Shown: positions 1 through 64,000 of the stretch, piece by piece
How the letters are laid out: each line of letters begins with the position of its first letter
How positions within the stretch are numbered: position 1 is the first letter of the stretch
NCBI GenBank assembly: GCA_964482435.1
Contig: CAYZXL010000010.1
Location: 36,946-100,945, forward strand
Reading direction: 5' to 3'
Source: an uncultured Verrucomicrobiota bacterium
GTDB lineage: Bacteria; Auribacterota; JABMQX01
Length of the DNA stretch: 64,000 nucleotides
The notes under the pieces: generated by a model
Databases searched by the model: none
Told to the model about the DNA's origin: nothing
The model's input: the letters and a program-made list of their open reading frames with translations, nothing else
Translations under genes and position numbers: made by a program

Positions 1-56
1 CGCTCCCTGCCCGAGTCCTTCGCAGCCGAACGAAACGGAAATGTTTTGAAGGACGG

Positions 57-989
57 CTACCGAGGTCTCATCGCTTTGACGAGTTCCTCGTTGAGTGCGC
101 GGGCGGGGTTGAACCCAGCGGATTTCAGCCTGTGGTTGAGGGCAGCCGTCTCGAGCATCAACACCATGTCTCTTCCAGAACGGACAGGAATGGTGAGGTG
201 AGGCACTGCCTTGCCGAGGATCCGGATGGCATCTTCTTCCACCCCCAGTCTCTCATAGTCTTTCCCGGGCGCCCAGCTTTCCAGCGTCACAGCGAGGTCA
301 ATCTGGCTCTCTTCGCGGAAGCAGACCGCCCCGAAGAGCTTTTGCACGTTGATGATGCCCAGCCCGCGAATCTCCATGTGGTGTCGGGTAAGCTCGCTGC
401 CGCTTCCGACGAGATACTTGCCCTCCCGGAGCTTTATCCGGACAACGTCGTCCGTGATCAAGCGGTGCCCTCTGGCGACTAAACCCAGGGCTGTCTCGCT
501 CTTGCCCACTCCGCTCTTTCCTTCGATGAAGACGCCAACGCCGAATACCTCGACAAGATTTCCTTTGAGGGAGACGGTCGGGGCAAAAAGGTCGTCGAGA
601 AAGACAGTCACACGGTCAATGAGGTCCACCGTTATCCTCGGTGACTTGAAGACAGGTACCTTGAAGCGGTCGGCTTCCTCCAGAAGTTCCTCTGGAACGC
701 GGTATCGGCGAGCGACTATGAAACACGGGACGTCTCTACGCAGGATTTCTGTGAGGCGCGGCCGGATTACATCGGGCGGCAAGCTGCGCAGGTAAGTAAT
801 CTCGACCTTCCCGAGAATCTGTACCCGCCGCCACGGGAAGAAATCGAAGTAGCCCGCAAGGGCCAGACCCGGGCGGTTGATCTCGGGCCACTTTATCATC
901 CGGTTGAGACCATCCTTCCCGGCGACGAGCGCCAACTGAAGCTCGTCTTTCATCCTATCGTAGAACTCCGCTATGGATATTCCTTTCAT
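57..989 (-). CDS. hprK: HPr kinase/phosphorylase
   Basis: The 310-aa ORF contains the Walker A motif GKSGVGKSE followed by LITDDVV, typical of HprK, and is full length with an N-terminal domain plus kinase domain. Confidence 0.8.
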   Translation of the reverse strand: MKGISIAEFYDRMKDELQLALVAGKDGLNRMIKWPEINRPGLALAGYFDFFPWRRVQILGKVEITYLRSLPPDVIRPRLTEILRRDVPCFIVARRYRVPEELLEEADRFKVPVFKSPRITVDLIDRVTVFLDDLFAPTVSLKGNLVEVFGVGVFIEGKSGVGKSETALGLVARGHRLITDDVVRIKLREGKYLVGSGSELTRHHMEIRGLGIINVQKLFGAVCFREESQIDLAVTLESWAPGKDYERLGVEEDAIRILGKAVPHLTIPVRSGRDMVLMLETAALNHRLKSAGFNPARALNEELVKAMRPR

Positions 990-1417
990 TTGTGAATGTC
1001 CCTGCTAAGGGGTGCCACGGGCTTGGCGAAGCCGGGCGAATCGTGCTCTCGCACCACCTTACTGCGTGATGCTCGCCGACCGTGAGGGAAGCAGGCCAAC
1101 CGCCTCACAAGTACGTGGGGACACAATCCCCCGTGACGGCAGCTATGTCGAATCGTGCTGGCCCTCCATCGGGAACAACCTTAGCCCTCTTCGAGAGGCG
1201 ATTAGGCCTGCCCCCTCTTCCCTCAATTTGCGAGAAACCAAACTTTTGTAGCAAAAAAGAGGGTCAGGAGTCAACGGGGTTTTGACGCCTTGGCTTGTCG
1301 AACGGGTGCGAACGGTTTGCGGCAGTGGAACGCCACTCAGAGGATTCGAGCCGGGCTTTGCCGAGCGAAGAGGTGTTCCGGGAGAGAGACATCGCGCGGC
1401 GGCAAGCGGGCAATGCT

Positions 1418-1912
1418 TCAGGGCTCGCGCTCGCCTTTTTCGCCGGGTGCGGAAGGAGGGACGGCGCTCCTGAGCTGCTCGGCGAGCTTTTCGACTTTTG
1501 AGTTGAGGGCCTGGAGGGTGTTTACGACCTGAAGGTTAAAGTCGCGCTGTTGGGTGAACATGCGGAAGGTGTAGAACTTCAGAAGAAACCAGATAGCCTT
1601 CTTGAGCCAGACGGCGGGCCGGCCCAACAGGCCGCCTTTGGAGGGAATCTCGAAGTCGCCAATGTCTATTTCCCAGGTCTTGCGGAGGGTCCGGAGGTGG
1701 TATCGAAGGAATTCTTCTTCGCTTCTCGCCTGGGAGACCTCGAGCTTTGTGATGCCGACGAGGTTGTATTTGTCATAGACGCCGGCGGCCTTTTTCTTTT
1801 CGACCCGCTCCTTGACGGCGTGGACGATCTCTCGAACATCAATCTTGTCGAGATTTATCGAGAAGACATCATCACTCGAGGTTGTCTTTTCCTGAGACAT
1901 AGAGGCGTCCAC
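1418..1912 (-). CDS. hypothetical protein with a C-terminal amphipathic helix
   Basis: The 164-aa ORF is co-oriented between rsmI and hprK and has no recognisable motif. Its start is uncertain, and a roughly 430-bp gap separates it from hprK. Confidence 0.4.
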   Translation of the reverse strand: MDASMSQEKTTSSDDVFSINLDKIDVREIVHAVKERVEKKKAAGVYDKYNLVGITKLEVSQARSEEEFLRYHLRTLRKTWEIDIGDFEIPSKGGLLGRPAVWLKKAIWFLLKFYTFRMFTQQRDFNLQVVNTLQALNSKVEKLAEQLRSAVPPSAPGEKGEREP

Positions 1913-2128
1913 AATGGCGGTTTAACCGGGATTTCCGCAGCGACCAAACTTCGGCGGTCTTCGTCGCTGGTCTCCTCCTTGTGCGAATGGCGCGGCTCGA
2001 CGTGCGTGAACCCGCGCGCGATTCCCGAGACGGTTGTCATCTTATTCCCGAACGACCTTTCGCTCAAGAGGAATGTTTGCGGCTCAGTCCGGCTACGTGG
2101 CTGGCTGTAGTCCGCGGTGGGTTCCAAA

Positions 2129-2980
2129 TCAGGCGTCCGCCTTCTTTCGCTTGAGGAGTTCCCGATAAACGTCCTGCTTCCTGATTCCTTTCTCGGCCGC
2201 GATGAGCTTCACGGCTTCGGAAGTCGAAATGCCCAACTGTTCAGCGAGGGACTGGACTCGTTCTTCGACGTTTTCCGGTGGGGCTGGCGGTTTTTCGCTG
2301 GCACCCTCGACGATGAGGACTATCTCACCCTTTACTGGTTTCTCCTGAAAGGCGGTTACAGCCTCCGACAAAGAAGTCCTGATAATTTCCTCGTGAATCT
2401 TCGTCAGCTCCCTGGCAATCTCGATTTTTCGCTCGCCGAAAGGCGCGAGCATGTCAGCAAGGGATTCGCGAAGCCGGTTGGCTGTCTCAAAAAAGACCAT
2501 GGTCCGAGGCTCATCCTTGAGCGCGATGAATCTCTTTTTTCGCGCAACGGAGCGCGAAGGGATGAAGCCAGAGAAGACGAACTCGTCTCTGGGAAGGCAC
2601 GAGATGGATAAGGCGGCAGTCATGGCGGAGGGACCCGGGACCACCTCAACCCTGACGCCGTTTTCCACAGCCGCCTGGACGAGCCTTTCGCCGGGGTCGG
2701 ACAGAGCGGGTGTCCCAGCGTTGGTGACGAGGGCGACGGATTTTCCCTGGCGAAAGACTTCGAGCAATTCTGCGGTTCGTCTGGCTTCGTTGAATTTGTG
2801 GTAGCTGATGAGCCGTGCCCCTGATATGCCGTGCCTGTCGAGGAGGATTTTCGTCTTGCGGGTGTCTTCGCAGGCGATTACGTCGGCCTCCTTGAGGGTC
2901 CTGAGAGCCCGGAGTGAAATGTCTTCGAGGTTTCCGATTGGCGTGCCGACCACGAAGAGGATGGGCTTTGGAAGGCTCAC
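2129..2980 (-). CDS. rsmI: 16S rRNA (cytidine1402-2'-O)-methyltransferase RsmI
   Basis: The N-terminus LFVVGTPIGNLEDISLRA has the tetrapyrrole-methylase fold signature of RsmI, and the 283-aa length fits. Confidence 0.8.
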   Translation of the reverse strand: MSLPKPILFVVGTPIGNLEDISLRALRTLKEADVIACEDTRKTKILLDRHGISGARLISYHKFNEARRTAELLEVFRQGKSVALVTNAGTPALSDPGERLVQAAVENGVRVEVVPGPSAMTAALSISCLPRDEFVFSGFIPSRSVARKKRFIALKDEPRTMVFFETANRLRESLADMLAPFGERKIEIARELTKIHEEIIRTSLSEAVTAFQEKPVKGEIVLIVEGASEKPPAPPENVEERVQSLAEQLGISTSEAVKLIAAEKGIRKQDVYRELLKRKKADA

Positions 2981-4122
2981 GTCGGCTCCTTTTTCTCGCC
3001 GAATGCTTTTGCTATTTCGATTCTTTCCCGCAGCGCTGGCGACCGGGAGATGAAGCGTACAATGCGGGGCGGGTCGGGGTCAATGAGGTTGATTTCGGCG
3101 AGTTTCTCGAGAGCGGTGGCGAAAGCCTCGGGCGTGCTGCTGAGCTTAAGAGCAAAAAGGTCGGCCCCTCTTTCCATTCGGCGGGAGATTGCGGCCAATA
3201 CGGGAGAAGCGACGACGGCAAAGAGCACCAGGAAGAAGACCAAGATGGGAAAGGCCGCGAGGTCGGCAGGTTCTCTGATGCTAAGCCGCGGGAAGAACGG
3301 CGAGGCGAAAATCAGCCCGAAATGGGCGACGAGCAGAGCGGTCGCGATGGTGACAAAGTTGAGGAAAGAAGCAAGCAAGGGATGAGAGTGGCGGTCGTGG
3401 CCAAGCTCGTGAGCGGCGATGGTTTCGACTTCCCCTTCGGAAAATGCGTCGAGGAGGGTGTCGGTGAAAAAGATTGCCCTCTCTCTGCCCAGTCCGCCAA
3501 CCATTGCGTTGGCAGCGGGCGTCTCGCGGCTGACTTTCATCTGGAGGAAGCTCTGGATTTGGGAGCCGGCGTTCCGGGCAAGGGTCCTGAGCTTTTCGGT
3601 GAGGGACGGATTAGCGACAGGGGCGAGCGGGTGGCGAAGGGAGACAAGACGGTGCAGAAGGAAGCGGCGAAGGAAGAGGTCAGCGCCTAATGAGATTAGA
3701 CCCGTGGCGAGCCACCACCATTTCCCTACCCCGAAGAGGGAGGCATAGACGACGTAGAAAAACCCGATGCCGAAGACCAACCCGACGGCGGATTCGACGA
3801 CGAGGTGCCGGAGCCACGCCGCGGGACCCTCGCGCGAAAGGCCATACCTCTTTTCTACTCGCCACTCGAGCCAGTCCACGGGCAAACAGACGGCGATGTA
3901 GCTGCACAGCAGCACTGCCAGGTAAACAGGGGCAGAGACGAAAATGCTTGTGGAGAGCTTTTTCTCAAGGAACGAACGGCAATGCGCGGAGAGGCCAGAG
4001 AAGAGCATCAGCCCGGACCATCCGAGAAGGATAAACAGGCGAAGAAAACTGAGACACAAAGACGCCCGTGCGCGGGATTTCGCCCTTTCCTGCCAAATGG
4101 TTTCGGCTCGTTGCGCGGGCAC
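2977..4122 (-). CDS. M48 family zinc metallopeptidase (Ste24/HtpX-like), membrane-bound
   Basis: The protein has a HELGH zinc-binding motif (AHELGHDRH) preceded by several hydrophobic TM segments. Its 4-nt overlap with rsmI suggests an operon. Confidence 0.7.
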   Translation of the reverse strand: MPAQRAETIWQERAKSRARASLCLSFLRLFILLGWSGLMLFSGLSAHCRSFLEKKLSTSIFVSAPVYLAVLLCSYIAVCLPVDWLEWRVEKRYGLSREGPAAWLRHLVVESAVGLVFGIGFFYVVYASLFGVGKWWWLATGLISLGADLFLRRFLLHRLVSLRHPLAPVANPSLTEKLRTLARNAGSQIQSFLQMKVSRETPAANAMVGGLGRERAIFFTDTLLDAFSEGEVETIAAHELGHDRHSHPLLASFLNFVTIATALLVAHFGLIFASPFFPRLSIREPADLAAFPILVFFLVLFAVVASPVLAAISRRMERGADLFALKLSSTPEAFATALEKLAEINLIDPDPPRIVRFISRSPALRERIEIAKAFGEKKEPT

Positions 4123-4161
4123 GTGTCCCCCTCCCCTGCTCGACGGGCGCCGGAGAGGCGC

Positions 4162-4791
4162 TCACCTGGCTTCCGCCTGGAAGACGACTTGTTTGATTCG
4201 CATGAGGCGGCTGATGTTAGCGCGCTCAAGCTCCGCAAGCTTCATCTCGATATACTTAACAGTCTCGGAGATGTTCGGGATAAACACGAATTCAAGAGCG
4301 TTCACCCGGCGGCGGGTTCTTTCAATTTCCTCGGAAAGAATGACGATTGTCTTCTCGACGTTGACAAGCTCAATCATGAGAGGAAGCGTCTCGACGAGAA
4401 TCTTGAGGGAGGCGTCCAGGTCGGACGGCGTATGGGCGAGACCGTAGGTGAATGGATTGGGCTGGGTCTCAAGCTCAAGACGGGGAATGCGGACGTTCAG
4501 GAGGCGGCTGACGTGTGCCTTGAGTTTCAATTGCCCTGCCGGGTAGGACAGCGCGGGGGTGAGGAATTTCTCGGAGACGACGGCTCGGCACAGGTCGAAT
4601 TTCCAGAGAGCTTCGTGGACTTTGTCCTGAACCACTCTTCTCAGATCCCTGGCGCGCCCGACGAACTGGAGGAAGTTCCTCATCAACTGCTCCTGTTTAT
4701 CCTGGAGGAGCTTGTGGCCTCGTCGAGCAAGGGCCAGCCTTTTCTTGAGCTTGAGCAGCTCCATGCGATTGGGATTGACGTCGAGCCTCAT
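4162..4791 (-). CDS. atpD: V/A-type ATPase subunit D
   Basis: The 209-aa coiled-coil protein is the last gene of the V-ATPase operon and starts [19 protein letters not shown], typical of subunit D. Confidence 0.85.
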
Positions 4792-6182
4792 GATTCAGCG
4801 CGGCTTCCCCAAGCGGAGTCGTAATACTTTTCAATAAACTGCCTGTGAACTCGTTTCAGTTCCTCTTTGGGGAGGAGTCTTAAGCATTTCCAGCCGATGT
4901 CGAGCGTTTCATTGATGGAGCGGCTAGTCGTTTCCGACTGGCGGACAAACTCGTCCTCGAATCGCTCGGCGAACTTGATGTAAAGGCGGTCCAGTTCCGA
5001 GAGAGCCGCCTCGCCGAGGATGACGGCGAGCTCCTTGGCTTCCCGCCCCTTCGCGTAACAGGCGAAGAGCTGATTGAGGACATCGGCGTGGTCTTCGCGA
5101 GTTTTGCCGGTCCCTATTCCCTTATCCTTCAGACGGGAGAGCGACGGGAGGACGTCAATGGGCGGATAGACCCCCTTTCGGTGCAGCTCGCGGCTGAGCA
5201 TGACCTGCCCTTCGGTTATATAACCGGTGAGATCAGGGACGGGGTGAGTCTTGTCGTCCTCCGGCATGGAGAGAACGGGCATGAGAGTAATGGAACCGAT
5301 TTTGCCCTTGATTCTTCCTGCTCGCTCGTAAACGGTCGCCAGGTCGGTGTACAGGTAGCCCGGGTAGCCGCGGCGGCCTGGAATTTCTTTTCGAGCAGCG
5401 GAGACCTCTCGGAGAGCCTCGCAATAGACAGTCATGTCCATCAGGATGACCAGGACGTGCATGTCGAGGTCGAAGGCGAGATATTCTGCGGCGGTCAGAG
5501 TCATGCGCGGTGTCGCGAGCCTCTCGACGGCAGGGTCGTCGGAAAGGTTAATGAAAAGGACCGCTCGTTCGATGGCGCCGGTTTTCTCAAAATCGGTGAC
5601 GAAGAAATTGGCTTCCTCGAAGGTGACGCCCATGGCGCCGAAGCACACTGCGAATCTTTCCTCCTTGCCCAGGACTCTCGCCTGGCGGGCGACCTGAGCG
5701 GCAATCTTCGGATGCGGAAGACCTGAGCCCGAAAAAATGGGGAGCTTCTGCCCGCGGACGAGGGTGTTCATCCCGTCAATGGCGGAGATGCCCGTCTCGA
5801 TAAACTCAACGGGATAATCCCTTGCGGTCGGGTTGAGAGGGTTGCCGTTGATGTCGAGCTTCTTTTCGGGGATGATGGGCGGTGCGCCATCCTTGGGGCG
5901 ACCCGCACCGTCGAATACCCGGCCGAGGATATCCAGGGAAACCGGCAGCTCGAGACCTCGACCGAGGAACTTGACTTTTGTGCTGCCTATGTCAATGCCT
6001 CTCGTTCCCTCGTACACCTGCACGAGGGCCATGGTTTCGGAGATTTCCAGGACACGCCCCCGTCGAACGCTTCGGTCGCCGAGCTGGACCTCGCAAAGCT
6101 CGTCGTATTTGATGCCAGTAATTTTCTCGACGATGAGGAGCGGTCCGCTGATTTGAGTTACGGTGCGATATTCCTTAAGCAC
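4788..6182 (-). CDS. atpB: V/A-type ATPase subunit B
   Basis: The 464-aa protein has the non-catalytic B-subunit fold and sits immediately downstream of subunit A. Confidence 0.9.
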
Positions 6183-6212
6183 CTTGCTGTGCCTCCCAGG
6201 GTTCTTTCAAGT

Positions 6213-8048
6213 TCAGGTGTTGGGTTTCTTCGCGGGCTGCGCCGTTTTTTCTTCTTCTGGAGTTTCTTTGCCTTTCTGTCTCGATGCGGCCAACTTTTCC
6301 ACCTCGTCCTTGATTTTTGCGCCAATGGCTTCAATTTCGCTGAGATTCTCCTCGTCAACAAACTTGGCACGGGCGATGTCCTGCCGAACGGGAAGCGAAG
6401 TGATGTCCTTGAGCTCGACCTCCTGCTCGACGAGGTCCTTTGAATAACGGTAGAAGTCAATGATGGTTCGCAGGAGATGATATTGCTTTGCGATGGAGGT
6501 GTAAGTGTCGGTGGCGTCGAAGGCGTTCTGATGGAGAAAATCCTCCCGGATGGACCTCGCCGCTTCAAGAACGAGCCGGTCCTGCGGGGAGAGGGACTCG
6601 ACTCCGACGAGACGGGCAATTTCGGCGAGCTCGCTTTCGAGCTGAAGGAGGCGCATCGCTTCGGTTCTCAACTGGTTGAAGTCTTCGTGGACCTTTTCGG
6701 CGAAGTAATCCGCCAGATGCTCGAGATACAGGGAATAACTCAAGAGCCAGTTGATCGCGGGGAAGTGACGCATGTAGGCGAGCCTGTCCTCAAGACCCCA
6801 AAAGACCTTTACCACGCGGAGGGTCGCCTGGACGACAGGGTCTGAGAGGTCCCCGCCCGGCGGTGAGACCGCACCAACGATGCTCAGGGTCGCTTCCCGC
6901 TGTGGCTTGCCGAGGCACTTCACTCTGCCGGCTCTCTCGTAGAAATCTGCAATGCGGTAGCCGAGATAAGCGGGATAGCCCTCCTCTCCGGGCATTTCTT
7001 CGAGCCTGCCGGAGATTTCGCGGAGAGCCTCCGCCCAGCGTGACGTGGAATCCGCCATGACGGCAACGTGATAACCCATGTCGCGGTAATATTCGGCGAG
7101 TGTCACGCCCGTATAGACGCTGGCTTCTCTCGCGGCGACGGGCATGTTGGAGGTGTTGGCGATGAGGATTGTTCGGTGCATGAGGGTCTCTTTAGTGCGC
7201 GGGTCCTTTAGCTGGGGAAATGAAAGCAGCACGTCGGCCATCTCGTTGCCTCGCTCACCGCAGCCGATATAAACGATGATGTCGGCATTGGACCACTTGG
7301 CGAGCTGGTGCTGAATGACGGTTTTGCCGCTGCCGAAAGGACCGGGGACACATGCAGTGCCGCCTTTCGCAACGGGGAACAGCGTGTCAATGACCCTCTG
7401 GCCGGTGACGAGGGGCTCGTTGGGTGCGAGGCGCCTCTCGACGGGGCGGCCGGTTCTGACGGGCCACCGCTGAATCAGGGAGAGTGAGACAACGCCGTCT
7501 CGGGTTTTGACACGGCAGACCGTTTCCTCGACGGTGAATTCCCCTTCACGAATTTCTTCGACGGCGCCTCCGATGCCTGGCGGGACTGTGACCCTGTGGA
7601 CGACAACGGGGCTTTCGGGGATTTCGCCGATGATGTCGCCCGGGCTGAGGGTGTCGCCTTTCTTCACGATGGGCTTGAACGCCCATTTCTTCTCACGGCT
7701 CAGCGCAGGGAGTTCCAGTCCCTTCTGGATGTAGTTCCCGACCCGGGAGCGGATGATCTCCAGGGGCCTCTGGATGCCGTCGAAGATTCCGCCGATAAGA
7801 CCCGGGCCGAGCTCTGCCGAGAGCGGTTCGCCGGTTGAGACGACTGGCTCGGGCGGGCCGATTCCCGCGGTCTCTTCGTAAACCTGGATGAAAGCCTGGT
7901 CGCCTTTCAGGCCGATGATTTCGCCTATAAGCCCTTTTTCACCGACTCGGACTACGTCGTACATTCTGGCGCCGCGCATTTCTCTGGCGACGACGAGAGG
8001 TCCTGAAACGCGCGATATTTTGCCCTCTATGACTTCCTCTTTCTGCAT
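6213..8048 (-). CDS. atpA: V/A-type ATPase catalytic subunit A
   Basis: The 611-aa protein has the Walker A motif GPFGSGKT and the non-homologous insert region typical of A subunits. Confidence 0.9.
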
Positions 8049-8380
8049 TAGATTTCAGCTCCCACAGCTTTAATTGTCGCTCGGCGGATTCTTTCCGCCG
8101 CGAGTCCGGTGCCGGGCTGTCTCTCCGGCAAAAGGATGACCGCCGGGAGAGGCTTGAGGTAGTAAGGCTCCAGGAGACTCCTCATTTCTCCGGCGAGGGT
8201 CTCCGATACGAAGATTGCCGCGTATCCGGCCGCGACGATTTTATCCCAAGCCTTCCTCGCCTGAGCGGCGTCCCTGACGCCGAAGGCATCAAAACCCATT
8301 GCCCGGAAAGCCAGTGCGGCACCCGGCGACCCGAGGAAGGCTACCGGAGAGGTTTTCGTTGTTTGCTTCTCATCAGGCAT
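8048..8380 (-). CDS. atpF: V/A-type ATPase subunit F
   Basis: The 110-aa protein lies between subunits C and A. Confidence 0.8.
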
Positions 8381-9395
8381 AGCTCGCCCTCAAAAGCTCT
8401 CGCACCGCGTCCTCGGGGAAGGACTTTTCCTTCCCGTAAACGATAGTGCGGAGGCGCATGACTTCGTTTTCCTTGGCGACGACATAGCCGACCAGAGGCT
8501 CAATCCCGAAGCAGTAGTGCTTTGCCTTGCGCAGGAAACCAATCAGAAAGTCATCGGCTAACCTATCGAGAGCCGAAAGCTCCTTCCGGGACTGGTAACC
8601 CGCGAGGGCTTCCCGAAGAATCTTGCGGTATGCGTCGTCCGTGACCTTAGCGATGAGGTCTGCGAGGGGCGTTTGGAAGTTCTCAGTGAAAAACGACCGC
8701 TCGATTCTTCCCCCGGGAAGGAGAGCCTCGTTGAGCTCCTCCTCGGGCCAACCCATCACCTGCACCCGGCAGAAGGTTCGGAGGTTAATGAGGTCAATTG
8801 TTCGGCGGGCGTATTCTTCGAGAAAAGGGTTGACGCATAGATTCTTCAGGAACAGCTCGTAGTAGAACTTGTCGAGAGTCGCGTCTATCCGCTCGAGGCT
8901 CAGGTTCTCACCAAGCCGCCTCAGTGCAGCAAGGATGGTCTCACCGACGAAGGGGTCAACGTCGCTGGCAAACGTTTTCTCGTCGCGAATGCGCGTGAGC
9001 TGCTCCTGCGAGAGGAATCCAACGCTTGAGAAGCCTTCCGGCTGAGTTCCGAGAAGTCTCGCCTTCAAAAGGAGCTTCAGATTCTGGAAATCGTACTTGA
9101 GCCGAAAGGTTCTGATGATTTTGCTTCCGAGGGAAAGCTCGCACACGGTCTCGTACGCCTGCCTCAGTTCCTCGTCGAGGATTTCTTCCGTTTCCGTGTC
9201 TCCCGCGGAGACGATGTCGGCGTAATCCGGGAACTCGCCCAGAGCCCGAAGGGCCTCGGCATGGGTCTCCTCCTCGAGCAGCCGCTCCATTTCCGCCAGA
9301 GAAATCAACCGCGCCTCGAGGGCTCTGATGCGCCCGACGGCGTAGGTGTAGCGCGTGTCGGAACCGGGGGTTCTCGCCTCTCTCCACTCCTTCAT
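8373..9395 (-). CDS. atpC: V/A-type ATPase subunit C (d)
   Basis: The 340-aa helical protein occupies the conserved operon position between E and F. Confidence 0.8.
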   Translation of the reverse strand: MKEWREARTPGSDTRYTYAVGRIRALEARLISLAEMERLLEEETHAEALRALGEFPDYADIVSAGDTETEEILDEELRQAYETVCELSLGSKIIRTFRLKYDFQNLKLLLKARLLGTQPEGFSSVGFLSQEQLTRIRDEKTFASDVDPFVGETILAALRRLGENLSLERIDATLDKFYYELFLKNLCVNPFLEEYARRTIDLINLRTFCRVQVMGWPEEELNEALLPGGRIERSFFTENFQTPLADLIAKVTDDAYRKILREALAGYQSRKELSALDRLADDFLIGFLRKAKHYCFGIEPLVGYVVAKENEVMRLRTIVYGKEKSFPEDAVRELLRASYA

Positions 9396-9997
9396 TTTTT
9401 ATCTCCGAACAGGATTGCTGCAACTTGCGACTGCGATTCCTCTCTGAGCTGACGGAGGAGCGTTCCGAACGAGCAGTCCACTTCCACGTCCTCGGTGCGC
9501 AAGATGAAACCGCCACGTACATCGGGGGATGTGCCGTCGAGCCTGAGGCGTCCGTGCCTGCCTGTTTTCTTCAACTCTTCGTTCACTTGCTCAATAAAGC
9601 TCTGGTCAATTTTCTTCTCATCCTGGGGCGAGACTAAGACGCGCTCGTCGCCGGTTGTGGCGAGATTCAGGAGCATCCTTCGGATGAGGGATTGATATTC
9701 CGCCGCAGGAAGACTGACAAGCTCCTCGAGCGCCGCCTGGAAACAATCTTCTAAGAGCTTCTGCTTTTCCGTGAGGATTTCCTTGCGATGCTCCAGCTCC
9801 GCAGAGACGGTGGACTGGCGTCTGTCAAGCTCGACTTTACGGGATGCCTCGTTGAGGATTCTTTCGCCGATTTCCTTAGCCTGGGACTCGGCTCTGGCGA
9901 CGATTTCCTGGCGCTTGAGGCGACCTTCCTCCTCAATCGCCCCTGTTTCCTCCCGGGCGTTCCTGTTGATTTTCTCGAGGATGCCTTCGAGCGCCAT
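9392..9997 (-). CDS. atpE: V/A-type ATPase subunit E
   Basis: The 201-aa protein has a charged coiled-coil N-terminus and sits in the E position of the operon. Confidence 0.8.
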   Translation of the reverse strand: MALEGILEKINRNAREETGAIEEEGRLKRQEIVARAESQAKEIGERILNEASRKVELDRRQSTVSAELEHRKEILTEKQKLLEDCFQAALEELVSLPAAEYQSLIRRMLLNLATTGDERVLVSPQDEKKIDQSFIEQVNEELKKTGRHGRLRLDGTSPDVRGGFILRTEDVEVDCSFGTLLRQLREESQSQVAAILFGDKK

Positions 9998-9999
9998 TT

Positions 10000-10464
<465 letters not shown>

Positions 10465-10475
10465 TCACCTCCTGT

Positions 10476-12425
10476 TTATTCCTCGATAACCGTGAATTTA
10501 TTCTCGATTGACAACGGCCGGAATGGCCTGCCCGAAGTGCTGAAAAACTTGGAAAAGAACTCAACAAATTGAAGCCTCATGGAATGAACGAAGGCACCCA
10601 GCACGTTAATTAGAAGGGTAAAAATATGCCCTGCGGCGAGAATGGTGACTGCCAGGACGACGCCCACCAGGGGCACGCTCTTGCGAACAGTCGAGGCGAT
10701 GAGGTTGACCGTCGAAGCCATAGCCCCGGTCACTAACCCCAAAGCCCAGAGTCGAGAATAGGAGAGGACGTCGCTTAAGTACCCCGACGCCGCCCAGTAA
10801 AAGCTGAGGACGCCGAAGCCCAACTTCCCGGCGAGGGAGCGCTGGCTTCTTCCATGCGCCGCAAGGATAACCAAAGCCCCCGCGCCTATCAGAGTGAGGC
10901 AGAGCTTGACGTTGGTTGGTTTTGCCGACAGGGTTTTCAGGAAGATAAGACCGGCGCCTGTCAATCCCGCCAGGAGAACGAATATGGGCAGCTGGTCCAA
11001 GAGAGCGTCCTTGTACTTTCTCAGGCGAAGGCTCCCGTAGGCAGCTACAGCGTACCCGGTCCATATCTGGACGATGCCCAGAACGAGAGCGATGTTGAGG
11101 AGACGCGTCGGTTCCTTTTGAGGATCGAGGAGGATCGCGGGGATACCGAGCAGATTGCCCATCCAACTGCCGGTCAGCGCCCCGACGACTATCGTTGATA
11201 GCCCGCAATAGCGCATGAGCCGGAAAAACCGCGTTCCCTGCCACCCCATCTTGAGCTTCTTGAGAGCGAACAGCGAAACCAGAACAAGCACCAAACCGTA
11301 CACAGCATCACCCAGGCAAAATCCAAAAAAGACAAAGAAAAATGGAGCAAGAAACGGCGTCGGGTCAACGCCCTGGTACCCCGGATAACCGTAAACGCGC
11401 GTCAGGAATTCAAACGGGCGGACAACGTTTTTGTTTTCAAGGACGGTTGGCGGAACATCGTCCGGTGAGGGGGCGGAAACGTAAACCTCGACGGAATCGA
11501 AGAGCTTTTCCATTCTTTTCTGGGCGGCGGGGGCGTCGCTTTGCCTTATCCAGCCCTCGAGGAAGAAGCTCTCCCGGCTGTAGAGGAGCCGCTCCTTCGT
11601 TCCCTCTTTCTTTTCCATGTTCGAGAAGTAGTCCAGGAGGGCAGCGACCTTCGTCTCCTCCGAAAGCATTGTGACCGCCTTATCGCGCAGCGCCTGCCGC
11701 TCGGATTCCAGTTTCCTGTCGTCGGCGGATATATGATTCAGGACTTCCTCGACGCGAGCCGGATGGCGCGGGAGATGGTGAAGCGAAACGTCGTGCTCCC
11801 TCAGAAGCTCGGCGACCTGCTCCTCAAAAGCCCTGAGGTACGTGATGGAAAAATAGACTGTGGCCTTGTCCTGGTCCACGACTTCCATGTGCACCTCCGG
11901 AAAGGAGGCGACCGACTCCTTGAGGGCGGGGAAAGCTTTCTGGCCGACCGAGCCTAAGACGCTATTTGTGAACCGGGTTTCGCCAAGCTGGTTGAGACGA
12001 ACATCCAGACGAATCCATGGGAGAAGTTCCTTTCTTCTGCCTTCGTGCTCGAGCTTTTTCTTTTCGATGTCCCTGAGTGCGGACTCGATTTTGCGGCTGT
12101 GGTTGTACAGAGTTGGGTAGTCAAAGCCGCTGACTATTTCAAGCACTTCCTTCCGACGGAATACGGGCTTGGCGGCGAGGCGAGACCTCTTTTTCCCGGA
12201 AAGGTTTTCAAGAAAGTTCATCAGCCAGGAAAGCTTCTCGACGGCTTCTTTGACCGGCTCATAACGGGCGATCTGTCGCCCAAACGAGAAGTCCTTGTAT
12301 TCATCGCTCTTGTCCTTGAGGTCAACGACCTCCACCTGCCCTTGATGTTGCAGGAACTCAAGAACGCGGTCGCGCTCGGAGTCATGCCCGAGGATTTGGA
12401 TTTTTTTGAGCCTTGCTACTGCCAT
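10476..12425 (-). CDS. atpI: V/A-type ATPase subunit I (a)
   Basis: The 649-aa protein has a soluble N-terminal half and a polytopic C-terminal membrane half. The start overlaps the G/H gene end, indicating an operon. Confidence 0.85.
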   Translation of the reverse strand: MAVARLKKIQILGHDSERDRVLEFLQHQGQVEVVDLKDKSDEYKDFSFGRQIARYEPVKEAVEKLSWLMNFLENLSGKKRSRLAAKPVFRRKEVLEIVSGFDYPTLYNHSRKIESALRDIEKKKLEHEGRRKELLPWIRLDVRLNQLGETRFTNSVLGSVGQKAFPALKESVASFPEVHMEVVDQDKATVYFSITYLRAFEEQVAELLREHDVSLHHLPRHPARVEEVLNHISADDRKLESERQALRDKAVTMLSEETKVAALLDYFSNMEKKEGTKERLLYSRESFFLEGWIRQSDAPAAQKRMEKLFDSVEVYVSAPSPDDVPPTVLENKNVVRPFEFLTRVYGYPGYQGVDPTPFLAPFFFVFFGFCLGDAVYGLVLVLVSLFALKKLKMGWQGTRFFRLMRYCGLSTIVVGALTGSWMGNLLGIPAILLDPQKEPTRLLNIALVLGIVQIWTGYAVAAYGSLRLRKYKDALLDQLPIFVLLAGLTGAGLIFLKTLSAKPTNVKLCLTLIGAGALVILAAHGRSQRSLAGKLGFGVLSFYWAASGYLSDVLSYSRLWALGLVTGAMASTVNLIASTVRKSVPLVGVVLAVTILAAGHIFTLLINVLGAFVHSMRLQFVEFFSKFFSTSGRPFRPLSIENKFTVIEE

Positions 12426-12736
12426 TGAGACGCGAATTTTTGCTTGATGGCCTGAACTGCCTTGGCCTTATTCTTCTCAGCCTTTGTTCGAAGGTTTTCC
12501 TTCTCTTTCCCGGTTTTTTCGCGGATTTCCTGGACGAGTTTCTCGTTTTCGTTGCGCGAGTCAGCAAGAAGGGCTTTGGCGCGCTCGCGGCCTTCCGCCT
12601 GCGCTTTTGTGACGATTTCTTCCACCTCCTTCCTGGCTCGGAGGAGGTCCGCGGCGACGGCTTTTCTCGCCTCCTCGACCATTGCGCGAGCGTTCTCTTC
12701 TGCCTGCTGAATTCTTCCTAACGCTTCTTTAACCAT
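12416..12736 (-). CDS. V/A-type ATPase subunit G/H (peripheral stalk)
   Basis: The 106-aa Ala/Glu/Lys-rich coiled coil is the first gene of the operon, matching the archaeal-type H-I-K-E-C-F-A-B-D order. Confidence 0.7.
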   Translation of the reverse strand: MVKEALGRIQQAEENARAMVEEARKAVAADLLRARKEVEEIVTKAQAEGRERAKALLADSRNENEKLVQEIREKTGKEKENLRTKAEKNKAKAVQAIKQKFASQWQ

Positions 12737-12953
12737 CCTTCACCCCGGCGGAAACGCCGGACGACATCGCTTCTGCGCGGCTCAGCCCGAAAAAAGCTCC
12801 GTATTATGGCACAGCCCCGCGAAAAATGGGAAGAGGTTTCAGGGTGATAGCCTGGCCGGACAGCAGGGCTTACCGTGCCACTCTCCATCCCGCTCAGGTG
12901 GATCGGCTCCCCGCCCTAAGGCCGACGAACGGTCATCCCCTGCTCGACGCCCA

Positions 12954-13812
12954 TTAACTCACAATCCGAATGTTGAGGAGGTCGAGGATTCTGTTGAAGT
13001 CCTGGTCGGAATAGAAATCTATCTCAATCCTGCCGGTTTTTCTCCCGCGGACTATCCTGACCTTGGTCCCGAGGAATTTCTGCATTTGCTCCTCGACGGC
13101 TCTGGTGTGTTCATCGCCCGCGAAGGTCGGCCGAGGACGCGGAGGAGCCTTTCTCCTGGCGATGGCTTTTTCGCATTGGCGGACGGACAAGCCTCTGGCG
13201 ACGACTTCTTTCGCGACGACCCGCTGCTCGGCGGTGTTTTCCAGAGCAAGAAGGGCGCGGGCATGACCGAAGCTCAGCTTCTCCTCGCGGATCAATTCCT
13301 TCACATCATCGGGTAAGGAAAGAATCCTGACGTAGTTGGCGACGCTGGCTCGGTCTTTGCCGATTCTGGTGGCGACCTCCTGCTGGCTGAAGGAGAACTC
13401 CTCCATCAGGCGGTTCAGCGCGGAGGCGCGGTCGAGGGGGTTGAGGTCGTCCCTCTGGATGTTCTCGATCAGGCCAATCTGGATTGCTTCCGCATCTCCC
13501 GCCTCGACGACTATCGCCGGGATGACACGCCGCCCGGCCATCTCTGCTGCGCGGAGGCGACGCTCGCCGGCGATGACCTCGTACCCTCCTTCGACAGCGC
13601 GAACAACGATGGGCTGGATGATTCCCCTCTGGGCGATAGACGCAGCGAGCTCCGAAAGCCTCTCGCGGTCAAATGTGGTGCGGGGCTGAAGCGGGCTTTT
13701 CTTTATCTCTGATATGCGAATGCTCACCAGGCCAGGGGGCGAAGGAGGCTTTGGCACGACATCTTCGGGAATCAGGGCGTCGAGACCTTTGCCCAGTGCC
13801 TGCTTTTTCATG
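12954..13812 (-). CDS. parB: chromosome-partitioning ParB/Spo0J family protein with no adjacent parA
   Basis: The protein has the ParB N-terminus KQALGKGLDALI and the GERRLRAA CTP-binding/ParB box followed by an HTH. I prefer the start at 13812 (MKKQALGKGL) over the upstream in-frame ATG at 13838. Confidence 0.8.
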
Positions 13813-13833
13813 TGCGACCTCCCTTTCCGGTGT

Positions 13834-13850
13834 TTCAACCGGATTGAAAA
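13834..13850. promoter_or_regulatory. 17-bp near-palindrome TTTCAACCGGATTGAAA in the parB promoter region
   Basis: The inverted repeat TTTCAA..TTGAAA lies 22 bp upstream of the preferred parB start. Its half-site resembles the parS half GTTTCA, but the spacing differs from canonical parS. Confidence 0.3.
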
Positions 13851-14041
13851 TATGAAAAAATGACCTGAGGGTCAACAGGAATAGTCGTCCAGCCTGGCGC
13901 GAAGAACGGCAGCGGACATAAGGGGACGGCGGTCATGGCAAACTTTTTACCTCAGGCGGACCTTGTAGTACAATCAGGCGAATTCGTTCGTAGAAAAGGT
14001 GGTCACGACGTTGATCGGTCCAACGGGGCCACAAAAAAAAG

Positions 14042-14476
14042 ATGGGAATGAAGGAGAGAAAGATGCGCAGGATTTTGTCACTCAGTATCTGCATCGGGAT
14101 TATCTGCCTCGTCTGCGGGTGCGCCCTCATACCGCTGGCGCTGGTTGGCGGAGGGGTGGTCGGAGGGCTGGCAATAAGCGAAGACACCGTCCAGACGGAG
14201 TTCGACCGGAGCTACGACGACGTCTGGAATGCGTGCGTGGAGGTTTTAGAGAGCGCCGGGGCAATCGAGATGAAGGACAAGGAAGTCGGAAAGATTCAGG
14301 CGTATGTTCCGAAATCGAAAGTGACCGTCACGGTCGAACAATTGACCCCAGCGGCGATGCGGATTCAGGTAAAGGCCCGGAAGGCCGCCCGACTGCTGCC
14401 CGACATCAATATGGCCCACAGGATTGCCTACCGAGTAGGCATGAGCTTGAAGGAATCTCCCAGCGCCAGGAAATAG
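14042..14476 (+). CDS. putative lipoprotein
   Basis: The signal peptide carries the lipobox LVCGCA. The 144-aa product has no other recognisable motif. Confidence 0.55.
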   Translation: MGMKERKMRRILSLSICIGIICLVCGCALIPLALVGGGVVGGLAISEDTVQTEFDRSYDDVWNACVEVLESAGAIEMKDKEVGKIQAYVPKSKVTVTVEQLTPAAMRIQVKARKAARLLPDINMAHRIAYRVGMSLKESPSARK

Positions 14477-14783
14477 CAAAGTGCCTCTCTGGTGGGGCAC
14501 CGCCTTCCTTTGTTACTCGGCGCGCCTCGAGGACTGATTCCATGTTTTCACAAGTGCGACGACGTATGGGAAACGGAGCAGTTGTCTCTTAGACCATCAG
14601 CCCCACTTCGGTGGCGAACAAGGTCTCTCGCAAAGCCGCCGAGACGCGAGGGGGCGCTAAGAATCAAAAAGAGAAGATGCGTGGCATCTTAGCGTCTTGG
14701 CGAGAAAACACTGCTGATTCTCTCCGACAATACGTCACGGAATTCATGAAGGAGAGCACCGAGTCGCGGAGATTGCGTACCCG

Positions 14784-15998
14784 TCAGACCGATTTCAGTT
14801 TTGCGACCAGGGAGCGAGCAGCAGCGACGGCAAACTCCTCATCATTGATGTGGTTGTCCATCTCGACGAGCTCGACGGGCGGCTTGAGAGCCAATTTCAG
14901 GGAGGAGAGGAAAGCTTCGTCTGCCTCCCGGTCGAAAAAGGGCTGGCCCTCCCGGTCAATGGCGGAGACGCCTTTCTTCGGGAAGAGGAAGGTCGTCGGC
15001 CCTTTGGCGGCGTTCAGTTTTTCGGCGATGATGCGGCCGAGTTGAGCGTTCTCTCCCTTCGTCGTTCGCATGAGGGTGACGGTGGGGTTGTGCTGATAAA
15101 ACTTTCGGCCTCGGAATTTCTCCGGAACGGTCTCCGGCGGGCCGAAGTTCACCATGTCGAGAGCGCCTGGCGCGACTACCTGCGGAATGCCTCTTTTTGC
15201 CGCCGCCTCGAGCCTGTGCGGGCCGGCGGAAAGGACGCCTCCAACGAGCTCGTCCGCCCATTCGGTAGTTGTGATGTCAAGAACGCCGGAGATGAAGCCG
15301 CTCTCGATGAGGTCCTCCATGGCACGTCCTCCGGTTCCGGTGGCATGAAAGACAAGGACTTCGAAGCCGTTGTTTTCGAGGATTTCGCGTGCTTTGGTCA
15401 CGCAGGGGGTCGTAACGCCGAACATCGTGGCGGCGATGAGGGGTCTCTCCTCGGCTGCGGCTGGGAGCTCGGCCCGAGCCATTGCGCACACCGCGGACGC
15501 AGCGTTCGCCAGAATCCGGCGAGAGAGACGGTTGAGGCCCGCAATGTCCACCACCGAATACATCATGGTGATGTCCTTTGTCCCGACGTAAGGGCGGGTG
15601 TCTCCAGAAGCGAGAGTGGAGACCATGACTTTCGGGAAGCCGACGGGAAGGGTCCGCATGGCGGAGGTGCCGATGGTCGTGCCGGCAGACCCGCCGATGG
15701 AGATTATGCCATGGATTTTTCCGGCGTCGAAAAGCCCCTGGACGACCTTTGCTGCGCCTTCTGCCATGGCGGTGACGCTTTTTCCGCGGTCTTTTTCGGA
15801 AAGAAGGCGAGGGAGGTTTGTTCCAGCAGCTTCTGCGACAGCCTCCCTCGGAACATCGGCCTGAAAGAACGGTTCACCAAGCACCCCTGCGTCAATCACG
15901 ATGGCTGAAAGCCCGGCTGCCTCAATTCGTTCCTTGACGAACTCCGCCTCGATTCCCTTTGTATCGAGAGTCGCCACAACTGCAATTGCCTTGCTCAT
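14784..15998 (-). CDS. UPF0261 (Tm-1-like) family protein
   Basis: The 404-aa protein has an N-terminus MSKAIAVVATLDTKG and overall Gly-rich nucleotide-binding-like signature typical of UPF0261. Confidence 0.65.
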   Translation of the reverse strand: MSKAIAVVATLDTKGIEAEFVKERIEAAGLSAIVIDAGVLGEPFFQADVPREAVAEAAGTNLPRLLSEKDRGKSVTAMAEGAAKVVQGLFDAGKIHGIISIGGSAGTTIGTSAMRTLPVGFPKVMVSTLASGDTRPYVGTKDITMMYSVVDIAGLNRLSRRILANAASAVCAMARAELPAAAEERPLIAATMFGVTTPCVTKAREILENNGFEVLVFHATGTGGRAMEDLIESGFISGVLDITTTEWADELVGGVLSAGPHRLEAAAKRGIPQVVAPGALDMVNFGPPETVPEKFRGRKFYQHNPTVTLMRTTKGENAQLGRIIAEKLNAAKGPTTFLFPKKGVSAIDREGQPFFDREADEAFLSSLKLALKPPVELVEMDNHINDEEFAVAAARSLVAKLKSV

Positions 15999-16121
15999 AA
16001 GAGTTCTCCTGAGAGCTTCGCTACTGTAGTTTTTTCCCGCTGACGGGCTTACCCATCAGAGTCCGACAGAGACAATGGGACGCCAGAAGCGCTTCCTCCA
16101 GAGCCACGCCAGAAAACTTAC

Positions 16122-16149
16122 TTGACAACCAGTTGTCCGGCGATATGAT
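16122..16149 (+). promoter_or_regulatory. candidate sigma70 promoter TTGACA-16-TATGAT with embedded palindrome GACAACcaGTTGTC
   Basis: The -35 TTGACA (16122-16127) and -10 TATGAT (16144-16149) sit about 90 bp upstream of corA. A perfect 6-bp-arm inverted repeat lies in the spacer. Confidence 0.4.
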
Positions 16150-16237
16150 AAGTTGTTAGTAGAATCCGCCGGCGCCGCATGCGTTTGACGGACATAATGC
16201 TCCATGCATCAACACGCAGTCAAGATAGGCTCAGCAC

Positions 16238-17167
16238 GTGCTTACCATATTGAAAACCTGCGGAGAAGCGCTCACTGTACTACCCGCGCCAGAGGCGGAT
16301 TGCTGGATCAACCTCGTCCAGCCGACGATGGACGAGGCAGCAAGCGTCAGCCGTGACTGCGGCGTTCCCCTGAGCTTCTTGACCGACCCCCTGGACGCCG
16401 ACGAGACGCCGCGCGTGGACGTTGACGACCCGCACATGCTGATCGTTATTCGGACTCCACGATTTGATTCAAGCTTCCAGGTTCAGCACACGACATCGCC
16501 TTTAGGGGTCATCCTTTCCCCGGACCGCGTCATCACGGTCTCGACGCAGAAGGAGAGCGTGCTTGAGCCTTTCGCCAGCGGCAAGGCCAGAAACTTCTCC
16601 ACATTGAGACGGACTCGCTTCATTCTGCACGTCTTTCGAATGACGTCCCTCCTTTACCTGAGTCACCTCAAGGAAATCAACAAGAAAACGACGAACCTTG
16701 AGGCCCAAGTGCGCAAATCCCTCCGGAACGAGGCGCTGATAGGCTTGCTCGACCTCGAGAAAGGGTTGGTCTATTTTACCACTGCGCTGCGTTCTAACGA
16801 CCTCGTCATGGAACGGGTTCAGAAGACGCAATTGCTCAAAATGTCGCCCGAGGACCAGGAGCTACTTGAGGACGTTATTATTGACAACAGACAAGCCATT
16901 CAGATGGCTGACATCTATAGCAACATTCTGAGCGGCATGATGGATGCCTTTGCCTCCGTCATCTCAAATAACCTCAGCACCGTGATTAAATTCCTGACAT
17001 CCGTCACCATTATTCTAATGCTTCCGACGCTGGTGGCGAGCTTTTACGGGATGAACGTCAAATTGCCGTTCCAAAGCTCGCCGTCCGCATTTCTTATCAC
17101 CATGCTCGCGTCCCTTATTCCCTCCGCTATTGCGGTCGTAATCTTCGTGCGGAAACGCTGGTTTTAG
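16238..17167 (+). CDS. corA: magnesium/cobalt transporter CorA
   Basis: The C-terminal membrane helices contain the YGMNV (GMN) signature motif, and the 309-aa length fits. Confidence 0.85.
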   Translation: MLTILKTCGEALTVLPAPEADCWINLVQPTMDEAASVSRDCGVPLSFLTDPLDADETPRVDVDDPHMLIVIRTPRFDSSFQVQHTTSPLGVILSPDRVITVSTQKESVLEPFASGKARNFSTLRRTRFILHVFRMTSLLYLSHLKEINKKTTNLEAQVRKSLRNEALIGLLDLEKGLVYFTTALRSNDLVMERVQKTQLLKMSPEDQELLEDVIIDNRQAIQMADIYSNILSGMMDAFASVISNNLSTVIKFLTSVTIILMLPTLVASFYGMNVKLPFQSSPSAFLITMLASLIPSAIAVVIFVRKRWF

Positions 17168-17302
17168 CTATGGACCAGACGAGCTTTTCTGCGGTTGAGA
17201 TATTGCCGCGCCGGCGGCGCGAACGCGATGCAGTTGGCTTCGTCTCGGAAGGGCGCGCTGTGGCGCTGTCGAGTTTAACCGACTAATTAAGGGGCTGAAA
17301 CA

Positions 17303-18568
17303 ATGGTGCCTAAAAGGTTGGTGCTTTCATTCGTGGCAATGGTCGTCGCTGCTATTCTGATGCCGCTCTCCGAAGCGGAGGAGGCAGAGGAGGGGTTCAC
17401 GCGCATCTTCAACGGCAAGGATTTGAGTGGCTGGGACGGCGACCCGAGGTTGTGGTCGGTCAGAGACGGAGTGATTCGCGGCGAGACGACGCCGGAGAAA
17501 CTGGCATTGCGCAACACGTTTCTCATCTGGCGGGGTGGGACACTGCGCGATTTTGAACTGCGGCTTTCGTTCCGAATCTCAAGCGGGAATTCCGGGGTTC
17601 AGGTAAGGAGCAAAGACCAGGGGGAGTGGCGCGTTACAGGGTATCAGGCGGAGGTCGTCCCGAGCAGAGCGCAGATGGGGCTTTTCTACGACGAGGGGGG
17701 ACGAGGGTTTCTGGCGAGACCCGGAGAGAGTGTGGCCATAAATGAGAAAGGTGAGATAAAGGCTGTCGGGTCGGTCGGAGACCTTGAGAAAATACAGAGT
17801 GTGTACAAGGAGAAAGATTGGAACGAGCTGGCTGTCGTTGCTCGCGGCAGCCACATGGCTCAGAAGATAAACGGAGTGGTGTTTTCGGAACTGACCGACG
17901 AGGATGAGAAGGGCCGCGCCCTTTCAGGGGTCCTTGCGTTGCAGATACACACCGGTCCGCCGATGCTCGTCGAGTTCAAGGACATTCGCATTAAGGCGCT
18001 CGACGAAAAGGTCGTCTCGCTGTTCAACGGGAAAGACCTGACGGGTTGGAGAATAGCGGAAACGTGGGATTTCGCAGGACACGGGAAGGTGCACGTCGAA
18101 GACGGGAAGATTGTGCTGCAAGAGGGACAGCCGATGACGGGGATCGCGTGGGCGGGGGATTTCCCGACGGAAAATTACGAGGTGAACCTCGAGGCAATGC
18201 GTGTGAGCGGCTACGACTTTTTCTGCGGGATGACTTTTCCCGTCGAGAAATGGTGGTGCACGCTGATCGTAGGCGGATGGGGCGGGATGGTGGTCGGGCT
18301 GTCAAATGTGGACGACCTGAATGCTTCGGAAAACAGCACGACGCGCGGGATGAGCTTTGAGACGAAAAAGTGGTATCAGATTCGGCTGCAAGTGACGAAA
18401 GAGAAGATCGAGGCCTGGATAGACGGGCAGAGGGTGATCAGTCAAGTGAGGAAAGGGCACACGTTCACTGTATGGGACGTGCAAAATCCTCTCAAGCCTT
18501 TTGGCGTGGCAACGTGGAACACGAGGGGCGCGCTCCGGAACTTCACCCTGCGGCGCCTTGGAGAATGA
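17303..18568 (+). CDS. secreted protein with two tandem DUF1080 (3-keto-disaccharide hydrolase-like, LamG fold) domains
   Basis: The signal peptide is followed by two copies of the FNGKDL(S/T)GW motif and downstream D-F-E-L-type beta-strands. Confidence 0.75.
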   Translation: MVPKRLVLSFVAMVVAAILMPLSEAEEAEEGFTRIFNGKDLSGWDGDPRLWSVRDGVIRGETTPEKLALRNTFLIWRGGTLRDFELRLSFRISSGNSGVQVRSKDQGEWRVTGYQAEVVPSRAQMGLFYDEGGRGFLARPGESVAINEKGEIKAVGSVGDLEKIQSVYKEKDWNELAVVARGSHMAQKINGVVFSELTDEDEKGRALSGVLALQIHTGPPMLVEFKDIRIKALDEKVVSLFNGKDLTGWRIAETWDFAGHGKVHVEDGKIVLQEGQPMTGIAWAGDFPTENYEVNLEAMRVSGYDFFCGMTFPVEKWWCTLIVGGWGGMVVGLSNVDDLNASENSTTRGMSFETKKWYQIRLQVTKEKIEAWIDGQRVISQVRKGHTFTVWDVQNPLKPFGVATWNTRGALRNFTLRRLGE

Positions 18569-18715
18569 GCCAGTTCCAGTTATGCAATTTCGTCCTCACG
18601 GCGCGCGGCGACGCTGAAAGGAAAGCCGACTCTTTTGTCATCGGCTTTGACCGATGGTCCGGAACGTGTAGGGCCGTGCGGCCACTCATCGCCCGACGAG
18701 GCCTCATCCCAATGG

Positions 18716-20023
18716 CTACAGTTTCCACCCCTCTCTGTATTGCCGCCGGATAAACTGATTCGCTTCGGGGCAGTTGGTCACTTTGAGGTTTTCTGCATCC
18801 CACTCGATTTTCTTTCCTGCGCGGATGGCGATGTTGCCGAGGAGAACCGCCTCGGTAATGGGGCCTGAATAAGAGAAGTCGGCCATGGCGGGCAGACCTC
18901 CCTTGCAGGCGAGAATCCACTCCTCGTGGTGGCCCGGCGAGCGAGGGATCGTCGGCTCCGGGCCTTTGAAGTTGCGGAAGTGCGATTCCGGCAGAAGCTT
19001 GAACTGGTCGGCGTGCCAATCTGGGGCGAGCATTTTGCCTTTTTCGCCGATGAGGAGGGCGCCATTGTCCGGGACGTCCTGACCGTTAGCAAGCTCCTTA
19101 GGAGGTTTCTTTCCCCCGTCGTACCATGTAAGTCTTACAGCCGGCAGACGACCGCGCGCGGGGAACTCAAAGCGGAGAATGGACCATTTGGGGGCGGTCT
19201 CAACATGAACGTCGGAGACCTCCGCCTCGACGCTGGTTGGCGCGCCGAGCTTCAGACCCCAGAACACGATATCCATGTTGTGGATGCCCATGTCACCGAT
19301 CGCCCCGGTGCCGAAATCCCACCAGCCGCGCCAATTGAAAGGGACATAGCACGGATGATAGGGCCGCGAGGGGGCTGGGCCGAGCCAGAGGTCCCAGTTG
19401 AGGTCCTTCGGCACGGGCGGGGTATCGGTCGGGCGGTCAATGCCCTGGGGCCAGATGGGCCTGTCAGACCAGGCGTGCACCTCGCGGACGGCTCCGATGG
19501 CTCCAGCATGGAGAAGCTCGACGGCGCGGCGATGACCATTGTACGAGTGGCCTTGAATGCCCATCTGCGTGGCGACCTTGCGTTCGGCCGCTGTCCTGGT
19601 CATGAGCCGGGCTTCGTAAACCGAGTGAGTCAGCGGCTTCTCGCAATAGACGTGCTTGCCGAGCTTCATGGCCATCATCGCAGCAGGCGCGTGGGTGTGA
19701 TCCGGAGTGGCGATGACAACGGCGTCTATCTCCTTTTCCTTCTCGAGCATTTTTCGGAAGTCAACGTGTCTTTTTGCCTTTGGAAAGCGCTTGACGGTCT
19801 GCGCGGCACGCTGCTCGTCAACGTCACAGAGAGCAACGACGTTTTCACTGCTGACACCAGCGATGTCGTCAGCTCCGCGTCCTCCGACGCCGATGCCGGC
19901 GATGTTGAGTTTCTCGTTAGGTGATTTCAGTTGTGTCCAGATGGTTCGCGGTGCCGCCCAAAACCCGGCGCCCGCAAGCGTTGTAGCCGCAAGGAACTCC
20001 CTACGCGTCATTCTGTGACTCAT
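18716..20023 (-). CDS. TAT-exported Gfo/Idh/MocA family oxidoreductase (glycoside 3-dehydrogenase-like)
   Basis: The twin-arginine signal is RREFLAATTLAGAG. It is followed by the Rossmann motif IAGIGVGGRG and the EKP motif of the Gfo/Idh/MocA family. Confidence 0.8.
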   Translation of the reverse strand: MSHRMTRREFLAATTLAGAGFWAAPRTIWTQLKSPNEKLNIAGIGVGGRGADDIAGVSSENVVALCDVDEQRAAQTVKRFPKAKRHVDFRKMLEKEKEIDAVVIATPDHTHAPAAMMAMKLGKHVYCEKPLTHSVYEARLMTRTAAERKVATQMGIQGHSYNGHRRAVELLHAGAIGAVREVHAWSDRPIWPQGIDRPTDTPPVPKDLNWDLWLGPAPSRPYHPCYVPFNWRGWWDFGTGAIGDMGIHNMDIVFWGLKLGAPTSVEAEVSDVHVETAPKWSILRFEFPARGRLPAVRLTWYDGGKKPPKELANGQDVPDNGALLIGEKGKMLAPDWHADQFKLLPESHFRNFKGPEPTIPRSPGHHEEWILACKGGLPAMADFSYSGPITEAVLLGNIAIRAGKKIEWDAENLKVTNCPEANQFIRRQYREGWKL

Positions 20024-20159
20024 ACGAATTCTCCTTCTGCGATTGTCCGACGGGCGACCTTCGCTCCGAACACTCGAGCCGCCCTCACCATTATTTGCCT
20101 GTCAGGATTCTACACGAGCGAATGGTACCCTTCAACCGGACCTTTTCGCGCCGGGCGAG

Positions 20160-20188
20160 GGGACATTGGAGCGGGCGTGTGATATAGT
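20160..20188 (+). promoter_or_regulatory. candidate promoter GGGACA-17-TGaTATAGT (extended -10) upstream of nqrA
   Basis: The extended -10 element TGATATAGT at 20180-20188 lies about 90 bp upstream of the nqrA ATG. Confidence 0.35.
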
Positions 20189-20276
20189 ACAGGAGCATGT
20201 GTGGAGCCGGGCCGCGGCAAGTCAAATTCTCGAAGAGGATGTTCAGTGACCTGGCGTCGTTGTCGAAGGACGACAG

Positions 20277-21725
20277 ATGAAGCTGAGAGGTGGGTACAAC
20301 ATTTTGCTGAAGGGAAAGCCAGGCAGGGAGATGGAGTCGCTTCCTGAACCGCGCATGCTTTACTTGCCACTCAGAAGCAAGCGGTTCAACTTCTCGGAAA
20401 ACTGCGTGAGAGACGGAGAATGGGTAATCGCCGGTCAGGTCCTTGCGAGGGACCCGGCGAACCACTTGCTGCCACTGCTGGCGCCGAGGGCGGGGACAGC
20501 TCGGCTCGGGGCTGTCGCAGAGCATCTCATCCTGGAAGACATCGGCATGGCGCCGGAGGAACCGCGCCCTTCGGACGCGGAAGCCCCGCATGTTTCAACG
20601 GAGGTGCGGTCTGCCGACGAGAAGCGAGGCCAACTCCTGGAGCTTGGGGCGTGGCAGTTCGTGTGCGATGCGCAGACCGGTGAGCTGCCCGACCCATTTG
20701 GGACGCCGCGCGCAGTTATTGTCTCAAGTGTTCGGCTTGAGCCTTTTGTCGCCAGAGGGGACGTGCAGCTCTATGAGCAACTCCCGATTTTCGTTAGGGG
20801 GCTGGAGCATCTGCAGTCTCTCCTGGAGTATCAGCCGATGTATCTCGTTATGCCGGACACTGAGTCGGCGTTTGCCAGGCACGTGCGGGAGATGCTTCGC
20901 GGGTATGCATGGATAAAGCTGGTGGAGGTCCCGCTGCGCTATCCTTACGACGATTTCACGATTCTGGCGCGGGGTCTGGGATTGATGAAGGAGTCCGCAC
21001 CCAAAAAGGACGCTCAAAGCTCGTCCCCCATGGAGCCTTCGGTCAGCGGACCGAACGGGCCGGTGTGGGCGCTGCGGACGGAAGGGGCTCTGGCGATAGA
21101 CCGTGCGCTGACGCATTCTCTGCCATGCACGAGCAGAGTTGTTTCAGTCGGCGGGCCAGCGGTTGAGTCACCAACCCACATTAAGGCAATCCCCGGCTAT
21201 CCTCTCAAGGCGATCCTTGGTTCGCGTTTGTCCACGGGACGAGTCAGGGTGGTCAACGGCGGAGCGCTCACGGGCGAGATCATCGGGGAAGAGCAGCTTG
21301 GGCTGGACGTCGAGTGCTCCGGGCTAACGGTTCTTCCGGACGAGACCGAGAGGGAATTTTTAGGATTCGCGCGCCCGGGGTGGAGTCGGCGGTCGTATAG
21401 CCGGTGCTTTCCCGGTTCGCTCCGGCGGCCATTCGCCGAGCGTCTCACGACGGGGCTGCGTGGTGAACGACGAGCATGCATCTCGTGCAATTTCTGCGAA
21501 GAAGTGTGCCCGGCTGGCATTATGCCCCACCTGATTCACAAGTACCTTTATCAGGGCGCGCTCGAGGAGGCAGAGAGGGCGCGCGTGGACCTGTGCGTCG
21601 AATGCGGGCTGTGTTCGCTTGTGTGCCCGTCGAAGATCGAGCTTGTCAAGCAATTCTCTGAGGCGAAGGAGAGGATTCGGCGAGAGCTGGAGGAGGTCGC
21701 GGCGGGCCGGGAGGCGGAGAGATGA
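20277..21725 (+). CDS. nqrA: NqrA/RnfC-family subunit with a C-terminal 2x[4Fe-4S] ferredoxin motif
   Basis: It is the first gene of the six-gene operon. The C-terminus contains CISCNFCEEVCP and CVECGLCSLVCP (two CxxCxxCxxxCP motifs). No RnfC-type GGAGFP NADH-binding motif was seen. Confidence 0.7.
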   Translation: MKLRGGYNILLKGKPGREMESLPEPRMLYLPLRSKRFNFSENCVRDGEWVIAGQVLARDPANHLLPLLAPRAGTARLGAVAEHLILEDIGMAPEEPRPSDAEAPHVSTEVRSADEKRGQLLELGAWQFVCDAQTGELPDPFGTPRAVIVSSVRLEPFVARGDVQLYEQLPIFVRGLEHLQSLLEYQPMYLVMPDTESAFARHVREMLRGYAWIKLVEVPLRYPYDDFTILARGLGLMKESAPKKDAQSSSPMEPSVSGPNGPVWALRTEGALAIDRALTHSLPCTSRVVSVGGPAVESPTHIKAIPGYPLKAILGSRLSTGRVRVVNGGALTGEIIGEEQLGLDVECSGLTVLPDETEREFLGFARPGWSRRSYSRCFPGSLRRPFAERLTTGLRGERRACISCNFCEEVCPAGIMPHLIHKYLYQGALEEAERARVDLCVECGLCSLVCPSKIELVKQFSEAKERIRRELEEVAAGREAER

Positions 21726-22810
21726 GGCGGCTGCTTCGTTTGTTTGAACGGGCGCGCCCCCAATTCGAAGAGGGCGGCAGATTTGGTGTTCTAAAGCCGC
21801 TTTTCAACGCAATCGAGAATTTCTTTTTCTCGTCGGGTGTCTCGACGGCGGATGCCCCCCACGTCCGTGATGCGCTCGACGTAAAGCGGTACATGGCCAC
21901 TGTAGTTGCCGCGCTTCTGCCATGCGCGTTTGCGGCAGTGTACTTTTTCAGCTGGCGGGTTATGGCGATGGCAGTCGTTTCTTACGTGGTCGGCGGGGCG
22001 ATCGAAGTGTTTTTTGCCATCGTGAGGAAGGAAGAGATTAACGAAGGATTTTTGGTAACGGGCCTGATTTTCCCGCTGATTTTGCCGCCGGGGCTTCCGT
22101 TGTGGATGGTGGCTGTCGGTATCGCGTTCGGCGTGATTGTGGGAAAGGAGATATTTGGCGGCACAGGACGGAATCTCTTCAACCCGGCGCTCGTTGGGCG
22201 GTGCTTTCTGGCAATCGGGTATCCGGCGGCGATGTCGTCGAACTGGATTGAGCCAGGGACGGGCCTCGTCGGGCGGTTGGGGCAGTACATCGGCGCTTCA
22301 AGCGTGGATGCCATCACGTCGGCAACGCCTTTAGCGTTAGCGAAGCAAGGGACGCTCGTTCCACTGAGCGACCTTTTCTGGGGGAACGTGCCGGGGAGCG
22401 CGGGAGAGACATCGGCCTTTGCGATTCTTCTTGGCGGGACGTTTCTCGTTCTGACGCGGGTGGCGAACTGGCGGACGGTGGTCGGGACGCTGGGGTCGTT
22501 TGCGTTGTCAGGAGAGGTGCTGCATCTTGTCGAGCCGGGTAAGTTTGGGCCGGTGGGATGGCATCTGTGCGCTGGCGGGCTGCTGTTCGGGGCGTTTTTC
22601 ATGGCGACGGACCCGGTGACCAGCCCAATCACGAACGGTGGGAAATGGGCCTGCGCCATTATCATCGGCGTGGCGACGCTCCTCATGCGAAACCTCACCG
22701 GCTACGTCGAGGGAGTGATGTTCGCGATACTCTTAGGGAACATCGCCGCGCCTGTGCTGGATGAGGTTGCTTTTCGGTTTCGGCTGCGGAGGTTAAAGGA
22801 TGAAAGGTAG
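21722..22810 (+). CDS. nqrB: Na+-NQR subunit B (NqrB/RnfD family)
   Basis: This polytopic membrane protein has a conserved S-x-D-A-x-T-S-A-T-P-L FMN-attachment-like motif (GASSVDAITSATPLALAK) and a 4-nt overlap with nqrA. Confidence 0.85.
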   Translation: MRRLLRLFERARPQFEEGGRFGVLKPLFNAIENFFFSSGVSTADAPHVRDALDVKRYMATVVAALLPCAFAAVYFFSWRVMAMAVVSYVVGGAIEVFFAIVRKEEINEGFLVTGLIFPLILPPGLPLWMVAVGIAFGVIVGKEIFGGTGRNLFNPALVGRCFLAIGYPAAMSSNWIEPGTGLVGRLGQYIGASSVDAITSATPLALAKQGTLVPLSDLFWGNVPGSAGETSAFAILLGGTFLVLTRVANWRTVVGTLGSFALSGEVLHLVEPGKFGPVGWHLCAGGLLFGAFFMATDPVTSPITNGGKWACAIIIGVATLLMRNLTGYVEGVMFAILLGNIAAPVLDEVAFRFRLRRLKDER

Positions 22811-23429
22811 CGCCTACACGGTTGTTTATTCTGCGATTCTGGGGGCGGTTTGCGCACTTCTGCTCACCGGAGCGAGCAGGCTCACGGCGCCGTACCAGGA
22901 AGCAAACGCCGAGGCCGAAGAGAAACGCAACATCCTCCGTGTCCTGGGAATTCCCTTTGAGGAGAAAGCGTCATCGCGAGACCTTCTGAGGGTCTTTGAA
23001 AAGAACGTTCGCATCGAGAAGCGCGGAAACGCGAATTTCTATCTGTACATTGACCCGGACGCCGAGCGACGGGTTCAGGCTCTGGCGGTGCCCTTTGATG
23101 GGCCGGGGGTTTGGGGGCCTATCAAAGGTTTTCTCTCCCTGAAGCCTGACTATGAGACGATTCGCGGAATCACTTTCTACAAGCACGAGGAAACGCCCGG
23201 ACTGGGCGGCGAAATCGAGTCAGAGTGGTTCAGGAATCAGTTCAAAGGGAAGTCCATAAAGGACGCACAGGGCAGACCAGGGATTCGGATTCTGCGGGGA
23301 GGCGGGGCAAAGGCGCTAAATGAGGTTGATGGAATTACCGGCGCCACCATGACTTCTCAGAAAGTCGAGGCGATTCTGAACTCGACCATCAAGAGGATTG
23401 TTCAAGAGCGCGGAACGAATGGCAAATAA
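22800..23429 (+). CDS. nqrC: Na+-NQR subunit C (FMN-binding, NqrC/RnfG family)
   Basis: The protein has a single N-terminal TM helix and the covalent-FMN threonine motif GITGATMTSQ. Confidence 0.85.
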   Translation: MKGSAYTVVYSAILGAVCALLLTGASRLTAPYQEANAEAEEKRNILRVLGIPFEEKASSRDLLRVFEKNVRIEKRGNANFYLYIDPDAERRVQALAVPFDGPGVWGPIKGFLSLKPDYETIRGITFYKHEETPGLGGEIESEWFRNQFKGKSIKDAQGRPGIRILRGGGAKALNEVDGITGATMTSQKVEAILNSTIKRIVQERGTNGK

Positions 23430-24084
23430 AGCACCAATCGAGTGTCAATCCTGCCTTGCCGGGACGCCGGGAGGAGGAAAGGGCGTGCGAACGCTCAAGG
23501 ATGGGCTATGGGCGAATAACCCCATCTCGGTACAGGTCCTCGGCATTTGCTCGACGCTGGCGGTAACAAGCCGATTGGAGAATTCGCTTGTGATGGGGGC
23601 AGCGCTCATTTTCGTCACCGCCGGGTCAAATCTTTTTGTTTCATTGCTTCGAAACGCCACCCCGCGTCGCATCCGGATGATCGCGGAAGTATGCATCATT
23701 GCGACGTTCGTCATTGTCTTCGACCAGTTCCTGAGAGCCTTTTACTGGGACATGTCGAAACAGCTCGGGCCATACGTCGGGCTGATCATCACGAACTGTA
23801 TTGTGATGGGGCGAGCGGAGGCCTTCGCTCTCCAGAACAGGCCCCTTCTTTCCGTGATAGACGGGGCAGCCAACGGGCTTGGGTACGCGATTGTGCTGGC
23901 AATCATCGGATTTTTCCGAGAGCTTTTGGGGAAGGGAGAGCTTTTCGGTCAGCCGGTTCTTTTATCGGAATGGTACACACCCAACCAGTTGGTCATCCTT
24001 GCGCCGGGGGCATTCTTTGCGCTCGGTTTCCTCATAGCGCTGTTCAATGCGGCCAAATCCGTCCGAAAGGAGCCAAAACCATGA
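23398..24084 (+). CDS. nqrD: Na+-NQR subunit D (NqrD/RnfE family)
   Basis: This polytopic membrane protein has the conserved Cys of the NqrD/E family (GICSTLAV). The start may be the internal MANKAPIE. Confidence 0.8.
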   Translation: MFKSAERMANKAPIECQSCLAGTPGGGKGVRTLKDGLWANNPISVQVLGICSTLAVTSRLENSLVMGAALIFVTAGSNLFVSLLRNATPRRIRMIAEVCIIATFVIVFDQFLRAFYWDMSKQLGPYVGLIITNCIVMGRAEAFALQNRPLLSVIDGAANGLGYAIVLAIIGFFRELLGKGELFGQPVLLSEWYTPNQLVILAPGAFFALGFLIALFNAAKSVRKEPKP

Positions 24085-24671
24085 ACGAGCCGTCGGCTTT
24101 GCTGATAGTCATCGCGGCCATTTTCACGAACAACATCTTGCTGTCGAATTTCTTGGGAATGTGCTCGTTTCTGGTGTGCTCGCGGCAGATGGACAGCGCA
24201 ATCGGACTCGGAATGGCGGTTGTCTTCGTCATGACCTGCACGACGCCGCTGAACTACGCCATCTATTACGATCTGCTGGTCCCTCTGGGGATTCAGCACA
24301 TGGCGCTGATTGTGTTCATTGCAGTGATTGCCGCGTTCGTGCAATTCGTGGAAATGTTCGTCGAGCGGTTCACCCCGAAACTCTATTACTCCCTTGGGAT
24401 TTTCCTTCCGCTGATAACGGTGAACTGCGCGATTCTCGGAGCATGCCTGTTCATGCTGGTCCGGAATTACAACTTCGCTCAGGCAACAGGCTATGGGTTT
24501 GGGGCGGGTGTGGGCTGGGCGCTGGCAATTGTACTTATGGCCGGGCTGAGACAGAAGATGGGGTACAGCAACGTTCCGCGGCCGTTGCAGGGCGTGGCGA
24601 TTGTGATGATTATCACGGGCGTGATGGCGATGGCGTTTTTAGGATTTGCCGGAATGGTGGCCATTCAATAG
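24081..24671 (+). CDS. nqrE: Na+-NQR subunit E (NqrE/RnfA family)
   Basis: An ATG at 24081 begins MNEPSALLIVIAAIFTNNILLSNFLGMCSF, a typical NqrE/RnfA N-terminus. The ORF-track 374-aa frame upstream of this ATG overlaps nqrD and is not coding. Confidence 0.8.
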   Translation: MNEPSALLIVIAAIFTNNILLSNFLGMCSFLVCSRQMDSAIGLGMAVVFVMTCTTPLNYAIYYDLLVPLGIQHMALIVFIAVIAAFVQFVEMFVERFTPKLYYSLGIFLPLITVNCAILGACLFMLVRNYNFAQATGYGFGAGVGWALAIVLMAGLRQKMGYSNVPRPLQGVAIVMIITGVMAMAFLGFAGMVAIQ

Positions 24672-24678
24672 GCGGCGT

Positions 24679-25767
24679 ATGGTCTTTTTGTCTCCGATAC
24701 TTGCGTTCGTGGGCATTCTGGTTGGGCTGGCTGTCGTGCTGGTCGTGGCGGAGCGCGTCCTGGTCAGATATGGTGTCTGCAAGATAGACATCAACGGAGG
24801 GCAGCGCGAGCTTGAGGTGCAGGGCGGCCAGACGGTCCTTTCAGCGCTGAATGCCGAGCAAATATTCATCCCATCAGCGTGCGGGGGAAGGGGTTCGTGC
24901 GGATACTGCAAGGTTACGGTCCTCGCGGGTGGCGGGACAGTTCTTCCGACGGAGACGCCACTCCTGACAAGGCAGGAAATCCGACGAGGTGTGAGGCTCG
25001 CCTGCCAGGTGAAATTGCGAGAAGACATCCGAATAGAGATTCCTGAAGAACTCCTGGAGGTGAGGCTTTTCACGGCGAAGGTGGAAGGCACGCGATACCT
25101 CACGCACGACATCAAGGAAATCAAGGTCGCCCTCATTGACCCGCCGGACATACCGCACCGCCCCGGGCAGTACGTTCAGGTTCAGGTTCCTTCCGTGGGC
25201 GAGCCAGTCTTCCGGGCGTACTCGATCAGCTCGCCGGCCTATGAGCCGAACGTTGTTGAGCTGGTGGTGCGGCTGGTGCCCGGTGGTCTCGGCTCAACGT
25301 ACCTGCATAACGTGCGAGTCGGCGACACGATAACGTTCACGGGGCCGTTTGGGGAATTCCGGCTGAGTGAGGATCCCGAGAAGGAGGTCGTCTGCGTCGG
25401 AGGCGGATGCGGACTGGCGCCGATGAAGAACATTGTCTATTCTTTGTACAGACGCTGGCCGGACCGGCCGTGCTGGCTGTTTTTCGGGTGCCGGACAACG
25501 GAGGACGTCTTCTACCTCGAGGAGTTTGAAGAGATGGCCCACCGACACCCGAGCTTTCGGGTTGTTTACGCCCTTTCCGAACCGAGGCCGGGAGAGGAAT
25601 GGCGCGGGGAGAGAGGATTTATCCATCTTTCCGTTGACAAGTATTTGAAGCCGGGGGTGAATCGTCAGGCGTTCTTATGCGGGCCTGCCCCGATGATTGA
25701 GGCGGTCACGGAGGTTCTGAAGGAGAAGGGCTTGCAGCCGCGAGACATCTATTACGATAAATTTTGA
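24679..25767 (+). CDS. nqrF: Na+-NQR subunit F (2Fe-2S ferredoxin plus FAD/NADH-binding domain)
   Basis: The protein has an N-terminal TM helix, a plant-type [2Fe-2S] motif CGGRGSCGYCKV and an FNR-like domain (RAYSISS, GGGCGLAPM). The start is taken at MVFLSPILAF. Confidence 0.85.
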   Translation: MVFLSPILAFVGILVGLAVVLVVAERVLVRYGVCKIDINGGQRELEVQGGQTVLSALNAEQIFIPSACGGRGSCGYCKVTVLAGGGTVLPTETPLLTRQEIRRGVRLACQVKLREDIRIEIPEELLEVRLFTAKVEGTRYLTHDIKEIKVALIDPPDIPHRPGQYVQVQVPSVGEPVFRAYSISSPAYEPNVVELVVRLVPGGLGSTYLHNVRVGDTITFTGPFGEFRLSEDPEKEVVCVGGGCGLAPMKNIVYSLYRRWPDRPCWLFFGCRTTEDVFYLEEFEEMAHRHPSFRVVYALSEPRPGEEWRGERGFIHLSVDKYLKPGVNRQAFLCGPAPMIEAVTEVLKEKGLQPRDIYYDKF

Positions 25768-25780
25768 GGAGGGCAGGAGA

Positions 25781-26233
25781 ATGGCGGTTGTTACAGTTGA
25801 GGACGTGCTCAGGCATGCAAGAGACTTCGAGCAAGCCATCGCGGACTTTTACTCGAGACTATCGCAGCAGACGAGTCTTGACGGTGTCCGATTGCTGGCG
25901 GATTACATGAGCCGACACCGGGCAAGGGTCGCGTGGGCCCTCGGCTGCCTTCCTTCGGAACACGTTCAGCGAATGTGTTCCGCGCCGCTGCGCTATGAGC
26001 CGCAGGGGGCGGACTGTCGGTGCTTCGAGCGGATAGAACTGCCTCCGGCCACGACGGCGGCAAGCGTCCTGGAAACCGCGGTGACGTTCAGCGAATGCCT
26101 GGTCAGGCTTTATCGGCAGGTTGTTCAGCAGCCACTGGACGAGGAGGTCAGGGAGTTCTTTGAGAGCTTCATCCGCCTCGAACATCGAGAAGAGATAGAG
26201 CTGAAGAAGATTCAGGCGATGGATTACTTTTAA
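25781..26233 (+). CDS. hypothetical protein immediately downstream of nqrF (possible NQR accessory factor)
   Basis: The 150-aa ORF starts 14 bp after the nqrF stop on the same strand. It contains five Cys, is predicted mainly helical and has no recognised motif. Confidence 0.45.
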   Translation: MAVVTVEDVLRHARDFEQAIADFYSRLSQQTSLDGVRLLADYMSRHRARVAWALGCLPSEHVQRMCSAPLRYEPQGADCRCFERIELPPATTAASVLETAVTFSECLVRLYRQVVQQPLDEEVREFFESFIRLEHREEIELKKIQAMDYF

Positions 26234-26487
26234 GACCTCGAGGTTTCCGGCGGGACGCTCGCGCGACTCCATCAGGCCCGGCGAGCACGGGAGTCGTCTG
26301 GCAGCGCGTGCCCACTTCCAGACCCCGCCAACACACCATAGCGATACCCCCCTGCACAGTGCCCTTGACAGCCGCTTTCATAGACGGAGTGCGGGAACTC
26401 TTCTCCTGCTTTGGAGGCTCACGCTTTGCCCGCCCCGCTGCGCGCCGACGGTGCAGGGTGAGGGCACTGCCCCCGACCTCGCACACG

Positions 26488-27753
26488 CTACTTCGCTTCG
26501 CGCTTCGTGATTTGCTTCATCTCCTCTTCGGTGAAGCGGCTGTTGGCGATTGGGCCAGGCTCCCAACACTGCTCGAGCTTACCAGGTTTCGGGGCCTCAA
26601 CAGAAATGACAAAGACTTCCTCGCCGCTCGCGTCCTTTTCAATTTTGCCGCCCGCTCGGTCAACTGCCTGGCGAACAAGCTTTTCGCAAACTTCAACCAG
26701 TCGCGGGAAGTTGTACGCCGTGTGGCTGAATACACCCTCGGGGTTCAACGCTGACTTGAATCGGTCGGGGAGCTTTGAGAAACCGATCGTCGTGAAAAGC
26801 ACTCCGCCGGCACTCGACGGGTTGCAGTCGGAATCCTGCCCGCACCGAGTGGAGATGATGATTGTCTGGTCGGGGTCGCGCTTCCCATAAAGCAACCCCA
26901 TGACGATGTACGCGCCGTTGAGTTTGGCGTCTATATTGAAATCGCCTTTCGGGCCGCTGCACGAGAATTTCCGGTAGTTGGGATTGAGGTGGTACTTCTT
27001 GTTGAGAAGGTCCCACGTCTTTTCCCAGTCGTCAGGATTTTCCTTATACCAGCGGAGGAGGTCGCGAATCGTCTCGGCGTACTGGCTTTTCTCAGGAATG
27101 CACTTGAGCGCCGCCTCGACGAGCTTCACCGGGTCGCTCTCGAAAAACGCCTCGGCATACATCCCTCCGACGAACTGCCCGCCATAAACTCCGTCGCCGT
27201 AATTCATGAGCCTTCCGAATTTCTCAGCGAGAGCGATTACCGTGTTCGGCAAGCCGGGCGCGATCAAGCCCGAGTAATCCGACTCAATCTGGTAGTCAAT
27301 GTCATCGGCGTGCTTGTTGAACTGAGGGTGACCGGAATCCGGTGGCGCGATGCCCTTTCGGAGATTGTCGCGGCCAGCCCTGTTCGCATGCCAGAGAGGA
27401 TAGCCGCTGTTCGCGAAATCAATCCCAGCCTGTCGAATAGGCACATCGAAACCGTACTGCTCGAGGGTGCGGACGAAGGTCATCTCGACGTAGATGTCGT
27501 CCTGCTGGAACTGGTTGACCATACCCGGCTCCCATTTCGGCATCTGCTCCTGTGGGAGGATTTTGTTTTGCGCTTTGAATTCCGTCGGGCCGCCCCATCC
27601 CACGCCAGCCATCTGCCCGAGCCAGCCAGCCTTCATTTTCTCCTGGTACTCGCGAACCGGAAGGCGACGGGATTTTTGCTCGCCCGCCGCATAACTCAGG
27701 CATACTCCCACGACAAGTCCGACCACTACGATGCTCGCGATGAACGTCCGCAT
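26488..27753 (-). CDS. secreted ADP-ribosylglycohydrolase-like family protein (divergent)
   Basis: The start at 27753 has a strong AGGAGG RBS, and a signal/TM peptide MRTFIASIVVVGLVVG follows. The N-terminal motif GVGWGGPTEF and C-terminal motif CGQDSDCNPSSAGGV resemble ARH signatures (GDALGxPxEF and GGDTDT), but the first Asp is replaced. Confidence 0.45.
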   Translation of the reverse strand: MRTFIASIVVVGLVVGVCLSYAAGEQKSRRLPVREYQEKMKAGWLGQMAGVGWGGPTEFKAQNKILPQEQMPKWEPGMVNQFQQDDIYVEMTFVRTLEQYGFDVPIRQAGIDFANSGYPLWHANRAGRDNLRKGIAPPDSGHPQFNKHADDIDYQIESDYSGLIAPGLPNTVIALAEKFGRLMNYGDGVYGGQFVGGMYAEAFFESDPVKLVEAALKCIPEKSQYAETIRDLLRWYKENPDDWEKTWDLLNKKYHLNPNYRKFSCSGPKGDFNIDAKLNGAYIVMGLLYGKRDPDQTIIISTRCGQDSDCNPSSAGGVLFTTIGFSKLPDRFKSALNPEGVFSHTAYNFPRLVEVCEKLVRQAVDRAGGKIEKDASGEEVFVISVEAPKPGKLEQCWEPGPIANSRFTEEEMKQITKREAK

Positions 27754-28026
27754 GGCAATTTCCTCCTGTGAGATATTAGGGTTTCCTTGAAGCCGCATCG
27801 CAACGGAAGACATCCTTGTCCAGTCGCTCGCGTAACGTTGCACGAGCCAAACTGCCGTAGCAGTATCTTAATACCCAGGTGCTGCGTCAAGGGCAAAACG
27901 AGCCTTGTTCCCGACGGGAAATGGCGAGACTCACGACGCCTTCGCCACTTCCACGACCGGCACGATGGCGGGAGAAGCGGTCTTTCCGATTGAGCGGCAT
28001 TGCGCAGTCATCCCGAGCGGGCGAGA

Positions 28027-29076
28027 TTACCCATCCGACTTTTCAGGGCCCACGGCCACAGCCGGGCTGTGTCCTCCGATGACCTCTTGCAAGAAGCCCA
28101 GTCCGTAAGCCACGTGAATGATGAGGAAGAGGACCGGCAGAATCGGAAAAAGCTTCCAGCCATGTTGGGCTGCAATCCTCCCGGAAGTGAAAAGCGAGAC
28201 TGCCCCGTAAAGCCCGAGAATTAACACGTATGGTATCCAGAGCCAGCCGACAAAGAGAGAAGCAATCAGACCAAGACTCGCGAAAAGGACAAACGCGGAC
28301 GGAACAAGGTGCTTGATGCTGAGACAATCGGGATGCTTCTTCACGGCCATGGCTCTGCCCCGTCCATATATGAAATACTGCTTGAAAAGCGCACGGATGG
28401 AATGCCGCGGATAGTAGGAGAACTTGATTTCAGGATTCATGTAGATTTTTCTGCCCGCCTTCACGATTCGCCAGTTCAGCTCATCGTCGTCGGCGAAAAT
28501 CATGTCTTCGTCGGCGAGACCGACCTCGTCGAAAATTCCTCGTCGGTAGGCGCCGAATTGCACCGTGTCGGTGAACTGTGGTTGCGTGGCGTAGCGATAG
28601 CGTGCAGTGCTGACGCCGAAACGTGACGAGAGGGCAAGCCCGATAGCTTTGCCGAGCAGCGTCTCGTGGCCCATTTGCACGACTCCCCCGACCACCGCCG
28701 CCTCCTTGACTTTCCGGAGGTTCTCGACGGAGGTTCTTATGAAGTCTCTGTCGAGCACGCCCCGGGTTCCGACGAAGATGATGACATCGCCCTTAGAGTC
28801 GCGAATCCCGACGTTGAGGGCGCAGCAGACGTAACGCTTCGGGTTGGAAAGGAGCCTGATGCGGGGGTTGTCCTTGACGAAGTTGCGAACAATTCCCGCC
28901 GAAGAGTCGCTTGACAGACCGTCCACAACGATGATTTCGACTCTGTCCGCAGGGTAATCCTGGGCGAGTATGGAATCAAGACAGCGCCCCACGTATGAGG
29001 CCGCATTGTACATCGGCACGATGACTGAAACGAATTCGTCGCTCATGCTAAACCTGCCCGGCTTAAGACCGCTCAC
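28027..29076 (-). CDS. family 2 glycosyltransferase with C-terminal TM helices
   Basis: The N-terminal GT-A fold motif VSVIVPMYNAASYVGRCLDSILAQ is followed by a DxD-like ADDDE motif and two C-terminal hydrophobic helices. Confidence 0.75.
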   Translation of the reverse strand: MSGLKPGRFSMSDEFVSVIVPMYNAASYVGRCLDSILAQDYPADRVEIIVVDGLSSDSSAGIVRNFVKDNPRIRLLSNPKRYVCCALNVGIRDSKGDVIIFVGTRGVLDRDFIRTSVENLRKVKEAAVVGGVVQMGHETLLGKAIGLALSSRFGVSTARYRYATQPQFTDTVQFGAYRRGIFDEVGLADEDMIFADDDELNWRIVKAGRKIYMNPEIKFSYYPRHSIRALFKQYFIYGRGRAMAVKKHPDCLSIKHLVPSAFVLFASLGLIASLFVGWLWIPYVLILGLYGAVSLFTSGRIAAQHGWKLFPILPVLFLIIHVAYGLGFLQEVIGGHSPAVAVGPEKSDG

Positions 29077-29927
29077 GATGACTTGTTTTCAGGAAGTAAC
29101 CCGCTCGAACGCGCCGGGCGAATGGAGCCCAGAAGGTGGCTTCGGAGAAACGGAATCTTCTCCAGAAAAAGGCCAAAAACCCAGCTCAGCGGCACGATTT
29201 GTCTCGCAAGCGGCGGAATAAGCGTGACGGGCCTCAACCTGACCGAACAGCCCGGAAAAAGCTGTTTGACTTCTTTCGTTTTCACGGGGCGAATCCCCGG
29301 GTTGCGTGGGTTATCCATGCGAAGGTCGTACCACAGGATCAACCCGCCCGGCTTGAGCACACGCAGCATCTCTGCGGCGACGGCTCGCCTCAGCTCACGC
29401 TTCAGCATCGTACTGAACGCCGTCATCTGTAAGACGATGTCGAAAGACCCGTCTTGCCACGGGAGTTTCGCTGCGTTTCCCACGCGGATGTCAGCCGCCG
29501 GCAGCCTCCTTGACGCGCGAGAAATCTCCACCTCGTCGAGGTCTATGCCGCTGAGTAAATGAGGCGAAGCGCCGCAAATCACGAGATAAAGAAGCCAATC
29601 GCCTGCGCCGCAGCCCACCTCCAGAATTCTCCGGTCGGCCAGGGGAATGGCGCCTTCCCTTCGCAGGACGGCGATGAGCGACCGCATCCGTTGAGTATAG
29701 ATGAAAAGGTTGGGCAGTCGCAGAAGCGAATAGAAGTCGCTTGCGATTTCTCTTCTTCGCCTCTCGTTGTGAGCAAGGATTTCCTGGATAGGGTGTGGCA
29801 AATCAGGCTGTTTCACGGGGTCGCCCATGCCCAATACTTGTTGCTCAGTCCCCGACTTCGCACGTCCGGTCAGGTATGCGAGACCGAGTGCCTCATTTTC
29901 AGACGATGAACGGGACGGACAGGACAT
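29073..29927 (-). CDS. class I SAM-dependent methyltransferase
   Basis: The protein has SAM-binding motif I ILEVGCGAGDW and motif II LKPGGLILWYD. The true start is possibly an internal Met. Confidence 0.7.
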   Translation of the reverse strand: MSCPSRSSSENEALGLAYLTGRAKSGTEQQVLGMGDPVKQPDLPHPIQEILAHNERRRREIASDFYSLLRLPNLFIYTQRMRSLIAVLRREGAIPLADRRILEVGCGAGDWLLYLVICGASPHLLSGIDLDEVEISRASRRLPAADIRVGNAAKLPWQDGSFDIVLQMTAFSTMLKRELRRAVAAEMLRVLKPGGLILWYDLRMDNPRNPGIRPVKTKEVKQLFPGCSVRLRPVTLIPPLARQIVPLSWVFGLFLEKIPFLRSHLLGSIRPARSSGLLPENKSS

Positions 29928-30538
29928 GCAAGCGAACGCGTCAGAACACCCCGGCGCCGCCGGAGACCGGGCAACGGACGCGACATCACCTCATCGCGTG
30001 ATTCCGTCCAGACAATGCGTTACCGGACTAACGAGTCATACTATTTGTTTCGTTGGCCTGAGTCTGACAACACATTACATTATGGCCGGTTGCCGGGCAA
30101 CGTGTTTCTCGCCGGTGGTGCGGCTACTTTTGAGTGGCGTGGTTCGTGGGTCCTGGGCCACTGGTCGCATGGCAGCTTGGAAGCGTAACGCCGCCGTCCC
30201 GGCGGCAGTCGTGAGGGCGTCCCGCCCTCGCACGGCAGCCAGCCCGACAATGTGTTTCACCTTGGCCGGGTTGAGCCGGGGGCAAGATGCCCCCGAGACA
30301 GCCGGCAAGATGCCGGCGGTACGCAGACCGACGCCACTCCCCACCAGTCCTTTGTTCCCTACGATTGCCGATCTGGTGCTTCGCCACTGAAAAAGAGCCA
30401 CACCCCTCGTCGGTAGCCGTTCGGGAATGGAGAAGGCAGAATTTGCGTGCGGTTGCTCCCCCGAATCTGTTTGTGGCACGGTCATTGGTGGAAACGCGGT
30501 GATGCAGTCCGCCATCACATTCCTTACAGTCTTTTCCG

Positions 30539-31687
30539 TTATCTTCGCAAGAGCGCACGGTATAAGCCAAGCAATTCCCTTTCCTCGCTCTGCCACGTGT
30601 AGCTTCTTTCGACCAGCTCCTTGCCTCTCTGTCCCATCTTTCTGGCCTCTTCGGGATGCTCGATGAGATAGACTATGGCATCCGCAACCTGTGGCACGTT
30701 CAGAGGGTCAACCAGCAGGCCGCATTCTCCCTCGCGGACAATCTTTCGGAAGAAGGGCAAGTCGGCCGCGATGACGGGAACGCCGCATGCCATCAGCTCG
30801 AAGAGCTTAATAGGCACAATCAGCTCGTGCATTGGCGCCGGATGATACAGCAACAATCCCGCTACTGCCCCGACGCAATAGGCAAAGACATCTTTGTGCG
30901 GAACCTGTCCGCGGTACTCGACGATGCCCTTTGCTTCACAGGAGGCAATCTCGGAGCGGAGCTCCTCATCCTCCACCGGCCCCAGAAGGCGAAGCCGCAC
31001 CGCAACCCTTTTGCCAGCGGCCTCTACCGACCTGAGCATCTCCCGTGCCCCGCGCGCGGAGTTGATTGTGCCGCAGTAAACGAGGAAGGGATAGGCAGAC
31101 AGAACGCTCGGCCTGGCTTTTGCGGCGGGATATATGTACTCAAGCATAGGATAATTATGGACGACCGTTCTAAACGGGATATGAGGTGAGTACTCTTGCG
31201 ATGGGACGATGACGCCCGACAGAAGGGGAGCTGCAAGACTTTCGAAAAGCCTGGCGAGTTTCGACAGGGCAACCTTGGCCCAATGCGGCAAATAGGGCTT
31301 CAGAAGAATGTCCTTGGGCAGGTCCTCGTGGGAATCGTAGATGACCTTCTTTCCAATCAGCCTCAGGAGCAACCCTGTGGGAATCAACTCAGGGTCGTGG
31401 AAGTGGAACAGGTCCCCGCCTTCCCGGAGAACCTTCCATATTACAGCGGTGGCGAGTAGGATCCTCCTGAACCTGGATGCTGGCCTGGCAAGCGATTTAA
31501 TGCGAACGCCGCTAATCGTCTCCTTCCGCGGATGGGATGCGAGAATTACTACGTTGTAGCCTGCCCGCGCGAGGCTCCGCGCCTCTTTGTGAAAAATGCG
31601 GTCGTCCGTCGCCTGATGCACGGTCGAGAAAATAACAACCTTGGGCCTGTCACCCTTTCGCTTCACGCGAGTCTCTCCAGAGAGCAA
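30539..31687 (-). CDS. family 4 (GT-B) glycosyltransferase
   Basis: The C-terminal GT4 region with an E-x7-E-like motif (PIKLFELMACGVPVIA) is preceded by a glycosyl-donor-binding domain. Confidence 0.75.
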   Translation of the reverse strand: MLSGETRVKRKGDRPKVVIFSTVHQATDDRIFHKEARSLARAGYNVVILASHPRKETISGVRIKSLARPASRFRRILLATAVIWKVLREGGDLFHFHDPELIPTGLLLRLIGKKVIYDSHEDLPKDILLKPYLPHWAKVALSKLARLFESLAAPLLSGVIVPSQEYSPHIPFRTVVHNYPMLEYIYPAAKARPSVLSAYPFLVYCGTINSARGAREMLRSVEAAGKRVAVRLRLLGPVEDEELRSEIASCEAKGIVEYRGQVPHKDVFAYCVGAVAGLLLYHPAPMHELIVPIKLFELMACGVPVIAADLPFFRKIVREGECGLLVDPLNVPQVADAIVYLIEHPEEARKMGQRGKELVERSYTWQSEERELLGLYRALLRR

Positions 31688-32609
31688 TTGCCTGTTTCAC
31701 CGGGACGATGCGCGCGCCATCAGCTTTTGCCTGAAGGATAATCTTCTCGTACAGGTCGCCCCAGTAGCGAGGAGCCGAGAAGCTGTGGGTGTGCCATAGG
31801 ACGGTGATTGCGCCGTGCCTTTCGCCCGCCTCGCGGATGAGTGCGGAAATTCTCCTCCACGCTTCAGAAGGGTCCATGTCCATCTTCGCCTGGTCGAGAA
31901 TTGGAGCGTCGTGAACGGGCAAAGGGAGAACGGTGAAAGGGTCACCGGCGAAGGGCCGGAAGGGGTCCTTCTTCCCTTCCGGCCACCCGATGATGTAGTT
32001 CGAGCCGAGGCTTGCGTCGTAGGCGTAGCCCGCCTGGCGAAGGATGCTCCATGAGTCCATTCCCTTGCTGTAGAACCAATGGGAGCGGTGGCCGATGTTC
32101 CTGTGGCCGAGGATTTCGGACATCATCCCGAATTCTCGGCGAGCCGCCTCGAGGTCCCGGTATGAATCAATTCCGTGGACTCCGATCTCCCACCCCTCCT
32201 CCTCGAGACGACAAAGCCTCTCTCGAAGACGCTCGATGAAGTAGTCCGCAGCCCTCCGCGTTGGGGCTTCTGCTCCGCGAGGTATCTTGCCCGGATTTCT
32301 CGCTTCGGGAATGAAAAAGATAGTCGAACGAACCCCGTGCCGTCTTTCGATGTCCAGCATCTTTCTGAAGGACTCTTCAATCGGGTCGGCCAGAATCCTT
32401 GCCTTGATTAACGGGACGCTCACGCCTGATAGGAGACCGTAGAGATACTGTCTGAGGGAAATTCGCCGCCGAAGGAGCCTCGCAACGTTTCCGAAGATGC
32501 ACCGGAAGACGTGCCCTCGCAGAGTCCGAGAATGCCAGGGAAGTTCCCGAACGGAAAGAAGGTCAACATCGTGCGTCAAGACGAGGATGTAGGGCGACTG
32601 ATTCGTCAT
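31650..32609 (-). CDS. polysaccharide deacetylase (NodB-like, CE4) family protein
   Basis: The protein has the motifs LTHDVD and His-rich IGVHG and WHTHSF, typical of carbohydrate esterase 4-like deacetylases. Confidence 0.65.
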   Translation of the reverse strand: MTNQSPYILVLTHDVDLLSVRELPWHSRTLRGHVFRCIFGNVARLLRRRISLRQYLYGLLSGVSVPLIKARILADPIEESFRKMLDIERRHGVRSTIFFIPEARNPGKIPRGAEAPTRRAADYFIERLRERLCRLEEEGWEIGVHGIDSYRDLEAARREFGMMSEILGHRNIGHRSHWFYSKGMDSWSILRQAGYAYDASLGSNYIIGWPEGKKDPFRPFAGDPFTVLPLPVHDAPILDQAKMDMDPSEAWRRISALIREAGERHGAITVLWHTHSFSAPRYWGDLYEKIILQAKADGARIVPVKQAIALWRDSREAKG

Positions 32610-33574
32610 AACTTCCCTAAGGCCGTCAGAACGACCCTCCCAAGAAGCGGAGCCTTGGTGATCAGACTATACGGCTGTTGCCTCGCACCGAACGCCCGGA
32701 AAAAGCGCTCCACCTGGGGGAGGCCCGACCCCTCAAAGTCGAAACCTTTAGTCCGGTCCCTTGCAAACCGGATCAGCCACCACAGCAGGAAAGCGTTTGC
32801 TCCGCTGTTGCGAAGTTCAGGGTCCCCCCCGGACACAAGGTCATAGGCATACTTCTTATCCCATGCGAGAAAGGCAGCAGCATGGCCGCGTCCATCCGGG
32901 TCTCTGGCGACGAAGCACTGTCCAGCGTTCCGCTCTTTGCATGCGCGAACGAGGGAAAAGAAAAGCTCTTGCGGGAAAGGCCGCTTCATCTTCTGGCGCT
33001 TGAAAGTCTTATCGCACAGGAGGAGGACTTCGGCCGGCTCAGCTCGTGAGACGGTCAATGGACGGCGCTCAGCCTTTCTTATGTCGGTGCGAACGTTCTC
33101 GCGCAGCCCGGCCCAAAGGGCGCCATCGTCCGAAATGTCGTCAAGAATGTACGTGAAAATGCTCGTCTGGCGGAAGCCCGCCCAGTAGAACGGAAGCCAA
33201 TTTGGGAGGCTGTGATGGAAACACTGAAAGAAGATTGGGATGTGGCGTAGATTGTCGGCGAGCGCTTTAAGGAGTTCCATCTCGCGCGAAAGGCGTGTCA
33301 CATATTTCCCCTCCATGGGCTCCAAAACCGGTCCCCATGACTGGCTCAACTTGGGCATCCGGCAGACCTTCACGAAGGCATACCGAGCAAAATGCAGCGG
33401 AATGCCCGCGACGAGCCGGCCGCCCCTGAAGCAGCCCAATATCCTGAAATTGTCGCCGCAGGAGGCTTTTATCCACCAGCTCTCGCAGAAAACACATCCC
33501 TGCGGAGAACGGTCCACGAGGCCGTCCCAATCCGCTATCTCATCGTCGGTTAAGAAGCGCACTTCCAGGCTCAC
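32606..33574 (-). CDS. FemAB-like/GNAT-fold acyl- or aminoacyl-transferase
   Basis: The 322-aa protein has an N-terminal DUF-like region and a C-terminal GNAT-like core. It overlaps both neighbours by 4 nt, indicating an operon. Confidence 0.55.
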   Translation of the reverse strand: MSLEVRFLTDDEIADWDGLVDRSPQGCVFCESWWIKASCGDNFRILGCFRGGRLVAGIPLHFARYAFVKVCRMPKLSQSWGPVLEPMEGKYVTRLSREMELLKALADNLRHIPIFFQCFHHSLPNWLPFYWAGFRQTSIFTYILDDISDDGALWAGLRENVRTDIRKAERRPLTVSRAEPAEVLLLCDKTFKRQKMKRPFPQELFFSLVRACKERNAGQCFVARDPDGRGHAAAFLAWDKKYAYDLVSGGDPELRNSGANAFLLWWLIRFARDRTKGFDFEGSGLPQVERFFRAFGARQQPYSLITKAPLLGRVVLTALGKL

Positions 33575-34584
33575 GGCTCACCCCGCCCTGCTGCGTTGAC
33601 TGGGTTCGGCTTTGCGGCAATGACTGCCAGCAAATGCGTCGCGAGGTCTTCGGGCAGAAAGCCTTTGAACCGGTCATTGACCCTCATGCGACGCAGCGCT
33701 CGCAGCGAGGGTTCGTCCACCCTGGGGTTCTTCCACAGAATGCGAAAGCCGGCCTGCGACATCATGTCAAGGAACTGCGAGGACCGCAGGCGGTTCTGGT
33801 ACTGAATCCTGTTTTGGCCGAGGATTCTCCACACGGCGTCAGAGTACTTCAGGAAATTGACCATGGAAATGGACTTGTCGAAGCCTGCGTAGTGATCCTG
33901 CAGGCCTATCCTGTGGTACATGAAGCCGGACGGCTTGAGAACCCGATGAGCTTCTCGAAGCAAGGCTTGCGCCACAGGTACGGGAACGTGCTCCAGCACC
34001 CCTCGTGTGAAAACAAGGTCCACGCTGCACGAACCCAGGCCCGTGCGAGTCGCATCCCCGGGGGCGATGTAGGCTATGCGTGCCGAGCGCATTAGCTCGC
34101 GCACACCGGCATGAAGCTTGAGCCCTCGCCGCCAATCCTCCAAACGGCTAACAGGAACGCCCGCCTTCCTGCTTATCTCATCGAACACTCGAACGAAGGC
34201 CCGCAGAGTAGTCAAAGCGAGTTGAGACGTTACGTGCTTTGTGATGTCGTAGGTAAGAACCTGGGCCGCACCGAGGGAGGAGAATAGAAGGGGCATCGTG
34301 GGATGCCAACCGGTGCCGACCTCAAGGACAATGCTCCCATCCACCCGGAAGCCTTGCTGCCGTAACGAAGCAATCATCTCGAGGCCCCACCTCGAAACGC
34401 CTGCGACCGACGTGTCTTTTCTGAAGCCGCCGACAGACCTCGACAGAAGAAAGTTGAGCTGCCGGCCTGCCGGCGCAACGGAGAGGATTGCCTGCAAGCC
34501 TGCTTTGAGTCTCCAGTCCATGACCAGGGTGATGATTCTCGCCTCGAGCGCCACACCCGAGCGATGTTGTCCGCCCTCCCACAC
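33571..34584 (-). CDS. class I SAM-dependent methyltransferase
   Basis: The protein has motif I VLEVGTGWH and motif II LKPSGFMYHR. The start is uncertain, possibly MDWRLKAG. Confidence 0.65.
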   Translation of the reverse strand: MWEGGQHRSGVALEARIITLVMDWRLKAGLQAILSVAPAGRQLNFLLSRSVGGFRKDTSVAGVSRWGLEMIASLRQQGFRVDGSIVLEVGTGWHPTMPLLFSSLGAAQVLTYDITKHVTSQLALTTLRAFVRVFDEISRKAGVPVSRLEDWRRGLKLHAGVRELMRSARIAYIAPGDATRTGLGSCSVDLVFTRGVLEHVPVPVAQALLREAHRVLKPSGFMYHRIGLQDHYAGFDKSISMVNFLKYSDAVWRILGQNRIQYQNRLRSSQFLDMMSQAGFRILWKNPRVDEPSLRALRRMRVNDRFKGFLPEDLATHLLAVIAAKPNPVNAAGRGEP

Positions 34585-34691
34585 AACTCACAGCCGAATG
34601 TAACACCCGCCCCGCCCGTCGTCAACTAAATAGCCTTCCGAGACTTGCGGTTTCTCCCCGGACCGTAGTTCGCCCTGGATCCACGCAGCGG

Positions 34692-35873
34692 CTACAGAAG
34701 CGAACGGTAAAGGCGCTGGGCCTGCGAAGCGTAATTCTCCCAGCGAAAAAGAGTCTCGATGCGTTTTCTCCCGGCTTTTCCCATGGAGAGGCGACGGTCT
34801 CGGTTCTCTGCAAGGGCGAGGGTTGCGGAGGCAAGTCCTTGCCAGTCCCCGACGGGAACGAGAAGTCCTGTCTCATTGTGAACGACCGCCTCCGGAATTC
34901 CCCCCACCGGCGTGGCTATGACCGGTAGCTCGCAAGCCATCGCCTCTAAGATGACGTTGGGCATGCCTTCGCTGTGCGACGGTAGAACGAGGACATCGCT
35001 TGCTTGCATCCAGCGGGCGACTTCGCTGCTCGGTCGTGCCCCGCACAAAAGCACCTTCGCCCCCATTGGGACAAACCTCCTCAGAAGCGGCCCTAATCCG
35101 ACGATGACGAGGAGAGAGCGGGGCAGAGCTTTTTCGACATGCGTCCATGCTCTTGCGAGCTCCTCAAGTCCCTTCTCCTGCGAAACTGTCCCGACGTACA
35201 GGGCTACAAAAGGTCTTTCCCGCATGCCGAACTCCTCCCGCAGGCTGCTCCTGCCGCTCGCGGGGGAAAATAGCTGCGTATCAACCCCTTTATAGAGAAC
35301 GGCTACTTCCCGCCGATTTCGCGACATGGAGGACATCTTCTCGGCGAGGTCTTCGCTGGTGGCGACAGGAGCGTCGCAGTTCTCGATGACGTGTCTGGTC
35401 AGGAGGAAATTCGCTCTCGATTCCCAGGGATAGACGTTCACGTCGCTTCCTCTCGCGTGACAGACGCACGGGAGACGGAACGCCCTCGAAAGCAGCACCG
35501 CGGCCATTCCGCACGGGAGCAATCCGTGGGCATGGATGAGGTCAAAAGGCTTTTGGCGCGACCACGACCGAAAAGAGACGTACAGGGAGGGGAACATCGC
35601 AAATGGGTCGCATTTGCGATAAAACGCTCCCGGGGGGCGAGGGTAACGCGGATAGCGTACCGGAATCCCGTCCCATTCATCTGACCGAGGCACCAGTCCT
35701 AAGTCCCTCCATTTTGACCTGTACCAGAGAAGGCGAGGGGAATATGGCAGAGGCGAAAGCACCCTCATGGCTATCCCCGACCGCTTCAAGGTCAGGCATT
35801 CGCGATGAACGAAAATGCCAGCGATTGGATCAGTCTTTCGGGGATACATGTCCGAAACAACCAGGATTCTCAC
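34692..35873 (-). CDS. family 4 (GT-B) glycosyltransferase
   Basis: The N-terminus MRILVVSDMYP is followed by a C-terminal GT4 signature (VLPSHSEGMPNVILEAMACELPVIAT). Confidence 0.8.
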   Translation of the reverse strand: MRILVVSDMYPRKTDPIAGIFVHRECLTLKRSGIAMRVLSPLPYSPRLLWYRSKWRDLGLVPRSDEWDGIPVRYPRYPRPPGAFYRKCDPFAMFPSLYVSFRSWSRQKPFDLIHAHGLLPCGMAAVLLSRAFRLPCVCHARGSDVNVYPWESRANFLLTRHVIENCDAPVATSEDLAEKMSSMSRNRREVAVLYKGVDTQLFSPASGRSSLREEFGMRERPFVALYVGTVSQEKGLEELARAWTHVEKALPRSLLVIVGLGPLLRRFVPMGAKVLLCGARPSSEVARWMQASDVLVLPSHSEGMPNVILEAMACELPVIATPVGGIPEAVVHNETGLLVPVGDWQGLASATLALAENRDRRLSMGKAGRKRIETLFRWENYASQAQRLYRSLL

Positions 35874-36228
35874 CGCTTCATCCTCTGTGGTTCCTGCAAT
35901 CCTACCGATTTATGGCACCGCGGCTTGCAGCCACACCCGTTCCGTTGGCGCGGCTGACAGCCCAAGCCAGGTCATCGTAACCGCCACGTGCGCGTCTCTC
36001 ACCGGGGCTAATTAGCCATCGGCTCGCTCTCGTTGGATGAGCCCAGATGCCACCGCGGCAGTACTTGACCGGTGATTCGCCAACGGCGAGCCCGTGCTGG
36101 ACCCGCGGAGAGTTTATCACGCTGCGAATTCCCCGTGAAAGTACAAAGGGGCACACCAGGGCGACCACGTTGTCGGGGGAACAGCGGGACCACACGGCAG
36201 AGCGCTCGCCCGGCGCTTAAGAGCGGGG

Positions 36229-37608
36229 TTAAACACGGCAGATGGCGAACCTCCTTTTGCCGGAGGCAGTGGGTGGGAAATCGGTAGTCTGTTCGAATGA
36301 GACTCTCGTGTCCTCACCGAGAACGGACTTCAGGACCCGTGTGAGCAATTCCCTGTTTTCCTCGGTGAGAGCGGGCGAGGGGGTGTGTCGAAGAGTAATA
36401 GCCCCGATCTGGTCCTGACAGAGTTGGAATTCATCTATAGGTATGCGGGTTCGCTGAAGGAGATACGTCGCCAGGACCCCGGAGACCCTGAAGCCGTCGG
36501 TTCGATAGAAAAACTCGTTCACCCGGCCATCGAGGCGAAGGATGCGACGAAACGGAAGCCCAAGGCTTGCATCTGGCTCTCCGATGCAGCCTGCGTCCCC
36601 GTTACGGTATCGGAGCAGAGGAAAAGCCCTGTTGTCTAAATCCGTTATCACAAATTCGCCGGTGCCGGTAGCAGAGATACGGCCGTCTTCGCCGAGGACT
36701 TCGATGACAACGTGGTCTTCGGGGATGCAGTGAGGCAGCCCGGGGCCGGGGCGGTGGCCAAGTGCCATGATTTCCCGACATCCATAGTAATCCATAACGT
36801 CTGCCCCCGTCACCTCCTTAATCTTGTCTGCCCAGTGCGGATGAAGCACTTCGGCCGTAGGATAGACTCCCGTCAGCGCCAAACTCACTCCGGCTTTCTG
36901 GAGGTAGTCGCAGAAAAGAAACCAGGCAGAGCAATACCCCATCCCGTACCGGATGCCTTTGCGTCGGCACATTTTCGCCACAGCGACTGCTGTTCGAGAG
37001 TCGAGTTCAAAGGCAGGGAATGGGTACACACGGTTGAGACGCCGAATCAAACGGTCCTTGAGGCCAGTCTTGCCTAACCCGAGGCTTCCCCCGTAGAACC
37101 CTAACGTCGGAAAACCTGTCTTGTACCCGGACCAGGAAAGACCGCGAAGGTGGCAAGCCTCCTGAACGAAGGTCGTCCACCTATCGCAGAGCACGGTGAC
37201 GGGCTGGCCGGTTGTTCCGCCGGTGGTGCGGGAGTCGGGCTGTAGAGAAGCCACCTCGTCGGAAAGAAGCTCTTTGTAACGATGCTGCACGATTTCTCTG
37301 GTCAGCAGGGGAATCGAAGAGAGGTCTTCCAGCCCACTGAAAGTCTGCGGCGACACACCTATTCGACGAAACAACTCGCGATAGTATGGAACGTGCTCAT
37401 AGCAGTACCTCGCAAGGCCAACAAGCTTGCGGTCGCGGTATGCCTTCAGCTCTTCTATGGACATTCGTTGCGCGGCATCAACCTCCAGGAGGAGGTGCTC
37501 GAGCCGAACTCGCCACTTGCGCGCAGCAAGTCGCGCTAGTAGTTCCGGGATTAGTCCCGAGTAATAGGCCTGTACAGGATTTCTCAGTCTGCGAGAGCTT
37601 TGTCTCAT
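36229..37608 (-). CDS. CapK/PaaK-like adenylate-forming enzyme (phenylacetate-CoA ligase / F390 synthetase family)
   Basis: The protein has the AMP-binding-like motif SRTTGGTTGQP and the family's C-terminal domain. The start is taken at MRQSSRRL with a GGGGAGGTG RBS. Confidence 0.7.
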   Translation of the reverse strand: MRQSSRRLRNPVQAYYSGLIPELLARLAARKWRVRLEHLLLEVDAAQRMSIEELKAYRDRKLVGLARYCYEHVPYYRELFRRIGVSPQTFSGLEDLSSIPLLTREIVQHRYKELLSDEVASLQPDSRTTGGTTGQPVTVLCDRWTTFVQEACHLRGLSWSGYKTGFPTLGFYGGSLGLGKTGLKDRLIRRLNRVYPFPAFELDSRTAVAVAKMCRRKGIRYGMGYCSAWFLFCDYLQKAGVSLALTGVYPTAEVLHPHWADKIKEVTGADVMDYYGCREIMALGHRPGPGLPHCIPEDHVVIEVLGEDGRISATGTGEFVITDLDNRAFPLLRYRNGDAGCIGEPDASLGLPFRRILRLDGRVNEFFYRTDGFRVSGVLATYLLQRTRIPIDEFQLCQDQIGAITLRHTPSPALTEENRELLTRVLKSVLGEDTRVSFEQTTDFPPTASGKRRFAICRV

Positions 37609-38262
37609 CTGCGGCACCTCCCCACCTCTGAGGTCAATGCCAGGGCACCTCAATGGGTTGGACATGTTCTTAACAGGCTTCCTGAGGCGATGTCAAGAAA
37701 TGTCGTCGGAAGGGGAAGCCTACGTTTGAGTGGTGCATCTTGTGTCTTTGAGGGCGCCAATGCGGCGACGGATTCGAACTGATGAATCAGAAATCGCCTG
37801 CCCCCGGGTGGGTCTGCGTTGAGCCGGTTCTTCATCCAGGGAGTGTCTGACCTTTGCGCGCCGAACTCTCTCGGGCAACAACGTCTTTCCCTCGGAGGAC
37901 CGTACTCCTAAGGGCGGCGGCTGCAAAAACAACGCCACGCTACTCGTGCCGGCGCCGAGCACGATTGCGGGTCTCGCGCGCGGACGGGCGGCGCGGGTCC
38001 GGCTTTTCCTGTAAAGCGATATGGGCCGTCGAACTGTTTCGACCGAGGGGTTCCCGCTGCGTCTTTCTGCGGCGCCTCGACCAAAACGGGGTTGACTTTT
38101 GTTCCCTGGGTGGCCGAATATGCCGCCGGAACCTATTCCGATGCCAGGGACGTTGGTTCAGCTGAGCGCGAGTTCCTCCGCGCGGTCGCCGGTTGGTGGC
38201 GAGCAAGCGTGGCTGGTTTTTCTGCTGAACCTGAAAAGAAGGGGGCAGACGAGAGCGATTCA

Positions 38263-38550
38263 ATGGCGACCTGTGATCGAAACAACTCAACACTCGGACG
38301 AATTCTCCTGAAAGCGCTAAGCTCAGTGAAGCTCGCCGTCAGTCTTCTATCGCTCATAGCTCTGGTTCTGATCGTCGCAACCTTAATCAGAAATCAGGAC
38401 CACGCCCGGCGGTACATCTACCACTCCTGGTGGTTCATTTCCCTGCTTGGCCTCTTGTGTCTCAAGCTTCTTGTGTGCGTAGCGGGGCGACGGTCTCTTA
38501 AACTGAAAAAGCTGGGGACAAGGGTGACCCGAGCCGCTGGCAGAGGTTAA
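38263..38550 (+). CDS. stand-alone ResB N-terminal fragment (first TM helix plus YHSWWF motif)
   Basis: The 96-aa ORF LGRILLKALSSVKLAVSLLSLIALVLIVATLIRNQ...YIYHSWWFISLLGLLCLKLLVC reproduces the canonical ResB/Ccs1 N-terminus. It ends 2 bp before the next gene, which contains a diverged second copy of the same segment. Confidence 0.5.
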   Translation: MATCDRNNSTLGRILLKALSSVKLAVSLLSLIALVLIVATLIRNQDHARRYIYHSWWFISLLGLLCLKLLVCVAGRRSLKLKKLGTRVTRAAGRG

Positions 38551-38551
38551 G

Positions 38552-41500
38552 ATGCCCGAGGAGCAACAAAAAGGACGGCAGAAACGCGCAGCTCAGAGGG
38601 AGGCATGGGGTATGGCGGCCCCAAGGTTTTCCAAAGGCGAGGCAGTTCGGTTCGGATGGAAGACGGCGAAGCGCAATGTGGGGTTTTTTGCGGGCCTCAC
38701 TATCTTAGTCGGGATCACCCACGTTACTCCCTGGCTTATCACGGCTGCGGCCCGACAGGATGCGGGGCTTCTCCCTCGTATTGTCAGCGTCGCTTCATGG
38801 CTACCACAAATCGTGGTGCAGATGGGGGTCATGAGAATCGCCTTAAGATTCTGCGACGGCGCGAGGGGCGCACTTAGCGATTTATTCTCCTGTTTTCCTC
38901 TGTACTTCAGATATGTACTTGGTTCGAATCTATACGCGCTGATATGTTTCGGGGTGCCGTTCTGGGCATATCTACTTAGTCCGATTCTACTCGTGGCGGC
39001 GCTTTTGTTATTTGCCATCCCCGGCATTATCTGGTCAATGAAATACCAGTTCTTTGGGTATTTCATCGTTGACAGGGGAGTCCCTGCCGTGAAAGCACTT
39101 CGCGCAAGCGCGAGGATCACCAGGGGCGCTAAGCGGGAGTTGTTCGAGTTCGCTATATTGCTCGTCCTTATCAACATTCTCGGGGCCCTGTGCCTGGGCA
39201 TCGGTCTCTTTGTGACGGTCCCGCTATCGCTGCTTGCTCATGCCTTCGTGTATCGAAAGTTGCTGGCGGCTACGGAAGGTGTTCGAACAGCAGAGACCCT
39301 TGAGGCCGTTCGACCCCGTGAATCAGTACTAAGAGTGCTCGGCTCGGTGCAGCTAACCGTCACGCTCTCGTTTCTCGTAGCCGTGGCGCTGATGGTTGCA
39401 ACCCTCATCGAGAATCAGGCTCAGGCTGGTCGCAATATTTACCATTCCTGGTGGTTTATTTCGCTGCTCGGGCTTTTCTGTCTCAATCTTCTTCTCTGCA
39501 CGGCAGGGCGATGGTCCTTCAGAGCGAAGAAGATCGGGATAACTGTTGCCCACGCAGGCGTCCTGGTCATGGTCGTCGGAGTGGTCATCGGCGCCATCTG
39601 GGGGCAGCGAGGCTCCGTTCAACTCTACATCGGCCAGGCGGACGATATTTGGTACCTCGAAAATAACAAGAAGATGAAGCTCCCCTTCGTCGTTTATCTC
39701 AAATACTTTAAGGTGCAACGCTATGTTCGTGAAAGGCTTGTGGTTTACGTGGTGGACCGCAACCTCGTCCGCTCTTTCCCGATGGAAGTCGGCAAGAGCT
39801 TCAGGGTTGCCGGGACGCCGTATTCCGTGACGACCCTGCGCTACGAGCCAGACTTCGTTGTTCTCGGCAAAGGGGGTTTCGGGAGCCGCTCCAGCGAGCC
39901 AAAAAATCCAGCAGTCCAGGTTCGCGTCGAGGACGGGTCAGACAACAAGACACTGTGGGTCTTCGCAAAAGCCCCCGGCATGCACCAGGACCCGGATTCC
40001 AACGTCCGCCTCCTTTATCAGCGGGTCGAAGAAAGGATCAAGAATTTCAAATCAAAGGTCCTGCTCCTGGGCGAGAAGGTCGTCCTTGTCGTGGATGACA
40101 GGCCCGTGGAGACGGGGTACTGGGGGCTCAGTCACCCTGTTTTCAGTCCGGATGGCAGGCACGTCGCATACAAGGGTTCGGGTACAGACGGCGCATGGGA
40201 GTGCGTAGTAGTGGACGGACAGCCCGGACCGAGATACGAAGCGCTTGGCCCCAGGCCTCCCGTGTTTCATGGGGACGGTACCCTGGAATATCTGGCCTTC
40301 GGAGACGGGGTGGTCTACCGCGTTAAACACATCCCGCAAGCTAAGAGCCCGCCGGAAAAGAGGTCTCCACCCGTCGGCAAGGAAACTGGCACCGGACGCC
40401 GCAGCATTTTTGAGGAACGTACTACTCCGCCCGTCACCTCCTCGCAAAGAACAGCGCCCCTCGCTAGCAAAACAACCCCTACCCGCCGGTCGAGCCTCTT
40501 CCATGACGAGCCCACTTCCGGCCGCACCGTTGCCGTCGCACAGGCCGCGTACCAGGTCGAGGAGGAGAAGGTCGGGACAATTGACCGCTCGGCATTTGAC
40601 CACGCCAAGTTCAGCGGGGATGGATTGCACATCGCCTACCGGGTGGACAAGGATGGTAGGTGGATGGTCGCATTGGATGGGAAGGCAGGCCCCGACTTCC
40701 AATGTGCCGGACTCTCGGGGGAGTATTTCTGTGAGCGGCTTTTAGCCCTCAGTTCGGACGCAAAGCGGTTGGCGTACGCCGCCGTGGAGGCTGGCAAGAC
40801 ATTCGTGGTTATGGACGGCAGGCCGGGACCCGCGTATGACGACGTTCAGGACGTCACCCTCAGCGCGGATGGAAGGCGTGTCGCATATGTCGCCAAGAGG
40901 GGCAACAAGTCGTTCGTGGTCGTTGATGAGCAAGCCGGCCCAGAGCTCGACGAGATTAGAGACCCGGCCTTCAGTCCCGACGGGGCGCGATTTGCCTACA
41001 AGGGCAGAGTGCTGGGCGAGCAGACATACGTACTCGCCGTGGACGGCAGACCAAGGCCTGAGCTGGGCGCTGTTTCTGATTTTGTCTTCAGCCCCGACGG
41101 AAAACGAATGGCGTATGTGGCCGAGAAAAATTCCAACCGGTTTGTGGTACTCGATGGACAAGGCGGTCCGGAGTTCAGCAACATCGAGGATTTGATGTTT
41201 AGCGCGGACGGCAAGCGCTTCGCGTACGTCGGTGAGCGTGTAAGTAAAGGTGCGAGAGAAACGATCCTGGTTGTGGATGGGACTTTGATACGGGGCGTCG
41301 GCGTTTACCCCCGGCAAACCTTCAGCGCGGATGGTAAGCGCCTGGCCTACGCAGCCCCCAGCGGCGACGGGTGTCGTGTCATGCTGGACGGCAAGCCGGG
41401 CCCTGTGTATTTTGACGTGCTGGACCTCACTTTCAGTCCTGACGGGAGGCGACTCGCGTACTGCGCCAGAGAGATCCTCGCCTCCAAGACGATTGAAGTC

Positions 41501-41737
41501 AACAAGCCCTTGAGATACCAGGGCTTTTCGATGTATCAATCAGCCTACGATGAGCAGCGCGAAATGTTTTCCGTTCTTGGCATAGTCAAAGACCCCGGCC
41601 TCCCTCTCGTCTATATCGGGTTCGCGGTGATTTCGGCAGGAGTCCTCTTCAACTTCTATCTGCGCCCCATCTTGACGGGGAAAGCACGGGGAACAGCGAC
41701 CCAGAAGGCGCACGCCAGCGGAAGAAACACTGACTGA
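38552..41737 (+). CDS. resB: ResB/CcsB-like cytochrome c biogenesis protein with an N-terminal DUF975-like membrane domain and a PD40-type beta-propeller periplasmic domain
   Basis: Residues 1 to about 265 form a four-TM domain with FGWKTAKRNVGFF. Around residues 280 to 330 is a ResB N-motif (IYHSWWFISLLGLFCLNLLLC). Residues from about 530 to 970 carry at least eight FSPDG[KR]R[FLMV]AY repeats, and the ResB C-terminal region reads MYQSAYDEQREMFSVLGIVKDPGLPLVYIGFAVISAGVLFNFYL. Confidence 0.65.
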   Translation: MPEEQQKGRQKRAAQREAWGMAAPRFSKGEAVRFGWKTAKRNVGFFAGLTILVGITHVTPWLITAAARQDAGLLPRIVSVASWLPQIVVQMGVMRIALRFCDGARGALSDLFSCFPLYFRYVLGSNLYALICFGVPFWAYLLSPILLVAALLLFAIPGIIWSMKYQFFGYFIVDRGVPAVKALRASARITRGAKRELFEFAILLVLINILGALCLGIGLFVTVPLSLLAHAFVYRKLLAATEGVRTAETLEAVRPRESVLRVLGSVQLTVTLSFLVAVALMVATLIENQAQAGRNIYHSWWFISLLGLFCLNLLLCTAGRWSFRAKKIGITVAHAGVLVMVVGVVIGAIWGQRGSVQLYIGQADDIWYLENNKKMKLPFVVYLKYFKVQRYVRERLVVYVVDRNLVRSFPMEVGKSFRVAGTPYSVTTLRYEPDFVVLGKGGFGSRSSEPKNPAVQVRVEDGSDNKTLWVFAKAPGMHQDPDSNVRLLYQRVEERIKNFKSKVLLLGEKVVLVVDDRPVETGYWGLSHPVFSPDGRHVAYKGSGTDGAWECVVVDGQPGPRYEALGPRPPVFHGDGTLEYLAFGDGVVYRVKHIPQAKSPPEKRSPPVGKETGTGRRSIFEERTTPPVTSSQRTAPLASKTTPTRRSSLFHDEPTSGRTVAVAQAAYQVEEEKVGTIDRSAFDHAKFSGDGLHIAYRVDKDGRWMVALDGKAGPDFQCAGLSGEYFCERLLALSSDAKRLAYAAVEAGKTFVVMDGRPGPAYDDVQDVTLSADGRRVAYVAKRGNKSFVVVDEQAGPELDEIRDPAFSPDGARFAYKGRVLGEQTYVLAVDGRPRPELGAVSDFVFSPDGKRMAYVAEKNSNRFVVLDGQGGPEFSNIEDLMFSADGKRFAYVGERVSKGARETILVVDGTLIRGVGVYPRQTFSADGKRLAYAAPSGDGCRVMLDGKPGPVYFDVLDLTFSPDGRRLAYCAREILASKTIEVNKPLRYQGFSMYQSAYDEQREMFSVLGIVKDPGLPLVYIGFAVISAGVLFNFYLRPILTGKARGTATQKAHASGRNTD

Positions 41738-41747
41738 AAAGGGAGCC

Positions 41748-42740
41748 ATGTCACCCACAAGATTATTCTTCACCTGTGCCGAAGTAGCCTATTTCTTAGC
41801 GGGTGTGACTTTCGTAATTTACTACCTGAGCCGCAAGAGTGGCTTTCGGGTCGTTGCGATTTCTCTTCTGGTCGTCGGCGCGCTGTCCCAGGCCCTTTTC
41901 GTCGCCTGGCGATGGGGGGAAGCAGGACGCCCCCCGTTCGCCAATACGTTTGAAACGCTCGTGTTCTTCAGCCTGGTCATCGCGGTAGTCTGCATTGTCC
42001 TGGAGCTGCTTTATTCACCGAAGATTGTCGGGGCGGGCGGCGCGCTCCTCGCCCTCTTAGCCGTCGGGTACGCGAACCTGTTTGAGTGGCAAATCGAGCC
42101 CCTTATGCCCGCCCTGCAAAACAACTTCTGGTTGACCCTCCACGTCGTCTTCTGCTTCATCAGCTACGGCTCTTTCGCGGTATCTTTCGTGGCGGCTCTC
42201 ATTTTCCTTGTGATGCACGGCGGCGTCTTGCGAAAGATTTCGGCGTTTCTGGTATCTCTTTGCGTCGTGGGGCTTGTCGGTGGCCTGTTCTACGGGTTGG
42301 CGCTGCTGGGAATGGGTATCGCAGCCGCCGTGGCCGGAGGAGTTGTCGTGGCGGGGTTGATCTCACTCGCCCTGACATCCATTCTGACAAAGAAAGGAGT
42401 CACGGCCGAAGGAAGAACCAGCGTTCTCTCGGACCTGGTATGGAAGATGGTCGCGTTCGGCTTTCCGTTTCTCACTCTCGGAATCATGACTGGCTCGGTC
42501 TGGGCGAGCGTCGCTTGGGGGAGGTACTGGGGATGGGACCCGAAGGAAACGTGGTCGCTGATTACCTGGCTCGTTTACGCATTTTTCCTTCACGTGCGAT
42601 TCTCCGGCGGGCTGTTCGGCCTGAAGGCAAAATCGCTCCCGCAACTCCAGGCGATTCTCTCGGCGATTGGTTTCCTCTTCGTCCTTTTCACCTACTTCGG
42701 GGTCAACTACCTCCTGTCCGGCCTCCACGCCTACACATAA
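41748..42740 (+). CDS. ccsA: cytochrome c-type biogenesis protein CcsA/ResC (heme-handling WWD protein)
   Basis: The protein has the Trp-rich WWD motif WGRYWGWDPKETWSLITW and eight predicted TM helices. Confidence 0.85.
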   Translation: MSPTRLFFTCAEVAYFLAGVTFVIYYLSRKSGFRVVAISLLVVGALSQALFVAWRWGEAGRPPFANTFETLVFFSLVIAVVCIVLELLYSPKIVGAGGALLALLAVGYANLFEWQIEPLMPALQNNFWLTLHVVFCFISYGSFAVSFVAALIFLVMHGGVLRKISAFLVSLCVVGLVGGLFYGLALLGMGIAAAVAGGVVVAGLISLALTSILTKKGVTAEGRTSVLSDLVWKMVAFGFPFLTLGIMTGSVWASVAWGRYWGWDPKETWSLITWLVYAFFLHVRFSGGLFGLKAKSLPQLQAILSAIGFLFVLFTYFGVNYLLSGLHAYT

Positions 42741-42809
42741 TACGCGCCACCCGGTCACGAGTGGAACCCCGTTGGTCGAGACGACAGCCGTCGCCCGGAA
42801 AAAATCCCC

Positions 42810-42838
42810 TTGACAGAAATCCGGGCTTGTGCTTTATT
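42810..42838 (+). promoter_or_regulatory. candidate promoter TTGACA-17-TTTATT upstream of tetR
   Basis: The -35 TTGACA at 42810-42815 is consensus and the -10 is AT-rich. Together with the operator this sits about 45 bp upstream of the tetR start. Confidence 0.4.
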
Positions 42839-42841
42839 TTA

Positions 42842-42857
42842 GACTGACTGGTCAGTC
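42842..42857. promoter_or_regulatory. perfect inverted repeat GACTGACtgGTCAGTC (TetR-type operator)
   Basis: Seven-bp arms with a 2-bp spacer lie immediately downstream of the candidate -10 and 26 bp upstream of the tetR start. This is the classic autoregulatory TetR operator position. Confidence 0.55.
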
Positions 42858-42883
42858 AGATTTCTGGCTGGAGGCGTGGTTCA

Positions 42884-43507
42884 TTGGCTATCACAGTTAG
42901 CAAAAGAGAGTTGCGAGCCGACCGAAACCGGAACAAGATTCTCAGCGCTGCCATGAAAGTGTTTTCCGGGAAGGGGTTCCACAAGGCGACCCTCGACGAG
43001 ATTTGCAGGCGAGCTGACCTGGGCAAGGGGACTATCTACCAGCATTTCAGCAACAAGAAAGACCTGTTTCTGGCGATTGTTGATTCGTTCGCGGCAGAGC
43101 TGGGAAAGCGCATTGAGGACGCCGTAAACGGGATTGAGGACGATTTCCTCCGGCTGCGAAAGGCGGTCTCGGCGTACATGGGCTTTCACGGCGGGCATCG
43201 CGCCTTTTACCGGCTCTTGATACACGAGGAAAGCTCCTTCACGAAGGAAATCCATGAGCGGTTTCGCACGAAGTACTTCTCCCATCTACAGATTCTCGAG
43301 GAAGTCCTCCGCAGGGGAATGAAGAACGGCAAAATGAAGAAAATGAATCCCAGAACCGCAACGTTCGCCCTCATTGGGATGTGCAATCTGACGATTTTCC
43401 GGTGGCTTTTATCAGAAAGGCCGTACCCGTTAGAGAGGGAGGCGGGCCCGATCCTGAAAATCTTTCTATGGGGGATTGCACAACAGCAAGAGGGTGGAGG
43501 GGCTTAG
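42884..43507 (+). CDS. TetR/AcrR family transcriptional regulator
   Basis: The N-terminal HTH has the signature ILSAAMKVFSGKGFHKATLDEICRRADLGKGTIYQHFSNKKDL. Confidence 0.85.
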   Translation: MAITVSKRELRADRNRNKILSAAMKVFSGKGFHKATLDEICRRADLGKGTIYQHFSNKKDLFLAIVDSFAAELGKRIEDAVNGIEDDFLRLRKAVSAYMGFHGGHRAFYRLLIHEESSFTKEIHERFRTKYFSHLQILEEVLRRGMKNGKMKKMNPRTATFALIGMCNLTIFRWLLSERPYPLEREAGPILKIFLWGIAQQQEGGGA

Positions 43508-43510
43508 AGG

Positions 43511-44857
43511 ATGACTTTTGACGGCGTTTCACGGAAATTCTGGAGTTTGTGTGCAGGCGCTTCTCTCCTGATGAGCGCCTGTGCGATGGCAGGCGAAGTC
43601 GAGTCTCGGAAGGGCGCCCCTTTGTCTCTCTCCATCCAGGATAGTGTCAAGATTGCCGTGCGGAACAATCCCGTCGTGCAGATTGCGAGGGAAGAGCAAA
43701 GCGTCGCCCGTGGGAAGCTAACCGAAGCCAGGTCAGCAACCCTGCCTCACTTGGCGGCTTCGGGAACATATACATGGCTGGAGAGAGTCCCCAGCGCCAC
43801 ATTCATGGAGAGAACTTTCACGCTGGGCGAACAGGGACAGTACCTCACGTCGCTCGACCTTTCCCAGACCCTGTTCAGCGGCGGGCGCATCTCCGCTGGC
43901 ATACGGGGTGCAAAGTTCTACCGCGCCCTTGCCGAAGAGCAGCTCCGCGGGACGCAGCAGACTATCGCCTTCAGTGCCGAGAAAGCCTACTACGATGTCC
44001 TGGTCAATGCGGAATTCTATGCCGTCAGCCAGCACGCCCTCGAGCTTGCAGAAGGGCACAAAGCCGATGTGGAGAAAAGGCACGCGCAGGGGACAGTTTC
44101 GGACTACGACCTCCTTCGGGCGACCATCGAAGTCTCCAACATGCGTGCCCAGATGATCAAAGCCCGAAATGCCCTGAATCTCACGCAGACGACCTTTCTG
44201 AAAGTGCTGGCCTTACCTCTGACGACGGAATTTCTTTTGACCGACAAGCTTTCATACGAGCGAGCGACGGCGAAAATGGAGGAGAGCCTGGCAGTGGCTT
44301 TGCTCCAGCGGTCGGACTTGAAACAGGCCGACATCAAAGTAGCCATGCAGAAGGAAACCATTCGCGCCACGGCGGGAGCATTGTATCCGACGCTGGCTGC
44401 CGTCGGAACCTGGGAAGGAGGCAACGCAAGCCGGTTCTCATTTGGCGGCACGGGGTGGAGTGAGGGCTGGTACGTCGGCGCCATGGTCTCTGTCCCGGTT
44501 TTTGAGGGGATGGAAACGAAGGGAAAGTTGGCTCAAGAAAGAGCAAGGCTTCGCCAAAACGAGCTTCAAAAACAGGATTCTCTTCAGTCGGTTGAGCTGG
44601 AAGTCAAACAAGCCATCCTGAACCTCGAGGACGCCACAGAGTTTGTGGAATCCCAGAAAGAAAATGTCAGGCAGGCGGAGGAAGGCCTGCGCCTGGCCAA
44701 TGTACGCTACGCCAATGACATGGCGACGGAACTGGACGTGCTGGATGCGAGGGTCGCGCTGACTCAGGCCCGGAACAACTACGCGCAGGCGGTTTACAGC
44801 CATATGCTTGCCCGGTTATCCCTGAAGAAAGCTATGGGAGTCATTCCCCTGCCGTAG
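43511..44857 (+). CDS. TolC-like outer membrane efflux protein (OMF)
   Basis: The 448-aa protein has a signal peptide and two repeated alpha/beta-barrel halves with a TolC-like coiled-coil pattern. It lies upstream of MFP and RND genes. Confidence 0.75.
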   Translation: MTFDGVSRKFWSLCAGASLLMSACAMAGEVESRKGAPLSLSIQDSVKIAVRNNPVVQIAREEQSVARGKLTEARSATLPHLAASGTYTWLERVPSATFMERTFTLGEQGQYLTSLDLSQTLFSGGRISAGIRGAKFYRALAEEQLRGTQQTIAFSAEKAYYDVLVNAEFYAVSQHALELAEGHKADVEKRHAQGTVSDYDLLRATIEVSNMRAQMIKARNALNLTQTTFLKVLALPLTTEFLLTDKLSYERATAKMEESLAVALLQRSDLKQADIKVAMQKETIRATAGALYPTLAAVGTWEGGNASRFSFGGTGWSEGWYVGAMVSVPVFEGMETKGKLAQERARLRQNELQKQDSLQSVELEVKQAILNLEDATEFVESQKENVRQAEEGLRLANVRYANDMATELDVLDARVALTQARNNYAQAVYSHMLARLSLKKAMGVIPLP

Positions 44858-44876
44858 GCAACGAAAGGACACAGGA

Positions 44877-46094
44877 GTGCGCAAGGGCAAAATCGTGATC
44901 CTGTTGATTGTGGCCGCCCTGGCAGCGGGAACAGGCTACCGTGTGTACCGCCTTATCACTGCGAAGGAGAAACAGCCCGAGTCCTCTGATTCCGCGGCGG
45001 TGGCCGTTAAGGTTACGCCCGTGGAGGTGGGCACGATTCGACGGGACATTCGACTGACGGGTGATGTTCAGGCGGAGACAAGCGTGCAGGTCTTCCCGAA
45101 ATGCCCTGGTCGTTTGCTGGAGCCAACGGAGAAGCACCTGGAAAAGGCCCGTGCTCTATACAAGGAGGGGGCGATCTCCGAGGAGCCTGTCGCCAAAATC
45201 GAAGAAGTGGATGAGGGATACGTCGTTGCGAAGGGCCAGGTCATTGCCGTTATTGACCACGAGAACCCGGAGGCGCAGGTTAACCAGGCGAGGGCAGCGC
45301 TGACCACCGCCGACGCTCAGCTCAATCAGGCGGATGTTGCGCTCACGCAGACGGAAAAGGACCTCGAAAGAACTCGCAACCTGGAAAAGGAGGGTGCGGC
45401 TTCGAAGCAGGCTCTCGAGAAAATTGAGGCGGAATATAAGAGTCTCGTCCAGCAGAAGAACGTTGCCGAAGCGAGGGTCACCCAAAGCCGCGCTGCCTTC
45501 AACCAGGCCCAGATTCTGTTGGCGGAGTGTTTCATCACGGCGCCCATTTCCGGGATCATCTCTCAGAGATTCCTCGAGACGGGAGATATGGCGATGGTAA
45601 CGCGCCCGATCTTCGCCATCGTAGATGTGGACAAGGTTGAGGTAACCGCCGACCTTCCTGAAAGGAACCTCAACGACGTTCGAGAAGGGGCAGAGGTTTC
45701 GATGGGGGTGGACGCCTTTCCCGGGCGTGTGTTCAAGGGCATTATCACCAAAATCAGCCCGACGTTAAACGTTGTGAACCGCACCGCGAAATTGGAGATC
45801 ACAGTTCCGAATTCGGACCATGCCCTCAAGCCCGGGATGTTTGCTCGGGTGACCATGAATATTGCAGAAAGAAAGGGAGTCCCGGTTATCCCCGAGGCGG
45901 CGGTTCTCGGAGACGAATCCGGCAGGTATGTTTTCGTCGTTGGGAGCGGTGTTGCCCACCGCCGCAATGTGACCCTTGGCCTGGAAGAAGGGCCCACGGT
46001 CGAGGTGGCCGAGGGACTCCAACCCGGAGAAATGCTGGTAACCGCAGGCCATCAGAAGCTATTAGAAGGACAGTCTGTGCAAGTGGAGAAATAA
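44877..46094 (+). CDS. efflux RND transporter periplasmic adaptor (membrane fusion protein)
   Basis: The protein has an N-terminal TM anchor, a coiled-coil hairpin and beta-barrel domains of the HlyD/AcrA family, with a GTG start. Confidence 0.8.
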   Translation: MRKGKIVILLIVAALAAGTGYRVYRLITAKEKQPESSDSAAVAVKVTPVEVGTIRRDIRLTGDVQAETSVQVFPKCPGRLLEPTEKHLEKARALYKEGAISEEPVAKIEEVDEGYVVAKGQVIAVIDHENPEAQVNQARAALTTADAQLNQADVALTQTEKDLERTRNLEKEGAASKQALEKIEAEYKSLVQQKNVAEARVTQSRAAFNQAQILLAECFITAPISGIISQRFLETGDMAMVTRPIFAIVDVDKVEVTADLPERNLNDVREGAEVSMGVDAFPGRVFKGIITKISPTLNVVNRTAKLEITVPNSDHALKPGMFARVTMNIAERKGVPVIPEAAVLGDESGRYVFVVGSGVAHRRNVTLGLEEGPTVEVAEGLQPGEMLVTAGHQKLLEGQSVQVEK

Positions 46095-46176
46095 GGGGTG
46101 AGACAAGGCGGCTCTCGCGCGAATGCCTGAGCGCTCAGTGCCCGTCGTTACCCGAAAATCGGGAGTGTAGTTTGCC

Positions 46177-49100
46177 ATGAGCCTTCCTCGTTTTTGCGTC
46201 GGGCATCCCGTAACAACCCTGATGATTTTCTTTGGGGTTATCCTCATAAGCATCATCTCACTCCTTCGCCTTCCCGTGGACATGTTTCCGGAGATGACCA
46301 TCCCGTCCCTCAGTGTGATTACCCAGTATCCGGGGGCCAGTGCGGAGGACGTCGAGACGCAGGTGACGGAGCCGCTCGAAGACCGTCTCACGACGATCCC
46401 CGACCTCAAGCACATCCTCTCCACGTCCAAACAGGACCTATCTGTGATTACACTGAGCTTTGAGTGGGGAACGGACCTCGACACGCGAGCTAACGACGTC
46501 AGGGATGCCATCGGTTTCGCGGAGGTGGTCTTGCCCGACGACGCGGAAAAGCCCCTCGTCCTCAAATTTGACGTGTCCAACTTCCCCGTCATGGGTTACG
46601 GCATTACCGCCAGGGAAAGCTACCCTGACCTGAAGGAGACCGTCGAGAATGAGGTTGCTGACCCCCTCAAGCGGATTCCGGGTGTCGGCGCGGTCATGAT
46701 TCGAGGAGCACCGCGTCGTCAGGTCAACATTGACCTCGACCGCCAGCTCCTCGCGACTCATCATCTTACCCCTCAGGATGTCGTCCGTGCCATCTACAGC
46801 GAAAACCAGACCAATCCGGCCGGCAATCTCAAAGTTGGGGTCAAGGACTACTCCATTCGCGTGCCCGGTGAGTTCAAACAAGTCGAGCCGATGAAGCGAA
46901 TCGTCGTCTCCAACCAGGGAGGAAAGATTGTCCGCCTGGAGGATGTCGCTACTACGGTAGAGTATGCCTTCGCAGAGGAATTACAGCCTGTCCGAATTGA
47001 TGGTCAAAAGGGTCTTGTCCTCATGGTCCTCAGGCAATCTGGCGCCAATACGGTCAAGGTTGCCAGAGCGGTCCAGAAACAGGTAAAGGTCCTCGCCAAG
47101 CGCCTCCCGGAGGACGCCAAAGTCATTAGCGTCTGGGACGGTTCCGAAGACATTACTCGGATGATTAACGACCTCGTGACGACATTGTGGCAAGGGGGGC
47201 TGTTGACCGTCCTCGTTATCCTCATCTTTCTGCGGCAAGTCCGTGCGACGTTCATCATCGCGCTGTCCATTCCGTTTTCTCTGATCTCGACTCTGATTCT
47301 CACGTACGTCCTCGGCTACACGATTAACATGATCTCTCTCTTTGGCCTCGTCGTCGCCGTCGGAATGGTCGTGGACAACTCCATTGTCATCCTCGAGAAC
47401 ATCTCTCGGCATCGGGAGGAGGGAGAGAGCAAGAAAGAAGGCGCGCTCTACGGGGCGGGGGAGGTGGCACTGGCCGTCGCAGCGTCCACGTACACCACCG
47501 TCGTGGTTTTCCTCCCCCTGATCTTCGTCAAAGGGGTCATCAAGATTCTGTTTACACAGTTTGGAGTCGTTTTCTGCGCGACCATTCTCAGTTCCCTCTT
47601 CATCGCCGTTACTCTTACTCCGATGCTCTCCTCGAAGATACTGCCAGGGGCCTGGGACGAGACTCGGTCCAAGGGGCTTTTCCGCAGGCTTTATCAATGG
47701 TCCGGGCGGCTTCTCGACCCTATCTTTGTCGGGTACGATAAAGCGCTCGCATGGGCCTTGAACCATCGCAAGACCGTGATTGCCTTAGCGGTCGCCATCT
47801 TCGGCGGGAGCCTCTTCCTGATGCCATTCATCGGCAGCGAATTCACCCCCGATCAGGACCAGGGCTCTCTCCAGGGAACCCTTTACCTCCCTGTCGGAAC
47901 GAGGGTCGAGGAAACCGATCGGATCATGGCGGAAATCGAGGAGATTATGAAACGGGAGGTTCCCCCGGAAGAATTGTTGGTCACTTATGTTCGCTGCGGT
48001 CAGAGCGAGGAGGGGATATCAAGCATCTTTGGAGACGAAGGTCCCCACATTGGCGAATTTGGGGTGAAGCTCGTTCCGAAGACCCAGCGCAAAGAGGGCT
48101 TCAAGGAGATCGCCGAAAGGCTTCGAAAGAGAATTGCCCAGATTCCGGAGATAGAGAAATTCCGTGTTGAGACCCAGGACCCAATGGCCGGACTTCTACT
48201 CGGACAGGAGCGGCCCGTTACCGTCAACGTCTTCGGCAGAGACATGGAAAAGACCGATGCTTTCGCCGCGGAAGTCGAGAAAATCTTTCAGTCCGTGCGC
48301 GGAACAACCGACGTGGAAATCTCCCGGGTCAAAGGAAAGCCGGAGCTATGGGTGCAGATTGACCGCGACAAGGCTTCCTCGATGGGGTTGAATGTCTCAA
48401 CGATTTCTGACACGGTTCGTGCCGCGTTCTACGGCCGCGAGGCATCCAAATACAGAATCGGCGGCAACCAATACGACATCTTCGTTCGCCTCGACGACAA
48501 AAACCGCCTGACGCCCGACGATGTCCGGGAAATGGACATTCGCCTGCCGACCGGCGAGACCACGCAAGTCGCCAACCTCGCCGAGGTTGTCCCCCACCTC
48601 GGCCCCGTGACCATCGAACGAAAGGACCGCGACCGCATTGTTAACGTTGGCTCCGGCGTTGGCAAGCGGTCCATGGGCGAGATTGTGACGGATGTCAAGA
48701 AAAAAGTCGAGCGTCTTCCGCGAACGCCAGGGGTGGAGTGGCAGATGGCGGGTCAAGCAGAGGAGCAGAAGGAATCCTTCTTCTGGCTGAGGATTGCCAT
48801 TCTCATTGGCGTCATTCTCGTTTACATGGTCATGGCGGCTCAGTTCGAGTCGTTACTCCATCCTTTCGTAGTCATGTTCTCGGTTCCGTTCGCTTTCACG
48901 GGAGTCATCTGGGCTATGTTCCTCGGCGGATTTCATCTTAGTATCGTCGTTTTCATAGGGGTGCTGCTGCTCATCGGCATCGTCGTGAACAATGCTATCG
49001 TCCTGGTTGACTATACGAACATTCTCCGGGCGCGCGGCCTTGGAATCAAGGAGGCCGCCTTCCGGGCGGGAAGGACCCGGCTGCGGCCCGTTCTCATGAC

Positions 49101-49284
49101 CGCGATCACCACGATCGTAGGGCTGCTCCCGATGACTTTCGCCAAGGGACAAGGCTCGGAGTTCTGGAACCCGCTCGGCGCGACGATCCTCAGCGGGCTT
49201 TTGGTCTCGACGTTAGTTACGCTTATCGTCGTCCCAACCTTCTACACGATTTTTGAACGGAAGGGACGCTTCCAGAGGAGGTAA
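46177..49284 (+). CDS. RND family efflux permease (AcrB/CzcA superfamily)
   Basis: The 1035-aa protein has twelve TM helices and two large periplasmic loops, plus conserved RND motifs in TM4 and TM10. Confidence 0.85.
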   Translation: MSLPRFCVGHPVTTLMIFFGVILISIISLLRLPVDMFPEMTIPSLSVITQYPGASAEDVETQVTEPLEDRLTTIPDLKHILSTSKQDLSVITLSFEWGTDLDTRANDVRDAIGFAEVVLPDDAEKPLVLKFDVSNFPVMGYGITARESYPDLKETVENEVADPLKRIPGVGAVMIRGAPRRQVNIDLDRQLLATHHLTPQDVVRAIYSENQTNPAGNLKVGVKDYSIRVPGEFKQVEPMKRIVVSNQGGKIVRLEDVATTVEYAFAEELQPVRIDGQKGLVLMVLRQSGANTVKVARAVQKQVKVLAKRLPEDAKVISVWDGSEDITRMINDLVTTLWQGGLLTVLVILIFLRQVRATFIIALSIPFSLISTLILTYVLGYTINMISLFGLVVAVGMVVDNSIVILENISRHREEGESKKEGALYGAGEVALAVAASTYTTVVVFLPLIFVKGVIKILFTQFGVVFCATILSSLFIAVTLTPMLSSKILPGAWDETRSKGLFRRLYQWSGRLLDPIFVGYDKALAWALNHRKTVIALAVAIFGGSLFLMPFIGSEFTPDQDQGSLQGTLYLPVGTRVEETDRIMAEIEEIMKREVPPEELLVTYVRCGQSEEGISSIFGDEGPHIGEFGVKLVPKTQRKEGFKEIAERLRKRIAQIPEIEKFRVETQDPMAGLLLGQERPVTVNVFGRDMEKTDAFAAEVEKIFQSVRGTTDVEISRVKGKPELWVQIDRDKASSMGLNVSTISDTVRAAFYGREASKYRIGGNQYDIFVRLDDKNRLTPDDVREMDIRLPTGETTQVANLAEVVPHLGPVTIERKDRDRIVNVGSGVGKRSMGEIVTDVKKKVERLPRTPGVEWQMAGQAEEQKESFFWLRIAILIGVILVYMVMAAQFESLLHPFVVMFSVPFAFTGVIWAMFLGGFHLSIVVFIGVLLLIGIVVNNAIVLVDYTNILRARGLGIKEAAFRAGRTRLRPVLMTAITTIVGLLPMTFAKGQGSEFWNPLGATILSGLLVSTLVTLIVVPTFYTIFERKGRFQRR

Positions 49285-49298
49285 AAGGCAATTCCAGC

Positions 49299-49592
49299 AT
49301 GAAAATGGTCCTGATCGTTTACAGTCAGGCCCTCGATGACGAGGTGTTGACGGCAGTGAAGGATTGCGGCTTGCAGAACTACACAAAGTGGACGGGGGTC
49401 CTCGGAAAAGGGACCGCAAGCGGGCCGCACCTCGCCACGACGGTTTGGCCGAGGTCCAATAACGTTCTTGCACTGGTTACTGATGATAGTTTCGTCGAGC
49501 CGCTTCTCGAACGGATAACAAAGCTGAGAGCCGAGCTTCGCGGCGAAGGCGTTAAGGCTTTCGTCCTGCCGGTTGAGAGCTTCACGGAATAG
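49299..49592 (+). CDS. small PII-like fold protein trailing the RND pump (DUF3240-like)
   Basis: The 97-aa ORF starts 15 bp after the RND gene stop. Its beta-alpha-beta-beta-alpha-beta pattern resembles PII-like proteins often linked to cation-efflux pumps. Confidence 0.35.
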   Translation: MKMVLIVYSQALDDEVLTAVKDCGLQNYTKWTGVLGKGTASGPHLATTVWPRSNNVLALVTDDSFVEPLLERITKLRAELRGEGVKAFVLPVESFTE

Positions 49593-49764
49593 CGCCGCCC
49601 GGAATCTTCTCCCCATCGCACGTCGCTTCCCGTCACAGACACGCACAGGGGGCGCAGGTGAATTGTCTATTGAAGGGGGAACCTCCGCCTCGTATGATGC
49701 TGTTTACGACGCAAGAGAGATTGCCCGAGCTGTTCGCTGAGCATTTCTATACGAAAGGGTTGCT

Positions 49765-50748
49765 ATGAAGACACGCAAACTCGGTAGCTCGGACATCGAG
49801 GTTTCCGTCATTGGGCTTGGTTGCTGGGCCATGGGCGGATGGATGTGGGGCGGGACAGACGACGAGAAAGCTATCGCCGCCATTCACAAAGCTCTTGACA
49901 TCGGAATGACTCTGCTCGATACCGCGCCCGTGTACGGATTCGGCTATTCGGAAGAAATTGTCGGCAAGGCCATCCAGGGGCGTCGAAGCGAGGTCATTCT
50001 GGCGACGAAATGCGGGTTGGTCTGGGACCACCCCACAGGACAGCTTTCCATGGTTGATAAAGAAGGGCGAAAGATTTACAGAGACCTTACGAAGAAAAGT
50101 GTTCTACGGGAGGCCGAGGACAGTCTTCGCCGCCTGAAAACTGACTGGATTGATATTTACCAGTGCCATCGCCCCGACGACCTGACACCAGCCGAGGAGA
50201 CGATGGAAGCCCTGAACCTCCTCTTGAAGCAGGGAAAGATTCGAGCGATTGGCGTGAGCAACTTCTCCGTCGAGCAGATGGAGGATTTTCGACGATACGG
50301 CCCCGTCCACTCCGACCAGCCGAGGTACAGCATGCTCGACCGAGAAATCGAGCGGGAGATTCTCCCGTTCTGCCGAAAGAACAATATCGGAATCCTCGCT
50401 TACAGCCCGCTGGAGCAGGGCATCCTCACCGGCAAGGTCACGCCTGACCGCAAATTCCCGCCGAACGACTACAGAGGCGACAGGCCGTGGTTTCAGGAGA
50501 ACAATCTGAGGCGAGCGCTCGATTTCTTAGATAAGCTCAAGCCCATCGCCGCTAACCACGGTAAGAGCCTCGCGCAGCTCGGCATCAATTGGGTCATCTG
50601 CCAGGATGAGTTGATGGTGCCGCTCGTCGGCGCGCGAACGCCGGAGCAGGTCCTGGAAAACGCGGGCGCCGCCGATTGGCGGCTGAGGAACGATGAACTG
50701 AAGCTCATTGAACAGTACGTCGAGGACTTAGGGCCACCGGAGGAGTAG
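49765..50748 (+). CDS. cytoplasmic aldo/keto reductase
   Basis: The N-terminus MKTRKLGSSDIEVSVIGLGCWAMGG has no signal peptide. The AKR catalytic residues are in typical positions (D..Y..K..H). Confidence 0.8.
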   Translation: MKTRKLGSSDIEVSVIGLGCWAMGGWMWGGTDDEKAIAAIHKALDIGMTLLDTAPVYGFGYSEEIVGKAIQGRRSEVILATKCGLVWDHPTGQLSMVDKEGRKIYRDLTKKSVLREAEDSLRRLKTDWIDIYQCHRPDDLTPAEETMEALNLLLKQGKIRAIGVSNFSVEQMEDFRRYGPVHSDQPRYSMLDREIEREILPFCRKNNIGILAYSPLEQGILTGKVTPDRKFPPNDYRGDRPWFQENNLRRALDFLDKLKPIAANHGKSLAQLGINWVICQDELMVPLVGARTPEQVLENAGAADWRLRNDELKLIEQYVEDLGPPEE

Positions 50749-50784
50749 CAGCGCCGCTGAGGCGAAACTATATCCCGCAGTGCA

Positions 50785-51480
50785 CTACGCCCAGCCTTCC
50801 GCGATCAGCGTCTCATGCAATTCATCGGGATGATGCCGGCAGCGGTATTCAAGGCGGCTGGATTCTGCGTGGGCCGTGCTGTAAGGCGAGCCGGCAGCCA
50901 TGCAGTTGCGCTCGTGCAGCTCGTGCAAAAGGACGTAGGGACGCTCCTCCTCTTCAATAGCATCGTCAATCCAGACCTCGTTTTCAGGGACGAACTCGTA
51001 CACATGGTCGTGACCGCCAGCCGTGAAATCAATGTCAAAGACGCTCCGCACAAGCCGTCCGTTCACAATCCACACGCTCAGGCCGTTCTCCAGCTTTTTC
51101 CACAGGCGCTCGTGCACTGCAACGCCGTCCGGCAGTTTCCTTCCATCACGGGTCAAGCGTCTCAGGTCTCCGGCCCGGCGGCGCTCCTTACGCTCCGCGC
51201 GGTCGGCTTCGATCAGAGCCGTTTCATACGGCACGCCCCTCGCCATGAGCCGATGCTCCACCAGCAGGTGCTCGATGAAAAACTGGCGTTCATCCTCCCC
51301 GGCCTGTTGGTCTATCCACAGCTCGTTCGAGGGGATGTACGGATAACGGTAGTGCTGTCCAAAGTTGGTGAATTCTTCGTCCATGTGACCGCGGACATAG
51401 GCGCCGTCAACGATCCACACCTCCAGATTCCCTCTCTTCTCGTCCCGGCGAAGGTACGGCAGTCTGATTTGCGTGACCAT
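50785..51480 (-). CDS. hypothetical protein made of two internal ~100-aa repeats
   Basis: Residues 20-110 and 125-215 align to each other: both share a VWIV(D/N)G...(Y/F)(I/V)P.NE(L/V)WID...E...P(Y/F) core. Each repeat has a His/Glu cluster (HLLVEH / LLHELHE). Confidence 0.45.
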   Translation of the reverse strand: MVTQIRLPYLRRDEKRGNLEVWIVDGAYVRGHMDEEFTNFGQHYRYPYIPSNELWIDQQAGEDERQFFIEHLLVEHRLMARGVPYETALIEADRAERKERRRAGDLRRLTRDGRKLPDGVAVHERLWKKLENGLSVWIVNGRLVRSVFDIDFTAGGHDHVYEFVPENEVWIDDAIEEEERPYVLLHELHERNCMAAGSPYSTAHAESSRLEYRCRHHPDELHETLIAEGWA

Positions 51481-51816
51481 GGGTCCGCCCTCTATGCTAA
51501 GCAGACATATGCAACCGCCCGAGCGAATTTGCCTCTTCTTGTGCTCGGTTCAGCGACCATGCTTAGCCGTTCAGATGCCTGACAACACTGCCCAGGGTAT
51601 GCTGCGCCCGGCGCTCTACGCCAGGGGCCGTGGCAGAAGAAGCAATGGTCCCTTCAGACAGCGTCTCCTGTATAGTCCAGACAACCCTGCCCGGACCCTA
51701 TACAGGACGACCGCTGTCGCACCCTCCACAGAGGGACGTGCCACTTTGAGATACCGCACTCGTGCTTGCTGCACCGTTCTGCTTTGCCCGCAACCTGCGG
51801 GCAATCAGCATCATGG

Positions 51817-52632
51817 TCAGGAACGCCGAGCGGGAGTTGTTGGCGGGGTTTGGGCTTTCTGGGCGGGGGCGCGACCGGCAGCCCAGCCAATCGCGTTGGA
51901 GAGGAGCTTTCGGTAATTCGCGTCCTTGAAAGCGCTCGCGCCGTGACCAAACTGAATGTACACAACGGGCGCCTTCCCGCAGAGTTGCGTCCAGGCGATG
52001 ACCTTTTCGCTAAGCGGATGCTCCACCGTGAGGAGAGGCTTGACTTCGGGGCGAACGGTAAACTTATTGTAAACCTCGTCAACAATTTCAAACTCTGAAA
52101 TCCTCAGCCCTTGCGCGATCGGGTGGCTCTTGTCGGCAACCTGCACCTTGAGTTTCTCGTCGTGCTTATAGCCCGACGTCGGGTGCTTCACGCCGTCTTC
52201 TTCCCGGGCGGCTGTATAGAATTTCCCTCCGATGATTTTCTGGAAATCCGGCCAGTCCTGGTACGAGCCGAGGCAATGGTGCAGACCCACCAACCCTTTT
52301 CCGGAGCTGAGGTACATGACAAGTTTCTGCTTCTGGGCATCCGTGATTTTCTGCACCATGTCGTACAGGACAATCACGTCGTACTTCGCCAGGTCTCTAT
52401 CGTACGCTTCGCTGGTCTCCTTTTGCTCGGCGGTCTCGACCACAATTCCGTCGAGAGCCTTGAACATCGCAAAGAACGGCTCCTGCTCGAAATCATGCCC
52501 GCCAGTCACGACGAGAACCTTGATTTTCTCCGCGGGAGCGCTCGGCGCCGCGCATTGAACCGCAGCTGCAAGAATTGCGGCAAGCCCGAATACACAGATT
52601 AACGTCACCAACCCAACCCAATTTCGCTTCAC
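51817..52632 (-). CDS. secreted ThuA-like (trehalose-utilisation ThuA family) protein
   Basis: The signal peptide is followed by ThuA hallmarks KVLVVTGGHDFE, LAKYDVIVLYD, GKGLVGLHH, GGKF and HPIAQGL. Confidence 0.7.
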   Translation of the reverse strand: MKRNWVGLVTLICVFGLAAILAAAVQCAAPSAPAEKIKVLVVTGGHDFEQEPFFAMFKALDGIVVETAEQKETSEAYDRDLAKYDVIVLYDMVQKITDAQKQKLVMYLSSGKGLVGLHHCLGSYQDWPDFQKIIGGKFYTAAREEDGVKHPTSGYKHDEKLKVQVADKSHPIAQGLRISEFEIVDEVYNKFTVRPEVKPLLTVEHPLSEKVIAWTQLCGKAPVVYIQFGHGASAFKDANYRKLLSNAIGWAAGRAPAQKAQTPPTTPARRS

Positions 52633-52851
52633 TTTTTCTCCTCCTTACGCTTCGTGCGACAGGGGCCGTTGCTCGCTGTTCTACCGGGAACGCGCGCAAC
52701 TTTCCTTTGATTTTTTTTAGGATAACCCGTTTATCCTCTCGTTTCAAACATTTTGTTTCCCGGGGCGTAATGCCTCATCTGTGACGGGTTACGCTCGACG
52801 AAGGCGCTCGCTCGACGTTCTTGCCGCTTCGCAGGATGGGAGAATGGGCGT

Positions 52852-55575
52852 TCAGTCCTGGCAGACGCGGTAGAAGCGGCATTTGACGGCGGCAGCGGGA
52901 GGGGAGGTTGGATTATTTTTCTCGTCGGGAGAGTCGAGCCATTGGATGATGCTGCCGTCTCCGAGGAAAGCCGGGCCGCAGGGTTTCCAGTCGGTGGTTT
53001 CATTGAGACCGTCGTCGGTGTACTCAATCTGGTAGCGGACACCTTGAATCGTTGGTCCGAAGGCGACGGCGATTGAGGAGGTGCTGACGGTGATGGTGAG
53101 TTGCAGTGGCGGAAACGGCTCCTCCTCGCGGAGCAGAAGCGTGAGGTCATCCCAGGCGGCGTTCGCGGGAGAGCTGAACACGTCGCGGGCGAGCATCCAG
53201 AACCGGACGGATTTTGTGCCAGCAGGGACGCGATTGCTGGAGGACAATTTCATCCACTCGCCGATTACCCCGGAGTAAAGTTGCCGTCGTTCGAGAACGG
53301 TGTTGCTGGCATCGAGAAATTCAATTGCTATCAAAGGGACAACGGACTCCGTCTGGCCTGTTCGGATGACATGGCCTCCCCAATCGGCGACAATCTTTTT
53401 TTGCGGCGAATCAATCGCTTCTGAAAAAGCCGAAACGTCCACGTCCTGATAAGCTCCGAGGAGGTAGGTCTCGTTCACCAGGTTGTTTGTTTCGCGGTCG
53501 AATCTCCCCGAGGTCTGGTCTGCCCAGAAAGCCCACTTCCCCTGGACGCTCCAGCCGTCAGCGACGGCAATGAACAGGTCGTTGTCGAAGGAGTAGCGGT
53601 TGGCGGGGTCGGGTGGGAAAGTAGTGCTGGCGTTGGTCCAGTGGCAGAGGGATTGTTCTTCGGCATCGGAGTTGAGGAGAAGGTTGCGTGTTTGATCGCC
53701 CGCAGCGCCGGCGACGGTTTCGGACGGCAGCCCTTCGAGATCGGCGTCCACTGCTGTTACGTAATACGAACAACTGGTCCCTTCGACCAGGTTGAGGTCG
53801 AGGTAACGTGGTTGTGGCACCCGAGAAGGGGTGATTTTGACGAAGGGTGCATCGCCTACCTTCCTGTAAATCAAATAGCCGAGGACATCGGCTTCGGGAT
53901 TGGGTTCCCAGGCGAGGGCGATTCCTCCGAGGGTCGGCTCGGCGGAAAGACCGAAGACCTTTTTCGGGGGGATGCCGGCAGGGGCGGTGGTCTGGACTTC
54001 GGGCGACGGGTCGCTCTCTACGGGACCATATCCAGGAGCGAAGGAGCGGACCATGTAGGTGTACGTCTTGCCTTCTGCGGTGGATTCGTCAGTCCAAGAG
54101 GTCGCGGCGACGTCGGCGACTTTCTCGAAAGGCTCGGAGCCGGTTCGGCGGTAGATGTTGTAGCCGGCTGGCAAGACTCCTCCGGACGGGGGATCCCAGG
54201 AGAGCGCGATGCTTTGCTCGCCGGGAGAAACGGAAGCTGAGAGATTCGACGGCGGGTCCGGCTTGGGGACGAAATTCCATTGATATACGACAACCTCCCC
54301 GGACTTCAGAGAGATGTAGAAGCGGTTGCGGTAGCCCTTGATTGACTGAATTTGCTCTCCGTCTCCGATGCTCACGCTAAAGAGCACCTGCGGTTCGCTC
54401 GTCTTATCGGCGAGGTCGAGCACGAGAAGCTCGTCTCCCCCTACCTCGGCAGTGACGAGGTGCGTCTCATCGTGGGTCAAAACGGACGGAAGGAGCGGAT
54501 TGGACGAGATGCGGCTTCCCGGCTCATCGCCGTTCCCGTTCCAGTTGATGGGCGAGCCGAGGAACTCAGGAGCCGCACCGTCGGTGGGCATGTCGGCATT
54601 CCAGAGTAAATAGGAGCCGTCAGCGGCCACGACTTGCCGGATGCGAACAAACCAGTGGTCCGCTGGATGCATGGACGCGACCCGCTCGATCAACCACTTC
54701 CCATCGCCGGTTATGATGTCGGGCGAGACTCGCGAACGCCAGTCGCCCGAGCAGCGCGACCAGTACCGAAACGCCTCAATGGGGTCTCGCGAAAAATCCA
54801 GCATCGCTTCCGCTCCGTCCTGCCCTCCGCACCAGAGCAAATCGCGGCTCGGGTCGTAAACCTGCCCGTAAATCGTCGAGAACCCCCCGATGCCTTCCTT
54901 CACGACGGACATCTTCCGGGTGACGGAGTTGATCGAAAGCAAGTAGATTCCCTCGCCGAAAAAGACTTTGTGGCCGCCAGAGGGGTCATCGGCGTGCCCG
55001 CCGGTTCTCATGGCAGCGGCGATCATTGAGCCGCCCTTGACGAAAATGGGAGGGGATGTGGTCAAGGGATTCTCAAATTGAGCACCCGGAAATTGAAGAT
55101 TCGGGGGATAGGCAGAGTCGAGCAATTGGAATTGGTCACCGCTGACGTCAATCAGGAATATCTTTGTTCCGCAGCCGCCTCCGACGACAACTCTCTCAAA
55201 ACACGGGTCGAAAGAGATTCCGAAGGCGCCATCCTCGCCGTAAGGCATCCCTTCAAATTCCTGCTGGGCGAGGGAGCGGATTTGGGAGGGGTCTGTGACG
55301 TCGAGGATGTCGAGGCAGGCTGCCCCGCCAGGGGAGGACTCGCTCACAACGTAGAGGCGAGTGCCGTCGGCGTTGAGGGCGAGATTGTACGCACCTCCGG
55401 GCCCGGGGTCAAACTCGCCGCAGAAATCGAAACGCTCGACATTCAATCCTCCCGACGGAGTGTCAGATATGCCGGAGCTGGTGCGGGAGCGCGATTCTCC
55501 GGCAACGCGCCAAGCGCACGGGAACACGAGGAGACAACAAAGACACACAGCAAAACTGGATAGCCGTGGACGCAT
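52852..55575 (-). CDS. large secreted protein with a beta-propeller-like N-terminal region, two fibronectin type III domains and a C-terminal domain of unknown function
   Basis: The start at 55575 is followed by signal peptide MRPRLSSFAVCLCCLLVFPCAWRVAG. The two FN3 units are ...PPSNLSASVSPGEQSIALSWDPP...YTYMV... and ...PPKKVFGLSAEPTLGGIALAWEP...YYVTAVD... Confidence 0.5.
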   Translation of the reverse strand: MRPRLSSFAVCLCCLLVFPCAWRVAGESRSRTSSGISDTPSGGLNVERFDFCGEFDPGPGGAYNLALNADGTRLYVVSESSPGGAACLDILDVTDPSQIRSLAQQEFEGMPYGEDGAFGISFDPCFERVVVGGGCGTKIFLIDVSGDQFQLLDSAYPPNLQFPGAQFENPLTTSPPIFVKGGSMIAAAMRTGGHADDPSGGHKVFFGEGIYLLSINSVTRKMSVVKEGIGGFSTIYGQVYDPSRDLLWCGGQDGAEAMLDFSRDPIEAFRYWSRCSGDWRSRVSPDIITGDGKWLIERVASMHPADHWFVRIRQVVAADGSYLLWNADMPTDGAAPEFLGSPINWNGNGDEPGSRISSNPLLPSVLTHDETHLVTAEVGGDELLVLDLADKTSEPQVLFSVSIGDGEQIQSIKGYRNRFYISLKSGEVVVYQWNFVPKPDPPSNLSASVSPGEQSIALSWDPPSGGVLPAGYNIYRRTGSEPFEKVADVAATSWTDESTAEGKTYTYMVRSFAPGYGPVESDPSPEVQTTAPAGIPPKKVFGLSAEPTLGGIALAWEPNPEADVLGYLIYRKVGDAPFVKITPSRVPQPRYLDLNLVEGTSCSYYVTAVDADLEGLPSETVAGAAGDQTRNLLLNSDAEEQSLCHWTNASTTFPPDPANRYSFDNDLFIAVADGWSVQGKWAFWADQTSGRFDRETNNLVNETYLLGAYQDVDVSAFSEAIDSPQKKIVADWGGHVIRTGQTESVVPLIAIEFLDASNTVLERRQLYSGVIGEWMKLSSSNRVPAGTKSVRFWMLARDVFSSPANAAWDDLTLLLREEEPFPPLQLTITVSTSSIAVAFGPTIQGVRYQIEYTDDGLNETTDWKPCGPAFLGDGSIIQWLDSPDEKNNPTSPPAAAVKCRFYRVCQD

Positions 55576-55973
55576 GACACCCCCCCGGTGAGACTTCCAA
55601 GCCGCGACATTTCTCGAGTTATCGTATAGCAAATCGGAAAAAGCAAGTCAACAAACCCCGAAAGTTTTCAGGTAGTGCGTTAGTCCTCCGCGGCTATGGT
55701 CGTGTCGCCCGCGAGGAACAAAGCCTCTACCTCCGTAGTGCCTGTCCAATGCCGCTCGTCAAATCACGACAAGGCGATAATTCACCCCGGGCGCGCCCCC
55801 GAAATGCAGTCACGGCCCTTCAGCGTGAGTCATTGGTTCACGAAGAACCGACATCGGGGCGTACAGACGCTCATTGCCCTCACGGCCGCCACGCAATCCA
55901 GACAAAGCGCCGTTGGCACCTTATGAACCGAATTGCCGACGGGAAGGCTCAGCCCTGTCGGAGTCGCGCCTCC

Positions 55974-57296
55974 TCACAACGGCCGTATCTGGATGTTGCG
56001 GTAGATGGCTTTTGCCTTTATACCTTCCGCTTGGCCGCCGCCGTGAACCTGGACGGCGATGCCACCTTTTTCGGGGATGCGAACCTCCTTGTCCTCGTAA
56101 TCAATCATGTGGACGCCGTTCATAAAGACGGTGATTTTGGGCGGCTGGCCGGAAATCTTGATGCGGAAAATGTTCCAGTCGTCCTTCTTCCACGCGGCAG
56201 GATATTGCTCTGACCGCGCTCCGAAGCCGCCAATCCCCTCGCCGTAGATTCCGCCGACGTTGCCCCCTTCGTGATAATCCACCATGACCTGATAGGCTTT
56301 CCCGGTCTCTGTCGAGCGAAGGAATATTCCGCTGTCAATTCCCCACTCCGGTTTCGCCTCGATGACTAACTCGAAATCACCATACTCCTTGTCGGTGATG
56401 AGAATGCCGCCCTGACGAGGCGGATTCTGCTGGCCGACGATGGTACCGTTCTCGACCACCCATTTCCCGCCAGTGCCGTGTCCTGTGGTGCGGCTGACAT
56501 GCCAACCGTTGAGGGTTTTTCCGTCGAAAATCGGGGTGAAGCCCGCAACGTAATCGGGAACGGGCTTGCCCGCGGCCCAGAGCGTTGCACGGATGAGGAA
56601 AGTCTTGAAGATGTCCTGCTGGCAGGCTTTGGGGTCGTGCCCAAATCCCATGTAGAAGACTCGTCCCTTCCCAGACGATTTCGTCCAGGCGATGGGGAGG
56701 TCCTTCCCCTCGTGCGCGGCGGTCGCGAGGATGTGAATCTCAGGGTCGTCCTGCTGGAGGATGTACTGCTCGTCCGTGATGTTGAAGTCAATCAGCCCTC
56801 TCGTTAGAGGGTTTTCCTTGTCCACAACCTTCACGGCGAATTCCCGGTAAGCCGGGTGCGTGAGGAAATGCCCGCCGACGAACTTCCGATATTCTTCGTC
56901 CTCGCGGAACGAATCGCCGGCCGAATGGAAGCCAACGTAGCCCTTGCCGCTGGCGACGAAATCGAAAAGCCCTTTCTTCTGTTCAGGAGTAATCGTTCCG
57001 ACGGTGTAGTAAAAGACAATCACGTCGTAGGGGTCGAGCTTGGGGGAGATGAGAGCGTTGAGGTCCTCCTCGATTTTTGTAACCTCGAACTGCCCGAACT
57101 CCTTCAGCGTCTTCTCGACCTCATTCCCGATCCCCTTGTAGTCGTGGATGGTCCCACCGGCGAAGACGAGGACTTTCGTCTTCGAACTCGGCGCTTGCGC
57201 AGCGGTTGGCGTCAAAAAGTCCACACAGAAAGCCACAGTCGTTACGGTCAGCAAAAGTGCTCCCAAACAAGCGCACGTGAGAAAACGGTTCTTCAT
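55974..57296 (-). CDS. secreted ThuA-like domain fused to a DUF1080 (3-keto-disaccharide hydrolase-like) domain
   Basis: The N-terminal ThuA half has KVLVFAGGTIHDY, DPYDVIVFYY and GKGYVGFHSA. The C-terminal half has the DUF1080 motifs FDGKTLNGWH, YGDFELVIE and IAVQVHGG. Confidence 0.7.
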   Translation of the reverse strand: MKNRFLTCACLGALLLTVTTVAFCVDFLTPTAAQAPSSKTKVLVFAGGTIHDYKGIGNEVEKTLKEFGQFEVTKIEEDLNALISPKLDPYDVIVFYYTVGTITPEQKKGLFDFVASGKGYVGFHSAGDSFREDEEYRKFVGGHFLTHPAYREFAVKVVDKENPLTRGLIDFNITDEQYILQQDDPEIHILATAAHEGKDLPIAWTKSSGKGRVFYMGFGHDPKACQQDIFKTFLIRATLWAAGKPVPDYVAGFTPIFDGKTLNGWHVSRTTGHGTGGKWVVENGTIVGQQNPPRQGGILITDKEYGDFELVIEAKPEWGIDSGIFLRSTETGKAYQVMVDYHEGGNVGGIYGEGIGGFGARSEQYPAAWKKDDWNIFRIKISGQPPKITVFMNGVHMIDYEDKEVRIPEKGGIAVQVHGGGQAEGIKAKAIYRNIQIRPL

Positions 57297-57458
57297 GGTT
57301 GCCTCCTTGTTTTGGCTGCCTATCGCATCATCCTTCGCGGAAACGACTTGAAGGAACGCGGCTGCGTTCCCTCAGTTCTGCGAGCCATTCCGTCGAGGGC
57401 AAATAACAGTGATTCCGCGATTGCTCCGGCGTTGCCCGCCACTCCCTGGTGGAAAACC

Positions 57459-58424
57459 TCATGCCTTTTGCTCGGCGATAACCTTGTTGAGGTGCTTGAG
57501 ACTCCTCTCAGCCTGCTCGACCGTCCCGCACTCGACGGAAAGGACGCCGTTAAAGCCCGCTTTCTTCAGAATCTTGACGATGCGCGTCCAGTCAATGACC
57601 CCGTCGCCGCAGGCGCAGCCGACGGCGGTCCCGGTCACCTTCCCTCTCTCGTCCTTGCTCTGCTGTAGCTCGATGTCCTTAGCATGCATGTGGAATGTGC
57701 GGCCGGCAATTGCCTCCAGCATCTCGTAAGGGTCGCTCACTCCGCCGAGGTAGGCGTTCCCGGAATCGAAATTGAACCCGACGTTGGGGGATGGCACGAG
57801 GTTGGCGATTTTGATTATCTTATCGGTGTAAACGCTGAATTTCTGATGCGGCTCAATCCCGATTTTGACATTGTGTCGCTCGGCAACCGGAACGATGCAC
57901 TTCAGGGTGTAGTGCATAATCTTGAAGGCTGTGTCCTCATCCATCCATTCGGGAATCATCCCCTCGTCGGTGTTGCAGACGGGCGCGCCAAGTTCCGCCG
58001 CGAAGCGAATCGCCTGCTTGATATACTCTACGGAGATTTCCGGTCTTGCTAAAGGACTGTGGCAGGACAAGCCGCTCGCCTGAATGCGATGTTTCTGGAG
58101 AATGTCTCGAATCTCAAGGGGGTCTTCGCTCATCGAGATGGTGTGGTAATAGCCCGCCTCGCTCATAAGCTCGCGGCCCCAGTGCACCATCGGCTCGCAG
58201 AACTTGTATCCGATCTCGGCGGCCTTTGCGACTCCCCACTTGAAAGGCTTCTCAGCCCTTCGTATGAACTCCATATTGATGCCCGGTTTCATGCCCATGG
58301 CAACCCCTCCTTTCTCAGAATCCTCTGCGTTCGCGGTCTCGGTACGGGCGGCGAGAAGCGCCGCCGCGCCGATCAAAGAACTGTCTTTCAGGAATTCTCT
58401 TCTGGTGATGTCCTTTTGTGCCAT
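57459..58424 (-). CDS. TAT-exported sugar phosphate isomerase/epimerase (xylose isomerase-like TIM barrel) family protein
   Basis: The start at 58424 has a GAGGAGG RBS and a twin-arginine signal MAQKDITRREFLKDSSLIGAAALLAA. A TIM-barrel metal-binding His/Asp/Glu pattern follows (EPH, HAKD). Confidence 0.6.
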   Translation of the reverse strand: MAQKDITRREFLKDSSLIGAAALLAARTETANAEDSEKGGVAMGMKPGINMEFIRRAEKPFKWGVAKAAEIGYKFCEPMVHWGRELMSEAGYYHTISMSEDPLEIRDILQKHRIQASGLSCHSPLARPEISVEYIKQAIRFAAELGAPVCNTDEGMIPEWMDEDTAFKIMHYTLKCIVPVAERHNVKIGIEPHQKFSVYTDKIIKIANLVPSPNVGFNFDSGNAYLGGVSDPYEMLEAIAGRTFHMHAKDIELQQSKDERGKVTGTAVGCACGDGVIDWTRIVKILKKAGFNGVLSVECGTVEQAERSLKHLNKVIAEQKA

Positions 58425-58863
58425 ACCTTGCCTCCTCTTCTCCAGGGCGGTCGTTGTCCTGGAGAATTGCAGTTTGCGCTGGCGTGCCAGGGGGGCCTCG
58501 TGCGCCAACCCCACAGCCGCTCCGCAGGGAGCTTCTCCCGAATAGCTCGGAGCAGCGACAATAGAATCAATACCCTTCGACGAACCCATTGTCAAATGTT
58601 TTGAACCGCGCAGAGAACCCGTCCGCTGCCGCCAAGCAGATTTTCCCACCCTGCCGAGTCGCCCTTGAGGACAAACCTCGTCCGGCACATCATGGTGGTT
58701 GCCTCGGCAGAGGGGCTCTGTTAGTATTGGGAGCGTGGCGGGAGTCCTCTTTTCCAATTTGTCCGACGCAGACAAGGGTTCGCCTCATGGCCGTCGGCTG
58801 TCGCAGATATTTTGAGCGGGCATTGCGTCTGCGCCAAAAATCAAAAGGAAAGGAGAGTTCGCT

Positions 58864-59598
58864 GTGTTTAGCTTCATAGTGCGGTGTTTTCGTTGGCCTT
58901 TTTTCGTGGCCTGGGTCGCGCTGGTCCCGATGATGACGGAGTTGACATGTATAGGGGCAGAGGTCAAAGCCGAGAACAGAACCGCAGTTGAGCATGAACA
59001 GAAGCGCGGCGCCTGGGTGAAGACGAGCACCCTGGGCACAAAGAAATACGCTCCGAGCAAGAAGGAATCCGAGTTCTTTGACCGGCTGGCCTCGGATGAA
59101 AATGTCACAGGCGGTATTTTCGGAGACTATTCAATTACCGGGAAGGTCGGGAAGTACATTGGATGGTATGGAATCGTCCGACGGATCAAAGAGTCAAAGG
59201 AGAAGGGCACGACGGAGCTCCTTGTCGAAATGAAGTATTTCGACGGACTGACCGACCTGCACATCATGGCGGTGTCGTTCAACGGGGCGGGCGACTTCGA
59301 GGCGATTCTCTTGGGGACGGGGCACGACATCAAGCCCCTGAGCTTCGTCAAGGTTTACGGGCAAGTGGAAAAAGAAGTGGAGTCGGTGCCTTATGTGTCA
59401 GCGTGTTATGTCCGTGAATGGGATTGGGGGACGTTCACGTTCCTGATGGCGTATGGCGAGCAAAAGGGGAACACTGCGTGGCAAAAACTGAACAAGGTTC
59501 CCCTGGATGACATATACGACGCATGGCCCAACGGGGCGTATTATGAGAAGCGGCTCGGCGAGCGGCCGAAAGCGCCGCCCCCGGAGCCCTCGAAATAA
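58864..59598 (+). CDS. hypothetical exported protein
   Basis: The 244-aa protein has a hydrophobic N-terminus and no recognisable motif. It lies between the TIM-barrel gene and the first TAT-AKR. Confidence 0.4.
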   Translation: MFSFIVRCFRWPFFVAWVALVPMMTELTCIGAEVKAENRTAVEHEQKRGAWVKTSTLGTKKYAPSKKESEFFDRLASDENVTGGIFGDYSITGKVGKYIGWYGIVRRIKESKEKGTTELLVEMKYFDGLTDLHIMAVSFNGAGDFEAILLGTGHDIKPLSFVKVYGQVEKEVESVPYVSACYVREWDWGTFTFLMAYGEQKGNTAWQKLNKVPLDDIYDAWPNGAYYEKRLGERPKAPPPEPSK

Positions 59599-59658
59599 AC
59601 GGATGATGCGCCTCCTCCGCAGGAGGCGCGAGGCAGTGGCCAGTACCGACAAGGGAGG

Positions 59659-60804
59659 ATGAGCATGACGAAGGACACAGTGAGCAGAAGGCAATTCCTG
59701 AAGGACAGTTCGATGATCGGAGCGGCGATGGTTCTTGCGGCAGCCGGCGCTAAGCCGAGCGACGCGAAGGAACCGAAAGTGGACACGTCGAAAATCGTCA
59801 ACTACAACCCGAAGATGGGATACCGGCGCCTCGGAAAAACGAATTTGATGCTTTCGGAAGTGAGCCTCGGCGGGCACTGGAAAAATCGCGGCGGCGGACG
59901 ATACTGGGACAGGTTCGACCAGGATGAGTGCCCGGAGGACGTCGCAAGAAACCGGTCTGACATCGTCAGCAAGTGCATCGAGTGCGGCATCAACTATCTC
60001 GACATCACAACACGCGCGGAGTGCATCGCTTACGGGATGGCCCTGAGAGGGCGAAGAGACAAAATGATTGTCGGGGCGGACGACCATGTCCTGGGCCCGC
60101 GAAATCCTGCCAACCGCACGGTTGAGAAGCTTATTCTCGACGTCGAGGAATGCCTGAAAGCGTTCAAGACGGACTATTTTGACATCTGGCGAGTACAGGC
60201 GCAGATGAATCCCCCTCTTAACACTGACGCGGAAGTCGAGAACATGGTCGAAGCCTTCGAGCAACTCCACAAGCAGGGGAAAGCGAAGTGGTTTGGCGTT
60301 TCGTCCCACACGCGCTCATGGCATCAGCACATCATCGAAAAATATCCGCAAATCTCGATGATTATTTTCCCGTACACCGCCCAGTCAAAGGCCATTGACG
60401 GCAAGGAAACGATTGTCGAGCAGGGCGCCGACGAAGCCGACCCGGCGGTCAGGAGCATCTTCGAGGCGGTGAAGAAGCACGACGTCGGGGTCTGCACGAT
60501 CAAGCCGTTTGCGGGCGGCTCAGTCTTCAGCCCGCAGAAGTTCCCGGCTCCGGAGCAAGGGTCGGAGGAAGAGCACAAGCTAGCGCGATTGACTTTGCAG
60601 TACATCACCGCCAACGACGCAATCACCGCGACGCTGCCCGGCATGACGACGATGCGCGAAGTCGAGAACAACGTTCGGGCATCCTACGAGCGCGGCAAGG
60701 GCGTTTCCTGGGAGGATGTTCAGTGGCTCAAGCGAAGGACGGATGCGGCGTGGGCGAACCTTCCCGAGGAGTACGCATGGCTGCGCGAGTGGGAGTGGGT
60801 CTGA
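59659..60804 (+). CDS. TAT-exported (periplasmic) aldo/keto reductase family protein
   Basis: The twin-arginine signal is VSRRQFLKDSSMIGAAMVLAAAGA. The AKR core is paralogous to the 62015-63106 gene, with shared motifs LGKT.LM.S.V.LGGHWK and F.GFSSH.R. Confidence 0.7.
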   Translation: MSMTKDTVSRRQFLKDSSMIGAAMVLAAAGAKPSDAKEPKVDTSKIVNYNPKMGYRRLGKTNLMLSEVSLGGHWKNRGGGRYWDRFDQDECPEDVARNRSDIVSKCIECGINYLDITTRAECIAYGMALRGRRDKMIVGADDHVLGPRNPANRTVEKLILDVEECLKAFKTDYFDIWRVQAQMNPPLNTDAEVENMVEAFEQLHKQGKAKWFGVSSHTRSWHQHIIEKYPQISMIIFPYTAQSKAIDGKETIVEQGADEADPAVRSIFEAVKKHDVGVCTIKPFAGGSVFSPQKFPAPEQGSEEEHKLARLTLQYITANDAITATLPGMTTMREVENNVRASYERGKGVSWEDVQWLKRRTDAAWANLPEEYAWLREWEWV

Positions 60805-60832
60805 GGCGCTCTCCGAACGGGAATGACGCGAA

Positions 60833-61888
60833 ATGAAATGCGTGCGCCTGACTCGGGTCCCAGTTCCAGCAGCGGCGATCGTGCTCGCGGCGGCGTTCCT
60901 CGTGGCTGGGAGCGAAGATGACCAGAGGAGAAAGGAGGGCGAAGACGCGGTCCTGAAAAGCAATTCCGCGTGCATGGTGTGCCACATAGATTTTGCGGAT
61001 GAAGAACTGACCGTCCAGCATCGCAAGGCGCGGGTGACGTGCGCCGCGTGCCACGGGCCGTGCCTCGAGCACATGGACGACGAGATGGCTGCGACGAGGC
61101 CGGACCGGCTCTTCGGCCGTGCGGAAGTCAACAAGATGTGCGGCGAATGCCACGGCGAGCACAAAAACAAAGACGCAGTGGACGCGTTTCTGAAGGAATG
61201 GTACGGCAGGCGACGACCCAACGGCCAGCTCATCACGAAAGACGCTGTCTGCACCGATTGCCATGGCAGGCACGTCCGGCTTCTCGCGCCCATGCCGCAG
61301 GCTAAGCCGGAGGCTGAGAACTGGAGGCAGCTTTTCAACGGCAAAGACCTCACCGGCTGGAAGCCTGTCGGCGACGCAAAGTGGACGGTTGAGAACGGCG
61401 TTTTGGTCGGTCAGCAGAACAACGGCCAGCACGGCGACATTCTCACGGAGGAAAGCTACGACGATTTCGAGCTTGTGGTGACGTTCAAGGTTCGCCGGCC
61501 TGCCAACAGCGGCATTTGGTTTCGCGCGCTCGACAAGCTTCCCGGTTATCAGATGGACATAGTCAGTCCCGGCAACTCGTTTCACGAAAATGCCACCGGA
61601 AGTCTTCTGTCCTGGGGAGAAGTAGGCAAAGTGTCCGACGCAGCGGCTGATTGCCTGAGCAGGGTCACCGACGACAGCATCCTCAACCGCGACGGATGGA
61701 ACACCGCTGACATCATCGCCGTCGGCGACCACATCAAGGTCACCCTGAACGCGGCCGTAGCAGCCGATTTGCATGACGCCAGGCACCGCAGGGGCAAAAT
61801 TGGCTTCCAGGTTCATCCCGGAGAACGGTTCAAAGACATGAAAATCATGGTCAGGGAGGCGAAGGTTCGGACGCTGGGCGGCTCGTGA
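60833..61888 (+). CDS. tetraheme cytochrome c domain fused to a DUF1080 (3-keto-disaccharide hydrolase-like) domain, exported
   Basis: The signal peptide is followed by four CxxCH motifs (CMVCH, CAACH, CGECH, CTDCH) within about 120 aa. DUF1080 motifs follow: FNGKDLTGWK, YDDFELVVTF, NSGIWFR and IGFQVH. Confidence 0.75.
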   Translation: MKCVRLTRVPVPAAAIVLAAAFLVAGSEDDQRRKEGEDAVLKSNSACMVCHIDFADEELTVQHRKARVTCAACHGPCLEHMDDEMAATRPDRLFGRAEVNKMCGECHGEHKNKDAVDAFLKEWYGRRRPNGQLITKDAVCTDCHGRHVRLLAPMPQAKPEAENWRQLFNGKDLTGWKPVGDAKWTVENGVLVGQQNNGQHGDILTEESYDDFELVVTFKVRRPANSGIWFRALDKLPGYQMDIVSPGNSFHENATGSLLSWGEVGKVSDAAADCLSRVTDDSILNRDGWNTADIIAVGDHIKVTLNAAVAADLHDARHRRGKIGFQVHPGERFKDMKIMVREAKVRTLGGS

Positions 61889-62014
61889 GGCGCGTGAGAA
61901 ACGCGCCGCTGGAGGACTCTTCGAGTCATGGGCAGTCAGATATTGTCGCCAGATGTTCATACATGGTAAGCTATAGCTCAAGTGGTTTGACAATCAAACA
62001 GGGAGGTTTTCGGT

Positions 62015-63106
62015 ATGGCTGAAAAGAAAATAACAAGACGAGAGTTTGTTCGAGACGGCGCGATGGCGGCGGTCGGCATTGCGGCGGGCTTAGCAACCGG
62101 AGCACCCGCCCTCGGCGCCAAAGAGACGAAGATTCTCAACTACAACGAGAACATGGAGTATCGCGCTCTCGGAAAGACCGGGCTGATGGCTTCCGCGGTC
62201 TGCCTCGGCGGACACTGGAAGCGCATCAACCTCATGGCGCCCAGCGCTTTCAAGGGCGATGACTGGCTTGGTGCGAATCTCAACGACTCTGACTTCGTGA
62301 AGAATCGCGGCGAGGTTGTCAGCCGCTGCATCGAGCTTGGCATGAACTATATTGACTCGTGCACCATCGAGGAGGTGAAGACTTACAGCAGAGCCTTGAA
62401 AGGCCGTCGCGAGAAGATGTACCTCGGCTGCTCGTGGTATCAAAAGGAGATGCGAAACGATAATTTCCGCACGAAAGAGGCGCTTCTCAAGACGCTGGAC
62501 GAGGGCTTGAAGGATGCCGGTCTCGATTACGTGGACCTCTGGCGAATCACCATGCACGAGCAGAGCGGCAATCACACAAAGGCCGAGGTCGAGCAAATGA
62601 TGAAGGCGCTCGAGGCGGCCAAGAAGCAGGGAAAGGCGCGCTTCACCGGCTTCTCCTCGCACGATCGCCCGCACATCAAATGGATGATTGAGACCTACCC
62701 GGAGATCGTTGACGTGGTTGTGACGCCCTACACCGCCAACACCAAAGAGCTCCCCAAAGATAGCCTCTTCGAGACGGTGAGGAAGCACAAGGTCGGCGTA
62801 TTCGGAATCAAGCCCTTTGCCAGCAATTCGCTCTTCAAGGGCGATAGCTCGCCGACGAGCTCGACGGCGGAAGAAGATGACAAGCGGGCCCGGTGGGCCA
62901 TTCGCTGCATCCTCTCGAATGATGCAGTCACCGCGCCCATTCCGGGGTTGATCAACATTCACCAGGTGGACAACGTCACAAAAGCCGTCGGAGAGCGACG
63001 CCAGCTTGACGCCGCAGAACTTAGGCAGTTCGACGAGGCCGTCGCCGAGATGTGGGCGAAGCTGCCGGAAGAATATCAGTGGCTGCACGACTGGAAGTAC
63101 GTGTAA
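62015..63106 (+). CDS. TAT-exported (periplasmic) aldo/keto reductase family protein
   Basis: The twin-arginine signal is ITRREFVRDGAMAAVGIAAGLATGAPALGA. The protein is a paralog of the 59659-60804 gene. Confidence 0.7.
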   Translation: MAEKKITRREFVRDGAMAAVGIAAGLATGAPALGAKETKILNYNENMEYRALGKTGLMASAVCLGGHWKRINLMAPSAFKGDDWLGANLNDSDFVKNRGEVVSRCIELGMNYIDSCTIEEVKTYSRALKGRREKMYLGCSWYQKEMRNDNFRTKEALLKTLDEGLKDAGLDYVDLWRITMHEQSGNHTKAEVEQMMKALEAAKKQGKARFTGFSSHDRPHIKWMIETYPEIVDVVVTPYTANTKELPKDSLFETVRKHKVGVFGIKPFASNSLFKGDSSPTSSTAEEDDKRARWAIRCILSNDAVTAPIPGLINIHQVDNVTKAVGERRQLDAAELRQFDEAVAEMWAKLPEEYQWLHDWKYV

Positions 63107-63222
63107 GCGAGGATTGAGGTTGGCGCATAGCGCTTCACGCGGGTGGCGCGGGCAGATGTCCCGCCCATCCGCGTGATTCTATCTGATTCAAGACGGTCGC
63201 GGTTGTCTGCAAAGGAAATCGC

Positions 63223-63723
63223 ATGAGGAATGGCGCGCTCGCAGTACTCTCGGCATCGGTGGTCCTGTCGCTCTTCTCATGCGTCCACAATCCGTCTCTC
63301 GACGAGAAACGTGCAGGGGCGCTCGCCACTCCCGGCGAAAAGCATGATGCTCCAGCACCGCCCAGGCAAACTACCGCCGACAATAGTTGGTGCCATGTGT
63401 GCCACATCAATTACGCCGAGGAGGAGCTTGCCGTAACACATGCGCGCGCCAACGTCGGCTGCGCGACATGCCACGGTGAGTCTTATGCCCACCGAGGCGA
63501 CGAGGCAAACGTTACCCCACCCGACATCATGTACCCCAAGGAGAAGATTAACCCATCGTGCTTAAAGTGCCACGCTGCCGAGAAGCTCAGCGACGTTCAC
63601 AAACCGTTCCTCGCGGGCACCGCCGAGGAAAAGTATTGCACCGATTGCCACGGCGATCACCGCCTCGCCTATCGCACGCAGCGCTGGGACAAGGCGACCG
63701 GCAAGCGCCTGAAGCAAGAATAG
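63223..63723 (+). CDS. tetraheme cytochrome c lipoprotein
   Basis: The lipobox is LFSCV. Four CxxCH motifs (CHVCH, CATCH, CLKCH, CTDCH) are spaced as in the cytochrome domain of the 60833 protein. Confidence 0.75.
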   Translation: MRNGALAVLSASVVLSLFSCVHNPSLDEKRAGALATPGEKHDAPAPPRQTTADNSWCHVCHINYAEEELAVTHARANVGCATCHGESYAHRGDEANVTPPDIMYPKEKINPSCLKCHAAEKLSDVHKPFLAGTAEEKYCTDCHGDHRLAYRTQRWDKATGKRLKQE

Positions 63724-64000
63724 GCCGGCTCGTCCCGGATGAGACAAGCACCTCGGCCATTGCTCGAACGCCGTGCTCGTTCAACCGATTTTGGGATGCC
63801 TTTCTGCGCAAGAAAGTGAGCCGCACAGTTCGCCGAGAGCGCAGCGGAGCCCCATCATCGTCCTGTTCATTCTCTGCGTCTTCTGCGTTCTCTGCGGTGA
63901 GTTCCCCATGCGACTGAGGGGTTTCACAGAGGACATTTTGTGAATCGCACCGGAGCCGCCTACGTGATATGATTATTGAGTTCTCAGATTCGTTCAGGCG

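Follow-up and report, generated by a model that had tools for sequence, protein, structure and literature searches.

CcsBA of Helicobacter and Bacteroides is a natural fusion of CcsB to CcsA. ResB/CcsB (Ccs1; Pfam PF05140) is the system II partner of CcsA/ResC in cytochrome c synthesis, and the two are encoded together in resBC operons. ResB can be fused to other membrane modules, its large periplasmic region shows little conservation and withstands being cleaved or split, the single conserved transmembrane (TM) histidine of CcsB, TM-His1, sits in TM3 and is a heme ligand, and TM1 of CcsB reportedly co-evolves with TM8 of CcsA (PMC6299221). As regards gene remnants, PMC5361080 describes orphan fragments in Vibrio cholerae that stem from sequential displacement of T6SS effector/immunity modules, and PMC3240628 defines homology-facilitated illegitimate recombination (HFIR).

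Here we describe a resB locus of an uncultured Verrucomicrobiota bacterium, located in a 64,000-nt stretch of DNA (the window), in which a short ResB N-terminal ORF, termed the stub, directly precedes a much larger, elaborated resB gene, termed the big ORF. The N-terminal TM1, the loop with the YHSWWF motif and TM2 are common to the stub and ResB/CcsB, but the stub halts at the start of TM3 and has Arg at the TM-His1 position. The big ORF has, as in resBC operons, a full ResB core directly 5' of ccsA, and, as in CcsBA, ResB is joined to another membrane module; unlike CcsBA, the partner is an N-terminal DUF975-like module, a beta-propeller lies in the periplasmic region, and ccsA is a separate gene. 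With a probability of roughly 65%, we consider the stub to be a stranded, dead-end remnant of a resB 5' end, left when the divergent elaborated resB recombined into the locus. The features of the locus are as follows.

37714-38262, + strand: upstream intergenic region common to the sister genome; presumed resB promoter and 5' UTR
38263-38550, + strand: stub ORF, a ResB N-terminus with TM1, loop with YHSWWF, TM2, basic tail and TAA
38263-38439, + strand: stub codons 1-59, a pristine resB 5' end of the putatively resident (sister-genome) type
38440-38541, + strand: stub codons 60-93, divergent, decayed TM2/TM3-start resB sequence of the putatively imported haplotype
38542-38595, + strand: junction filler of 54 nt without detectable homologue, holding the stub TAA and the alternative ATG 38552
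38596-39321, + strand: DUF975-like membrane module with its own Shine-Dalgarno (SD) sequence (GGAGG, 38599-38603) and ATG 38612
39325-40059, + strand: ResB core part 1 (TM1-TM3 and start of the periplasmic domain), Pfam ResB 50 bits
40060-41474, + strand: PD40/beta-propeller insert of ~470 aa in the ResB periplasmic domain, Pfam PD40 86.7 bits
41475-41737, + strand: ResB C-terminal part with the ASKTIEVNKPL motif and the last TM
41748-42740, + strand: ccsA (resC), Pfam Cytochrom_C_asm 129 bits

The stub ORF and the fused resB downstream

The stub ORF runs from an ATG at 38263 to a TAA at 38548-38550 and encodes 95 aa (96 in the earlier note), and its reading frame is free of stops back to a TTG at 38092. 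The gene calls of independent Logan assemblies include the same gene, likewise of 95 aa. Its product passed the gathering cutoff of the Pfam ResB profile (25.6 bits against 24.6), the match being marginal and restricted to profile positions 53-93 of 486. Two TM helices were found, rather than the single one proposed earlier, followed by the start of TM3, which is cut off after ~6 residues; the C-terminal tail is strongly basic (8 K/R in 20 residues). Ending at residue 95, the stub is without the large periplasmic domain and the C-terminal TM helix of ResB/CcsB; compact ResB relatives have 340-430 aa. With its ATG, open frame, two good TM helices and basic C-tail, the stub looks as expected of a well-behaved small membrane protein.

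BLASTP aligned stub residues 15-91 with residues 259-335 of the next ORF (38552-41737), with 46 of 77 residues identical (60%, E = 1e-21). The earlier description, an orphan ResB N-terminal ORF directly 5' of a fusion between a DUF975-like module and resB, is supported. Within ResB core part 1, the internal copy occupies 39326-39562, on the same strand as the stub and 1 kb away, and no further copy was detected in the window. Ungapped comparison of 38305-38535 with 39326-39556 gave 158 identical positions out of 231 (68%), with 47% identity at third codon positions; the copy is indeed a diverged one, its DNA identity being slightly lower than the three-quarters estimated previously.

Homology to resB stops near 38541 and homology to a DUF975 gene begins at 38596. 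The frame of the big ORF, +1 relative to that of the stub, has a stop just upstream of 38528 and is open only from there. A possible start, ATG 38552, lies 1 nt past the stub stop, not 2 bp as noted before. Because the DUF975-gene homology extends from 38596 onwards and includes the GGAGG 8 nt 5' of ATG 38612, the latter appears the more likely start of the big ORF; that the module carries its own SD and ATG was observed directly. The module and the 5' end of the gene for a DUF975 protein (P0003, at L099) are 67.6% identical across 726 nt, with homology starting 16 nt before the P0003 ATG; at the aa level, the module is 58% identical to the first ~221 P0003 codons. SD, start codon and linker are common to both, but the module is joined to ResB and not to the GYF, zinc-ribbon and TPR regions of P0003. 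With Pfam DUF975 (PF06161) the module scored 24.8 bits, below the gathering cutoff of 34.8, which P0003 just passes with 35.0; judged from sequence, "DUF975-like" is a fair name for the N-terminal module.

An alternative holds that the stub stop is an artefact or is bypassed, the stub and the big ORF forming one protein that is masked by a sequencing or assembly error or that is made, at 38548-38552, by read-through or programmed +1 frameshifting; the earlier note had suggested looking for the latter two. Only 1 nt indeed separates the stub stop from ATG 38552, the frame of the big ORF is +1, and AGAGG lies just 5' of the stub TAA. However, the sequence was identical in the NCBI record and four independent runs (100% identical contigs from ERR3804376, ERR4334730, ERR4334734 and ERR4334736), the +1 frame opens only at ~38528 with no slippery motif there, the module has its own conserved SD and an ATG 38612 homologous to the P0003 start, and the sister genome described below differs by kilobases rather than by one base. 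We therefore regard such a joining as scarcely credible. The four runs also agree with the previous view that the two copies are not an assembly repeat. An assembly chimera at the conserved motif was considered as well and rejected, since the contigs of all four runs span the junction identically.

The big ORF belongs to ResB/CcsB, as indicated by its profile match (75 bits with Pfam ResB), by TM-His1 and other conserved residues, and by the adjacent ccsA, which starts 11 nt past the big-ORF stop. All 64 clade-invariant ResB columns are kept, the TM3 His included. ResB core part 1 showed 67.2% nt identity to the resB of another contig (L083) and only 69.6% to that of the sister genome (L085); the C-terminal part showed 72.5% nt identity to L083 and aligned with the C-termini of compact ResBs. 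The PD40 insert is missing in all 26 compact ResB relatives, and the homology to L083 and L085 passes over its interval.

A sister genome with a single intact resB

The sister contig L085 is fully syntenic with the window, its flanks being 96-98% identical, and both have the gene order glycosyltransferases, capK-like, resB, ccsA, tetR, OEP, MFP and RND. At the site of the stub, L085 has a single, uninterrupted resB of 374 aa (P0163) followed by ccsA. The stub spans only the first ~93 codons of this syntenic gene and is thus truncated relative to an intact orthologue. Of the two outcomes offered by the earlier note, a pseudogene fragment is the better one. Upstream, L085 9496-10320 and window 37704-38528 aligned without gaps, with 85-100% identity per 60-nt window and 98-100% across 37908-38260. 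No sigma-70 consensus promoter was found in 37500-39000, a result that is uninformative as the host may use promoters of another type, and no Rfam family matched in the window.

The identity to L085 is mosaic. In stub codons 1-59 only 7 of 177 nt differ (96% identity; dN 0.020, dS 0.092), whereas in codons 60-91 the differences number 36 of 96 nt, with a sharp breakpoint at codon 59/60, directly 3' of the YHSWWFI motif. On the right, mismatches drop from 8-9 to 0-1 per 30 nt at ~41905, ~160 nt inside ccsA. The divergent tract between these boundaries, 38440 to ~41905, measures 3.46 kb in the window and 1.06 kb in the sister genome, and the homology to L085 leaves out 38529-39341 and 40054-41477. 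Synteny, breakpoints and mosaic identity are direct observations, as is the loss of conserved residues in the stub tail described below. As evidence against its reading, the earlier note had named related genomes with one uninterrupted resB, from which the window would differ only by a sequencing error at 38548-38551; a relative with one intact resB was found, but the difference is a 3.46-kb replacement.

These data bear on the reading given previously, in which the 5' end of resB was long ago partially duplicated in tandem within the lineage, a DUF975 gene was inserted, and the two copies drifted apart in situ to ~68% DNA identity. Two ResB N-termini on one strand 1 kb apart would suit it, as would the finding that the stub and the internal copy are 60% alike while each is at most 40% identical to any other ResB at 80 ccsA loci of GTDB representatives, and that the tail of the stub is closer in dS to the big ORF than it is to L085. 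In-place divergence, however, cannot explain why two neighbouring segments of a single small ORF have diverged by 4% and 37%, and codons 1-59 are 96% identical in DNA to the intact sister resB up to a sharp breakpoint. Nor are the two copies closest to each other: codons 15-59 are 96% identical to P0163, then 65-82% to other clade members (71-82% to most), and 63% at the aa level to the internal copy. The low DNA identity does not, then, date a duplication inside this genome, since L085 has one resB and codons 1-59 are 96% like it. We consider in-place duplication highly unlikely; it is contradicted for codons 1-59 and would be tenable only as an account of how the arrangement arose in a donor lineage. 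An old partial duplication is arguable for the last 32-35 codons alone, which would be of the same haplotype as the fused gene (tail dS 0.79 to the big ORF against 1.48 to L085, over only 32 codons). In codons 60-91, 30 of 96 nt differ between stub and internal copy. Because codons 1-59 are of the sister type and are followed by a breakpoint and a divergent tract, most of the divergence between stub and internal copy is attributed to divergence between lineages whose sequences were combined by recombination.

Constraint and decay along the stub

Codons 1-59 keep all 25 clade columns conserved at 90% or more, and few N-termini of the ResB clade are closer to the consensus. The tail (codons 60-93) has lost 5 of 12 conserved columns (F>L, N>K, W>R, H>R and G>A; Fisher p = 0.0018 against 0 of 25) and has the lowest identity to the clade among 26 sequences. 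Codon 90 is CGA (Arg) in the stub and CAC (His) in both L085 and the big ORF, in a column that is invariant in the clade alignment; as this is the position of TM-His1, the stub lacks that residue of ResB/CcsB. Branch estimates, very noisy at 32 codons, gave dN 0.22 and dS 0.13 for the stub tail and dN 0.07 and dS 0.65 for the big ORF.

A second reading takes the stub as a functional two-TM membrane protein under selection, with stub and fusion ancestral in the species; the sister genome would then have returned to a compact resB through recombination that placed a foreign compact allele onto the stub 5' end, and TM1 might allow the stub to bind CcsA or the fused ResB. The retention of all 25 conserved columns in a consensus-like N-terminus is in its favour, as are a frame that is open and free of indels relative to both homologues over 93 codons, a basic tail suited to form a cytoplasmic cap after TM2, a pairwise dN/dS of 0.12-0.26 against the internal copy, a TM1 region of the internal copy that is the most divergent in the ResB clade (57% mean identity), and the reported co-evolution of CcsB TM1 with CcsA TM8 (PMC6299221). 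However, recent ancestry with an intact resB (dS 0.09) fully explains both the low dN/dS and the pristine codons 1-59, and the tail, the sole part that has surely been in a stub for long, has lost five conserved residues including TM-His1. In addition, the word-indexed and HMMER searches given below found no stand-alone homologue outside this strain, and the big ORF keeps all invariant N-terminal residues and needs no complementation. On balance, we hold selection for a functional stub to be unlikely. The dN/dS of 0.12-0.26 was at first a candidate sign of purifying selection on the stub, and was dropped as codons 1-59 are nearly identical to the intact orthologue; owing to this very recent shared ancestry, codons 1-59 are uninformative on constraint.

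A more specific form of this proposal is that the stub is a kept two-TM protein (TM1, YHSWWF loop, TM2 and basic cytoplasmic cap) that docks on CcsA or on the DUF975-ResB protein, for example via the TM1 surface co-evolving with CcsA TM8, and modulates or assists heme delivery. This we find decidedly unlikely; if true, the locus would be a natural "split" ResB, whose elaborated core is made separately from the ancestral TM1 hairpin, each as its own polypeptide. Most likely, the stub is non-functional and forms the leader part of the transcript of the real gene.

Proposed origin and the elaborated resB

In the remnant reading, a divergent 3.46-kb tract would have replaced a segment of resB and ccsA of the sister type, with the left crossover directly past the YHSWWFI-coding motif of resB and the right crossover ~160 nt into ccsA. 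The tract would have carried the decayed last third of a stub, the 54-nt filler, the complete elaborated resB and the start of ccsA. The present stub would accordingly be a chimera, with codons 1-59 from the resident functional-type resB and codons 60-95 from an older stub, which in the donor lineage of the tract already preceded the DUF975-resB fusion. This earlier stub may have arisen through attachment of the 5' portion of a DUF975-family gene ahead of resB, an event that would have duplicated or displaced resB codons ~15-93, and its sequence would since have drifted without constraint. Today the stub probably serves as the leader ORF of the big ORF, co-transcribed from the resB promoter, and the functional system II cytochrome c synthase would consist of the big ORF and CcsA.

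The proposed exchange resembles those behind remnants of allelic replacement or HFIR, such as the V. cholerae T6SS remnants, in that an incoming divergent segment leaves a truncated piece of the displaced gene beside the new one, with flanks near-identical between strains and a divergent interior. Short divergent patches are also present near the tract, and these fit the discontinuous donor segments that PMC13344027 describes for natural transformation. In contrast to such cases, the tract has what look to be homologous crossovers at either end, in the resB motif on the left and in ccsA on the right; the illegitimate joining of resB codon ~93, filler and DUF975 SD thus probably occurred earlier, in the donor lineage. 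We favour the window as the recipient of the exchange, a choice made between two haplotypes of the species, which are too few to polarise its direction. Were the sister genome the recipient, the stub would need to have been under purifying selection for a long time to keep codons 1-59 so pristine.

Relatives of the arrangement were searched for in several collections. A word-indexed search for stand-alone stub homologues returned only the stub itself, and an exhaustive HMMER run against 50% representatives had P0010 as its top match, with no stand-alone stub family separable from contig-end fragments. A CcsA search of GTDB representatives yielded no close relative, the best match being 47% identical and non-syntenic, and the 80 ccsA loci of GTDB representatives had at most one ResB N-terminus each and in no case the DUF975 module. 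A ResB-clade alignment led by the fusion protein recovered 11 loci from JGI metagenomes, in none of which the DUF975 part was matched. Exact searches for a third haplotype with the big-ORF and TetR proteins recovered only 100% identical contigs of the same strain, and no donor lineage with the same arrangement was present in the collections searched. Among these collections, the elaborated resB with DUF975-like module and PD40 insert was found in this strain only.

The stub is most likely an ordinary genomic scar, and it is the architecture of the replacement gene that is unusual. The scar illustrates how recombination between diverged lineages may leave fragments that are mistaken for "ancient duplications"; in genome scans, low identity between nearby copies does not date a duplication, and a sister genome is needed. 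The replacement gene, as the more unusual object, would encode a system II synthase subunit that differs from the 26 closest compact ResBs by both a DUF975-like N-terminal module and a periplasmic PD40 propeller. If functional, the big ORF would show to what extent the periplasmic region of CcsB/ResB, itself poorly understood, can be elaborated, and it would also hint at an extra periplasmic binding function.

Two copies of the resB 5' end

The features concerned are as follows (window coordinates).
38263-38550, + strand: the stub, a ResB N-terminal ORF running from ATG to TAA (95 aa), its frame open back to TTG 38092
38552-41737, + strand: the big ORF, 1061 aa, with Pfam matches to ResB at 75 bits and to PD40 repeats at 76-87 bits; its DUF975 match is sub-threshold
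40060-41474: the PD40 propeller insert, ~470 aa of TolB-like beta-propeller repeats inside the ResB periplasmic domain of the big ORF
Starting 11 nt after the big ORF, + strand: ccsA (Pfam, 129 bits)

The stub product has two hydrophobic helices and then a basic tail, in which 8 of the final 20 residues are K/R; it passed the Pfam ResB threshold marginally (25.6 bits against 24.6). Using BLASTP, its residues 15-91 were aligned with residues 259-335 of the big ORF (46/77 identities, E = 1e-21); at the DNA level, 38305-38535 and 39326-39556 form a gap-free alignment with 158/231 nt (68%) identical, and only 47% of third codon positions agree. The repeated span corresponds to resB codons ~15-93, with a 54-nt filler on its right side followed by the Shine-Dalgarno sequence (SD) of the DUF975-like module. 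No third ResB N-terminal copy was found within the window. Contigs from four different sequencing runs are byte-identical here, ruling out both a base-calling error and an assembly repeat. The two diverged copies reported in the earlier note are real, and its statement that they are no assembly repeat holds.

Comparison with the sister contig and the chimeric stub

An exhaustive HMMER search identified P0010, a complete 387-aa ResB, as the best match to the stub (68% identity), and P0010 used as query recovered a clade of ~26 compact ResBs of 340-430 aa. One of these, the 374-aa P0163, has the N-terminus MATRDRNNSTLGRILLKALSSVKLAVSLLSLMALVLIVATLIRNQDLARRYIYHSWWFISLLGL, which is almost exactly that of the stub. 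P0163 is the product of a single uninterrupted resB on a sister contig, L085, which shares with the window the gene order glycosyltransferases, capK-like (opposite strand), resB, ccsA, tetR, OEP, MFP, RND pump and aldo-keto reductase. Blastn comparison with L085 gave 96-97.6% identity for window positions 28073-37713 and 49653-51422, 92.6% for 37704-38528 and just 69.6% for the ResB core at 39342-40053, with no match in L085 for 38529-39341 and 40054-41477.

Codon-by-codon comparison with L085 placed a sharp breakpoint at stub codon 59/60, codons 1-59 differing at 7/177 nt and codons 60-91 at 36/96 nt. The switch lies directly 3' of TAC CAC TCC TGG TGG TTC ATT (YHSWWFI), the best conserved DNA among the stub, its internal copy in the big ORF and L085. 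The right boundary lies at ~41905, ~160 nt inside ccsA, where mismatches fall from 8-9 to 0-1 per 30 nt. From these breakpoints, the window differs from the sister by a divergent tract of 3.46 kb, which occupies the place of 1.06 kb.

The two parts of the stub have correspondingly different properties. Codons 1-59 have a dS of 0.09 to the sister's intact resB, keep 25/25 of the columns conserved at ≥90% in the clade, and rank 6/26 in mean identity to the clade. The tail (codons 60-93), which belongs to the divergent tract, ranks last (26/26) and has lost 5/12 conserved columns (F>L, N>K, W>R, H>R and G>A; Fisher p = 0.0018 against codons 1-59). The lost His aligns with the invariant residue at the start of TM3 (…TVTHAG…), ~21 residues before the periplasmic domain, and corresponds by position to CcsB TM-His1, which has been described as a TM3 residue that ligates the transmembrane heme (PMC6299221). 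For the tail, branch estimates from a three-way comparison, over ~32 codons and indicative only, were dN 0.22 and dS 0.13 on the stub branch, and 0.07 and 0.65 on that of the big ORF; likewise only indicative over 32 codons, its synonymous distance is smaller to the big ORF (0.79) than to L085 (1.48). As judged from sequence, the stub is a chimera of these two parts. Pairwise dN/dS against the internal copy (0.12-0.26) resembles purifying selection, a signal that is inherited from the intact gene and says nothing of the stub.

Further divergent patches were found against L085 at 42180-42400, 43980-44180 and 44780-49650; recombination with a diverged donor typically leaves a mosaic of this kind (compare PMC13344027). 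ccsA and the OEP gene each hold a short divergent patch, and the flanks are 96-99% identical. Identity drops to 53-83% across the whole MFP and RND efflux pump region, which suggests that the pump was allelically replaced too. Upstream of the stub, the GC-rich (0.64) intergenic region 37704-38262 carries a 162-nt indel relative to L085 at ~37704-37713, and its part 37908-38260 is 98-100% identical to the sister, more than the neighbouring coding sequence (96-97%). Neither an Rfam family nor a sigma-70 consensus was found in 37704-38262.

Architecture of the elaborated ResB

The ResB part of the big ORF aligns with the compact ResBs as an orthologue-grade member of the clade and keeps every clade-invariant residue; neither the DUF975 module nor the PD40 insert occurs in any aligned clade member, the latter being missing in 26/26 of the closest compact ResBs and in the sister genome. 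Outside this strain, the architecture was found in none of 5.8 billion proteins searched, where other matches were to the DUF975 module alone (P0003, 58% identity; P0004) or to ResB alone, and the elaborated form was not seen in GTDB representatives, the JGI metagenome scan or protein databases. It represents a known protein in a novel form, with an N-terminal DUF975-like module and a ~470-aa PD40 propeller insert.

The fusion point between DUF975 and ResB is at 39321/39325. The N-terminus of P0003, MAARKFSKGEAVRFGW, lines up with Met21 of the big ORF, and DNA homology to the P0003 gene covers 38596-39321, beginning 16 nt before ATG 38612 and taking in GGAGG at 38599-38603. Since the homology includes the SD, ATG 38612 is the probable start, leaving a gap of 61 nt from the stub stop; ATG 38552, 1 nt past that stop, is a possible alternative. 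P0003, the closest homologue of the module, has 1147 aa (L099, 6001-9444) and weakly matches GYF, zinc-ribbon and TPR; its gene lies between proA-like and proB/proC-like genes; L099 and L085 come from the same JGI sample, 3300035179.

The PD40 insert sits just ahead of the conserved ASKTIEVNKPL segment. Among the compact ResBs, P0162, P0165, P0166, P0177, P0180 and P0181 carry a ~45-aa insert (…YTWDGAWYE…KYLLYT…) at another position of the periplasmic domain, which seems to be a recurrent insertion site in the clade.

Origin of the arrangement and fate of the stub

The window is favoured as recipient of the divergent tract, because this explains the pristine codons 1-59 beside a decayed tail without selection. 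With two haplotypes to compare, the reverse is possible, namely that recombination onto the stub restored a compact resB in the sister genome, and this would imply constraint on codons 1-59 of the stub. Because the stub contains the left boundary of the tract, the donor haplotype must already have carried resB-5'-like sequence ahead of the DUF975-resB fusion; the stub and fusion arrangement thus predates the exchange seen here. An old partial duplication tied to the arrival of DUF975, as first proposed, may hold for the donor lineage, but codons 1-59 are the resident species' own resB 5' end and no ancient paralogue. As a probable gene remnant the stub is ordinary, resembling those produced when alleles are replaced or illegitimately joined (the HFIR concept, PMC3240628) and those persisting after module displacement (PMC5361080).

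The big ORF is probably the working ResB, given its clade-invariant residues and the adjoining ccsA. The stub retains the native upstream region and start codon and likely serves as a transcribed, perhaps also translated, operon leader; it cannot function as a ResB, since TM-His1, TM3, the periplasmic domain and TM4 are absent. Bypass of its stop by frameshifting is unlikely, since the +1 frame opens only at ~38528, a slippery site is absent and the module further downstream brings a conserved SD and ATG of its own.

At the P0010 locus (L083, 4938-6101), ccsA does not come after resB. Next in order are a 408-aa gene that weakly matches glycosyltransferase, a DsbD-like thiol-disulfide transporter and a thioredoxin, so that not every member of the clade has resB and ccsA side by side. 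The best match to CcsA among GTDB representatives was 47%.

Follow-up and report, generated by a model that had tools for sequence, protein, structure and literature searches.

A chimeric ccsB/resB gene in a single bacterial lineage: most likely a working CcsB that carries a DUF975-like membrane domain and a propeller insert

Introduction

The locus described here raises the question of how a single reading frame can hold a ResB/CcsB protein of System II together with a polytopic membrane domain and a region of propeller-type repeats, and whether the product is a cytochrome c biogenesis protein of a new kind, an ordinary CcsB with additions, a decaying gene or an artefact. The gene lies in a 64,000-nucleotide stretch of DNA, called the window below, where it is followed by ccsA:

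38552..41737, + strand: chimeric resB/ccsB open reading frame, 1061 aa from the ATG at 38552, or 1041 aa if the start is at 38612
41748..42740, + strand: ccsA, the System II synthase subunit with the WWD motif, assigned by Pfam and TIGR03144, starting 10 nt after the chimera

Results

The frame 38552..41737 contains zero stop codons, and all three junctions between its unlike parts are in frame across 3.2 kb. Four separately assembled sequencing runs showed 100% DNA identity over 9-16 kb, junctions and flanks included, and the chimeric protein is also encoded on a 119-kb NCBI contig; the contiguity is therefore not an assembly artefact, and the sequence-only reading, which had described one contiguous 1061-aa frame, was right on this point. 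The likely start is M21 (38612, 1041 aa), since the homology to the DUF975 relatives begins there and a GGGAGG Shine-Dalgarno sequence is found 9 nt upstream. GC3 is even across all parts of the chimera, by which a foreign base composition of the added parts is ruled out. The order of the parts is a DUF975-like membrane domain, ResB TM1-3 with the beta cap, a 462-aa PD40-type insert and the ResB C-terminus:

38612..39316, + strand: DUF975-like polytopic membrane domain, residues 21-255 (relatives P0002, P0003 and P0152; helix prediction)
39317..40084, + strand: ResB core, N part, residues 256-511, with TM1, TM2 (YHSWWF), TM3 (H334) and the beginning of the beta cap with its loop F386...Y391
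40085..40339, + strand: insert part 1, residues 512-596, two blades ending in the C-terminal cap motif FHGDGTLEYLA...YRVK (pLDDT 79-91 when the insert is modelled by itself)
40340..40591, + strand: insert part 2, residues 597-680, a Ser/Thr/Pro/Arg-rich linker and then the AYQVEEEKVG lead-in strand (pLDDT < 45)
40592..41470, + strand: insert part 3, residues 681-973, eight blades with the pattern FSPDGxRxAY...VVDGxxGPxYD
41471..41737, + strand: ResB core, C part, residues 974-1061, with the returning beta-cap strand, EVNKP, DPG, TM4 and the cytoplasmic tail (family HMM, alignment A2, match to 7S9Y residues 253-324)

The Pfam searches that had been proposed along with the first description of the gene were run. 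ResB (PF05140) scored 75 bits against a cut-off of 24.6, and PD40 (PF07676) reached 76 bits with the whole protein and 87 bits with the insert alone against a cut-off of 20.9, whereas DUF975 (PF06161), with 21.9-24.9 bits for the N-terminal domain, stayed below its cut-off of 34.8.

The N-terminal part is a near-complete DUF975-type membrane protein, which continues in frame into a short-type ResB. It is 58% identical to P0002, 45% to P0003 and 51% to P0152 (to their N-termini or whole length), and these three proteins pass the DUF975 cut-off themselves with 35.0-39.7 bits. The identity of 45-58% extends over the whole domain and its C-terminal linker, as far as the point of fusion, and the motif FGWKTAKRNVGFF occupies residues 34-46 of the chimera. 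The domain, of ~235 aa, is best modelled with six TM helices and both of its ends in the cytoplasm, a topology supported by the hydropathy, the AlphaFold helices and the positive-inside count, although the number of six is not secure because the AlphaFold pLDDT is only ~55 here. The likeness to DUF975 that had been recognized from the sequence agrees with these relatives, but the proposed size of ~265 aa and the four TM helices do not hold.

The ResB core is split by the insert. The family HMM divides at model position 273/274 into residues 255-511 and 974-1053, the latter matching positions 273-352, and alignment A2 agrees. YHSWWF is found at residues 297-302 and VKDPGLPLVYIGF at residues 1012-1024, so that the N-terminal ResB motif behind the membrane domain and the C-terminal signature behind the repeats are both where the sequence-only reading had placed them. 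Four helices, at 262-284, 298-318, 330-352 and 1017-1039, were predicted both from hydropathy and by AlphaFold, and a beta-rich domain lies between them; from the positive-inside rule we infer the probable orientation of the ResB helices in the membrane. In the alignment with 7S9Y, H334 stands opposite the His of LLLHASF. The counterparts of F240 and Y245 in the H. hepaticus beta-cap loop are F386 and Y391, and the VNxP motif (defined in PMC4222556) is kept as EVNKP at residues 982-986.

Conservation of the core was measured on the 127 columns with a conservation of 90% or more among 20 homologues; the chimera keeps 114 of them, and the homologues themselves keep 87-100%. Five of the 13 altered columns cluster in TM1, while D385Y and E389Q fall in the beta-cap loop; judged from the alignment, these changes could reflect either adaptation or relaxed constraint. 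The dN/dS of the ResB core against the sister genome is 0.17, but most of this signal may predate the chimera. An accelerated evolution of the core is ruled out by its identities to the family, which are typical of that family.

The insertion site is the turn of the beta-cap hairpin in the ResB periplasmic domain. AlphaFold models the insert (residues 512-973) confidently, and among the propellers similar to it in fold are those of tricorn, trilobed and S9 peptidases; the best matches are 9- and 10-bladed propellers, which agrees with the propeller that had been predicted but not with the seven or eight blades expected. Similarly, the PD40 type of the repeats was recognized correctly, while their number, given before as at least eight, is ten: two units before and eight after a linker that is predicted to be disordered over ~65-80 residues. 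This linker corresponds in position to the one between two units of P0034 (1349 aa); indeed the insert as a whole, linker included, is colinear with P0034 residues 433-920 at 40% identity over 513 columns, and the C-terminal cap motif of that family precedes the linker within the insert. These alignments suggest that the insert was cut, apparently at arbitrary points, from within a tandem propeller gene: it holds the two final blades of one unit, then the linker, then the eight blades with which the following unit begins. The models of TolB, TmcD and S9 peptidases share only the repeats with it: TolB (TIGR02800, 25 against 343), TmcD (NF045725, 94 against 440) and the lasso isopeptidase model (37 against 400) all stay far below their cut-offs, and an identity with TmcD was rejected, the NCBIfam match being repeat similarity only. 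No further copy of any module of the chimera was found elsewhere in the window.

The downstream gene is a clear ccsA, with 221 bits for TIGR03144 against a cut-off of 187.6 and 129 bits for Pfam Cytochrom_C_asm. The CcsA motif WASVAWGRYWGWDPKETW is present, and the WWD-motif segment reads WGRYWGWDPKE. The TIGR03144 score and the motif bear out the System II context, with a canonical CcsA as the next gene, that had been read from the sequence. Two tetrahaem cytochromes are encoded in the window. A promoter and terminator scan around the locus gave no informative signal.

A sister genome, in which flanks of ~96% identity enclose a plain 374-aa ResB at the syntenic locus (L005), served for comparison. 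Two further features were found at the locus:

38263..38550, + strand: remnant of the native resB 5' end, a 95-codon open reading frame with ResB TM1 and TM2 including YHSWWF, 60% identical to chimera residues 259-335
~38444..41870, no strand: tract strongly diverged from the sister between near-identical flanks (blastn, sliding-window identity, dS)

The remnant stands directly upstream of the chimera and was absent from the sequence-only reading. Gene callers predict a 95-aa gene here, which matches ResB faintly. Its codons 1-61 differ from L005 with a dS of 0.11 and keep 27 of 27 conserved columns, while codons 62-95 show a dS of 1.14 and keep 12 of 17; the equivalents of W321 and H334 (numbering of the large frame) are among the residues lost in this tail. 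A recent tandem duplication was considered as the source of the stump and rejected, the copies having only ~78% DNA and 60% protein identity.

The diverged tract (~3.4 kb) has a dS against the sister of 0.8-1.4, compared with 0.05-0.11 in the flanks. Its left border is the conserved YHSWWF-coding site of resB and its right border the 5' end of ccsA. The blastn result could be read as a native ResB C-terminus with a crossover exactly at the end of the insert; this was discarded, for the dS of 0.82 in that segment and the sliding identity carry the tract to ~41870 within ccsA. We infer that 38444..41870, with the chimera in it, was probably acquired by recombination. An unsampled, diverged relative would have supplied the chimera through homologous recombination, by which the 95-codon resB stump would have been left upstream. 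Since the donor lineage was not found, it is the divergence patterns on which this scenario rests; the metagenome scan gave nothing close to a donor or to a second copy of the chimera.

The nearest 20 ResB homologues (P0010-P0029; 50-65% identity, 337-431 aa) are all ResB-only. A search of 1.84 billion representatives and 5.8 billion clusters gave no second protein with ResB and repeats among the matches listed, and no combination of ResB with propeller repeats was found in the metagenome scan. A scan of genome contigs brought up distantly related ResB genes only. A reading of the chimera as a shared design was not borne out in view of these homologues and of the plain ResB of the sister. As far as the homologue searches reach, the chimera is a single-lineage form and not a conserved re-design of ResB across the organism group.

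Discussion

The explanation that we prefer, with a probability of roughly 0.6, is that the locus encodes a real, intact, single-lineage chimeric CcsB/ResB, the ResB core of which does the ordinary CcsB job while the added modules are tolerated passengers. The TM3 histidine and the beta-cap loop of the core are intact; together with CcsA, the core would make up the haem channel of System II and the synthase that matures cytochrome c. At the N-terminus the six-TM DUF975 domain would bring the chain back to the cytoplasm, and for that reason the ResB topology would be preserved. The propeller would hang from the hairpin turn without breaking the beta cap, and it could be tolerated there because a ring shape would put both ends side by side. 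A working CcsB with tolerated or mildly adaptive add-ons is the most likely description, and any added function would be secondary; the most plausible one is that the propeller or the membrane domain binds a protein close to the active site. A passenger domain is hard to tell apart from a domain with a real but unrecognised function.

It is possible, though rather unlikely, that the propeller is instead an adaptive apocytochrome-handling device, which docks or threads unfolded apocytochromes, or one multihaem cytochrome, at the CcsBA active site. The position of the insert speaks for this: it sits in the beta-cap hairpin over the haem-attachment site, and the beta cap, which is placed immediately over the external haem site, may govern how CXXCH gains access (PMC10663686). 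Two otherwise near-invariant residues of the beta-cap loop are changed, the blades are well conserved and confidently folded in the model, and two tetrahaem cytochromes are available in the window. Propellers gate unfolded substrates in tricorn-type, trilobed and S9 peptidases, and by analogy the insert, which is like them in fold, might do the same; the TPR-domain apocytochrome chaperone CcmI of System I is a precedent for a repeat domain on a haem-ligation complex that binds apocytochrome. However, the chimera was found in a single lineage, a plain ResB suffices for the sister, no special cytochrome gene adjoins the chimera, and the insert, cut at both ends within a unit of the donor family and with the long disordered linker inside, looks accidental and not designed. 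We consider unlikely the broader proposal in which the propeller captures or threads apocytochromes, perhaps large multihaem ones, the DUF975 domain couples the synthase to another membrane process, and this 'System II plus built-in chaperone' would also exist in the unsampled donor lineage.

That the chimera is non-functional or decaying, with maturation left to another resB-ccsA pair or a Ccm system in the genome, seems improbable. A spare set would have parallels, as some bacteria, e.g. anammox genera, carry two CcsA-CcsB sets (PMC4222556); the chimera is moreover a singleton assembled from gene fragments with a pseudogene-like stump adjoining it, and its TM1 and beta-cap loop depart from the family consensus. 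Yet the frame has stayed open for 3.2 kb and in frame over three junctions, 90% of the conserved ResB columns are kept whereas the stump tail has lost a conserved Trp and His, the core has changed at the pace usual in the family, an intact ccsA follows closely, and of the added domains the propeller is confidently folded in the predicted model. An assembly or binning artefact that joined unrelated genes is scarcely credible: the contig is indeed metagenome-assembled and three otherwise unrelated families meet in one frame, but the identity of the four assemblies over junctions and flanks, the 119-kb contig, the uniform GC3 and the in-frame position of every junction argue against it.

Should the chimera prove active, the tip of the CcsB beta cap would be able to accept a folded domain of more than 400 residues and the ResB N-terminus a six-helix membrane module, which would be useful for the engineering or tagging of cytochrome c synthases and for probing the role of the beta cap. 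The locus is also a clean natural case of a multi-domain membrane protein that would have arisen by in-frame capture of gene fragments, followed by transfer through homologous recombination, with the leftover stump and the unmodified sister locus as built-in controls. On present evidence the chimera defines no new biogenesis system; known from a single lineage, it is to be regarded as a curiosity.

Comparison with known systems

The closest known system is ResB/CcsB (Ccs1) of System II, for which the CcsB half of Helicobacter hepaticus CcsBA (PDB 7S9Y/7S9Z) served as structural reference. The chimera has in common with it TM1-TM3, the periplasmic beta cap, TM4, the TM3 His, the loop Phe/Tyr, VNxP and a downstream CcsA with the WWD motif. 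It differs in the ~235-aa DUF975-like domain before TM1 and in the 462-aa propeller, both of which are missing from all other ResB proteins retrieved. In longer ResB proteins, P0004 among them, the extra periplasmic sequence is found around model positions 181 and 255, not 273. The nearest short relatives (337-431 aa) are similar in size to the second CcsB of anammox bacteria, which has 319-335 aa (PMC4222556).

The added modules have families of their own. DUF975 proteins may stand alone, as does P0152 (221 aa), or form the N-terminal module of a larger protein, as in P0002 and P0003, while the domain of the chimera is fused to ResB and its own Pfam score is below the cut-off. The insert belongs with the PD40/TolB-like sub-group FSPDGxRxAY...VVDGxxGPxYD, abundant in Planctomycetota, Armatimonadota and others, of which P0034 is the nearest member; the repeat sequence, the blades of ~37-41 aa, the C-terminal cap motif and the inter-unit linker are alike. 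P0034-type proteins, however, are free-standing, secreted and of ~12 blades, in contrast to the 2+8-blade fragment within a membrane protein seen here.

Natural CcsB-CcsA fusions are known in the CcsBA of Helicobacter, Wolinella and Bacteroides (PMC10663686). They are a precedent that System II genes tolerate fusion, although the partners and positions differ from those in the chimera. The likeness to CcmI and CcsBA may indicate how the chimera might work, and is not one of family membership.

Results

Integrity and family membership of the large ORF

The features considered at this locus are (window positions):
38263..38550, + strand, stump: 95-codon remnant of the native resB 5' end
38552..41737, + strand, large ORF: the chimeric ResB/CcsB
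41748..42740, next gene: canonical ccsA

The large ORF was translated without a stop into 1061 residues. The chimeric protein, called from M21 as 1041 aa, was also found in public data, on an NCBI contig of 119 kb. Four sequencing runs, each assembled separately, gave DNA matching the window at 100% identity for 9-16 kb, all domain junctions included. This makes an artefact of assembly or a frameshift very unlikely, and the contiguity assumed in the sequence-only reading could be confirmed. The true start is probably at 38612: relatives are homologous from MAAPRFSKGEAVRFGW onward, and 9 nt upstream there is a GGGAGG box.

Table. Profile matches (model, target: score; cut-off)
Pfam ResB, large ORF: 75 bits; 24.6
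Pfam PD40, whole protein: 76 bits; 20.9
Pfam PD40, insert alone: 87 bits; 20.9
Pfam DUF975, N-terminal domain: 21.9-24.9 bits; 34.8
TIGR03144, next gene: 221 bits; 187.6

The protein belongs to ResB/CcsB in all testable features, and its assignment to the PD40 repeat class is indicated by the HMM search as well as by the predicted fold. The next gene, with the motif WASVAWGRYWGWDPKETW, is a canonical CcsA, as had been supposed. The proposed DUF975-like nature of the N-terminal domain could be supported only indirectly: its own score stays under the cut-off, but proteins 45-58% identical to it pass. With curated cut-offs, the TolB, TmcD and peptidase family models did not recognise the chimera as a whole-protein member.

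Domain layout and fold of the insert

A ResB profile built from the 20 nearest ResB homologues splits the chimera in two, residues 255-511 matching model positions 17-274 and residues 974-1053 matching positions 273-352.

Table. Domain layout of the chimera (residues)
21-255: DUF975-like membrane domain
256-511: ResB TM1, TM2 (YHSWWF), TM3 and first portion of the periplasmic domain
512-973: insert, 462 aa
974-1061: remainder of the periplasmic domain (EVNKP, DPG) and TM4

The FSPDG-type repeats of the periplasmic domain, previously counted as at least eight, are ten (starting at residues 531, 572, 687, 733, 770, 807, 846, 883, 924 and 961), arranged 2 + 8 around a Ser/Thr/Pro/Arg-rich linker. 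In a six-helix model of the DUF975 part, a region of low AlphaFold confidence, all Lys/Arg-rich loops fall on one side; because of this we infer that the chain would return to the cytoplasm before ResB TM1, keeping the normal ResB orientation.

The insert was modelled by AlphaFold with 59 homologues (mean pLDDT 80, pTM 0.76). Most blades reached pLDDT 87-98, the two preceding the linker 79-91, and the linker stayed below 45. Among the fold matches were TolB and the propellers of the trilobed protease, the tricorn protease and S9 peptidases; ten-bladed sortilin could be aligned over the greatest length (349 residues). The propeller expected between the TM segments is confidently predicted, and a single ring of about ten blades, instead of seven or eight, is indicated indirectly.

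Position of the insert in the beta cap

The ResB family profile matches 7S9Y, the solved CcsBA of Helicobacter hepaticus, at E about 1e-19 to 1e-20. The LPF..L..FKVxRY segment is aligned to CcsBA residues 231-246, the beta-cap loop with Phe240 and Tyr245 that lies directly over the external haem site (PMC10663686), and in the residue-level alignment these two positions are occupied by F386 and Y391 of the chimera. The sequences on the two sides of the insert site, KSKV.L...G.VV before and ASKTIEVNKPL after it, are aligned to SYTSEVEVLDGQNPPLPFRIFMNN (CcsBA residues 253 onward), which places the insert, as judged from the alignment, in the turn of a beta-cap hairpin.

Origin of the insert

The repeat family of the insert is very large (2171 representatives at E <= 1e-30), with named members in Planctomycetota, Armatimonadota and others. 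Typical members have 450-600 aa and about 12 repeats, and a cap motif, F..DG.L.YLA...L.RV, about 25-45 residues before the C-terminus. In the chimera this motif (FHGDGTLEYLA...YRVK, from residue 572) precedes the linker. The nearest relative, the 1349-aa protein P0034, has two repeat units and a C-terminal glycine-cleavage H domain, and can be aligned colinearly (40% identity) with chimera residues 511-974, the linker with its RRS.FE motifs and the AYQVEEEKVG lead-in being shared. By sequence comparison the insert would therefore have been cut from within a tandem propeller gene and not taken out as one complete domain: it starts with the two last blades of a unit, continues through the linker between units and stops after the eight first blades of the following unit. 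P0034 itself, with two PD40-like units of ~12 blades, the same Ser/Thr/Pro/Arg linker between them and a terminal H-protein (lipoyl carrier) domain, has an architecture unusual in its own right.

The stump, the sister locus and the diverged tract

The stump, which the sequence-only reading did not mention but which is annotated by gene callers, is a 95-residue duplicate of ResB TM1 and TM2 with YHSWWF, 60% identical to residues 259-335. The closest ResB homologues (50-65% identity, 337-431 aa) are without the DUF975 or PD40 part. One of them, the 374-aa P0013, is encoded in a near-identical sister genome at a locus (L005) fully syntenic with the window, with the common order of glycosyltransferases, CapK-like gene, resB, ccsA, tetR, outer-membrane factor gene and RND pump.

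Table. Divergence from L005
Upstream flank: DNA identity 96%
37704-38528, intergenic region and first part of stump: 92.6%
ResB core of large ORF: about 70%
Up to about 41870 (first ~40 ccsA codons): 61-87%
Beyond 41870: 91-100%, few diverged patches
Flanking genes: dS 0.05-0.11
Stump codons 1-61: dS 0.11
Stump codons 62-95: dS 1.14
ResB N part: dS 1.40, dN/dS 0.17
ResB C part: dS 0.82
ccsA: dS 0.23

Identity and dS agree that a tract of some 3.4 kb (about 38444-41870) has diverged from the sister. Both limits of this tract fall within conserved coding regions: at the left the YHSWWF site of resB, at the right the 5' end of ccsA. This pattern suggests homologous recombination with a more distant relative which already carried the stump tail and the chimera; such a donor was not found in the collections searched (proteins listed, genome contigs, metagenome scan). 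GC3 is uniform over all parts of the chimera, so either these parts came from sources of similar composition or they were not joined very recently.

A ~560-bp non-coding stretch 5' of the stump (37704-38262) is conserved with the sister locus and is presumably where the resB-ccsA operon has its promoter and leader; a sigma-70-like promoter was not found in it on the + strand. Further downstream (43971-44270 and 44571-49594), 95-100% identity to L005 alternates with 58-75% patches covering the outer-membrane factor gene 3' end, the membrane-fusion protein gene and the RND pump gene, and identity is back at 95% from 49653; this alternation suggests that the efflux operon recombined repeatedly with diverged relatives.

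Conservation of the ResB core

The chimera kept 114 of the 127 columns with >=90% conservation among 20 homologues, which themselves retain 87-100% in a leave-one-out test, and the mean family identity of its periplasmic part (0.56 vs 0.54-0.56 for homologues) is typical. Five of the 13 deviating columns are clustered in TM1, now an internal helix, and two (D385Y and E389Q) fall in the beta-cap loop. Five conserved residues have been lost from the stump tail, among them the Trp and the His that the large ORF has as W321 and H334.

Other genes of the window

Two ORFs with four CxxCH motifs each (60833-61888 and 63223-63723, + strand) probably encode substrates of the System II machinery; the latter ORF is weakly similar to the decahaem families DmsE and GSU2203. 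Both adjoin aldo/keto-reductase-like ORFs (59659-60804, 62015-63106), one with a twin-arginine signal. V-type ATPase subunits A and I and an NqrA/RnfC-like subunit (6213-12425, - strand; 20277-21725, + strand) provide an energy-metabolism context. The 926-aa ORF at 52852-55632 (- strand) had no NCBIfam match at E <= 1e-5.

Discussion

It was shown that the chimera has the sequence features of CcsB and is paired with CcsA. The two proteins would still form the System II haem channel and synthase. Both additions seem to be placed where they disturb least: the extra helices at the N-terminus are even in number, and the domain hung from a hairpin turn has ends that meet. We consider the added modules most likely (probability about 0.6) as tolerated or mildly beneficial passengers, because the architecture was found in just one lineage, an unmodified ResB suffices in the sister, and the insert has the limits of an arbitrary piece of a gene.

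The sequence-only reading had proposed that the insert might dock or gate the apocytochrome. The position is appealing, as the beta cap overlies the CXXCH site, and by analogy the propellers of tricorn and S9 peptidases gate unfolded substrates, and CcmI is a TPR chaperone; still, we regard this role as rather unlikely. Less probable again is that the gene is dead and that a second system, encoded at another place in the genome, takes over its task; the internal contrast with the stump tail and its lost conserved residues argues that the large ORF has been maintained and the stump has not. That the long ORF arose in assembly has hardly any probability left. Passenger modules on a working CcsB remain our preferred reading.

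The chimera is a single natural instance of a CcsB with both a domain insertion and a fusion. A second protein of this architecture was not among the matches listed in searches over 5.8 billion clusters and 1.84 billion representatives, where the best 150 and 120 matches listed could miss a distant ResB with a different propeller family, and the literature searched gave no paper linking PD40 or a beta-propeller to ResB/CcsB. A short-type homologue, P0015 (L022 5001-6296), has an ~80-aa N-terminal extension with extra hydrophobic segments, so N-terminal membrane additions may not be unique to the chimera in its ResB subfamily.

The chimera is a CcsB variant, and nothing found here points to a new mechanism; it is a well-documented case, useful on the beta cap and on the origin of chimeric membrane proteins. 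The periplasmic length of CcsB is known to vary (PMC10663686). In longer ResB proteins, P0004 for example, the additional sequence is found at positions other than the insert site of the chimera.

Follow-up and report, generated by a model that had tools for sequence, protein, structure and literature searches.

Two conserved subtypes of a gene pair encoding a Tat-exported aldo/keto reductase-like protein and a tetraheme cytochrome c, a candidate periplasmic sugar dehydrogenase module

Four plus-strand open reading frames lie between positions 59659 and 63723 of the window, the 64,000-nucleotide stretch of DNA analysed here, and encode an aldo/keto reductase (AKR)-like protein and a cytochrome twice in succession, as given in the preliminary description. 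The first (59659-60804) codes for AKR-like A, a 381 aa protein of subtype A recognised from its PF00248 and TIGR01409 matches and from family conservation, and is followed by the gene for cytochrome 1 (60833-61888; 351 aa), in which the ORF and Pfam together define a fusion of a tetraheme c-type domain with DUF1080. The second pair consists of AKR-like B (62015-63106; 363 aa; subtype B), assigned by PF00248 and by its similarity to AKR-like A, and cytochrome 2 (63223-63723; 166 aa), the stand-alone tetraheme c-type partner of subtype B, recognised by four CxxCH motifs and Pfam. A third Tat AKR-like gene begins about 315 nt past cytochrome 2, just outside the window, as seen in contig L002, whose AKR-like A gene is identical to that of the window. 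The two pairs had been read as a tandem duplication, which is misleading, as they represent two ancient, separately conserved subtypes and not recent copies. Identity between the pairs is 39% for the full-length AKR-like proteins (E 9e-82) and 34% for the cytochromes (E 5e-23), and as judged from sequence comparison the AKR and cytochrome parts of both subtypes have diverged in step and the subtypes are old.

Both AKR-like proteins carry twin-arginine signals. The N-terminus of AKR-like A contains SRRQFLK within a Tat signal spanning approximately residues 1-36, and scores 26-31 bits on TIGR01409, above the cut-off of 16.7 bits; the Tat-type N-terminus of AKR-like B contains TRREFVR and falls marginally below that cut-off at 16.2 bits. 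The RR motif is present in 112 of 117 A-type and 118 of 119 B-type homologues, and its retention within each subfamily shows that these N-termini are real and that the start codons do not lie downstream. AKR-like proteins would be exported folded through Tat, presumably already carrying a cofactor.

The PF00248 scores are 52 bits for AKR-like A and 77 bits for AKR-like B (Pfam; cut-off 24), and all top PDB matches of the AF2 model of AKR-like A (pLDDT 81) are AKRs, the nearest solved being AKR11C1 (1ynp), AKR14A1 YghZ (3n6q/4aub) and plant L-galactose dehydrogenase (7smi/7ezi). AKR-like A has the (alpha/beta)8 barrel of AKRs, with the active site rebuilt, and its C-terminal tail, LPEEYAWLREWEWV, is aromatic and conserved. 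Barrel and tail are the same in AKR-like B, a subtype with 65-77% identity across Brocadiia, BRC1 and Phycisphaerae. The earlier assignment therefore holds for the barrel, but these are not ordinary AKRs: only Asp remains of the catalytic tetrad Asp-Tyr-Lys-His. In AKR-like A D115 is kept, and A120/E121, D141 and Q180 stand in place of Tyr, Lys and His, respectively; the corresponding residues in AKR-like B are D114, E119/E120, S140 and T179, with H181 close by. Because Tyr, Lys and His are those of AKR hydride chemistry, their loss means that neither the usual NAD(P)H-dependent carbonyl reduction nor dehydrogenase activity can be taken for granted. The cofactor-side motifs are retained, namely G-x-S-S (beta5), K-P-F-x-G (beta7) and P-G...E/D-N (beta8/alpha8), and most resemble those of L-galactose dehydrogenase, an NAD-dependent sugar oxidiser; from these motifs alone, bound NAD(P) is plausible.

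Each cytochrome has four CxxCH motifs, and these align one to one, bearing out what had been proposed. All four are kept in dozens of orthologues, although the third is often CX4CH. The hemes of cytochrome 1 correspond to C47-H51, C70-H74, C103-H107 and C140-H144 (heme domain at approximately nt 60950-61282), behind an N-terminal signal or anchor helix, and residues 164-338 form a DUF1080/PF06439 beta-sandwich (116 bits, Pfam; approximately nt 61322-61846). Both proteins had been called small tetraheme cytochromes, which overlooked the length of cytochrome 1 and its DUF1080 fusion. Cytochrome 2 has a lipoprotein-type signal (LFSC) and no DUF1080 domain, and exceeds the Pfam cut-offs for Cytochrome_C7, Paired_CXXCH_1 and Cytochrome_C554; no curated heme family of Pfam matches cytochrome 1 above its cut-off. 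The tetraheme domain forms a family of its own, with 736 clusters at 50% identity and the signature ...HM.DEM.MT.PD.LFGR.EV..., and its members either neighbour AKR-like genes or are joined to domains of sugar pathways; the family is almost restricted to pairing with AKR-like genes. Fusions to DUF1080 occur in both orders, and elsewhere the fusion partner is a xylose-isomerase-like barrel, ThuA or GH123, with the AKR-like gene still adjacent; a Tat AKR-B-type gene again lies just ahead of the xylose-isomerase-like fusion. Pfam scans of ten long representatives of the tetraheme domain gave partners other than AKR, and no AKR-cytochrome fusion protein was found among the matches listed, in which AKR-like proteins carried PF00248 only.

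Strong conservation of the pairing extends to distant genomes. In the best 80 loci of a genome scan, all from metagenome-assembled, species-representative genomes of Verrucomicrobiota, Pirellulales, Phycisphaerae, Sedimentisphaerales and Armatimonadota, a tetraheme and/or DUF1080 gene directly follows 72 of 84 AKR-like genes (heme plus DUF1080 in 60, heme only in 8, DUF1080 only in 4), leaving about 10-15% without that neighbour, and 74 of the 80 loci have a heme/DUF1080 cluster. Conversely, three of three distant cytochrome-DUF1080 genes have an AKR-like gene directly upstream. Partners are matched by subtype in all 11 pairs compared, with A-type AKRs followed by Cyt1-type and B-type AKRs by Cyt2-type heme domains, and cytochromes of about 165 aa orthologous to cytochrome 2 trail AKR-B-type genes at four loci (L100, L102, L015 and L071). 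At another (L013) the pair stands alone among unrelated genes, and across the 80 loci no other family (xylose-isomerase-like barrel, ThuA, GFO or sulfatase) is conserved around it, nor was a conserved dehydrogenase found nearby. The pair is widespread, and, as had been suspected, undescribed in the literature that we searched.

Also in the window, a PF01261 protein is encoded on the minus strand at 57459-58424 (PF01261 115 bits, plus TIGR01409; 321 aa in the L001 gene call), with its gene start at MAQKDITRREFLK, and adjoins the pair in only one of the 80 loci, L015, the closest of them. Beyond it, also on the minus strand, lies a 440 aa ThuA-DUF1080 fusion with a signal peptide (55974-57296; PF06283 151 bits, PF06439 114 bits). 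Plus-strand genes for a ResB-like protein fused to PD40 repeats (38552-41737; PF05140 75 bits) and for CcsA (41748-42740; PF01578 129 bits) are System II cytochrome c biogenesis genes, which suggests that the organism can make c-type cytochromes. There is also a canonical cytoplasmic AKR (49765-50748; 256 bits) with the full tetrad kept.

We propose, with somewhat less than even confidence, that the region encodes two subtypes of a self-contained, conserved two-gene periplasmic module, with a third gene starting beyond the window, that acts as a two-subunit sugar or glycoside dehydrogenase:cytochrome c system with an attached keto-sugar lyase. The first gene would supply a Tat-exported AKR-fold TIM barrel holding NAD(P) as a prosthetic group in the manner of GFOR and other nicotinoproteins, with a substrate site rebuilt from His73, Asp115, Glu121, Asp141/Ser, Arg148 and Arg178 in place of Asp-Tyr-Lys-His. 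The second would supply a Sec-exported tetraheme cytochrome, free and lipid-anchored in subtype B, or alternatively fused to a keto-sugar-processing domain (DUF1080 here; xylose-isomerase-like, ThuA or GH123 elsewhere). A periplasmic sugar or glycoside hydroxyl would be oxidised by the AKR-like subunit, perhaps in physical complex with its partner, and electrons would exit through the four hemes to the respiratory chain or another acceptor, many carrier lineages being anaerobes. Against this reading, no flavin, Fe-S or quinone site for converting a two-electron hydride into one-electron steps is evident in the module, and we know of no precedent for a direct path from nicotinamide to heme c. 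In subtype A, the DUF1080 domain carried by the cytochrome would then cleave or hydrate the keto-glycoside product. It is mainly this fusion that points to sugar chemistry. In a periplasmic pathway that begins with a Tat-exported nicotinoprotein, DUF1080 and xylose-isomerase-like proteins act as 3-keto-glycoside lyases/hydratases (bioRxiv 10.1101/2024.03.25.586180); the LacABC and ThuAB dehydrogenases depend on cytochrome c (PMC8121099), and the LacABC genes adjoin DUF1080 genes (PMC9007349).

Synteny and co-divergence are also compatible with electrons flowing the other way, the tetraheme cytochrome supplying the AKR-like subunit with electrons from respiration or fermentation for reduction of a periplasmic substrate (for example a keto-sugar from DUF1080/xylose-isomerase-type lyases, an aldehyde or a quinone-like compound), such that the module would be an electron sink in anaerobic PVC bacteria. 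AKRs are typically reductases, many carriers are Sedimentisphaerales, Phycisphaerae and Brocadiia of anoxic sediments, and the fused lyase domains yield keto-sugars that the known pathway later reduces. We nonetheless consider this direction unlikely, as the acid catalyst Tyr required for carbonyl reduction is absent, and electron transfer from bis-His-type hemes to NAD(P)+ runs thermodynamically uphill. There is a similarly low probability that the AKR-like protein is not a redox enzyme, and is instead a metal-dependent TIM-barrel lyase, isomerase or epimerase for keto-sugars, with the cytochrome serving some other, unlinked dehydrogenase. An invariant Glu121, Asp141/Ser and Gln/Thr stand where the tetrad has Tyr, Lys and His, and His73 and His217, both invariant, are close by; this would fit a new His/Asp/Glu cluster used in the way that xylose-isomerase-like 3-keto-glucoside lyases use His/Asp/His and a catalytic Glu; a characterised TIM-barrel lyase works with a metal and Glu, and the window itself holds a non-redox TIM barrel with a Tat signal. 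However, this leaves unexplained why the cytochrome and not the lyase domain is the invariant, co-diverging partner, and why subtype B keeps that partner with no sugar-processing domain; the AKR cofactor-side motifs are retained, and the 80 loci offer no conserved dehydrogenase for the cytochrome to serve. Less probable still is a self-sufficient periplasmic nicotinoprotein working by ping-pong between two sugars, with an independent cytochrome that is co-regulated only; GFOR and Bacteroides BT2158/AL3 are precedents for Tat export, tight cofactor binding and recycling by a second substrate, but direct cooperation is favoured by the adjacency kept across phyla, by two-gene modules standing in isolation, by co-divergence specific to each subtype and by a heme-domain family almost confined to AKR-like neighbourhoods. 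Chance ORFs, mis-called starts or coincidental neighbourhood, which a high-GC region rich in long opposite-strand shadow ORFs might encourage, have a negligible probability and are refuted by the conservation data, with hundreds to thousands of homologue matches per search, confident folds, and Tat motifs, heme motifs and gene order that are all conserved.

The proposed dehydrogenase:cytochrome module can be compared with several known systems. Its cytochromes resemble c3, c7, NrfB-like and c554 proteins, families to which they give weak Pfam matches, in having four close CxxCH/CX4CH motifs within about 110 residues, and conserved His and Met residues are sufficient for the distal ligands. The AKR-like proteins have the (alpha/beta)8 barrel, PF00248 match, beta2 Asp and beta5/beta7/beta8 cofactor-side motifs of canonical AKRs, but with identities of just 16-23% and TM-scores of 0.5-0.7, and they differ in their active site, Tat signal, long beta1-alpha1 insertion and aromatic tail. 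With Zymomonas GFOR and other nicotinoproteins, including mycofactocin-dependent ones (MftG), the module would share a non-exchangeable NAD(P), which in GFOR leaves with the folded protein through Tat and which in nicotinoproteins requires a second substrate or a dedicated external electron acceptor; here the fold is different and the acceptor would be a multiheme cytochrome, a role that to our knowledge has not been described for a nicotinoprotein. The periplasmic Bacteroides/Alistipes BT2156-2160/AL1-4 systems combine a Tat-exported oxidoreductase, which binds its nicotinamide cofactor tightly, with a lyase/hydratase of the DUF1080 family and a xylose-isomerase-like lyase, and it is these accessory families that the tetraheme domain is joined to here. 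Their oxidoreductase has a Rossmann fold, belongs to the Gfo/Idh/MocA enzymes and is recycled by a second sugar, with no cytochrome involved, whereas the candidate oxidoreductase of the module is AKR-like and has a cytochrome partner. A further comparison is with glucoside 3-dehydrogenase/LacABC, as encoded in Caulobacter, with an FAD-GMC catalytic subunit, a cytochrome c subunit and a Tat-signal small subunit, in which periplasmic sugar or glycoside oxidation passes electrons to a c-type cytochrome, as proposed for the module, Tat export is involved, and there is a genomic link to a DUF1080 3-keto-glycoside-processing protein (PMC9007349, PMC8121099). The module differs in that its catalytic candidate is an AKR-fold barrel with no evident flavin site and not an FAD-dependent GMC protein, and that its cytochrome belongs to a distinct tetraheme family with DUF1080 fused to it and not separate; if the proposal is correct, it would be functionally analogous to glucoside 3-dehydrogenase together with 3-keto-glycoside lyase, but flavin-free.

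The four genes between 59659 and 63723 are all transcribed from the + strand. The first codes for a 381 aa aldo/keto reductase (AKR)-like protein with a PF00248 match (AKR-A, 59659-60804), and the next begins 28 nt after it and codes for a 351 aa protein with a tetraheme region and a DUF1080 domain (Cyt1, 60833-61888). A second AKR-like gene with a PF00248 match (AKR-B, 62015-63106, 363 aa) is followed by a gene for a 166 aa tetraheme protein with four heme motifs and a lipoprotein-type signal (Cyt2, 63223-63723). A scan for promoters and terminators, in which the number of sites was at the level of shuffled sequence, gave no terminator on the + strand in the gaps between these genes, and the long opposite-strand ORFs across 59659-63723, which have no family support, are shadow ORFs of a GC-rich region. 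The series extends beyond the window. L002, one of three contigs (L001-L003) with an AKR-A identical to that of the window, has a third Tat AKR-like gene (AKR-C) at 5463-5732, about 315 nt past Cyt2, so that its start would be at approximately 64038 in window numbering, just past the window end. The same order (AKR-A, cytochrome-DUF1080, AKR-B, cytochrome, AKR-C) is found in L015, the closest (85% identity) of 80 related loci from a genome scan, and AKR-C of this locus (7197-8252) has no cytochrome of its own after it.

A 244 aa ORF with a hydrophobic N-terminus (58864-59598, +) is located directly upstream of AKR-A; it has no Pfam or NCBIfam match, is kept in L001-L003 with a partial ORF at the same position in L004, and is missing from all 80 related loci, L015 included. 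Further upstream, on the - strand, is an exported sugar-pathway-like run of genes for ThuA (51817-52632), a 926 aa fn3-containing protein (52852-55632), a ThuA-DUF1080 fusion (55974-57296) and a xylose-isomerase-like barrel with a Tat signal (57459-58424), an arrangement that recurs only in L015 among the 80 loci. A complete efflux operon occupies 42884-49284 (+): the gene for a TetR regulator comes first, and behind it lie those for an outer-membrane factor, a membrane-fusion protein and an AcrB-type RND pump.

We examined conservation of the AKR-cytochrome pair by scanning a single genome for every GTDB species, which gave 453 relatives, of which the best 80, all MAGs, were analysed. These are from Verrucomicrobiota (the nearest, with 85% and 80% identity), Pirellulales, Phycisphaerae, Sedimentisphaerales and Armatimonadota, and their loci contain 84 AKR-like ORFs, for each of which the next gene on the same strand was scored. 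This gene is of the tetraheme plus DUF1080 type in 60 instances, tetraheme only in eight, DUF1080 only in four, and neither in twelve, although three of the last class have no remaining contig and others may be ORF-calling artefacts. The preliminary description had made its case depend on AKR-cytochrome adjacency in related genomes, and this is what we see, with a heme and/or DUF1080 gene next to 72 of the 84 ORFs. By clustering, the heme/DUF1080 family is present in 74/80 loci, and in the reverse direction an AKR-like gene lies immediately upstream of the cytochrome-DUF1080 gene in all three distant loci inspected. In one locus (L013) the two-gene pair stands alone amid unrelated genes, and no further partner is conserved across the 80 loci: the xylose-isomerase-like, ThuA, GFO and sulfatase genes and the 244 aa ORF are not, with GFO genes near the pair in only 6/80. 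AKR-B-type genes, with 65-77% identity across Brocadiia, BRC1 and Phycisphaerae, are followed by a tetraheme cytochrome of about 165 aa without DUF1080. In 11/11 pairs the subtypes correspond, a Cyt1-type heme domain going with an A-type AKR and a Cyt2-type one with a B-type AKR. The pairs of the window thus represent lineages that are old and have co-diverged, and are not, as the term tandem duplication had implied, products of a recent event.

Several individual loci depart from this pattern or add to it. In a Planctomycetaceae MAG (L020) the AKR-like gene is followed by a 1064 aa ORF (8141-11335) with three CxxCH motifs and no match to either the tetraheme domain or DUF1080, and it may thus be an alternative partner. 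Typical pairs (53-54% identity) are present in contigs labelled as Nitrospiraceae (L019) and Candidatus Nealsonbacteria (L091), which are more likely to be mis-binned than to represent true occurrence in those lineages. In a BRC1 locus (L101) the contig ends in AKR-B fragments arranged in tandem, which are uninformative as to the cytochrome. Two small ORFs, the first of about 120 aa and Arg-rich with DRR repeats and the second of about 115 aa and very acidic, lie upstream of the AKR-like gene in L021 (2750-3593), L047, L028 and some 25 other Phycisphaerae, Sedimentisphaerales and Pirellulales loci, often beside glycogen-metabolism genes; we rejected these as part of the module because their distance is variable (0.4-5 kb), and they probably reflect lineage synteny.

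Both AKR-like proteins have the sequence features of Tat substrates and are predicted to be exported. The N-terminus of AKR-A (SRRQFLK) passes the TIGR01409 cut-off of 16.7 bits with 26-31 bits, and that of AKR-B (TRREFVR) is borderline at 16.2 bits, half a bit below it. Of the homologues, 112/117 of the A type and 118/119 of the B type have the RR motif, and alignment A1 shows no variation at Arg10, Arg11 or Phe13. The twin-arginine signals reported at the outset are thus upheld for both proteins, and the concern that the start codons might actually lie downstream can be set aside, as conservation of the motif shows these N-termini to be genuine. Attachment of c-type heme takes place in the periplasm, such that a cytochrome must be exported, and the cytochromes carry Sec or lipoprotein signals, with a lipobox-type LFSC in Cyt2. 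System II maturation genes are located 18 kb upstream on the + strand, coding for a ResB-like protein (38552-41737) and CcsA (41748-42740); the ResB-like protein is unusually long (1061 aa), with PD40/WD40-like beta-propeller repeats in its C-terminal part.

AKR-A and AKR-B share 39% identity end to end and match PF00248 weakly (52 and 77 bits respectively, cut-off 24). An AlphaFold (AF2) model predicts a TIM barrel (pLDDT 81, pTM 0.82), for which Foldseek places only AKRs at the top of the PDB matches (AKR11C1, AKR14A1 and L-galactose dehydrogenase), albeit distant ones with TM-scores of 0.5-0.7 and 16-23% identity; the modelled fold and the sequence similarity together indicate membership of the AKR superfamily. 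The catalytic Asp-Tyr-Lys-His tetrad is lost, with Asp as sole survivor (D115 in A, D114 in B). At the Tyr position subtype A has A120 and the invariant E121, and subtype B has E119 and E120; Lys is replaced by D141 and S140, and His by Q180 and T179, in A and B respectively. Three kinds of alignment agree on the loss of Tyr, Lys and His, namely HMMER alignments of single proteins and the family profile to solved AKRs (1ynp, 7smi, 7ezi), a MAFFT alignment with a canonical AKR encoded in the window, and motif counts over about 240 homologues. This canonical cytoplasmic AKR (49765-50748, +, 327 aa) scores 256 bits against Pfam and lacks an N-terminal Tat motif, and its intact tetrad makes it an internal control for the loss seen in its exported paralogues.

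Other residues are invariant in both subtypes, including His73 (in GGHW), Glu121, Tyr125, Arg148, Arg178, His217, Lys282 and an aromatic C-terminal tail (W..LP..Y.WL..W..V). In AKRs, the G-x-S-S, K-P-F-x-G and P-G...E/D-N regions contact NAD(P), and the corresponding motifs are invariant or nearly so in the exported proteins (beta5 G-x-S-S, beta7 K-P-F-x-G and beta8/alpha8 P-G-x5-(E/Q)-V-(E/D)-N). They match those of AKR11C1, AKR14A1 and L-GalDH, although model loops 250-265 and 283-300 are of low confidence, and the beta8/alpha8 motif is closely similar to that of the NAD-dependent L-galactose dehydrogenase. From these motifs, a nucleotide cofactor is probably still bound, which would account for export by the Tat pathway; the substrate-side chemistry, in our reading, has changed. 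Even should the mechanism proposed below be wrong, an exported subfamily that is so highly conserved and yet lacks the tetrad points to chemistry as yet unknown.

Cyt1 has four CxxCH motifs within residues ~40-150 and the DUF1080 domain at residues 164-338, and Cyt2 consists of the tetraheme domain alone. The heme motifs align one to one as first described, with all four in register at 34% identity between the two domains, but Cyt1 is not the small protein it was taken for, with 351 aa and a second domain. The four motifs are conserved in orthologues, with conserved His and Met residues present, and both proteins have the characteristics of multiheme c-type cytochromes, with predicted heme attachment. 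The third heme site is CxxCH in the window proteins, and CX4CH (CSNPSCH) followed by an insertion in L021 (8324-9412) and most Planctomycetota orthologues. Cyt1 passes none of the curated heme-family cut-offs and Cyt2 passes three, all weak or marginal matches, and the AF2 model of the heme domain, made without hemes, is poor (pLDDT 40-80).

A heme-domain profile identified 736 clusters (50% identity) among 1.84 billion representatives, most of which clusters either stand alone at 150-250 aa or are fusions with a length of 310-465 aa. Pfam scans show the long proteins to be fused to DUF1080 in both orders, a xylose-isomerase-like TIM barrel, ThuA, or a GH123 catalytic domain, and the variable attachment is always a carbohydrate-pathway family. 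The gene upstream of a heme-xylose-isomerase fusion is also of the Tat AKR-B type, and the invariant couple is therefore the AKR-like protein and the tetraheme domain. No fusion of an AKR to the cytochrome was found among the AKR-like matches listed or the ten long tetraheme representatives scanned with Pfam. The DUF1080 domain of Cyt1 belongs to the DUF1080/3-keto-disaccharide hydrolase family by sequence (PF06439 116 bits, cut-off 26.8; PDB match 4jqt, E 2.5e-20) and by fold, with Foldseek matches to BT3469, AL2 (8v31), BT2 (8tda/3osd), 8rr2 and 9fbe. By analogy, 3-keto-glycoside 1,2-lyase or 2-hydroxy-3-keto-glucal hydratase activity is a candidate role, although the domain is only 17-27% identical to the characterised enzymes, and non-catalytic CBM66 modules share its fold.

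From the genes, signals, heme motifs, fold, tetrad loss, synteny, co-divergence and fusions we infer that the Tat-exported AKR-fold protein and the tetraheme cytochrome would form a two-subunit periplasmic oxidoreductase, with cofactor, substrate and direction of electron flow as follows. The AKR-fold subunit would oxidise a hydroxyl of a sugar or glycoside, and electrons would exit via its private cytochrome; in subtype A, the keto-glycoside would be processed by the lyase/hydratase domain tethered to that cytochrome. We offer this model tentatively. Its chemistry is the weakest point, as the module shows no evident flavin, quinone or Fe-S site able to split a hydride into single electrons, and the AKR acid/base residues are gone. 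A more radical version, which we think less likely, would make the AKR fold the catalytic subunit of a respiratory, cytochrome c-linked dehydrogenase: a nicotinamide that stays bound, or a hitherto unrecognised metal site of the new His/Asp/Glu residues, would hand electrons straight to the tetraheme cytochrome without flavin, PQQ or Fe-S, and the subtype A product would be channelled to the tethered lyase. The same pair of proteins could instead run in the opposite direction, with the cytochrome feeding electrons to a reductase in the periplasm that would serve anaerobes as an electron sink; we think this rather improbable. Loss of the acid/base residues also bears on a reading in which the AKR-like protein has no redox function and is a metal-dependent barrel built on the new His/Asp/Glu cluster; the cofactor-side motifs and the cytochrome are retained with it, and we regard this as unlikely. 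A GFOR-like ping-pong enzyme with an unrelated cytochrome neighbor is disfavoured by the conservation data and seems very unlikely. The preliminary description thus stands as to its observation, and its interpretation as a periplasmic redox shuttle is supported in part and sharpened to the sugar-oxidising dehydrogenase proposed here.

Periplasmic oxidation of glycosides to 3-keto-sugars is a recently recognised alternative to the classical glycosidases, and to our knowledge the route by which exported fixed-cofactor dehydrogenases are re-oxidised is not clear for most bacteria. In the module, an AKR-fold protein exported by the Tat pathway is tied to a tetraheme cytochrome of its own, and gene fusions tie that cytochrome to three protein families of the keto-sugar pathway. 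More than 4,000 matches were obtained in each of two AKR-like searches, largely from Planctomycetota, Verrucomicrobiota, Armatimonadota and related uncultured lineages, which dominate polysaccharide turnover in sediments. The named AKR-like matches are called only 'aldo/keto reductase', and with current annotation as this and 'DUF1080 protein' both the cytochrome and the pairing are hidden. If the oxidoreductase mechanism is true, it would bring a catalytic scaffold new among respiratory dehydrogenases and a new route from glycans into the electron transport chain. In the more radical, mediator-free version, the sugar-oxidising respiratory enzyme would belong to a class of its own, widespread among uncultured PVC and Armatimonadota bacteria, and might explain how Tat-exported nicotinoproteins are re-oxidised in the periplasm.

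Two known systems are closest to the module in their working. The first is the glucoside 3-dehydrogenase (LacABC/G3DH) with a DUF1080 enzyme, where the likeness is functional only: dependence on cytochrome c is described for the LacABC and ThuAB 3-dehydrogenases (PMC8121099), and LacABC-type dehydrogenase genes adjoin DUF1080 genes (PMC9007349). The second is the Bacteroides 3-keto-glycoside pathway, in which DUF1080 and xylose-isomerase-like enzymes work downstream of a Tat-exported nicotinoprotein dehydrogenase, and the xylose-isomerase-like AL1/BT1 are 3-keto-beta-glucoside lyases (bioRxiv 10.1101/2024.03.25.586180). The GMC or FAD domain of LacABC/G3DH is absent from the four genes (Pfam), as is from the module the PF01408 domain (Gfo/Idh/MocA Rossmann fold) of GFOR and BT2158/AL3, and the module is therefore a member of neither system. 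We found no description of an exported AKR or an AKR-cytochrome pair in the literature searched, coverage of which is incomplete with many subscription papers outside it. We rate the general type, a periplasmic dehydrogenase and cytochrome c linked to keto-sugar processing, as known, and there is a realistic chance that the chemistry underlying the module is new.
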